A DNA stretch of 32,000 nt from Longivirga aurantiaca (GTDB taxonomy: Bacteria; Actinomycetota; Actinomycetes; S36-B12; CAIYMF01), in NCBI RefSeq assembly GCF_042660085.1, contig NZ_JBHSTI010000008.1, forward strand, positions 1,419,876 to 1,451,875, written 5' to 3'. Both the position numbers and the translations under genes were made by a program. The notes under the pieces are model-generated. The model did not search any database, was not told where the DNA came from, and saw only the letters and a list, made by a program, of their open reading frames with translations. Numbering within the stretch: the first letter of the stretch is position 1; every line of letters begins with the position of its first letter. This document shows, in pieces, positions 1 to 32,000 of this stretch.

Positions 1-404
1 AGCGGGCCGTGTTCGACAAGCTCCAGTCGGTCTCCGGCGTCGGCCCCCGCCTCGCCCAGGCGCTCCTGGCCGCGCACACGCCCGACTCCCTGCGGCTCGC
101 GATCGCCACCGAGGACGTGAAGGCGCTCACCCGCGTCTCCGGCGTCGGGCAGAAGGGCGCCCAGCGGCTCGTGCTCGAGCTCAAGGACAAGCTCGGCGCG
201 CCCACGGGCACCACCGTCGACCTCACCCCCGGCGCGCACGGCGGCCCGGCCTGGCAGGGCCCGGTGCACTCCGCCCTCGTCGGCCTCGGCTGGTCGGCCC
301 GTGAGGCGGACGCCGCCGTGGCCGCGGTGGCAGAGGACGTCGCCCCCGACGCCGACGTCGCCACCGTGCTGCGCCTCGCCCTGCGCTCGCTGGACCGCGC
401 ATGA
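1..404 (+). CDS. ruvA: Holliday junction branch migration protein RuvA, C-terminal part (5' end lies outside the window; codon phase starts at nt 3)
   Basis: The reading frame is open from the window edge. It has two helix-hairpin-helix motifs ('[13 protein letters not shown]', '[17 protein letters not shown]') and a C-terminal domain III-like tail. The stop TGA at 402-404 overlaps the ruvB ATG at 401 (ATGA). Confidence 0.88.
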
Positions 405-1489
405 CCTACGACGACGGCTCGTACGACGCGTCGCACGACGACCGCCTGCTCGCACCCGAGGCGGGCTCGGAGGAGGCGGCGCTCGAGTCGGCCCTGCGGC
501 CGCGGACGCTCGACACCTTCATCGGCCAGCAGCGGGTCAAGGACCAGCTCGGGCTCGTGCTCGAGGCGGCCACCGCCCGCGGGCGGGCCGCCGACCACGT
601 GCTGCTCGCCGGGCCGCCCGGCCTCGGCAAGACCACGCTCTCGATGATCATCGCCGCCGAGCTGGGGATGCCGCTGCGCGTCACGAGCGGCCCGGCGCTG
701 CAGCACGCCGGCGACCTCGCGGCGGTGCTGTCGAGCCTCGTGCCCGGCGAGGTGCTGTTCCTCGACGAGATCCACCGCATGTCCCGCGCCGCGGAGGAGA
801 TGCTCTACCTCGCGATGGAGGACTTCCGGGTCGACGTCATCGTGGGGAAGGGCCCGGGCGCCACGGCCATCCCGCTCGAACTGCCGCCGTTCACCCTCGT
901 CGGCGCCACCACCCGGGCGGGTCTGCTGCCGGGCCCGCTGCGCGACCGGTTCGGGTTCACCGCGCACATGGACTTCTACGACGCGTCCGACCTCGAGCTC
1001 ATCCTCGCCCGCAGCGCCGCGCTGCTCGACGTGCCGCTGGCCGCTGACGCCGCGGTCGAGATCGCCGGGCGCAGCCGGGGCACGCCCCGTGTGGCCAACC
1101 GCCTGCTGCGACGCGTCCGCGACTTCGCGCAGGTGCGGGCCGACGGCCATGTCGACCTCGAGGTCGCCCACGCGGCGCTCACGCTGTACGAGGTGGACGA
1201 GATCGGCCTCGACCGGCTCGACCGCGCCGTCCTCACCGCGCTGCTCACCAAGTTCGGCGGCGGGCCGGTGGGTCTGTCCACGCTCGCCGTCGCCGTGGGG
1301 GAGGAGTCCGAGACCGTCGAGACGGTGTGCGAGCCCTTCCTCGTGCGCGCCGGGCTGCTGGCCCGCACGCCGCGCGGCCGGATCGCCACCGCCGCCGCGT
1401 GGGGGCACCTCGGGCTGCGCGCACCGGCCGGATCGGCGGCCGCGCTGCTCCCGTTCGACGAGGACGAGGGCACGGCGCCGAGCGCTTAG
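401..1489 (+). CDS. ruvB: Holliday junction branch migration DNA helicase RuvB
   Basis: 362 aa. It has Walker A 'GPPGLGKTT', Walker B 'VLFLDEIHR', the sensor region '[20 protein letters not shown]' and a winged-helix C-terminus. The start is coupled to the ruvA stop. Confidence 0.97.
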
Positions 1490-1542
1490 ACTCACCTGGA
1501 CGCGTCGGGACCCTCCGTCGCTCCGAGTGAAGGATCCCCGTC

Positions 1543-1881
1543 GTGCCGCAGAACATCAGCGCCCTGCTCCCGCTGCTCCTGATCGCCGCGGCGTTCTACT
1601 TCCTCATCCTGCGCCCGACCAGGGCCCGCCAGGCGGCCCAGCGCGAGACGGTGTCCAAGCTGGCCCCGGGCGTCCGGATCATGACGACGGCCGGGCTGTT
1701 CGGCACGGTCGAGGCCCTCGACGGCGACGACGTGCTGCTCGAGATCGCGCCGGGGGTCACCGTGCGCTACGTGGCCGCCGCGGTGGCCAAGGTGCTCGAC
1801 CCGGCCGCACCCGACGCCGTTGCGGGAACCCCGGAGGAGAGCCGCCCGTCGATCATCGAGGGCGACACGGCCGGCTCCTAG
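1543..1881 (+). CDS. yajC: preprotein translocase subunit YajC
   Basis: 112 aa with a GTG start. It has a single N-terminal TM helix ('LLPLLLIAAAFYFLILRP') followed by the YajC core 'VSKLAPGVRIMTTAGLFGTVEAL'. It sits upstream of secDF. Confidence 0.9.
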   Translation: MPQNISALLPLLLIAAAFYFLILRPTRARQAAQRETVSKLAPGVRIMTTAGLFGTVEALDGDDVLLEIAPGVTVRYVAAAVAKVLDPAAPDAVAGTPEESRPSIIEGDTAGS

Positions 1882-2079
1882 CCACCCGCGGTCCGGAGAA
1901 GCCCTCCGGGTCGTCCATACTTCTCGGGCACGGGACCCTCGCGGGGCCTGTGCCCGCGCGGGTCCTCGTGGCCCGCACGGTCCACAGCGGCTCCGGCCGC
2001 GGCAACGGGTCCCGTTCAGCGGGCACGACGGTCCACCACCTGGGGGAGTCCCCGGGCTGGACGCACAGGAGACACCACG

Positions 2080-3837
2080 GTGGCAGCACCGACCCAGGCG
2101 AGCGCGCGGCCCGGCCGCACCCTCGTGATCCTCGGCCTCGTGATCCTCGGCCTCGTCGTGTGGACGCTCTGGCCCGGCCAGAGCCACACGCCGAAGCTCG
2201 GGCTCGACCTGCGCGGCGGCACCCAGGTGATCCTCACCCCGACCTCCGCCGACGGTGGTGGCGCGATCACCGACGACCAGCTCAAGCAGACGGTGGAGAT
2301 CATCCGCCAGCGCGTCGACGGCTTCGGCGTCGCCGAGTCGGAGGTGACCACCCAGGGGTCCGGCTCCAACGCGACCATCGTCGTCTCCATCCCGGGCGTC
2401 ACCAACCAGGCGGTGCTCGACTCGCTCGCCACCACCGCCAAGCTCGACTTCCGGCCGGTGCTGGCCATCGACTTCGGCTCGCCGCAGGTCGCGCCGAGTG
2501 GGAGCCCGTCGCCGTCGCCGTCCTCCTCGGCCTCCGGCAGCAGCAGCGCCTCCCCGAGCGCCAGCGCCTCGGCCAGCCCCAGCGCCTCGCCCTCGGCGTC
2601 GGCCAACGGCGCCCCGCTGCCGCAGACGGCGGCCTCCGGCAGCGCCACGCCGACCGCCTCGGCCTCGCCGAGCCCGAGCGCGTCGGGCACCGCCGCGGCC
2701 GGGGACCTCCCGCCGATCCAGTCGGCCACGAACGACGCCGCCTTCCAGGCGAAGTACGTCGCGCTCGACTGCCTCGCGCCCGGCGCCACCCAGGGCGGCC
2801 CGGCCGACCCCAAGAAGTTCATCGCGACGTGCCAGGACGACGGCTCGCTCAAGTACCTGCTCGACCCGGCAGCGGTCGAGGGCACCGAGATCGCCAGCGC
2901 CCAGGCCACCATCGCCCAGCAGGGCGTCGGCTGGGAGGTTCAGCTCACCTTCACCCCGGACGGGGCCACCCAGTTCGCCGAGGTGACCGGCCAGCTCGCC
3001 CAGAACCCGTCGCCGCAGAACCAGTTCGCGATCACGCTCGACGGCCTCGTGCAGTCCGCGCCGTACGTCTCGCAGGCGATCCTCGGCGGCAACGCGGTCA
3101 TCACCGGCAGCTTCACCGCGGAGGAGGCCAAGGCCCTCGCCAACGTGCTGAAGTACGGCTCGCTGCCCGTCGCCCTGAAGGTGTCGTCGGTCGAGCAGCT
3201 CTCGCCCACCCTCGGTCAGGACCAGCTCGACGCCGGCCTCATCGCCGGTGCGCTCGGCCTGCTGCTCGTGGTGGTCTACCTCTGCCTCTACTACCGGGCC
3301 CTCGGCCTGGTGGCGGTGGCGTCGCTTCTCGTGGCTGCGGTCATCACCTACACGCTGATCGTGATCCTCGGCCGGCAGATCGGTTTCACGCTGTCGCTCG
3401 CGGGTGTCGCGGGTGTCATCGTGGCGATCGGAATCACGGCCGACTCGTTCGTCGTGTATTTCGAGCGCATCCGCGACGAGATCCGCGAGGGTCGCACGCA
3501 CCGCCAGGCCGGCGATCTCGGCTGGATCCGCGCACGGCGCACGATCCTTGCGGCCGACTTCGTGTCGCTGCTCGCCGCCGTCGTCCTGTACTTCCTGTCC
3601 GTCGGCAGCGTCCGCGGCTTCGCGTTCACCCTCGGTCTGACGACCCTGGTCGACGTCGCGGTCGCCTTCCTGTTCACCCGGCCGCTCGTGCAGATCCTGA
3701 TGCGCAACAAGGCGTTCACCTCCGGCAAGCCGTGGACCGGCCTGTCACCCGACCGGCTGGGCGTGAAGCAGACCATCTCCGACGACGCCCCCCGCCAGAC
3801 CCTGGCCGCGAGCCGCGCCGCCTCCAAGGAGTCCTGA
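2080..3837 (+). CDS. secD: protein translocase subunit SecD
   Basis: 585 aa. A GTG start at 2080 is preceded by AGGAGA (2067-2072). It has the 'GLDLRGGTQV' motif, a periplasmic P1 domain and a C-terminal six-TM bundle ('GITADSFVVYFERIRDE'). A ~70-aa Ser/Ala/Pro low-complexity insert is present. Confidence 0.96.
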   Translation: MAAPTQASARPGRTLVILGLVILGLVVWTLWPGQSHTPKLGLDLRGGTQVILTPTSADGGGAITDDQLKQTVEIIRQRVDGFGVAESEVTTQGSGSNATIVVSIPGVTNQAVLDSLATTAKLDFRPVLAIDFGSPQVAPSGSPSPSPSSSASGSSSASPSASASASPSASPSASANGAPLPQTAASGSATPTASASPSPSASGTAAAGDLPPIQSATNDAAFQAKYVALDCLAPGATQGGPADPKKFIATCQDDGSLKYLLDPAAVEGTEIASAQATIAQQGVGWEVQLTFTPDGATQFAEVTGQLAQNPSPQNQFAITLDGLVQSAPYVSQAILGGNAVITGSFTAEEAKALANVLKYGSLPVALKVSSVEQLSPTLGQDQLDAGLIAGALGLLLVVVYLCLYYRALGLVAVASLLVAAVITYTLIVILGRQIGFTLSLAGVAGVIVAIGITADSFVVYFERIRDEIREGRTHRQAGDLGWIRARRTILAADFVSLLAAVVLYFLSVGSVRGFAFTLGLTTLVDVAVAFLFTRPLVQILMRNKAFTSGKPWTGLSPDRLGVKQTISDDAPRQTLAASRAASKES

Positions 3838-4991
3838 TGCCCACCCGACTCGGTTCTCTGGCGCACCGCCTCTACAGCGGCGAGGTCTCGTACGACTTCG
3901 TCGGCAAGCGTCGCCGCTGGTACGCCCTCTCCGGCGTGATCCTGGTGCTCGCGCTCGTCGGCCTGTTCGGCCGGGGCCTCAACCTCGGCATCGAGTTCCG
4001 GGGCGGCTCGGAGTTCCGGGTGCCCGGCACGACCGCCACCGTCGAGGACGCTCGCGCGTCCGCGGAGGCCGCAGGCATCCAGGACCCGATCGTCACCGAG
4101 GTCGGCCAGGGGGTGCTGCGCATCCAGACGCCGGCGCTCACGCCGACCGAGTCTGCCGCGGTCACCCAGCAGCTGTCGGACGACCTCGGCGCACCGGTCG
4201 CCGACATCGGCGTCCAGCTCGTCGGGCCGTCGTGGGGCGCGGAGATCACCCAGCGCGCAGTGCAGGGCCTTGTCGCCTTCCTCGTGCTCGTCGTGATCTT
4301 CCTGTCGTTCTACTTCGAGTGGCGGCTCGCGGTCGCGGCGCTCGTCGCGCTGCTGCACGACCTCGTCATCACGATCGGCATCTACGCCCTCACCGGCTTC
4401 GAGGTGACCCCAGCGACGGTGATCGGTGTCCTCACGATCCTCGGCTTCTCCCTATACGACACGGTCGTCGTGTTCGACAAGGTCAGGGAGAACACCCGCA
4501 ACATCACGTCCGGCAACCGCGCGACGTACAGCGAGGCCGCGAACCTCGCCCTCAACCAGACCCTGGTGCGCTCGATCAACACCTCGATCGTGGCCCTGCT
4601 GCCCGTCGCGGCGATCCTCGTGATCGGCGTCGGCCTGCTCGGCGCCGGCACGTTGAAGGACCTCGCGCTCGCGCTCTTCATCGGCACGGCTGCGGGCACC
4701 TACTCGTCGATCTTCATCGCGACGCCGGTGGCCTGCCAGCTGCAGGAGCGCCGACCCGAGATGAAGGCGCTCGCCGCCCGGGTCGAGGCACGGCGCGCCG
4801 GGCTCGACTCGCGTGCACGTCGTCGCCCTGCCGGCAGTGGCACGGCGACCGCCGTGGTCGAGGAGACCGAGGCGGAGGCCGACGGGCAGACCGTGGCCGA
4901 GCAGCTCGCGTCACCGCAGACCGTGGCACCCGCCGGGCCGCGCCAGCAGCCCAAGCGCAACGTCCCGCGGCAGCAGCGCAAGAAGCGCTGA
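3837..4991 (+). CDS. secF: protein translocase subunit SecF
   Basis: The ATG at 3837 overlaps the secD TGA (3835-3837). 384 aa with 'GIEFRGGSEF' and a TM bundle ('LHDLVITIGIYAL', 'FSLYDTVVVFDKVREN'), plus a long basic C-terminal tail. It is the 3' portion of the artefactual 1300-aa ORF 1089..4991. Confidence 0.95.
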   Translation: MPTRLGSLAHRLYSGEVSYDFVGKRRRWYALSGVILVLALVGLFGRGLNLGIEFRGGSEFRVPGTTATVEDARASAEAAGIQDPIVTEVGQGVLRIQTPALTPTESAAVTQQLSDDLGAPVADIGVQLVGPSWGAEITQRAVQGLVAFLVLVVIFLSFYFEWRLAVAALVALLHDLVITIGIYALTGFEVTPATVIGVLTILGFSLYDTVVVFDKVRENTRNITSGNRATYSEAANLALNQTLVRSINTSIVALLPVAAILVIGVGLLGAGTLKDLALALFIGTAAGTYSSIFIATPVACQLQERRPEMKALAARVEARRAGLDSRARRRPAGSGTATAVVEETEAEADGQTVAEQLASPQTVAPAGPRQQPKRNVPRQQRKKR

Positions 4992-5524
4992 TGGCCGAGC
5001 TCGAGGCCCTGCTCGACACCCGCATTCGATCGATCCCCGACTGGCCGGTGCCGGGCGTCGTCTTCCGCGACATCACGCCGCTGCTGGCCGACCCGGCCGG
5101 CATCCCCGCGGTGGTCGAGGGGATCGCGACTGCGCTGACGGCAGCCGGGGTCCACGGCGCGGACCTCGTCGCGGGCGTCGAGGCCCGCGGGTTCATCCTC
5201 GGGGCGCCGCTGGCGGTCGGGCTCGGCGTCGGGTTCGTGCCGGTGCGCAAGGAGGGCAAGCTGCCCGGCGACGTGCACGCCGAGAGCTACGACCTCGAGT
5301 ACGGCCAGGCCACGCTCGAGGTGCAGGTGGGCGCCGTGGCGTCCGGCCACCGCGTGGTGCTCGTCGACGACGTCCTCGCCACCGGTGGCACAGCTGCTGC
5401 CGCGGTCAACCTGCTGCGCGCGGCCGGGGCCGAGGTGCTCGCGCTCGTGTGCCTGCTCGAGCTGCCCGCCCTGGGCGGTCGTGAGCGGCTCGACGTGCCG
5501 GTCATCGCGCTCCGCGCTGTCTGA
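4991..5524 (+). CDS. apt: adenine phosphoribosyltransferase
   Basis: The ATG at 4991 overlaps the secF TGA (4989-4991). 177 aa with the PRPP-binding motif 'VVLVDDVLATGGTAAA' and 'GVEARGFILGAPLA'. Confidence 0.95.
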   Translation: MAELEALLDTRIRSIPDWPVPGVVFRDITPLLADPAGIPAVVEGIATALTAAGVHGADLVAGVEARGFILGAPLAVGLGVGFVPVRKEGKLPGDVHAESYDLEYGQATLEVQVGAVASGHRVVLVDDVLATGGTAAAAVNLLRAAGAEVLALVCLLELPALGGRERLDVPVIALRAV

Positions 5525-5631
5525 ACCATCACGCCCCGACCCGCCACATCCTGCAGGGATCCGCACGTGCCCTCCAGGTACGCTCGTCGCGACCGGCGGA
5601 GGCATCTTCGTCGTACGACGGAGGACCGCCA

Positions 5632-6237
5632 GTGGCTGTGAGCGACCCCCTGCCGGGGCCCGTGTTCGAGGTGCGGCACCGCTGGACGTACGTCGAGATG
5701 CTGCTGTCGAGCATCGCCTCGCTGGCCGCCGCGCTCGTGCTGTCGGTCGAGGCCTGGCTGCTGGCCAAGGACCCCGATGCGATCTTCTCGTGCGACGTCA
5801 ACAGCAAGATCTCCTGCGGCACGGTGGCCGAGTCGTGGCAGGCGACCCTGCTCGGATTCCCCAACGCCTACCTCGGCCTGATCTTCGAGTCGGTCGTCAT
5901 CACGATCGCGCTCGCGTCCCTGTCGGGCGTGCGCTTCCCGCGCCGGTTCATGCTGGGGGCGCACGCGCTGTACACGATCGCCATCGCCTTCGCCTACTGG
6001 CTGTTCCTGCAGGCCTACTTCGTGATCGGGTCGCTCTGCCCGTGGTGCCTGCTCGTGACGGTGGCGACCACGCTCGTCTTCACCTCGATCACCCGCGTGA
6101 ACATCCTCGACCGCACCATCACCTTCGGGCGGCACCAGGAGACGGTGGAGCGCTGGGTGCGGCTCGGCGCCGACACCGCCGTGGCGCTGCTGCTCATCGC
6201 TGTGATCGGGGCGATGGTGGCGTTCCGCTACCTGTGA
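5632..6237 (+). CDS. vitamin K epoxide reductase (VKOR) family membrane thiol oxidoreductase
   Basis: 201 aa. A GTG start is preceded by GGAGGA (5620-5625). Several predicted TM helices are present. A loop Cys pair lies in 'SCDVNSKISCG' and an intramembrane CXXC in 'LCPWCLL', which together match the VKOR four-Cys pattern. There is no fused thioredoxin domain. Confidence 0.8.
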   Translation: MAVSDPLPGPVFEVRHRWTYVEMLLSSIASLAAALVLSVEAWLLAKDPDAIFSCDVNSKISCGTVAESWQATLLGFPNAYLGLIFESVVITIALASLSGVRFPRRFMLGAHALYTIAIAFAYWLFLQAYFVIGSLCPWCLLVTVATTLVFTSITRVNILDRTITFGRHQETVERWVRLGADTAVALLLIAVIGAMVAFRYL

Positions 6238-6320
6238 GGCGTGCCGGCACCCGACCCGCGCTCGCAGCGCTCCGCCCGTAGACTGACGCGACCAGCGGTC
6301 GCAGCGTGCGAGGAGGTCGG

Positions 6321-8639
6321 GTGGCCGAGGACGTCGTAGCGAAGCCGGGCGCCGCGGCGCCCGCTGCGACTACGGCTGCCCAGCCGCAACCGGTCAGCCC
6401 TGCGTACGAGGCCACCAGCCGGCGCTCGCTGCTCCCGCGGATCTCGGCCCGTCGCGGCGGCAACCGGTCGAGCGCGCACCCCGAGCTCGAGCCCCTGCTG
6501 CGCACCGTCAGGCAGTTCCACCCCAAGGCCGACCTCAAGGTGCTCGAGCTCGCGTACGAGCGGGCGGCGTACCTCCACCGCGACCAGCACCGGCGCAGCG
6601 GCGACCCGTACATCACGCACCCGCTGGCCGTGGCGACGATCCTCGCCGAGCTCGGCATGACCCCGCCGACCCTCGCCGCCGCGCTGCTGCACGACACGGT
6701 GGAGGACACCGAGTACTCCCTCGACGCGCTGCGCGAGGACTTCGGCGACGAGGTGGCGGCGCTGGTCGACGGCGTCACCAAGCTCGACAAGGTGAAGTAC
6801 GGCCAGGCCACCGCGGCCGAGACGGTCCGCAAGATGGTCGTGGCGATGGCGCGCGACATCCGCGTGCTCGTCATCAAGCTCGCCGACCGCCTGCACAACA
6901 TGCGCACGCTCCGCTGGATGCCGCCGGCCAAGCAGGAGCAGAAGGCGCGCGAGACGCTCGAGATCTACGCGCCCCTCGCCCATCGCCTGGGCATGAACAC
7001 CATGAAGTGGGAGCTGGAGGACCTCGCGTTCGCCACGCTGTACCCGAAGATGTACGACGAGATCGTGCGCCTCGTCGGGCAGCGCGCGCCGGAGCGCGAC
7101 AGCTACCTGACCGCGGTCAAGGAGGCGGTCGAGAAGGACCTCGACGACGCGAAGATCAAGCACACGGTGACGGGCCGGCCCAAGCACTACTACTCCGTCT
7201 ACCAGAAGATGATCGTGCGGGGCCGCGATTTCGCGGACATCTACGACCTCGTCGGCATCCGCATCCTGGTCGAGTCGGTGCGCGACTGCTACGCGGTCCT
7301 CGGCGTCATCCACTCGCGGTGGAACCCGGTCCCCGGCCGGTTCAAGGACTTCATCGCGATGCCCAAGTTCAACATGTACCAGTCGCTGCACACGACCGTC
7401 ATCGGGCCGACCGGCCGCCCGGTCGAGCTGCAGATCCGCACCATGGACATGCACCGGGCCGCGGAGTACGGCGTCGCCGCGCACTGGCGCTACAAGCAGG
7501 GGAGCGTCGGCGGCAAGCAGGGCCCGGACGACATGGGCTGGCTGCGCCAGCTGCTCGAGTGGCAGCGCGAGACCGAGGACCCGGACGACTTCCTCGACTC
7601 CCTGCGCTACGACCTCGCCTCCAACGAGGTGTTCGTCTTCACGCCGAAGGGCGACGTCGTGGCGCTGCCGGGCGGTTCGACGCCGGTCGACTTCGCGTAC
7701 GCCGTCCACACCGAGGTCGGGCACCGCTGCGTCGGCGCGCGCGTCAACGGGAAGCTCGTGCCGCTCGAGTCGTCGCTCACCTCGGGCGACGCAGTCGAGG
7801 TGTTCACCTCGAAGGCGGAGAACGCAGGCCCGAACCGCGACTGGCTGCAGTTCGTCAAGAGCCCGCGCGCCCGTTCGAAGATCAAGGCCTGGTTCTCCAA
7901 GGAGCGCCGCGAGGAGGCGGTCGAGTCCGGCAAGGAGTCGATCACGCGTGCGATGCGCAAGGCCGGCCTCCCGCTGCACCGGCTGCTGTCACCCGGCGCG
8001 CTGCAGGGCCTGCTCGCCGACCTGCACATGTCCGACGTCACCGCGCTCTACGCCGCGGTCGGCGAGGGCCGCGTGTCGGCGACGGCGGTCGTGCAGAAGC
8101 TCATGCAGGCGCACGGCGGCACCGACGGCGCCACCGAGGACCTCGCCGAGGTCGTCACGCCGGGCAAGATCGCGACGGGCAAGGCGCGCCCGCAGGGCGA
8201 CCCCGGCATCGTGGTCGACGGCGACGACGACGTGTGGGTCAAGCTCGCCCGCTGCTGCACGCCGGTGCCGGGCGACGAGGTGCTCGGCTTCGTCACGCGC
8301 GGGCACGGCGTCTCGGTGCACCGCACGGACTGCGTCAACATCTCCTCGCTGCGCCAGGAGCCCGACCGCATCGTGCCCGTCACGTGGTCGCCGAAGGCCA
8401 CGAGCGTGTTCCTCGTCAACATCCAGGTCGAGGCGCTCGACCGCTCGCGCCTGCTGTCCGACGTCACCCGCGCGCTGTCCGACCAGCACGTGAACATCCT
8501 GTCGGCGTCGGTGAGCACCACCCGCGACCGCATCGCGCTCTCGCGCTTCACCTTCGAGATGGCCGACGCCACGCATCTCGGCTCGGTGCTGAAGACCGTG
8601 CGCGGCGTCGAAGGCGTCTACGACGTCTACCGCGTGTGA
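6321..8639 (+). CDS. relA: bifunctional (p)ppGpp synthetase/hydrolase, RelA/SpoT family
   Basis: The ORF is open from 6306. I prefer the GTG at 6321, which follows AGGAGG (6311-6316) and gives an N-terminus 'MAEDVV' like the mycobacterial Rel 'MAED'. It has an HD hydrolase domain ('[13 protein letters not shown]', 'LHDTVEDT'), a synthetase domain ('YYSVYQKM', 'DLVGIRILV', 'YQSLHTTV'), a TGS domain ('[24 protein letters not shown]') and a C-terminal ACT-like domain. Confidence 0.96.
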
Positions 8640-9154
8640 CCGGGTACGGCACCCCGAGCCTCGGCACCGCGCGGCTCGCCCTCTCGCCGTACACCGAGGA
8701 CGACCGCGCCGCGTTCGTCGCGCTCCTGGGGCAGGACTCGGTCACGTGCTACATGGGCGACGGCGAGCCCATGACCGAGGTCGCGTCCGTCTCGATGTTC
8801 ACCAAGGTGCTCGACGAGATCTACCCCGCCGGGTCCTGGCCGATCTGGTGCGTCCGTGAGGGCGGCCGGCTGGTGGGCCACGCCGAGGTGAAGCCCAGCC
8901 CGGGGGAGCGCATCGACGGCTGGGAGGTCGTCTACGCCCTCGACCCGTCCGTGTGGGGACGCGGGCTCGGCACCGAGCTCGTCGTCGCGCTCACGGCGTA
9001 CGCGCACGACGCCCTCGGGCTCGTCGAGGTGCACGCCACCGTGGATCCGGCCAACACGGCGTCGCTCGACGTGCTGGTGCGCGTCGGGTACATAGGCCTG
9101 CCGGACATCGACGAGGACGGCGAGCTCACCCGCCACCTCGTCCATCGCTCCTAG
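8636..9154 (+). CDS. GNAT family N-acetyltransferase (RimJ/RimL-like)
   Basis: The GTG at 8636 overlaps the relA TGA (8637-8639). 172 aa with GNAT motif A '[14 protein letters not shown]' and '[14 protein letters not shown]'. It is the 3' portion of ORF 7007..9154. Confidence 0.8.
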
Positions 9155-9167
9155 CCCTCACCCACGC

Positions 9168-9200
9168 AAGTGCCACAGAACCCGGGGTTCTGTGGCACTT
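9168..9200. terminator. bidirectional stem-loop between the convergent GNAT (+) and DUF349 (-) genes
   Basis: A near-perfect palindrome AAGTGCCACAGAACC-CGG-GGTTCTGTGGCACTT gives a 15-bp stem. It starts 14 nt after the + strand stop and ends 18 nt before the - strand stop. No clear U-tract is present. Confidence 0.7.
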
Positions 9201-9217
9201 CGGTGCGTACGGCGGGA

Positions 9218-11074
9218 TCAGCCGGAGAACTCCGCGGCGGCGCGCTCGGCGGCCTCGAGGAGCGTCTTGGTCGTGGCGATGCGGCCCTCGACGTCGGCGG
9301 CCTTACGGGCGTCGCCGGCGGCGACGAGCTTGGCGTGCTCCTTCTCGAGCTTGGCCAGCGACGCGCCGAACTGCTCCACCGTCGCGTCGGCACGGGCCTT
9401 GGCCTCGGGGTTGGTGCGCTTCCACTGGTCCTGCTCGCCCTTGCGGACGGCGTCCTCGACGCGGCGCAGGCGCCCCTCGATGCGCTCCTTGTCGCCGCGC
9501 GGGACGTGGCCGATCGACTCCCAGCGCTCCTGGATCGACCGCAGCGCAGTCTTGGCCGACTTGAGGTCGGAGGTGTTGATCGCCTCGGCCTCGGCCAGCA
9601 GGGCCTCCTTGGCCGCGAGGTTCTCGGCGAAGCCGGCGTCGCGCTTGCCGAGCTCGGCGTTGCGGGCGGCGAAGAACTCGTCCTGGGCGGCGCGGAAGCG
9701 CTGCCACAGCTCCTCCTCGTCCGTCTTGCCGGCCCGGCCTGCGGCCTTCCAGCGCGACATGAGGTCGCGGTACGCGGACGCGGTGTTCCCCCAGTCGGTG
9801 GACGACTTGAGGGCCTCGGCCTCGGCGACGAGCGACTCCTTGACCTGCTTGGCCTCGCCGCGCTCGCCGTCGAGGCGGGCGAAGTGCTGGCGACGGTGCT
9901 TGTCGAACTGCGAGCGGGCGTGGCTGAACCGCTTCCAGAGGGCCTGCTCGCCGGTGCGGTCGGCACGGGGGGCGGCCTTCCACTCGTCGAGCAGCTCCTT
10001 GAAGCGCTCGCCGCTCGCCTTCCACTGGGTGGACTCGGCGAGGGCCTCGGCCTCGGCCACGATCGCCTCGCGGGCGGCGAGGGCGGCGGCCTTGGCGGCG
10101 GCACGCACCTCGGCGGCAGCGGCGCGCTTCTCCTGCACGAGGGAGTCGAGCGCCGCGACGCGGGCGCGCAGCGACGCGAGGTCGCCGACCATCGTGGGCG
10201 ACTCGAGCGACTCGAGCGCGCGCTTGACCACGGCACCGGCCTGCTCGGGTGAGGCCTTGCCCTCGGTGAGGCGTCGCGTGGCGAGGCTGACCTCGACCGA
10301 GAGGTCGTCGAACTTGCGGACGAAGAACGCCAGCCCCTCGTCCGGGGTGCCCGCAGCCCACTGCCCCACGACGTGCTCGGAGCCGTCGTGGAGGGCGACG
10401 TGGACGTTGCCGTCGTCGTCGATGCGCCCGAAGGTGGCCGAGTCGGTGGGGCGGTCGGCGTCGTGCACCTCGGGCTCCGGGGCGGCCACCGGCGCGGGCG
10501 TCGCAGCGCCGGTCGCCACGGGGCGCGGGGGAGCGGGCCGGACGCTGCCGGCGAGGGCGGCGGGGCTCGGCCGCGGCGACGGCTTCGGTGCAGCAGCGGG
10601 TGCCTCAGCGGAGGGTGCCTCAGCGGAGGGTGCCTCAGGAGCGGGTGCCTCGGCAGCGGGTGCCGCGGCACCGGGTGCCTCGGCTGCTGGCGCCTGCGCA
10701 GCGGGGACGTCGGCGGCGGCCTCGGCTTCGACCTGCTCGGGCGCTGCCTCGACGGCGGGCATCGGCGGGGCGGCCTCGACGGCGGCCTGCTCGGGCGCCG
10801 CCTCGACGGCGGGCATCGGCGGGGCGGCCTCGACAGCGGCTGGCTCCGCGACGGGCTCCTCGACAGCGGCTGGCTCCGCGACGGGCTCCTCGACAGCGGC
10901 TGGCTCCGCGAGGGGCTCCTCGACCGGTGCTTCGGCGGCCTCGGCCTCCGGTGCCGCAGCGGCATCGGGAGCATCAGGTGCTGCCTCGACCGCCTCCACC
11001 GCCTCGGTGACCTCGTCGGGGGTGGTCTGCTCGGTGCCCTCGGGGGCGCTGCTGTCGCTCATGCTGGTGTTCAC
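9218..11074 (-). CDS. DUF349 domain-containing protein with a repetitive acidic Pro/Ala-rich N-terminal region
   Basis: 618 aa. The C-terminal two-thirds contains recurring DUF349-type helical repeats ('LWKRFSHARSQFDKHRRQHF', 'LWQRFRAAQDEFFAARNAEL', 'IQERWESIGHVPR'). The start is either the GTG at 11074 or the ATG at 11062. It lies 3 nt downstream of the cyclophilin gene stop. Confidence 0.85.
   Translation of the reverse strand: MNTSMSDSSAPEGTEQTTPDEVTEAVEAVEAAPDAPDAAAAPEAEAAEAPVEEPLAEPAAVEEPVAEPAAVEEPVAEPAAVEAAPPMPAVEAAPEQAAVEAAPPMPAVEAAPEQVEAEAAADVPAAQAPAAEAPGAAAPAAEAPAPEAPSAEAPSAEAPAAAPKPSPRPSPAALAGSVRPAPPRPVATGAATPAPVAAPEPEVHDADRPTDSATFGRIDDDGNVHVALHDGSEHVVGQWAAGTPDEGLAFFVRKFDDLSVEVSLATRRLTEGKASPEQAGAVVKRALESLESPTMVGDLASLRARVAALDSLVQEKRAAAAEVRAAAKAAALAAREAIVAEAEALAESTQWKASGERFKELLDEWKAAPRADRTGEQALWKRFSHARSQFDKHRRQHFARLDGERGEAKQVKESLVAEAEALKSSTDWGNTASAYRDLMSRWKAAGRAGKTDEEELWQRFRAAQDEFFAARNAELGKRDAGFAENLAAKEALLAEAEAINTSDLKSAKTALRSIQERWESIGHVPRGDKERIEGRLRRVEDAVRKGEQDQWKRTNPEAKARADATVEQFGASLAKLEKEHAKLVAAGDARKAADVEGRIATTKTLLEAAERAAAEFSG
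10593..10920 (-). repeat. in-frame tandem repeats inside the DUF349 gene (15-bp, 54-bp and 30-bp periods)
   Basis: 'gggtgcct' recurs every 15 bp from 10598 to 10673 (about 6 units, encoding EAPxA-type pentapeptides). A 49-nt block at 10732-10780 is repeated at 10786-10834 (period 54 bp, one mismatch). The unit 'cctcgacagcggctggctccgcgacgggct' occurs three times at 10828-10917 (period 30 bp, encoding EEPVAEPAAV). Confidence 0.9.
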
Positions 11075-11077
11075 TCC

Positions 11078-11965
11078 TCAGCCGGCCGGCTTGTCGCTGG
11101 TCGTGGCCTTCGTGATGACGATGGGCTGTGCGGGGGATCCGTCGTTCGGGTTGGCGTTGCCTTGCGCGACCCCGGCCTCGGCCACCTTCTGGACGACGTC
11201 GAGACCGGACACCACTGTGCCCCAGATCGTGTAGCTCGCGGGCAGGGTCGTGTCCTTGTAGACGATGAAGAACTGGCTGCCGGACGTGCCGGGGCCGCCG
11301 TTTGCCATCGCGACGGTGCCCTCCGGGTAGTTGACGCCCGTCGCGGTGGGCAGGTTCTCGTCGGGCAGCGTGTAGCCGGGGCCGCCCGTGCCGTCGTTGT
11401 TCGGGCTGCCGCACTGGAGCACGAAGATGCCGCTCGTGGTGAGGCGGAAGCAGTCGCTGTCGGTGTAGAAGCCCTGGTCGGCCAGGAACGCCATCGACGT
11501 CGTGGTCTGCGGCGCCTTCTGGTTGGGCACCATCTCGATCACGATGTCGCCGCAGTTGGTGGCGAGCGTGAGCGTGGTCTGCGCCCCGGCCGGGCGGGTG
11601 TCGGCCGGCGGGGAGGTCCAGGTCTGCGTCTTCACGGTGGGCTCGGGGGCCGTGGTGCAGCCCTTCACCGACGCCGACGGGCTCGCGCTCGGCGACACCG
11701 AGCCGCTGGGGCTGGTCGAGGGCGACGCCGACGTCGACGGCGATGCGGTGGCTGACGGCGAGGTCACGCCGTCCGCGACGTCGTCCGAGCCGCGGTTGGT
11801 CAGCACGAGAGCGAGCACACCGCCCACGACCACGACCAGAGCCGCCACGACGGCGATGATCTGGTTGCGACGTCGGTTCTTGATGGCACGCTCGGCCCGG
11901 CGCTGCTGCTGCCGCTCGTACTTCGCGCGAGCGATCTCCCGCTCGCGCTTGTTGCTGCTCGACAC
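11078..11965 (-). CDS. membrane-anchored cyclophilin-type peptidyl-prolyl cis-trans isomerase
   Basis: 295 aa. It has a basic N-terminus, one TM helix ('IIAVVAALVVVVGGVLALVL'), a Ser/Pro/Thr/Ala linker and a cyclophilin core ('GTVAMANGGPGTSGSQFFIV', 'YTIWGTVVSGLDVV'). Confidence 0.9.
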   Translation of the reverse strand: MSSSNKREREIARAKYERQQQRRAERAIKNRRRNQIIAVVAALVVVVGGVLALVLTNRGSDDVADGVTSPSATASPSTSASPSTSPSGSVSPSASPSASVKGCTTAPEPTVKTQTWTSPPADTRPAGAQTTLTLATNCGDIVIEMVPNQKAPQTTTSMAFLADQGFYTDSDCFRLTTSGIFVLQCGSPNNDGTGGPGYTLPDENLPTATGVNYPEGTVAMANGGPGTSGSQFFIVYKDTTLPASYTIWGTVVSGLDVVQKVAEAGVAQGNANPNDGSPAQPIVITKATTSDKPAG

Positions 11966-12090
11966 GCCCTGCGGCTCCCGTCACGTCCTCGCCGAGCACC
12001 GGTCCGGTGCCCTGCCGCGCACCACGCGCCCTGGGAGTCTAGGCAGTCGATACGCGATCGGGGGCAGGCGGGCCGGAAGGTAGGCTGCGC

Positions 12091-12134
12091 CCGCCGGGCG
12101 TGTCGCCCGGCGGCCACGTCACAGTTTGGTGACG
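12091..12134 (+). promoter_or_regulatory. GC-rich hairpin plus adjacent palindrome in the leader of the MBL-hydrolase/hisS/aspS unit
   Basis: A perfect 10-bp stem CCGCCGGGCG-TGT-CGCCCGGCGG lies at 12091-12113, followed by the palindrome CGTCAC-agtttg-GTGACG at 12117-12134. A -10-like TAGGCT sits at 12081-12086 and the SD AGGAGGAG lies just before the GTG at 12160. Confidence 0.3.
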
Positions 12135-12159
12135 GGACCCGGCAGCAGGAGGAGAGCCC

Positions 12160-12879
12160 GTGCTCGTCGTCGGCTTCCCCGCCGGTCCCTGGGGAACCAA
12201 CTGCTGGGTGCTCGCGACCGGCAAGGGCGAGCAGTGCGTCGTCGTCGACCCGGGCAAGGACGCCGCCCCGGGTATCGAGGACGTCGTCCGCGAGCAGGGC
12301 CTGGAACCCGTCGCCGTGCTCCTCACCCACGGGCACATCGACCACGTGTGGTCGGTGGTCCCGGTCTGCGGTGCCCGCGGGATCCCGGCGTACATCCACC
12401 CCGACGACCGCTCGATGCTCGCCGACCCCCTGGCGGGCATCAGCGCGCAGACGGCGCAGATGCTGGCCTCCATGACCGAGGGGAAGCTCGCCGCGGGCGA
12501 GCCGGACGACGTCCGCCTGCTGACCGACGGCGCCGTCCTCGAGCTGGCCGGGCTCGAGCTGGTCGTCGACCACGCGCCGGGGCACACCCGGGGCTCGGTG
12601 ATGTTCCGGCAGGCCGCCGCCGAGGGCGTACCCCCGCTCCTGCTCTCCGGCGACGTCCTGTTCGAGGGCTCGATCGGCCGCACCGACCTCCCGGGCGGAG
12701 ACCACGAGGCGATGCTCGCCAGCCTCGCGCGCAAGGTGCTGCCCCTCGACGACGAGACCGTGGTGCTGCCCGGCCACGGCGGCACGACCACCATCGGCGA
12801 CGAGCGCGCCACCAACCCGTACCTCACGGCCCTGATCCGCCAGGGCTCGTCGACCGCTGCCCCCGGACGGGGGCTCTAG
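12160..12879 (+). CDS. MBL fold metallo-hydrolase (glyoxalase II-like)
   Basis: 239 aa with a GTG start. It has the metal-binding motif 'THGHIDH' and downstream His/Asp ligands ('HAPGHTRGS', '[14 protein letters not shown]', 'LPGHG'). Confidence 0.9.
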
Positions 12880-12885
12880 GACCTC

Positions 12886-14232
12886 ATGAGCCGCATCGCC
12901 CCCCTCTCCGGCTTCCCGGAGTGGCTGCCCGCCGAGCGCGTCGTGGAGCAGCAGGTGCTCGACACCGTGCGCCGCGTCTTCGAGCTGCACGGCTTCGCCT
13001 CGATCGAGACGCGCGCGGTGGAGCCCCTCGAGCAGATGCTGCGCAAGGGCGAGATCGACAAGGAGGTCTACGTCCTCCGCCGTCTGCACGCCGAGAGCGA
13101 CGAGGCCGACGCCGGGCTCGGCCTGCACTTCGACCTCACCGTGCCGTTCGCGCGCTACGTGCTGCAGAACGCCGGTCACCTGGAGTTCCCGTTCCGCCGC
13201 TACCAGATCCAGAAGGTGTGGCGGGGCGAGCGGCCGCAGGAGGGGCGCTTCCGCGAGTTCACTCAGGCCGACATCGACGTCATCGGCCGCGACACCCTCG
13301 CGTTCCACCACGAGGTCGAGGTCGCGCTCGTGATGGCCGAGGTGTTCCGCGCGCTCCCGTGCCCGCCCGCGGTCATCCTCGTGAACAACCGCAAGCTCGC
13401 GGAGGGCTTCTTCCTGGGCGCGGGCGCCACCGATGCTGCGGCGGCCCTCCGGGCGATCGACAAGCTCGACAAGATCGGCCCCGAGAAGGTGGCCGCGCTC
13501 CTCGAGTCGGACGCCGGCCTCACGGCCGAGGGCGCGCAGAAGTGCCTCGCCCTCGCCGGCATCCGCAGTGCCGACGTCTCGTTCGTCGCTCAGGTGCGCG
13601 CGCTCGGCGTCGAGCACGAGCTGCTCACCGAGGGGCTCGACGAGCTCGCCGCGGTGATCGCGGCGGCGTCCGCGCGGATGCCGGGCGCGGTGGTGGCCGA
13701 CCTCAAGATCGCGCGGGGCCTGGACTACTACACGGGCACGGTCTACGAGACCCAGCTCGTCGGGTACGAGTCGTTCGGCTCGGTCTGCTCGGGCGGCCGG
13801 TACGACTCGCTCGCGAGCGACGGCCGTACGACGTACCCGGGCGTCGGCATCTCGCTCGGCGTCTCGCGCCTGCTGTCGGTGCTCATCGGCCGCGGCCTGG
13901 TGACGGCCTCCCGCTCGGTGCCGACCGCCGTGCTCGTCGCCGTCTCCGACGACGACGCCCGCGGCACGTCCGAGGACGTCGCAGCGGCGCTGCGCGCCCG
14001 GGGCATCAGCACCGAGGTCGCGCCCAGCGCGGCCAAGTTCGGCAAGCAGATCCGCCACGCCGACCGTCGTGGCATCCCGTTCGTCTGGTTCGTCTCGGAC
14101 GACGGCACGCACTCGGTCAAGGACATCCGGTCGGGCGACCAGGTCGACGCCGACCCCACCAGCTGGACGCCGCCGGCGGAGGACCTCGTCCCCGTCGTTG
14201 CGCTGGCTCAGAACGAGGAGAGCACGTCGTGA
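12886..14232 (+). CDS. hisS: histidine--tRNA ligase
   Basis: 448 aa with class II aaRS motif 2 '[32 protein letters not shown]', 'GGRYD', and a C-terminal anticodon-binding domain. Confidence 0.96.
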
Positions 14233-16013
14233 TCCGCACGCACACCGCCGGAAGCCTTCGCGCGGAGCACGTCGGCCAGACCGTGACGCTGGCCGGCTGG
14301 GTCGCCCGCCGCCGCGACCACGGCGGCGTCGCCTTCCTCGACCTGCGCGACGCGTCCGGCGTCGTGCAGGTGGTCGTCCGCGATCCCGAGGTCGCGCACC
14401 CGTTGCGCAACGAGTTCTGCGTCAAGGTCGTCGGCGTGGTGTCGGCCCGGCCCGAGGGCAACGCCAACCTCGACCTGCCGACCGGCGAGGTCGAGGTCGT
14501 GACGAGCGAGCTCGAGGTGCTCTCGACGGCGGCGCCGCTGCCGTTCCCGATCGACGAGCACGTCGAGGTCGGCGAGGAGGCGCGCCTGCGCCACCGCTAC
14601 CTCGACCTCCGCCGTCCCGCGCCGGGCGCCGCCCTGCGTCTGCGCAGCCGCGTCAACCGCATCGCGCGCGACGTGCTCTACGACCACGACTTCATCGAGA
14701 TCGAGACCCCGACGCTGACCCGCTCGACCCCCGAGGGTGCGCGCGACTTCCTCGTGCCGGCCCGCCTGCAGCCGGGCACCTGGTACGCGCTGCCTCAGAG
14801 CCCGCAGCTGTTCAAGCAGCTGCTCATGGTGGCGGGCATGGAGCGCTACTTCCAGATCGCGCGCTGCTACCGCGACGAGGACTTCCGTGCCGACCGGCAG
14901 CCGGAGTTCACCCAGCTCGACATCGAGATGAGCTTCGTCGACCAGGACGACGTCATCGCGATCGGCGAGGCCGTCGTGTCGTCGGTGTGGCGCGAGATCG
15001 GCGTCGAGATCCCCACGCCCATCGCGCGGATGACGTACGCCGACTCGATGGCGCGCTACGGCAACGACAAGCCCGACCTGCGCTTCGGCAACGAGCTGGT
15101 CGAGTGCACCGACTACTTCGGCGGGACGACGTTCCGGGTCTTCCAGGCGCCGTACGTCGGCGCGGTCGTCATGCCGGGCGGGGCCTCGCAGCCGCGCAAG
15201 CAGCTCGACGCGTGGCAGGACTGGGCGAAGTCCCGCGGCGCGCGCGGCCTCGCGTACGTGCTGGTAGGCGAGGACGGCGAGCTCGGCGGCCCGGTCGCCA
15301 AGAACCTCAGCGACGCCGAGCGCGCGGGCCTGGCCGAGCGCGTCGGCGCCCAGCCCGGCGACTGCGTGTTCTTCGCGGCGGGGGAGACAACGCCGTCGCG
15401 GGCGCTCCTCGGCGCCGCGCGCCTGGAGATCGGCAAGCGCTGCGGCCTCATCGACGAGTCCGCGTGGGCGTTCGTGTGGATCGTCGACGCGCCGCTGTTC
15501 GAGCCGTCGTCCAAGGCGGTCGAGAGCGGCGACGTCGCCGTCGGTGCCGGCGCCTGGACCGCCGTGCACCACGCGTTCACCTCGCCCAAGCCCGAGTGGA
15601 TCGACCGGTTCGAGGAGAGCCCTGGGGAGGCGCTCGCCTACGCGTACGACATCGTGTGCAACGGCAACGAGATCGGCGGCGGCTCGATCCGTATCCACCG
15701 CAAGGACGTGCAGGAGCGCGTGTTCGCGATGATGGGCCTCGGGGCCGAGGAGCAGCAGGAGAAGTTCGGCTTCCTGCTCGACGCGTTCGCCTTCGGCCCC
15801 CCGCCGCACGGCGGCATCGCCTTCGGCTGGGACCGCATCGTGGCGCTGCTCTCGGGCAGCGACTCGATCCGCGACGTGATCGCGTTCCCCAAGACCGGTG
15901 GCGGTCAGGACCCGCTGACGGGCGCCCCGGCCGCGATCAGCGGCCAGCAGCGCGCCGAGGCCGGCGTCGACTTCGTCCCCGAGCCCGAGCCCTCGGAGCC
16001 CTCCGGGGCCTGA
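14229..16013 (+). CDS. aspS: aspartate--tRNA ligase
   Basis: The GTG at 14229 overlaps the hisS TGA (14230-14232). 594 aa with an OB-fold N-terminus ('[19 protein letters not shown]'), motif 2 '[25 protein letters not shown]', 'GGGSIRIH' and motif 3 '[17 protein letters not shown]'. It is the 3' part of ORF 12126..16013. Confidence 0.96.
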
Positions 16014-16024
16014 TCCGGGTCGCC

Positions 16025-16876
16025 TCAGTGGTGGTCGGGGCCGGCGACCGCCAGGGCGCCCGAGCTGCTGCCGCGGAGCCAGCGGAACCCCAGCGACGCG
16101 TAGACGCTGCGCGCCGCGTCGTTGTCGGCGTACATCCCGAGGCTGACCGCGGGCACGCCCGCGGCGAGCGAGTCGGCGGTGACCTCGGCGCACAGCAGCC
16201 GGGCGAGCCGCGTGCCGCGCCTCTCGGGGTGGGTGGCCACGCTGTTGAGGTGGTGGCTGCCCGACCGCTGACGCGTCACCGCGAGCACCGCCGCGAGCCC
16301 GCCCGTATCGGGCAGGCCGCGCTCGGGATCCTCGATCCCGGCCCAGCGCACCACGCGCGGGTCGCCGGCGGGGATCGACGCCGTGGGCGACGACACCTCG
16401 AGCAGGGCCGCGATGCGCGGGTCGCCGGCGTCCAGGTCGACCACCCGGGCGGCATCGCCGTACGGGGTGGACTGCGGAGCAGGCGGCACGAGGGTGCACC
16501 AGGCGTCCCACTCGTCGTGCTCGCGCGGCTGCAGGTGGTCGGGCAGCAGCGCGAGGCCGCCGCGCGGCACCGTGACCCCGGTGACCGGCTCGCCGATCCC
16601 GGTGCCGGCGTCCGCGAGACGCGTGAGCAGGGCGACGGCGGCGGCCACGTGCCCGGGGTCGAGCGGGTCGGCGGCGTACCCGCTCACCCAGCGGGCCCCG
16701 CGCCACGCGTGGTGGCTCACGACGGCCGCGGCTCGCCCGGGATCCGTGGCGATGCGCTGCAGGTGCCCGGGGTCGACGTCGAACCGGATCCAGAGGTCGC
16801 CCGGCAGTGCCTCCTCGAGCTCGGCGTGCAGGGCGCGCTGCCGGTCGTCGGGTGCGGGGCTCACCCCGTAACCCAA
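16025..16876 (-). CDS. GNAT family N-acetyltransferase (start uncertain: TTG at 16876 or GTG at 16864)
   Basis: The C-terminal GNAT core reads '[23 protein letters not shown]' and '[19 protein letters not shown]'. The upstream part of the 515-aa ORF overlaps rarA antisense and is not credible. The stop lies 11 nt from the aspS stop (convergent). Confidence 0.65.
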
Positions 16877-16900
16877 GCAGACCGCCGCCCGGCCACCGCC

Positions 16901-16906
16901 TAGGGT
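16901..16906 (+). promoter_or_regulatory. -10-like hexamer TAGGGT placed for a leaderless rarA transcript
   Basis: TAGGGT (TANNNT) ends 7 nt before the rarA GTG at 16914. No Shine-Dalgarno sequence lies between them. The divergent intergenic space is only ~37-49 nt. Confidence 0.3.
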
Positions 16907-16913
16907 TTCCCGC

Positions 16914-18311
16914 GTGACCGCGAGCCTGTTCGACGACGGTGCGGCGCCGACCCGCGTCGGAGCCCCGCTCGCCGTCCGCATGCGCCCGCGCACCCTGGAG
17001 GAGCTGGTCGGCCAGCGGCACCTGCTCGAGCCCGGGAGCCCCCTGCGCAGGCTGGTGGCCGACCCCGGGTCGGGCCGCGCCGGCATCACGAGCGTGATCC
17101 TCTGGGGGCCGCCCGGCACCGGCAAGACCACCCTCGCCTCGCTCGTGAGCACGAGCACGGGACGCCGCTTCGTCGAGCTCTCGGCCGTGACGGCCGGCGT
17201 GAAGGACGTCCGCGAGGTGGTCGACCGCGCCCGCGACGCCCTCGGCATGCAGGGGCAGGGCACGGTGCTGTTCGTCGACGAGGTGCACCGCTTCTCCAAG
17301 ACCCAGCAGGACGCGCTCCTCCCGGCGGTCGAGAACGGCTGGGTCACGCTCGTCGCCGCAACCACCGAGAACCCGTCGTTCTCGGTGATCTCCCCGCTGC
17401 TCTCGCGCTCGCTCGTGCTCACCCTGGCCTCGCTGACCGACGACGACCTCCGCGACCTGCTGCGCCGTGCCGTCTCCGACCCCCGCGGCCTCGACGGCAC
17501 GGTGGAGCTCAGCGAGGAGGCGGAGGAGCACCTGCTGCGCGTGGCGGGCGGCGACGCCCGGCGCGCGCTCACCAGCCTGGAGGCCGCCGCCGGTGCTGCC
17601 CTCGACGCCGGGACGAACGTCGTCGACCTCGCCGCGGTCGAGCGGGCCGTGGCCCATGCGGCACCGCGCTACGACCGCGACGGCGACCAGCACTACGACG
17701 TGATCAGCGCGTTCATCAAGAGCTGCCGCGGGTCCGACGTCGACGCCGCCCTGCACTACCTGGCCCGGATGCTCGAGGCGGGGGAGGACCCCCGCTTCAT
17801 CGCGCGCCGCCTGATCATCCTGGCGAGCGAGGACGTCGGCATGGCCGACCCGACCGCGCTGCAGACCGCGGTGGCGGCGGCGAACGCCGTGCAGCTGATC
17901 GGCCTCCCCGAGGGCAGGCTCACGCTGGCCCAGGCGACGGTGGCGATCGCGCTGGCGCCCAAGTCGAACGCCGTCACCGTGGCGATCGGCGAGGCCGAGG
18001 CAGACGTGCGCCGCGGGCTCATCGGACCGGTACCGGCCCACCTGCGCGACAGCCACTACGCCCGCGCCTCCGACCTCGGCCACGGTGTGGGCTACGTCTA
18101 CCCGCACGACGTGCCCGGGGGAGTGGCCGAGCAGCAGTACGCCCCCGACCAGGCCACGGGCCGCCGCTACTACGTGCCGACCCGTCATGGCGCCGAGGCG
18201 CGGTACGCCGACGTCCTGGACCGCCTGCGGGTGGCGCTGGGCCGTGAGGCCCCGCCGGTAGGGTCGGACGACGCGTCGACCGGCGACGCGACAGGTGGCA
18301 GCGAGGGGTGA
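16914..18311 (+). CDS. rarA: replication-associated recombination protein A (AAA+ ATPase RarA/MgsA)
   Basis: 465 aa with Walker A '[11 protein letters not shown]', Walker B '[10 protein letters not shown]', and the MgsA C-terminal domain ('[28 protein letters not shown]', '[18 protein letters not shown]'). Confidence 0.95.
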
Positions 18312-18318
18312 GCACGAC

Positions 18319-18624
18319 GTGAAGCGACTGTTCTGGCTCGGTGTCGGCGCCGCCGCGGGCTACTACGCCGCACGCCGGGGCGAGGAGGCCGTCGAGCGCG
18401 CCCGCGAGCGCGGCGTCGTCGGCAACGTGACCCTCGCAGCCACCACGGCGTCGAAGGTGGCGGCCACCGCGTCGCGCACCGCCGTGACGCTCGGCGAGAA
18501 GGCACGCGCCCTCGCGGCCGACCCCGCCGGCTCCGAGACCGCCACCGTGACCCCGATCCGCCCTGCAGCCGGCACGTCCCCGAGCAGCCCCGCGAGCAGC
18601 CCCAGCCGAGAGGTCCGACCCTGA
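18319..18624 (+). CDS. small hypothetical membrane-anchored protein
   Basis: The GTG at 18319 gives 'VKRLFWLGVGAAAGYYAARRG', an N-terminal hydrophobic helix, followed by an Ala/Thr/Ser/Pro-rich tail. GC3 is high. The stop TGA (18622-18624) overlaps the alaS ATG. The ORF track starts it at 18295. Confidence 0.6.
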   Translation: MKRLFWLGVGAAAGYYAARRGEEAVERARERGVVGNVTLAATTASKVAATASRTAVTLGEKARALAADPAGSETATVTPIRPAAGTSPSSPASSPSREVRP

Positions 18625-21302
18625 TGGACTCCGCCGAGATCCGTAGCCGCTTCCTGCGGTTCTTCGCCGACCGCGGGCACACGCCCGTGCCGTCGGCGTC
18701 GCTGCTCCTCGACGACCCGACGCTGCTGTTCGTGAACGCCGGCATGGTGCCGTTCAAGCCCTACTTCCTCGGCGAGGCGCCGGCTCCGTACGACCGCGCG
18801 ACGTCGGTGCAGAAGTGCGTGCGCACCCTCGACATCGACGAGGTGGGCAAGACCACGCGGCACGCGTCGTTCTTCCAGATGGCCGGCAACTTCAGCTTCG
18901 GCGACTACTTCAAGGAGGGGGCCATCCCGTTCGCGTGGGAGCTGCTCACCTCCTCGGAGGCCGACGGCGGCTACGGCTTCCCCGAGGACAGGCTCTGGGC
19001 GACCGTGTACGACGACGACGACGAGGCCCTCGACATCTGGCACCGCGTCGTCGGCGTCCCCCTCGAGCGGATCCAGCGCCGGGACGCGAAGGACAACTAC
19101 TGGTCGATGGGCGTCCCCGGCCCCGGCGGCCCGTGCTCGGAGATCTACTACGACCGCGGCCCGGAGCACGGCAAGGAGGGCGGTCCCGTCGCCGACGAGG
19201 ACCGCTACCTCGAGGTGTGGAACCTCGTCTTCATGCAGGACGAGCTGTCAGCCGTCCGCAGCAAGACCGACTTCGACGTCCGCCAGCCGCTGCCGGCGAA
19301 GAACATCGACACCGGCATGGGCCTCGAGCGGATGGCCGCGCTGCTGCAGGGCGTCGACAACATCTACGAGATCGACACCACCAAGATGATCCTCGACCGC
19401 GCGGTGGCTCTGTCGGGCGCGCGGTACGGCGCGGGCAGCAGAGACGACGACGTGCGCCTGCGCGTGGTCGCCGACCATGCCCGCACGGTGGCCTTCCTCA
19501 TGCAGGACGGCGTCCTCCCGGGCAACGAGGGCCGCGGCTACGTGCTGCGCCGCATCCTGCGCCGCGTCGTCCGCAACATGCGGCTGCTCGGCTCGAACGA
19601 CCCGGTGATGGGCGAGCTCATCTCCGCCTCGGTCGACGCCATGGGCCCGCAGTACCCCGAGCTCGTCGACGACCTCGGCCGTCTCGTCTCCATCGCGGAG
19701 AACGAGGAGGCGGTGTTCGCCGAGACGCTCCGCACCGGCACGACGCTGTTCGACACCGCCGTGGCCGACCTGCAGAGGAAGGGCGGCACCACCCTCGCGG
19801 GCGACGCCGCGTTCGCGCTGCACGACACGTTCGGCTTCCCCATCGACCTCACGCTGGAGATGGCGGCCGAGAAGGGGATCGAGGTCGACCAGGACGGCTT
19901 CCGCCGCCTCATGACCGAGCAGCGCGACCGCGCCAAGGCCGACGCCAAGGCGCGCAAGGCCGGTCTCACGCCCCTGACGGTCTACAAGGACGTCATGGAC
20001 GCCGCCGGCATCACGGCGTTCACCGGCTACGACGAGGTCGTCTCCGAGGCGACGCTGCGCGGGATCCTCGTCGACGGCGAGGACGTCCGGAGCGCCCGCG
20101 AGGGCACCTCGGTCGAGGTCGTGCTCGACCGCAGCCCGTTCTACGCCGAGGGCGGCGGCCAGCTGGCCGATGCCGGCCTCATCACGCTCGCGGACGGCTC
20201 TGTCGTCGAGATCGCCGATGTCCAGCAGCCCGTTCCCGGTCTCTACGTGCACCGCGGTCGCGTCGTGTCCGGCGAGGCGGTCGTGGGCCAGGCCGCCGTC
20301 GGCCGGGTCGACCTCGAGCGCCGCCGTGCGATCTCGCGCGCGCACACGGCCACGCACCTGGTGCACAAGGCGTTCCGCGACGCGCTCGGCGAGACCGCCA
20401 CGCAGATGGGCTCGGAGAACTCGCCGGGCAGGTTCCGCTTCGACTTCCCGCTCTCGGGCGCTGTCCCGGCCTCGGTCATGGCCGACGTCGAGGCGCGGGT
20501 CAACGACGTCCTCGCCGAGGACCTCGCCGTGACCGCGGAGATCATGAGCCAGGAGCAGGCCCGGGCGGCCGGCGCCATGGCGCTGTTCGGCGAGAAGTAC
20601 GGCGACAAGGTCCGCGTGGTCTCGGTCGGCGACTGGGCCCGCGAGCTCTGCGGTGGCACCCACGCCCAGCGCTCCGGCCAGGTCGGGCTGGTCAAGTTCC
20701 TGTCCGAGGGCTCGATCGGCACCGGCGTGCGCCGGGTCGAGGCCCTCGTCGGCACCGACGCCTACCGGTTCCTCGCGCGCGAGCACCTGCTGGTGGCCCA
20801 GCTCGCCGAGATCGTGAAGGCGCGCCCGGAGGAGCTGCCGGAGCGGGTCGACGCGATCCTCACCAAGCTCAAGGACGCCGAGCGGGAGATCGCGAAGGTC
20901 CGTTCGGCCAGCCTCGTGGCGAACCTCGAGGGCATCCTCGGCAACGCGCAGGAGGTCGGCCAGGTGCGGCTCTGGACCTTCACCGCCCCTGACGGCACCG
21001 ACGCCGGCGGCCTGCGCGAGCTGGTCACCAAGGGTCGGGACGCCGCTCGGCAGGAGATCCCGTCGGTCGTGCTCGGCGCGGCGATCTCGGACGGCAAGGT
21101 GAGCGTGGTCGTCGCGACCAACGCGGCCGGCCGCGCGGCCGGTGCGTCCGCGAACTCCGTGCTGCAGGCGGCGCTCGCCGCGGTGGGCGGCCGAGGCGGC
21201 GGCAAGGACGACATGGCCCAGGGCGGCGGCACCGACGTCACCGGCGTGCAGGCGGCCTTCGCGGCCGCGGCCGGTGCCGTCCGGGCTGCCGTGGGGGCGT
21301 GA
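18624..21302 (+). CDS. alaS: alanine--tRNA ligase
   Basis: 892 aa with 'LLFVNAGMVPFKPYFLG', 'YWSMGVPGPGGPCSEIYYD', the editing-domain motifs 'HTATHLVHKA' and 'CGGTH', and a C-terminal DHHA1-like domain. Confidence 0.97.
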   Translation: MDSAEIRSRFLRFFADRGHTPVPSASLLLDDPTLLFVNAGMVPFKPYFLGEAPAPYDRATSVQKCVRTLDIDEVGKTTRHASFFQMAGNFSFGDYFKEGAIPFAWELLTSSEADGGYGFPEDRLWATVYDDDDEALDIWHRVVGVPLERIQRRDAKDNYWSMGVPGPGGPCSEIYYDRGPEHGKEGGPVADEDRYLEVWNLVFMQDELSAVRSKTDFDVRQPLPAKNIDTGMGLERMAALLQGVDNIYEIDTTKMILDRAVALSGARYGAGSRDDDVRLRVVADHARTVAFLMQDGVLPGNEGRGYVLRRILRRVVRNMRLLGSNDPVMGELISASVDAMGPQYPELVDDLGRLVSIAENEEAVFAETLRTGTTLFDTAVADLQRKGGTTLAGDAAFALHDTFGFPIDLTLEMAAEKGIEVDQDGFRRLMTEQRDRAKADAKARKAGLTPLTVYKDVMDAAGITAFTGYDEVVSEATLRGILVDGEDVRSAREGTSVEVVLDRSPFYAEGGGQLADAGLITLADGSVVEIADVQQPVPGLYVHRGRVVSGEAVVGQAAVGRVDLERRRAISRAHTATHLVHKAFRDALGETATQMGSENSPGRFRFDFPLSGAVPASVMADVEARVNDVLAEDLAVTAEIMSQEQARAAGAMALFGEKYGDKVRVVSVGDWARELCGGTHAQRSGQVGLVKFLSEGSIGTGVRRVEALVGTDAYRFLAREHLLVAQLAEIVKARPEELPERVDAILTKLKDAEREIAKVRSASLVANLEGILGNAQEVGQVRLWTFTAPDGTDAGGLRELVTKGRDAARQEIPSVVLGAAISDGKVSVVVATNAAGRAAGASANSVLQAALAAVGGRGGGKDDMAQGGGTDVTGVQAAFAAAAGAVRAAVGA

Positions 21303-21820
21303 CGTCGCCCACAGACGCCGGATTCCGGCGGGGGATCCGGATCGGCGTGGACGTGGGATCCGTCCGAGTGGGCGTGTCCCGCACCGACCCTGACGGCCTC
21401 CTGGCCGTGCCCGTCGCGACCCTCGACCGCCCCAAGGCGGTCGCGGCGCCGCGCACGGACCTGCTCGGCGTCGCCGACCTGGTGGGGGAGTACGAGCCCC
21501 TCGAGGTGGTCGTGGGCCTGCCTCTGACGCTCGAGGGCGTCGAGGGCCCTGCCACCGAGGCCGTCCGTGCGTGGGTGGCCGACCTGCACCGCGAGCTCGC
21601 CCGACGGGGAACTTCCGTGCCGGTGCGGCTCGTCGACGAACGGATGACCACCGCCGCCGTCACCAAGAGCCTGCGCGCCGCAGGTCGCGACGCGCGCAGC
21701 AGCCGTGCCGTGGTCGACCAGGCCGCGGCTGTCATGATCGTCCAGCACGCGCTCGACGCCGAGCGCGCCACAGGTGCCCCGCCGGGCACCCTCGCGGAGC
21801 CCCCGGAGGACCTCGCATGA
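21299..21820 (+). CDS. ruvX: Holliday junction resolvase-like nuclease RuvX (YqgF)
   Basis: The GTG at 21299 overlaps the alaS stop (GTGA). 173 aa with 'RIGVDVGSVRVGVS', 'VVVGLPLTLEG' and 'VRLVDERMTT'. Confidence 0.9.
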   Translation: MTSPTDAGFRRGIRIGVDVGSVRVGVSRTDPDGLLAVPVATLDRPKAVAAPRTDLLGVADLVGEYEPLEVVVGLPLTLEGVEGPATEAVRAWVADLHRELARRGTSVPVRLVDERMTTAAVTKSLRAAGRDARSSRAVVDQAAAVMIVQHALDAERATGAPPGTLAEPPEDLA

Positions 21821-22899
21821 GCCAGCTCGGACTCGGGATGGACTACGACGAGCCCAGCACCCGTCGTCGCCGCAGCTCGGGGCCGCTCGCGGTGCTCGTG
21901 GCCTTCCTCATGCTGGCGGTGATCGGCGTCGGAGCCTTCCTCGGCATCCGGTCGCTCACCGGCAGCGGGAGCGGCGATTTCGAGGGCGAGGGCTCCGGCA
22001 GCGTCACGATCGTGGTCGCCAAGGGCGACTCCCTCACCGCGATCGGCCGGACGCTGGCCGACGCCGAGGTCGTGGCGTCCTCCGACGCCTTCGTCGGGGC
22101 GGCCTCGTCCGACGACCGGGCCGAGAGCATCGCGCCCGGCGCCTACCAGCTGCGGAAGGGGATGAGCGGCGCCGCGGCGCTCGAGCTCATGCTCGACCCG
22201 GCCTCCCGTCTGGTGCAGAAGGTCGTCGTTCCCGAGGGTCTGCGCTTCGAGAAGACGATCGTGCGGATCACCAAGGGCACCGACCTCACCGAGGACCAGG
22301 TCAAGGAGGCGCTGTCGCGTGCCGGTGCGCTCGGGCTGCCGGCGTACGCCGAGGGCAGCGTCGAGGGCTTCCTGTTCCCGGCTACCTACGAGTTCCAGCC
22401 CGGGGTCGACGCCGACACCGTGGTCAAGGCCATGCTCACCCGGTTCCGGGTCGCGGCCAAGGAGGTCGACCTCGTCGCCGAGGCCAAGAAGCGCAAGCTC
22501 ACGCCGTTCGAGGTGGTCGTGATCGCGAGCCTCGTCCAGGGCGAGAGCGCGCCGGAGGACTACGACAAGGTCGCGCGCGTGGTGTTCAACCGCCTCGAGC
22601 AGGGCATGCCGCTGCAGTTCGACTCCACCGTCAACTACGCGCTCGGCAAGAGCGACCTGCAGCTCTCCGCCGAGGACCTGAAGACCGACAGCCCGTACAA
22701 CACCTACGTGAACAAGGGCCTCCCGCCGGGCCCGATCAACTCGCCCGGCGAGGCCGCGCTCACCGCGGTGCTGAACCCCGCCAAGGGCGACTGGCTCTAC
22801 TTCGTGACCACCGACCCGGACACCCGGACCACGGAGTTCGCCACCACGTACGACGAGTTCCTCGTGCTGAAGCGCAAGTTCCAGGAAAACGTCGGCTAG
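21817..22899 (+). CDS. mltG: endolytic murein transglycosylase MltG (YceG-like)
   Basis: The ATG at 21817 overlaps the ruvX TGA (ATGA). 360 aa with an N-terminal TM helix and the YceG core ('LVQGESAPEDYDKVARVVFNRLEQGMPLQFDSTVNY', 'SPYNTYVNKGLPPGPINSPG'). Confidence 0.93.
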   Translation: MSQLGLGMDYDEPSTRRRRSSGPLAVLVAFLMLAVIGVGAFLGIRSLTGSGSGDFEGEGSGSVTIVVAKGDSLTAIGRTLADAEVVASSDAFVGAASSDDRAESIAPGAYQLRKGMSGAAALELMLDPASRLVQKVVVPEGLRFEKTIVRITKGTDLTEDQVKEALSRAGALGLPAYAEGSVEGFLFPATYEFQPGVDADTVVKAMLTRFRVAAKEVDLVAEAKKRKLTPFEVVVIASLVQGESAPEDYDKVARVVFNRLEQGMPLQFDSTVNYALGKSDLQLSAEDLKTDSPYNTYVNKGLPPGPINSPGEAALTAVLNPAKGDWLYFVTTDPDTRTTEFATTYDEFLVLKRKFQENVG

Positions 22900-22904
22900 C
22901 GACG

Positions 22905-23750
22905 ATGTCGGCTGGACGCAGGCGGGCGGCGGTGCTGGGGCACCCGGTCGCCCACTCGCTCTCCCCGGTGCTGCACCGGGCCGCGTACTCCGCCCTCGGG
23001 CTCGACTGGGACTACGGCCTGCACGACGTCACCGAGGACGGCCTCGCCGGCTTCGTGGCAGCCCTGGACGACTCCTGGGCGGGGTTCTCGCTCACGATGC
23101 CGCTCAAGGAGGCCGTGATCCCGCTGCTGGACGACGTCGACCTCGTCGCCCTCGCCACGGGCGCGGTCAACACCGTCGTGCTCGACCGGGACGGCCGGCA
23201 CGGCTGGAACACCGACGTGCACGGGATCGTGGCCGCTCTGGACGAGCAGGGGGCCGCAGCCTCGACCGGCGCCGTGCTCGGCGCCGGGGCCACCGCCCGT
23301 TCGGCGGTCGCCGCCCTTGCCCGCCGCGGCACGACCGACGTCGTCCTGGTCGCGCGCCGGCCCGAGGCCGCTGCGGCGGTCCTCGCCACCGCGCTGCAGG
23401 TCGGCGTGGCCGTGGAGGTGCTCGGCTGGGACTCGGTGCCGGACGCGCTCGAGGCCGACTGCGTGGTGTCGACAGTGCCGACCGGGGTCGTCGACCCGTT
23501 CGCGCCGGGCGTGACCGCCGCCGGTGGCCCTCGAGGCTGCCTGCTCGACGTCGTCTACGACCCCTGGCCCACCCCGCTGGCAGCCGCCTGGGCCGCCGCG
23601 GGCGGCAGCGTGGCGTCGGGCCTCGACATGCTCCTGCACCAGGCCGTGCGCCAGGTCGAGCTCATGACCGGGCTGACCCCGCCCATCGAGGCGATGCGGT
23701 CAGCGCTGGCAGCAGCGGCCGCTGCTCGAGGGGCCTCCGGAGCGGGCTGA
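22905..23750 (+). CDS. aroE: shikimate dehydrogenase
   Basis: ATG at 22905. 281 aa with 'AAVLGHPVAHSLSPVLHRAAY', 'FSLTMPLKEAV', 'GAVNTVV' and the NAD(P)-binding 'VLGAGATARSA'. Confidence 0.9.
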   Translation: MSAGRRRAAVLGHPVAHSLSPVLHRAAYSALGLDWDYGLHDVTEDGLAGFVAALDDSWAGFSLTMPLKEAVIPLLDDVDLVALATGAVNTVVLDRDGRHGWNTDVHGIVAALDEQGAAASTGAVLGAGATARSAVAALARRGTTDVVLVARRPEAAAAVLATALQVGVAVEVLGWDSVPDALEADCVVSTVPTGVVDPFAPGVTAAGGPRGCLLDVVYDPWPTPLAAAWAAAGGSVASGLDMLLHQAVRQVELMTGLTPPIEAMRSALAAAAAARGASGAG

Positions 23751-23853
23751 GCGAGGGCAGAAGCGCCGCGGGGCTCAAGCCGGGCCTCCCAGGCGCCGAA
23801 AGCATGCTCGGAGGGTCATCTGACCTCCGTCCTGCGACTCGTCGAGGTGTCCC

Positions 23854-24432
23854 ATGTCCGGCCAGCTCCCCTCCACCGGTCGCGCGGCCCGACTCGATCG
23901 TGCGCTCGCCGACCTCCTGGCCCAGGCTCCCGAGCTCGAGGCGGCCGCCGTGGTGTCCTTCGACGGGCTCGCGATGGCCTCGCGGCTGCCGTCCGGCATG
24001 GACGAGGACCGCGTGGCGGCGATGAGCGCCGCGCTCCTCAGCCTCGGCGAGAAGGCCGCGCAGGGCCTCGGTCGCGGCGACCTCTCCCAGGTGTACGTCG
24101 AGGGCGAGTCCGGCACCGTCTTCCTGATCTCCGCCGACGACGAGGCAGTCCTGGTCGCCGTCGCCGCAGCCGGCGCCAAGGCCGGGCTCATGCTCTACGA
24201 GGTCCGCCGCGCCGCGTCCGCCGTCGGCCAGGTGCTGCGCGAGGCCGCCCCCGTCGTCGCCGAGCCGACCGTGGACGAGCAGGCGCTGGCCGAGGCGGAG
24301 GCCGCGTACGAGGCCTACCGCGCCTCGCAGGCGGTGGCGCCCATGGTCGACGCACCCCCTGCCCCGGACCCGGTCCCCGCGTGGGACCCCTACGCCACCG
24401 AGCCCGTCTCCTCCGTCCGATCCTGGTCCTGA
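23854..24432 (+). CDS. Roadblock/LC7 (MglB/CvnB-like) domain protein with a C-terminal Pro/Ala/Glu-rich extension
   Basis: 192 aa. An ATG is preceded by GAGGTG. Residues ~15-130 ('LDRALADLLAQAPELEAAAVVSFDGLAMASRLP...VYVEGESGTVFLISADDEAVLVAVAAAGAKAGLMLYEVRRAA') have the alternating pattern typical of Roadblock/LC7 proteins. This is a recognition-level call without HMM confirmation. Confidence 0.75.
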   Translation: MSGQLPSTGRAARLDRALADLLAQAPELEAAAVVSFDGLAMASRLPSGMDEDRVAAMSAALLSLGEKAAQGLGRGDLSQVYVEGESGTVFLISADDEAVLVAVAAAGAKAGLMLYEVRRAASAVGQVLREAAPVVAEPTVDEQALAEAEAAYEAYRASQAVAPMVDAPPAPDPVPAWDPYATEPVSSVRSWS

Positions 24433-24467
24433 CCGGTTCCCACCACCACTGAAGGAGGGGCGCACCC

Positions 24468-25742
24468 GTGAAGCTCGAGGGCTCCCTCGACGCGTTCGGT
24501 CTCCCTGACGTCGTCACGCTGCTCGCGACGACCGGCAAGACCGGCGGTCTGCTGCTGCGCCGGACGGGCGACGACCGAACCATGACCGAGGGTGCGGTCT
24601 GGTTCCGTGACGGCCGCGTGTGCGGTGCGACGTCGGACCGGTCGCGCGCGTCCCTGGTACGCCGGGTGGTGGGCTCCGGCGCCGTGGACGACAACGCCCT
24701 GCGCCAGGCCGTCTCGCGAGCCGTGTCCGCTGGTGGGGGAGTGGCACGTGCCCTCCTCGAGTCGGGATCGGTCGACCCCGACCTCCTGCGCCAGGCCGCG
24801 GACGACCAGACCGTGGATGCCGTCTTCGACCTCCTGCGCTGGAGCGCGGGCGACTTCGCCTTCGACCCGGGCGCCTCCGACCCCGACGACATCGGGCTGG
24901 CCGTCGAGCACGGGCGGGTGCTGGCCGAGGCCCGCGCCCGTGTCGAGGCCTGGGCCTCGCTCATCGTGGTCATCCCCAGCGTGGACTCCGTGCTGACCGT
25001 GCCCACGGTGCTCGGCCACGACCCCGAGGTGTCGCGCGACGAGTGGGCGCTGCTGTCCCTCGTGGACGGGCACCGCCGTGTCGGCGACCTGGTGGAGCTC
25101 ACCGGGGCGGGCGAGTTCGCCGTCACCACCATCCTGGCCCGCCTGGCCCAGCGCGGGCTCCTGCACGTGAAGGACGCCGCGGCCCCCGACCACGTCGCCA
25201 TCGTGGAGCGCCGGCTCGGCATGCTCGCCTCGATCGAAGGGTCCTCGCCCGCGGTGCCCGAGGCGCCGCAGCAGCAGCAGCCCGTGGCCGTCGAGGAGCC
25301 TGTCGCCGGGCCCGGCGCCCAGGGCATGTCTGCGGCCGCTGCCCTCGCCGCAGCCCGTGCGGCACAGGGACTCCCGCAGTCCGGCAACCCCGGATCCGGG
25401 GCGAAGAGGACACCGCGGCACGAGGTCGTGCCGCCACGTCCGGAGCCCTTCCTGCCCGGACGACGCCCTGAGCACCCGGAGCCCGCTCCCGAGCGTGTCG
25501 CCGGTGCCTCGGCGCACCGCGCTACCCCGGCCTACTCCGCGCCGGCGTCTCCCGTGGGTGTCCCGTTCCCCGGCTCGATCGGCAGCCGCGCGGGCTCGGT
25601 CGAGGGAGCGACCGCCCGGTCGCTGGCCGATCCGGATCAGCTCCCGGCCCCGGACCCGCGGCACGACTCCACCATCGAGCGCGACCCCGCGATGAACCGC
25701 AGCCTGCTGCTGCGCCTCATCGCCGGCGTGAGGGGGCTCTGA
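24468..25742 (+). CDS. DUF4388 (PATAN) domain protein with a winged-helix-like middle segment and a long disordered C-terminal half
   Basis: 424 aa. The GTG at 24468 lies 7 nt after GAAGGAGGGG. The N-terminus 'MKLEGSLDAFGLPDVVTLLATTGKTGGLLL' is the DUF4388 signature. It also has 'EWALLSLVDGHRRVGDLVELTGAGEFAVTTILARLAQRGLLHV', then a Pro-rich tail ending in 'MNRSLLLRLIAGVRGL'. Confidence 0.75.
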   Translation: MKLEGSLDAFGLPDVVTLLATTGKTGGLLLRRTGDDRTMTEGAVWFRDGRVCGATSDRSRASLVRRVVGSGAVDDNALRQAVSRAVSAGGGVARALLESGSVDPDLLRQAADDQTVDAVFDLLRWSAGDFAFDPGASDPDDIGLAVEHGRVLAEARARVEAWASLIVVIPSVDSVLTVPTVLGHDPEVSRDEWALLSLVDGHRRVGDLVELTGAGEFAVTTILARLAQRGLLHVKDAAAPDHVAIVERRLGMLASIEGSSPAVPEAPQQQQPVAVEEPVAGPGAQGMSAAAALAAARAAQGLPQSGNPGSGAKRTPRHEVVPPRPEPFLPGRRPEHPEPAPERVAGASAHRATPAYSAPASPVGVPFPGSIGSRAGSVEGATARSLADPDQLPAPDPRHDSTIERDPAMNRSLLLRLIAGVRGL

Positions 25743-26317
25743 TGGCAGCGCGCAAGCACCGCCGACAGGGCGGCCAGGCCGTGAAGATCGTGGTCACCGG
25801 TCCGTTCGCGGCGGGCAAGACGACACTGATCCGCACGATCAGCGAGATCACGGTGCTCTCGACCGAGCGCGGCATCACCGACGACACCCGCACCCGCAAG
25901 CCCGAGACGACCGTGGCGATGGACTTCGGGCGCATCACGATCGACCGCGATCTGGTGCTCTACCTGTTCGGCACGCCCGGCCAGGAGCGCTTCGACTTCA
26001 TGTGGGAGATCCTCGGCGAGGGGATGCTCGGCTACGTCCTGCTCGTCGACGCGGACCGCCCCGAGACCCTCGGCGAGGCAGCAGGGATCCTGGCCGCCTT
26101 CCGCCGGATGGCGCACGTCCCCTTCGTCGTGGCGCTCAACCGCAGCGCCGAGGTCGACCCCCGGGCCGAGGATCTGGTCCGCGAGGCGCTCGAGCTGAGC
26201 CCGGGCACCCCGGTCGTCCCGTGCGACGCCACGGACAAGGACTCGGTCAAGGGCGTCCTGCTCGCGCTGCTCTACAGCGTGCTCGACGACATCGAAGCGA
26301 CCGCGGCCCACGCGTAG
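25742..26317 (+). CDS. small Ras-like P-loop GTPase, CvnD/MglA-like ('ATP/GTP-binding protein')
   Basis: The ATG at 25742 overlaps the upstream TGA (TGATG). 191 aa with G1 'GPFAAGKTT', switch I 'ETTVAMDFG' and G3 'LFGTPGQERF' (no Asp). Where NKxD is expected it reads 'ALNRSA'. It closely resembles my recollection of Streptomyces conservon CvnD proteins ('TTVAMDFGRI...LYLFGTPGQ.RF.FMW'). Confidence 0.8.
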   Translation: MAARKHRRQGGQAVKIVVTGPFAAGKTTLIRTISEITVLSTERGITDDTRTRKPETTVAMDFGRITIDRDLVLYLFGTPGQERFDFMWEILGEGMLGYVLLVDADRPETLGEAAGILAAFRRMAHVPFVVALNRSAEVDPRAEDLVREALELSPGTPVVPCDATDKDSVKGVLLALLYSVLDDIEATAAHA

Positions 26318-26326
26318 GAGGAGCCG

Positions 26327-26629
26327 ATGCGCCTGCTGCGATGGTCCCGTCGCCGTACCGAACCGGTCGGCCGGCATTCGCGCGTCCTGACGGGCATCAG
26401 CATGACGGGCGCCGCGGCGAGCCTCGTGAGCTCCACGGTCACCGCGGAGTCGGTCGTGGCCGAGGCCGAGGAGGTGGCCGCGTCCTCACGCTCGGTGACC
26501 GCCACGGGCGAGCCGGCGGTGACGCTGGGGTTCGCCGACGGCGCGAGCGTGGCGCTGGAGGCCGACGACCCTCGTGTGCGCACCTTCCGGGCGGCCGCGG
26601 CCGCCCTGCTCGACGCCCCGCGCCCCTGA
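26327..26629 (+). CDS. hypothetical 100-aa protein (no recognisable domain)
   Basis: The ATG follows the SD AGGAGGAG (26316-26323), which overlaps the GTPase stop. Third-codon-position GC is very high (~90% by eye), consistent with genuine coding sequence. The gap from the GTPase gene is 9 nt. Confidence 0.55.
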   Translation: MRLLRWSRRRTEPVGRHSRVLTGISMTGAAASLVSSTVTAESVVAEAEEVAASSRSVTATGEPAVTLGFADGASVALEADDPRVRTFRAAAAALLDAPRP

Positions 26630-26756
26630 CGCGTCCGGCCCCGTCCGCCGTCCGGGCTACAGACGACCGCTCGCTGTGCCGAACAGGTGAAGGGGAGCCT
26701 GGTGCTCCCGCGAGACCCGGCCGCCGCCGGGGACGTCCGAGCCGGGAGAACGCATC

Positions 26757-28421
26757 GTGAAGCAGCTGGGGGACATCCTCCTCGAGGGCGGCCTGGTCAC
26801 CCACGACCAGCTGGCCGTCGCCGTTGACGAGCAGAACCGGCTCGGTCGCAGCCTCGGGCGGGTGCTCGTGGACCGCGGCGTGCTCACCGAGGCCCAGCTC
26901 GTCGCCTCCCTGGCCGCGCAGATCGGCATGCGCTTCGTCGATCTCGGCGACATCCAGATCGACGGATCCGCGCTCGGCCGCGTGCCGGGCCACGTCGCCC
27001 GTCGCCACACCGCGATCCCGATCGGCTACGACGAGGGCAAGCTCGTCGTCGCCATGGCCGACCCGGCGAACGTGTTCGCGATCGACGACATCCGCTCCGC
27101 CGCGGGCATCGACGTCAAGCCCGTCGTGGCCACCCGCAACGACGTGGCGGCAGCCATCGACCGCTTCTACCGCGCTGGCGACGAGCTGAACGACCTGACC
27201 TCCGAGCTGGACACGGGGGAGGACGAGGAGGACCTGTCCAAGGTCAAGGAGATCACCGAGGACGCGCCGATCGTCCGCTACGTGAACCTGCTGATCACCC
27301 AGGCGATCCAGGACCGGGCCTCGGACATCCACCTCGAGCCGACCGAGCACGACCTGCGCGTGCGCTACCGCATCGACGGCGTGCTCCACGAGGTCATGCG
27401 CTCCCCGCGCGCGATCCAGTCGGGCGTGATCAGCCGCCTGAAGATCATGGCGGACATCAACATCGCCGAGCGCCGCATCCCGCAGGACGGCCGACTGTCG
27501 GTCGCTGCGCACGGCAAGAAGGTCGATCTCCGCGTGGCCACGCTCCCGACGGTCTGGGGCGAGAAGGTCGTCATGCGAATCCTGGACAACTCCACGGCGC
27601 GCATGGACCTCTCCGACCTCGGCTTCAGCCCGCACAACTTCGGCATCTTCGAGAAGTCGTACGTGAAGCCCTACGGCATGATCCTGGTGACAGGACCGAC
27701 CGGGTCCGGCAAGTCGACCACGCTGTACGCCACGCTCAACGTGGTCAACAAGCCCGAGGTCAACATCATCACGGTCGAGGACCCGGTCGAGTACCGGCTC
27801 CCTGGCGTGAACCAGGTGCAGGTCAACAACAAGGCCGGCCTGAACTTCGCCGCAGCCCTGCGCTCGATCCTCCGCTCGGACCCCGACATCGTCCTCATCG
27901 GTGAGATCCGCGACCACGAGACGGCGCAGATCGCCGTCGAGGCCTCGCTCACCGGTCACCTCGTGCTCTCGACCCTGCACACGAACGACGCGCCGAGCGC
28001 GATCACGCGCCTCACCGAGATGGGCATCGAGCCCTTCCTGGTGGGCTCCGCCATGGACGTCGTGCTGGCCCAGCGCCTCGCTCGCCGGCTGTGCTCGAAG
28101 TGCAAGGAGCCGTTCGAGCCGGACGCCGAGCAGCTCGCAGCCATCCGGTTCAAGCCGTACCCCGGTGATCCGGAGCCGCACTTCTACCGCCCCGTGGGGT
28201 GCGCCAACTGCGCGAAGACCGGTTACAAGGGTCGCGTCGCGATCCACGAGGTCATGGCGATCAGCGACGAGATCGAGCGCCTGACCGTCGACCGCGCGTC
28301 CTCGACGCGCATCGGCGAGGTCGCGATCGAGCAGGGGATGCGCACGCTCCGCGAGGACGGCCTGCTCAAGGCCTCCCAGGGCATCACGACGATCGACGAG
28401 GTCTTCCGCGTCGTCGCCTGA
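26757..28421 (+). CDS. pilB: type IV pilus assembly ATPase PilB (GspE family) with an MshEN/T2SSE_N N-terminal domain
   Basis: 554 aa with a GTG start. It has Walker A 'GPTGSGKSTT', Asp box 'NIITVEDPVEY', Walker B 'DPDIVLIGEIRD', His box 'GHLVLSTLHTND' and a tetra-Cys zinc motif 'CSKC...CANC'. The N-terminus carries two MshEN-type motifs. Confidence 0.93.
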   Translation: MKQLGDILLEGGLVTHDQLAVAVDEQNRLGRSLGRVLVDRGVLTEAQLVASLAAQIGMRFVDLGDIQIDGSALGRVPGHVARRHTAIPIGYDEGKLVVAMADPANVFAIDDIRSAAGIDVKPVVATRNDVAAAIDRFYRAGDELNDLTSELDTGEDEEDLSKVKEITEDAPIVRYVNLLITQAIQDRASDIHLEPTEHDLRVRYRIDGVLHEVMRSPRAIQSGVISRLKIMADINIAERRIPQDGRLSVAAHGKKVDLRVATLPTVWGEKVVMRILDNSTARMDLSDLGFSPHNFGIFEKSYVKPYGMILVTGPTGSGKSTTLYATLNVVNKPEVNIITVEDPVEYRLPGVNQVQVNNKAGLNFAAALRSILRSDPDIVLIGEIRDHETAQIAVEASLTGHLVLSTLHTNDAPSAITRLTEMGIEPFLVGSAMDVVLAQRLARRLCSKCKEPFEPDAEQLAAIRFKPYPGDPEPHFYRPVGCANCAKTGYKGRVAIHEVMAISDEIERLTVDRASSTRIGEVAIEQGMRTLREDGLLKASQGITTIDEVFRVVA

Positions 28422-28552
28422 GCACGTGCACGCGCGGTGACGGGGACGACTCGGCCGAGCGGGTGGTCCGAAGGCTCAAGCAGGGCTCTCGGACGGCCGA
28501 TGGTCAGCAAGGACGCCGGCACTAGGGGTGCCGGCCCGAACGAGGAGTGGCC

Positions 28553-29884
28553 GTGGAGTCCATGCCGTACGCCGGGCAGCAGTCCGTGCCACCGGTCGCC
28601 TCGCCCTATCCGTCGGGCGCGGTCCCGGCGGGTTACCCGGCCGCCCCGGTGGCCAGCGCCGCCCCGGTCGCCGCACCCATGCCGGTCTCGGCACCGATGC
28701 CGGTCGCCCCGGCCCCGGAGCCCACGGTCCTGGAGCACAACCCGCTGAACGAGCACGGCACCGGTGTCCCGCAGGTCGTCCCGACCCGTCAGGGCACCGA
28801 GCAGACGGTGCGCGAGGACGACTTCAGCCTCGTCGACGCGCTGCTCATGATGCTCGACCGCGGCGCGTCCGACCTGCACCTCACCTCCGGCGCCCGGCCG
28901 ACCATCCGCGTGAGCGGGTCGCTGGTGCCCATCGACGAGTTCGACGTCCTCACGCCCCCGGTGCTCCAGCGCGTCATCTACTCCGTGCTCACCCAGCACC
29001 AGCGGTTGAAGTTCGAGGAGGAGCTGGAGCTGGACTTCGCGTACTCGCTGCCGGGCCGGGCCCGCTTCCGCGTGAACATCTACAAGCAGCGCGACAGCCT
29101 CGGTGCGGCCTTCCGCATCATCCCGTTCGAGATCAAGAGCCTGGAGAGCCTCGGCGTCCCGCCGTCGGTTTCGAACTTCGCCAGCCTGCCGCGCGGCTTC
29201 GTCCTCGTGACCGGTCCCACCGGCTCCGGCAAGTCCACGACGCTCGCCGCGCTGGTCGACCTGGCCAACCGCACGCGGCACGACCACATCATGACCGTCG
29301 AGGACCCCATCGAGTTCCTCCACCGGCACAAGAGCTGCATCATCAACCAGCGCGAGGTGGGCGAGGACACCTGGTCGTTCGCCAACGCGCTCAAGCACGT
29401 CCTGCGCCAGGACCCCGACATCATCCTCGTCGGCGAGATGCGCGACCTCGAGACGATCTCGGTCGCGCTCACCGCCGCCGAGACCGGCCACCTCGTGTTC
29501 GCGACGCTGCACACGCAGGACGCGGCCCAGACCATCGACCGCGTCATCGACGTCTTCCCGCCCCATCAGCAGCAGCAGGTGCGCCAGCAGCTCGCGATGT
29601 CGCTCCAGGGCGTCGTCTGCCAGACCCTCTGCAAGACCGCCGACGGGCACGGCCGGGTCGTCGCGACCGAGGTCCTCGTGGTCACGCCGGCCGTGCGGAA
29701 CCTCATCCGTGAGGGGAAGACGCACCAGATCTACTCCGTCATGCAGGCGGGCGCGCAGTTCGGCATGCACACGCTCGACCAGCACCTCGCCGAGCTCGTC
29801 CGTACCCGCCGGGTCACGTACGAGCACGGTGTGGAGAAGTGCCACCACATCGAGGACTTCAACCGGCTCGTCGGCCGGGCCTGA
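28553..29884 (+). CDS. pilT: type IV pilus retraction (twitching motility) ATPase PilT with a Pro/Ala-rich N-terminal extension
   Basis: In-frame starts occur at GTG 28547, GTG 28553 and ATG 28562. The SD GAGGAG (28542-28547) favours 28553. It has Walker A 'GPTGSGKSTT', 'IMTVEDPIEF', 'DPDIILVGEMRD', 'GHLVFATLHT' and the PilT signature 'AVRNLIREGK'. Confidence 0.92.
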   Translation: MESMPYAGQQSVPPVASPYPSGAVPAGYPAAPVASAAPVAAPMPVSAPMPVAPAPEPTVLEHNPLNEHGTGVPQVVPTRQGTEQTVREDDFSLVDALLMMLDRGASDLHLTSGARPTIRVSGSLVPIDEFDVLTPPVLQRVIYSVLTQHQRLKFEEELELDFAYSLPGRARFRVNIYKQRDSLGAAFRIIPFEIKSLESLGVPPSVSNFASLPRGFVLVTGPTGSGKSTTLAALVDLANRTRHDHIMTVEDPIEFLHRHKSCIINQREVGEDTWSFANALKHVLRQDPDIILVGEMRDLETISVALTAAETGHLVFATLHTQDAAQTIDRVIDVFPPHQQQQVRQQLAMSLQGVVCQTLCKTADGHGRVVATEVLVVTPAVRNLIREGKTHQIYSVMQAGAQFGMHTLDQHLAELVRTRRVTYEHGVEKCHHIEDFNRLVGRA

Positions 29885-29907
29885 GCGGCGAGGAGAGGCA
29901 TCCAGCC

Positions 29908-31137
29908 ATGGCAGCTACAGCGACCTTCCAGTACGCGGTCCGCGACAAGCAGGGCAAGGTCGTCACCGGCAAGATCGAGGCCGACTCACCGGCCCAGGTG
30001 GCGTCCAAGCTGAAGAGCATGGGCTACGCGCCCATGAAGATCAGCCAGGTCGACGGCGGCGGTCTCAAGAAGGAGATCTCGCTGCCGCGGCTGGGCAGCA
30101 AGGTCAAGCTCAAGGAGATCGCGATCTTCTCGCGCCAGTTCGCGACGATGATCAACTCCGGGCTCTCCATGCTGCGCGCGCTCTCGATCCTCGAGGAGCA
30201 GCAGCCCAACAAGGTGTTCGCCCAGGTGATCGGGGAGATCCGGTCCGAGGTCGAGAGCGGCTCGGCGCTGTCGACGTCCATGTCGAAGCACCCGGACGTC
30301 TTCGCGCCGCTCATGATCAACATGATCAAGGCCGGCGAGGTCGGCGGCTTCCTCGACAGCGTGCTGAACCAGCTCGCCGAGAACTACGAGGCCGAGGTCA
30401 AGCTCCGCGGCAAGGTGAAGTCGGCCATGACCTACCCGGTCGCCGTGCTCGTCATGGCGATCCTGCTCACGGTCGGCATGCTGCTGTTCGTGGTCCCGAC
30501 GTTCGCGAAGCTGTTCTCGGACCTCGGTGGCGAGCTGCCGGCGCCCACCCAGATGCTCGTGAGCCTGTCGAACTTCCTCAAGGTCGGGATCGTCCCGATC
30601 GTGATCCTGTCGGTCATCGGCTTCGTGGTCTGGGTGCGGGTGAAGAACACGGACCGCGTGCGCGAGTTCATCGACCCGCTCAAGCTCAAGATGCCGGTCT
30701 TCGGCGGCCTGTTCCAGAAGATCGCGCTCGCGCGCTTCTGCCGCAACCTCGGCACGATGCTGCACTCCGGCGTCCCGATCCTGCAGTCGCTGGACATCGT
30801 GGCCGACACCTCGGGCAACAAGGTCATCACCCACGCCGTCCACGACATCGAGGAGAGCGTGCGTCGCGGTGAGAGCCTCACCCAGCCGCTGTCGACCCAT
30901 GCGGTCTTCCCGGCCATGGTGGTGCAGATGCTGGCGGTCGGCGAGGACACGGGCGCCCTCGACTCCATGCTCGCCAAGATCGCGGACTTCTACGACGCCG
31001 AGGTCGAGGCGACCACCGAGCAGATGACGGCGCTCATCGAGCCGCTCATGATCGCCGTGCTCGGCGGGATCGTGGGGTCGATGATCATCGCCCTGTACAT
31101 GCCGATCTTCAAGATCTTCGACCTCATCGGCGGCTAG
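29908..31137 (+). CDS. pilC: type IV pilus platform protein PilC (type II secretion system F family)
   Basis: The ATG at 29908 lies 9 nt after AGGAGAGG. 409 aa with two internally duplicated T2SSF domains ('FSRQFATMINSGLSMLRAL' and 'FCRNLGTMLHSGVPILQSL') and three TM segments. The ORF track starts it at 29839. Confidence 0.93.
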   Translation: MAATATFQYAVRDKQGKVVTGKIEADSPAQVASKLKSMGYAPMKISQVDGGGLKKEISLPRLGSKVKLKEIAIFSRQFATMINSGLSMLRALSILEEQQPNKVFAQVIGEIRSEVESGSALSTSMSKHPDVFAPLMINMIKAGEVGGFLDSVLNQLAENYEAEVKLRGKVKSAMTYPVAVLVMAILLTVGMLLFVVPTFAKLFSDLGGELPAPTQMLVSLSNFLKVGIVPIVILSVIGFVVWVRVKNTDRVREFIDPLKLKMPVFGGLFQKIALARFCRNLGTMLHSGVPILQSLDIVADTSGNKVITHAVHDIEESVRRGESLTQPLSTHAVFPAMVVQMLAVGEDTGALDSMLAKIADFYDAEVEATTEQMTALIEPLMIAVLGGIVGSMIIALYMPIFKIFDLIGG

Positions 31138-31155
31138 CCGACGCACTCGTCCCAT

Positions 31156-31197
31156 GGCGGCGGCCGCGCTCCCCTCGCAGGGGGCGCGGCCGTCGCC
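31156..31197 (+). terminator. strong GC-rich stem-loop 19 nt after the pilC stop
   Basis: GGCGGCGGCCGCGCTCCCC-TCGCA-GGGGGCGCGGCCGTCGCC forms ~18 bp with one G-U pair and one bulge. No U-tract follows. Confidence 0.55.
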
Positions 31198-31381
31198 GTT
31201 CGCCGGCCGCTCGTCCCGGCCGAGAGGCGGCGCTTATCGGAACGGCGGCGTTCCCCTGGATCCGCCGATCGGGTGATTCCTCAGATCTCCCTCTCGATCC
31301 CTAAGGACCGGGCTCGGCGCGGACCGAGAAACCTCCTGTCGGGCAACGGGACCTCCCGGGCCCCCGAGGGAAGGAATCATC

Positions 31382-31795
31382 GTGCTCTCTCGCATGCGTA
31401 AGCAGGACGCCGACCAGGGCTTCACCCTGATCGAGCTGCTCGTCGTCATGATCATCATCGGCATCCTCGCGGCCATCGCCATCCCCACGTTCCTCAACCA
31501 GCGGAACAACGGCTACCGCACCGCCATCAAGTCCGACCTGAAGAACGCGGCGATCGCGGCCGAGTCCTTCGCCACCGACAACGGCGGCGACTACTCCGGC
31601 CTCACCGACGCCACTCTGGCCGACGCACGCGGCACCGGCGTCACCGCCGAGGTCACCGTCGCCGTCGCCTGGGCGACCGGCACCGCGTACTGCGTCGAGG
31701 GGGTGCACTCGGCCCTCACCACCGCGCCGACGCAGTTCTTCTACAGCAGCCTCGAAGGAGCCCCGCTCGAGGGCGCCTGCCCGGCCGCTCCGTGA
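31382..31795 (+). CDS. pilA: type IVa major pilin (prepilin-type N-terminal cleavage/methylation domain)
   Basis: The GTG at 31382 lies 5 nt after GGGAAGGAA (alternative ATG at 31394). The class III signal peptide is 'MLSRMRKQDADQG|FTLIELLVVMIIIGILAAIAIP' with Gly-1, Phe+1 and Glu+5. A C-terminal Cys pair lies in 'YCVEG...EGAC'. 137 aa. Confidence 0.92.
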   Translation: MLSRMRKQDADQGFTLIELLVVMIIIGILAAIAIPTFLNQRNNGYRTAIKSDLKNAAIAAESFATDNGGDYSGLTDATLADARGTGVTAEVTVAVAWATGTAYCVEGVHSALTTAPTQFFYSSLEGAPLEGACPAAP

Positions 31796-31847
31796 TCGGC
31801 TGACACGCAGGACGAGCTCACGGGTTGATGACACCCACGAGACACCC

Positions 31848-31880
31848 GGAAGGGGCCAGGCGGAGCGCCTGGCCCCTTCC
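31848..31880 (+). terminator. perfect 15-bp stem-loop 52 nt after the pilin stop
   Basis: GGAAGGGGCCAGGCG-GAG-CGCCTGGCCCCTTCC is a perfect inverted repeat. Confidence 0.7.
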
Positions 31881-32000
31881 GCACGTCCGAGACCTTGCGC
31901 CGTCCGGGGGATGGCCGAAAATTCTCCTCTCGCGAGGCTCAAGGTCCCCCCGGGCAGGTCGATCACTTCTTTGTCATCAACCATGACCGCTCCGGCCAGA

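Follow-up and report, generated by a model that had tools for sequence, protein, structure and literature searches.

Four consecutive genes in the window, a 32,000-nucleotide stretch of DNA from Longivirga aurantiaca (Sporichthyales), form the conserved 5' section of the type IVa pilus (T4aP) cluster across a large clade within the Actinomycetota. They encode a Roadblock protein (ORF1), a PATAN protein (ORF2), a small GTPase (ORF3) and a small accessory protein (ORF4), and probably represent a GTPase module of the MglA Group 5 type, heading the pilus cluster and acting as a switch for the pilus motor. As far as our literature search reached, the tight link between this module and the T4aP cluster is new.

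All four genes are on the forward strand: ORF1 at 23854-24432 (192 aa, ATG start), ORF2 at 24468-25742 (424 aa, GTG start), ORF3 at 25742-26317 (191 aa, ATG start) and ORF4 at 26327-26629 (100 aa, ATG start). ORF1 and ORF2 are separated by 35 nt, ORF2 and ORF3 overlap by 1 nt (the stop and start codons share TGATG at 25740-25744), ORF3 and ORF4 are 9 nt apart, and ORF4 ends 127 nt before pilB. The open reading frame list reproduced the coordinates, same-strand packing, gaps and overlap given in the original prediction. Strings resembling Shine-Dalgarno sites (GGAGG/GAGGGG) lie ahead of ORF2, ORF3 and ORF4. When genes were called independently on Logan assemblies of this organism, all four appeared, the 100-aa ORF4 among them. 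The four genes are real and conserved. Neither a promoter nor a terminator was callable in the 127-nt gap, so co-transcription of the module with pilB is unproven. Downstream on the same strand are the T4aP extension ATPase PilB, the presumed target of the module (26757-28421; T2SSE E = 7e-144, MshEN E = 7.5e-23, TIGR02538 664.7 bits), the retraction ATPase PilT (28547-29884; TIGR01420 485 bits, cut-off 319), the platform protein PilC (29839-31137; two T2SSF domains, E = 2.3e-66; PilC NCBIfam about 430 bits; translation probably begins further downstream than the longest ORF suggests) and a type IV prepilin (31382-31795; N_methyl E = 1.9e-9; TIGR02532). PilB residues 3-55 carry an MshE-type c-di-GMP motif region (NF053729, 59 bits, cut-off 38).

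Profile searches upheld the original family calls of Roadblock, DUF4388/PATAN and a GTPase lacking the G3 Asp, recovering PF03259 in ORF1, PF14332 in ORF2 and PF03029 in ORF3. ORF1 is a Roadblock/LC7 protein of the MglB/CvnB-like kind (Robl_LC7, E = 1.7e-18, residues 18-103), with a core at about residues 18-128 that includes an SFDG Asp-Gly pair. Its tail is Ala/Pro-rich and variable and terminates in a conserved W-S-COOH; this xxW(S/T/A) motif was kept in about 40 orthologues. The nearest solved structures were 7f8m (E = 2.7e-21), cvnB5 (3leq) and Rv3364c (9hef), and the MglB equivalog model gave 16 bits against a cut-off of 200. ORF4 matched no Pfam family and had been labeled an orphan, a label that does not hold, since it has 66 database homologs (alignment A3), was also predicted as a gene in other, independent assemblies, and has a relative immediately 3' of the GTPase gene in 31 GTDB loci. 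An N-terminal motif (RLLxWxxR..P.GRHSRVLP..VPGAAAxLV) is followed by a variable linker and a C-terminal motif (VTLGFADGASVxLxxDDPRVRTFRAAAAALL). ORF4 relatives range from 57 to 417 aa, some with two to three tandem copies of the C-terminal unit.

A GTPase-anchored scan of GTDB species genomes yielded 47 Actinomycetota loci and 33 Chloroflexota loci. Across 47 species-level genomes of Actinomycetota the module genes kept one order, a recurrence far above chance. All 47 Actinomycetota loci contained the PATAN-GTPase pair, with the PATAN gene directly 5' of the GTPase gene in every one, as in 31 of the 33 Chloroflexota loci, and the Roadblock gene was upstream in all 46 actinobacterial loci with enough upstream sequence. 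A neighborhood survey of the Actinomycetota had been proposed as a check, and it bore the association out: pilB was downstream on the same strand in 38 of the 39 loci with informative downstream sequence (23 within 700 nt), including one Nitriliruptorales genome, which belongs to a different class. In a pilB-anchored metagenome scan the GTPase gene was upstream in 53 of 80 loci, and ORF4 was at the contig edge in three more. About ten further pilB loci in that scan had nothing recognizable upstream, and in four loci aroE led straight to pilB; the pilus cluster can thus do without the module.

The housekeeping genes alaS-ruvX-mltG-aroE adjoin the module with equal conservation, and conserved synteny alone is weak evidence. 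These equally syntenic genes are consistent with a general cytoplasmic signaling or polarity unit, for example one linked to c-di-GMP, that sits before pilB by inherited gene order. The absence of the module from some pilB loci is also compatible with such a unit, as is the 127-nt gap, which would allow separate transcription. Moreover, relatives in Chloroflexota and Deinococcus are located away from pilus genes, flanked by GGDEF, HD-GYP, REC-GGDEF and GAF-kinase genes. None of the 33 Chloroflexota loci, which hold the nearest relatives of the GTPase beyond the phylum, had pilus genes within 10 kb; the neighbors of the PATAN-GTPase pair there included an alpha/beta hydrolase, a REC-GGDEF protein and a multi-GAF kinase. 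Several observations nevertheless make a general unit rather unlikely. In two Frankiales metagenome-assembled genomes uvrC-rapZ-cofD-whiA precedes the module, replacing aroE, and in the one whose contig continues past the module (L018) pilB is still downstream of it despite the different upstream block. Inserted islands never moved the module elsewhere in those 38 of 39 genomes; what is inserted ahead of pilB consists of genes for glycosylation, Wzy_C ligase-like genes among them, and is compatible with pilin glycosylation. After partial loss of the module the PATAN gene persists, abutting or overlapping pilB: three GTPase-less loci (L167, L168, L171) have only the PATAN gene beside pilB, and in two others (L164, L165) the PATAN stop and the pilB start overlap by 4 nt. 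Finally, PATAN domains are tied experimentally to PilB1 and PilC.

ORF2 is a PATAN-winged-helix protein (PF14332 DUF4388/PatA_N, E = 1.1e-20, residues 4-162). Residues 1-235 were modeled by AF2 with pLDDT >90, and are followed by a disordered linker, in which short motifs are conserved, and by an invariant helix at the C-terminus. The beta-core of the PATAN domain matched SEA/GATOR1 complex chains in Foldseek (8adl_S, prob 0.99; 9v0j_B, prob 0.92). The SEA and GATOR1 complexes contain GTPase-regulator folds of the longin/roadblock type. An alpha-helical insertion at residues 62-114 (24651-24809) is built from a pair of 24-residue repeats separated by 5 residues. It resembles a degenerate MshEN/GSPII c-di-GMP module (motif definition in PMC5013675) in which SLV and GVA replace 'RLG', a likeness that is a lead only, because the database E-values were not significant. 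Local Foldseek matches to the insertion were GSPII-B of PilF (8pdk_A, prob 0.98, rmsd 1.4 Å over 52 columns) and the N-terminus of X. citri PilB (7lkm_B, prob 0.95, 29% identity), and reciprocal sub-threshold HMM matches were found between DUF4388 and PilB residues 30-58 (E = 0.0074) and between NF053729 and the insertion (E = 0.13).

The linker contains a linear motif, EVVPPRPEPFLPGRRPEHPE (residues 319-338, 25422-25481), in which the columns V320-R332 were near-invariant among the 35 homologs of alignment A2, with non-alignable sequence on both flanks and a surrounding pLDDT of about 46-54. The C-terminal helix, IERDPxxNRSLLLRLIAGVRGL-COOH (residues 403-424, 25674-25739), was invariant in the same 35 homologs and was modeled as a helix at 407-418. 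The Chloroflexota PATAN partners end in a related motif, (S/T)(L/V)(I/V)NRLIxRIRS(L/I)-COOH, and the helix is retained in the GTPase-less PATAN variants adjacent to pilB.

A winged helix-turn-helix-like domain follows the PATAN domain at residues ~185-235 (25020-25172) and was also modeled with pLDDT >90 (helices 190-198, 205-212 and 216-228; strand 233-235). PF12802 is recorded on some ORF2 homologs, and hhalign aligned the domain weakly to the winged helices of four CvnC/DUF742 proteins (E = 0.017). This confidently modeled domain, its weak Foldseek matches to CRP/MarR-type regulators, the known effect of conservon systems on gene expression and the position of the module directly 5' of the operon, with the 127-nt intergenic region between, would suit a GTPase-controlled DNA-binding regulator acting at a pil promoter and setting transcription rather than motor action. 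Such a regulator appears improbable, since the MarR_2/HTH_47 matches (E~0.015) are far under family thresholds, the CRP/MarR fold probabilities are 0.06-0.23, and the known outputs of PATAN domains are protein-protein contacts at the membrane. The long disordered linker, conserved peptide motifs and C-terminal helix are scaffold-like, unlike a classical repressor, and Chloroflexota homologs have the same domain set without a nearby pil operon.

ORF3 is a small GTPase of the MglA family, Group 2-5 type (PF03029 ATP_bind_1, E = 1.9e-18). TIGR00231 small_GTP scored 41.5 bits (E = 1.1e-10), just below its 42.5 cut-off, and a sequence search at E<=0.01 found no MglA structure. Homologs 81-100% identical occur in many actinobacterial assemblies. 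The motifs are GPFAAGKT (G1), ETTVAMDFG (G2, 'TT' without an arginine finger), GTPGQ (G3, Thr replacing the canonical Asp), LNRS (G4) and CDAT (G5). By comparison with the Wuichet classification, G4 lacks the guanine-specificity Asp, and therefore even the nucleotide used is uncertain.

The original prediction knew of no description of this architecture, but its three-gene core was cataloged in 2015 as MglA Group 5, MglB>PATAN>MglA, with members in Aquificae, Chloroflexi and Acidothermus cellulolyticus (Acel_1323) (Wuichet & Søgaard-Andersen 2015, PMC4316618, Table S2; the paper cites Makarova et al. 2006 for MglB-PATAN neighborhoods). The three families and their order are identical in the present module, as are GTPGQ in G3 and the Thr that replaces the arginine finger of switch I. 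Acidothermus cellulolyticus belongs to a family sampled here, the Acidothermaceae, of which two loci (L013, L033) read Roadblock-PATAN-GTPase-pilB. The differences are a G4 of LNRS rather than canonical NKxD, a fixed position at the head of the T4aP cluster rather than variable neighborhoods with pilus genes unmentioned (PMC4316618), and the fourth conserved gene, ORF4. The pilus-operon context is absent from these sources, 'pilB' occurring 0 times in the supplement of PMC4316618. The MglB-PATAN-MglA module is a known, uncharacterized type in an undescribed pilus context.

Conservons and the Mfp system are found in the same phylum and likewise have Roadblock first, GTPase last and a small or medium winged-helix protein between; their G3 is also GTPGQ and their G4 degenerate. 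The module differs in having no CvnA kinase-like gene, no match to the DUF742 HMM in ORF2 even at E<=10, and LNRS/DAT rather than NxF/DAR in G4/G5; conservon outputs are secondary metabolism or gyrase protection, compared with a pilus-motor context here. In a neighbor-joining tree with four CvnDs, the GTPase grouped with Chloroflexota PATAN-linked GTPases with bootstrap 84/100 and with CvnD with 2/100, and mean identity was 56% to the former and 41% to the latter. The Chloroflexota PATAN-GTPase pairs, and a Deinococcus GTPase with a PATAN-like upstream protein, have no adjoining CvnA. Taken together, these data indicate that the module belongs to a separate and older lineage, to which the conservon is a sister group, and that it is not a stripped-down conservon. 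An origin by loss of the CvnA sensor, exchange of DUF742 for PATAN and fusion to the pilus operon, as first proposed, is consistent with the shared CvnB-CvnC-CvnD-like order, 37-49% identity to CvnDs with common GTPGQ, non-canonical G4 and DA(T/R) G5, the cvnB5 and Rv3364c matches of ORF1, the weak CvnC alignment and the LLxxVxxGLxxL helix that likewise ends CvnC proteins, but it is very unlikely given this tree, the missing DUF742 match, the PATAN-GTPase(-MglB) sets in conservon-free Chloroflexota, Deinococcota, Aquificae and Cyanobacteria, and the published placement of the Acidothermus ortholog in Group 5 and conservons in Group 2 (PMC4316618).

The Group 1 pair MglA/MglB of Myxococcus xanthus and Thermus thermophilus likewise joins a Roadblock protein to a small Ras-like GTPase. 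Myxococcus MglA acts through SgmX to promote the formation of T4aP at the leading pole, and SofG positions PilB and PilT. Group 1 MglA has an intrinsic arginine finger and TVPGQ, neither of which is in ORF3, and mglBA of Myxococcus is encoded apart from pil genes with no PATAN partner in the operon. We know of no experimental study of a Group 5 member. The best functional analogy for the module is the conservon GTPase system in which MfpD is the GAP and MfpC the likely GEF. For the PATAN protein, the model is the cyanobacterial PatA-type regulators (PixG, PixE, LsiR, PilG), whose PATAN domain, also with an alpha-helical insertion, is the output domain binding the N-terminal domains of PilB1 and PilC. 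The PATAN domain of PixE binds both and suffices to reverse phototaxis. These regulators receive REC input from chemosensory or photoreceptor systems; ORF2 has no REC domain, the adjacent GTPase is its presumed input, and it instead has the winged helix, long linker and C-terminal helix.

Both the comparative genomics and the published binding of Synechocystis PATAN to PilB1/PilC (bioRxiv 10.1101/2021.06.11.447907) support the original proposal of a nucleotide-switch module associated with the pilus operon. In the scheme that we infer, which covers all contacts between the proteins, the GAP function and any influence on pili, the GTPase would serve as the switch. The Roadblock protein would act on it as a GAP, in parallel with MglB on MglA and MfpD on MfpB. 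Coupled in translation to the GTPase, the PATAN protein would be the component nearest the motor, an adaptor contacting the N-terminal region of PilB and/or PilC in the manner of the Synechocystis PATAN domains. Additional docking contacts may come from ORF4 and from the short motifs conserved within the disordered tails of ORF1 and ORF2. Through the contact of the PATAN protein with PilB or PilC, pilus extension would be switched on or off, or placed.

The four genes predicted to form a module at the head of the T4aP cluster were present in the window exactly as claimed. ORF1 (23854-24432, 192 aa) matched Robl_LC7 (E = 1.7e-18), ORF2 (24468-25742, 424 aa) matched DUF4388/PATAN (E = 1.1e-20), ORF3 (25742-26317, 191 aa) was a PF03029/TIGR00231-type small GTPase, and ORF4 (26327-26629) encoded 100 aa. 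The ORF list reproduced the predicted 35-nt gap, 1-nt TGATG overlap and 9-nt gap, with 127 nt from ORF4 to pilB (start 26757), and the Roadblock/LC7, DUF4388 and small GTPase families were all recovered by profile search. The window comes from Longivirga aurantiaca (Sporichthyales, Actinomycetota): its GTPase and PATAN proteins matched NCBI entries of that species with 100% identity. The same four genes appeared in separate gene calls on other assemblies of this species, establishing them as real genes. Upstream were alaS, ruvX, mltG and aroE, preceded by ordinary housekeeping genes. Downstream, profile searches identified PilB, PilT, PilC and prepilin genes together; PilB contained T2SSE and MshEN domains and scored 664.7 bits with TIGR02538, 11 bits below the equivalog cut-off, and PilT scored 485 bits with TIGR01420, exceeding the cut-off of 319. 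A scan of 23600-26900 for promoters and terminators found none, which says little at the 74% G+C of this actinobacterium. Elsewhere in the window, a GC3-based caller found no convincing gene at 14300-16900, between hisS (12886-14232) and an MgsA/RarA-like gene (16914-18311). A 944-aa plus-strand ORF in that region, Arg-rich, low in GC3 and lacking a Pfam match, is probably spurious, and the real gene possibly lies in the frame of ORF 12126-16013.

Relatives were collected with the GTPase as anchor, using one genome per GTDB species. This gave 80 loci: 33 from Chloroflexota and 47 from Actinomycetota, the latter labelled Frankiales, Nanopelagicales, Acidothermaceae, 'Mycobacteriales' MAGs and one Nitriliruptorales. 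The order alaS-ruvX-mltG-aroE-Roadblock-PATAN-GTPase-(ORF4)-pilB-pilT-pilC-pilins was nearly invariant in the actinobacterial loci. All 47 had the PATAN gene, all 46 with sufficient sequence had the Roadblock gene, and 38 of the 39 informative loci had a same-strand pilB downstream, at most 700 nt away in 23. In the Acidothermaceae the Roadblock, PATAN and GTPase genes were followed by pilB after 15-28 nt. In two Frankiales MAGs, uvrC-rapZ-cofD-whiA replaced aroE before the module, and in the one MAG whose contig continues, pilB was still downstream, indicating that the pilus link outlived a rearrangement that broke the aroE link. Six relatives (loci L017, L018, L022, L025, L032 and L037) had 2-9.5 kb between module and pilB. 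The inserts, located between ORF4 and pilB (for example L022:10878-19943 and L037:10960-12789), were made up of polysaccharide genes, among them those for a sugar transferase, a flippase, an aminotransferase, GT2/GT4 glycosyltransferases and Wzy_C O-antigen-ligase-like proteins. Because the pilin O-glycosyltransferases PilO/TfpO and PglL have a Wzy_C domain, these inserts are possibly pilin-glycosylation islands. At L091:9330-10001 and in several long-read MAG loci (L003, L008, L019, L024, L026 and L042) PATAN, pilB, pilT or pilC genes appeared split, probably by frameshift errors rather than as pseudogenes; such splitting is why gene calling on L091 gave only 223 aa of the PATAN protein, with no Pfam match.

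For the converse test, the upstream genes were classified at 80 metagenome loci with a PilB at 72-90% identity. A GTPase gene was upstream of pilB at 53 of the 80, so that module and pilB were found linked from both directions. At three further loci ORF4 alone was visible at a contig edge, and about 10 had no recognisable upstream gene in 0.6-5.6 kb of sequence. The other classes lacked part or all of the module: aroE led straight to pilB, without the module, at four loci (L134, L151, L157 and L158); three had aroE-PATAN-GTPase and no Roadblock gene; three had PATAN alone between aroE and pilB (L167, 6849-7772; L168; L171); and two encoded a 360-aa Roadblock-domain protein and a 290-aa PATAN protein without a GTPase (L164, 6043-8004; L165), the PATAN stop and pilB start overlapping by 4 nt in both. 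These counts indicate that the module is common but dispensable for the pilus cluster, and that its decay leaves the PATAN gene joined to pilB. The only actinobacterial PilB match in a plasmid collection was a distant Miltoncostaea locus (41% identity) without the module, too few to count.

The Chloroflexota loci were arranged differently. A PATAN (about 275 aa)-GTPase pair was present at 31 of the 33, with a GTPase about 60% identical to that of the window and an adjacent Roadblock gene at only two loci. The neighbouring genes encode an alpha/beta hydrolase, a hexapeptide transferase, a REC-GGDEF protein and a very large kinase with multiple GAF domains; at L055:9083-20536 and 23 other loci these four follow the pair as a conserved set, the kinase being a histidine kinase of >2,200 aa with about ten GAF domains. 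No pilus genes were beside the pairs in the loci examined. Deinococcus plasmids also encoded a PATAN-like protein, a GTPase and a Roadblock protein, in one case amid GGDEF, HD and HD-GYP genes. One alternative is that the actinobacterial module has a role unrelated to the pilus and that its synteny was simply inherited, which we consider unlikely. The reading preferred here, that the module regulates the T4aP machine, is the more probable one, held with modest confidence.

The PATAN protein, ORF2, matched PF14332 over residues 4-162 (74.4 bits, cut-off 25), with an N-terminal LxGxLxxFxLxD signature, and its AF2 model was of high confidence over residues 1-235. The PATAN beta-core was split by helices at residues 62-123 (pLDDT >90), forming an alpha-helical insertion. 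The C-terminal half differs from PatA-type response regulators, which end in a receiver (REC) domain: a profile search of ORF2 gave no Response_reg match, and this half consisted of a winged helix (residues 185-235) and a disordered linker in which two peptide motifs are conserved, ALAAARAAQGL and EVVPPRPEPFLPGRRPEHPE. The protein ended in an invariant helix, IERDPxxNRSLLLRLIAGVRGL-COOH. This helix was considered as a GTPase-binding element, but its motif is kept in both GTPase-less forms, which argues against so simple a role. When a MinD/FtsA-like amphipathic membrane anchor was considered, the window peptide had a hydrophobic moment of 0.36, no better than shuffled sequences, of which a fraction of 0.41 reached this value. 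The winged helix, with its weak MarR-type profile matches, could point to transcriptional control by the PATAN protein in place of an action on the pilus; we regard this as very unlikely.

The winged-helix segment of ORF2 was also compared with DUF742, the domain of CvnC proteins encoded in conservons. PF05331 gave no match at E <= 10, and a true CvnC gave 3e-35. Profile-profile alignment by hhalign gave E = 0.15 with one CvnC and E = 0.017 with four, covering the winged helix only, and homology between ORF2 and DUF742 was not accepted on this hint. CvnC proteins (L081:4634-4993, L085:2083-2448, L086:2046-2459 and L087:2089-2472) consist of a winged helix and a short terminal helix, LLxxVxxGLxxL, resembling the winged helix and LLLRLIAGVRGL-COOH end of ORF2. 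The PATAN protein may contain a CvnC-like half, as the four-protein alignment faintly suggests.

The helical insertion may resemble the N-terminus of PilB. MshEN domains contain two 24-residue motifs, RLGxxhhxxGhhxxxxLxxxLxxQ, separated by a 5-residue spacer (PMC5013675). Residues 62-114 of ORF2 (window 24651-24809) likewise formed two repeats of 24 residues with 5 residues between them, comparable to residues 3-55 of PilB (window 26763-26921). The spacing, the hydrophobic pattern and the Gln closing the second motif were kept; the first Gln was replaced by Ala, and the RLG triads by SLV and GVA. The repeats of the window PilB itself begin with Gln or Ser, not Arg. Foldseek matched the insertion to the GSPII/MshEN domains of Thermus PilF and Xanthomonas PilB (prob 0.95-0.98, E about 1, rmsd 1.4-1.8 Å, identity 23-29%). 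Reciprocal HMM matches between insertion and PilB N-terminus were sub-threshold, and the hhalign alignment to PilB residues 10-56 was not significant. The PATAN beta-core matched chains of the SEA and GATOR1 complexes (prob 0.99 and 0.92), which we take to be longin/roadblock-type GTPase-regulator folds. Should the similarity to MshEN hold, a copy of the PilB N-terminus module is present in PATAN proteins, which would suggest, as a hypothesis only, either docking or mimicry or else a connection with c-di-GMP; the latter idea would fit the GGDEF and HD-GYP genes near the PATAN genes of Chloroflexota and Deinococcus. A broader speculation, which we think distinctly unlikely as a whole, is that PATAN is a longin/roadblock-like GTPase-regulator fold with an inserted degenerate MshEN copy, through which Group 5 MglA GTPases dock on or compete with the N-terminal domain of PilB, as a general coupling of GTPase to pilus motor in Actinomycetota, Cyanobacteria and other phyla. 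Were it true, the actinobacterial operon would be the most explicit genomic record of GTPase-PATAN-PilB coupling, because the GTPase-less forms include PATAN alone translationally coupled to pilB.

ORF3 was a single-domain small Ras-superfamily GTPase with a P-loop (G1 GPFAAGKT), scoring 67.6 bits with PF03029 (cut-off 27) and 41.5 bits with TIGR00231, 1 bit below the cut-off. Identity was 81-100% across the best 120 database clusters. In G3, GTPGQ, Thr replaces the canonical Asp, and LFGTPGQERF (residues 75-84) was invariant in 13 homologues. G2 was ETTVAMDFG, with T56-T57 invariant and Thr at the place of the arginine finger, so there is no intrinsic Arg finger. G4 was LNRS (LNRSAE), without the guanine-specificity Asp, and G5 was CDAT; the Asp was absent from the actinobacterial orthologues (N[RK]xx), and the Chloroflexota relatives retain NKQD. 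An AF2 model from a 13-sequence alignment (81-100% identical) was unusable, with a mean pLDDT of 51.6 and an N-terminal half below 50. MglA Groups 2-5 are defined by GTPGQ and by a Thr where the switch-I arginine finger would be (PMC4316618), and the motifs of ORF3 place it among them. The Group 1 MglA/MglB module differs in having an intrinsic Arg finger and TVPGQ where the window GTPase has TT and GTPGQ; there was no MglA chain among the PDB sequence matches of ORF3, and ORF1 scored 16.1 bits with NF052242 (MglB) against a cut-off of 200.

ORF1 contained the SFDG Asp-Gly pair, a feature noted for the MglB partners of Groups 2-5 (PMC4316618). Its nearest solved relatives by sequence included cvnB5 3leq (E = 1.4e-9) and Rv3364c 9hef, and it ended in a variable, Ala/Pro-rich, low-complexity tail (window 24240-24432, residues ~130-192) with a conserved W-S-COOH end. 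Both that end and a second motif upstream of it, W...YAP(S/T)GS, were seen in ~40 actinobacterial orthologues; the Chloroflexota Roadblock partners were without such a tail. ORF4, which had been called an orphan, has 66 homologues and was directly 3' of the GTPase gene in 31 related genomes. Two parts of the protein are conserved: a basic motif at the N-terminus and a C-terminal unit, VTLGFADGASVxLxxDDPRVRTFRAAAAALL, which in some cases occurs in two or three copies.

The original prediction was of a kinase-less conservon in which DUF742 is replaced by PATAN. True conservons from Streptomyces and Kitasatospora plasmids encoded CvnA, a Roadblock protein, a DUF742 protein and a GTPase 37-49% identical to that of the window. 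The window shares with them a CvnB-type Roadblock protein (PF03259), but the CvnA sensor-kinase-like gene was absent from the operon head, with no kinase in the 47 loci; the place of CvnC between the Roadblock and GTPase genes is held by the PATAN gene; and the GTPase motifs differ (NxFD and DAR expected for G4 and G5, VNGFY and CDAR in a Streptomyces example, LNRS and CDAT here). In a neighbor-joining tree of limited sampling (32 taxa, a hand-written distance, a Ralstonia Group 3 root and 100 bootstraps), the actinobacterial pilus-linked GTPases grouped with the PATAN-linked GTPases of Chloroflexota in 84 of 100 bootstraps and with CvnD in 2, CvnD being the next branch out (bootstrap 64). With no DUF742 match and a profile-profile match of the winged helices only, this grouping indicates that the module is not a conservon minus its kinase, and any derivation from conservons is highly improbable. 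The module belongs instead to a separate lineage, more widespread than the conservons.

The original prediction was made without knowledge of any experimental description of this exact architecture; the order of its three core genes had already been catalogued. The order MglB>PATAN>MglA, shared by the window, is listed as MglA Group 5 in Table S2 of PMC4316618 for Hydrogenobacter, Persephonella, Sulfurihydrogenibium, Thermocrinis, Aquifex, Roseiflexus RS-1 and Acidothermus cellulolyticus (Acel_1323), with variants in Cyanobacteria and Deinococcus-Thermus. That paper notes that Group 1 and Group 5 genes occasionally adjoin PATAN genes, citing Makarova et al. 2006 for MglB-PATAN neighbourhoods; its text and supplement do not mention pilus genes beside Group 5 systems. 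The Acidothermaceae Roadblock-PATAN-GTPase-pilB loci indicate that the published Acidothermus entry and the window module are the same family, and placement in Group 5, not Group 2, agrees with the tree. The canonical Group 5 G4, [NT]KxD, is absent from the window GTPase, and the Acidothermus orthologue is filed in Group 5 all the same. The window module therefore belongs to the catalogued but uncharacterised MglA Group 5 MglB-PATAN-MglA system. Full-text searches, with most subscription journals outside their coverage, found no paper on the triad and pili in Actinobacteria. Within the literature searched, the fourth conserved gene, the G4 without Asp, the conserved terminal peptide motifs, the fixed place at the head of the actinobacterial T4aP cluster and the informative reduced variants are undescribed.

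The prediction of a nucleotide-switch module for the pilus is thus partly supported: its conservon origin is not, and the pilus connection is strengthened by the pilB linkage from both directions. If the module works like better-studied systems, the GTPase would cycle between nucleotide states and the Roadblock protein would speed up its hydrolysis; in the Mfp conservon the GAP is the Roadblock protein MfpD and the likely GEF is the CvnC homologue MfpC. The overlapping stop and start codons would cause the PATAN protein to be made in fixed proportion to the GTPase, and the PATAN protein would touch PilB and/or PilC, gating or placing pilus extension, with ORF4 and the conserved peptide motifs of the disordered tails as extra docking sites. 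In Synechocystis, PixE binds PilB1 (N-terminal half) and PilC (N-terminal domain) through its PATAN domain, which is sufficient for phototaxis reversal, and PATAN-GspE_N fusions and MglA/MglB neighbourhoods were noted by the same authors (bioRxiv 10.1101/2021.06.11.447907). In Myxococcus the T4aP is acted on by MglA and SofG (PMC4316618 among sources). This specific route from PATAN to PilB is put forward tentatively, at somewhat less than an even chance.

The module is not surprising in kind. From the genomic side, it offers the clearest way so far into the function of PATAN proteins and Group 5 GTPases. To our knowledge, there is no experimental study of MglA Group 5 GTPases and hardly any of PATAN domains outside cyanobacteria. 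Very little is known of how monoderm (Gram-positive-type) bacteria regulate their type IV pili. Since all the suspected partners (Roadblock, PATAN, GTPase and PilB/PilT/PilC) are united in one conserved cluster, and natural variants exist that are missing the GTPase, the Roadblock protein or all of the module, the role of PATAN domains and Group 5 GTPases is directly testable here. Among the members of the clade are lineages abundant in fresh water and soil, labelled Nanopelagicales, Frankiales and Acidothermaceae, and a pilus switch in these organisms would bear on how common environmental bacteria adhere, take up DNA and behave on surfaces.
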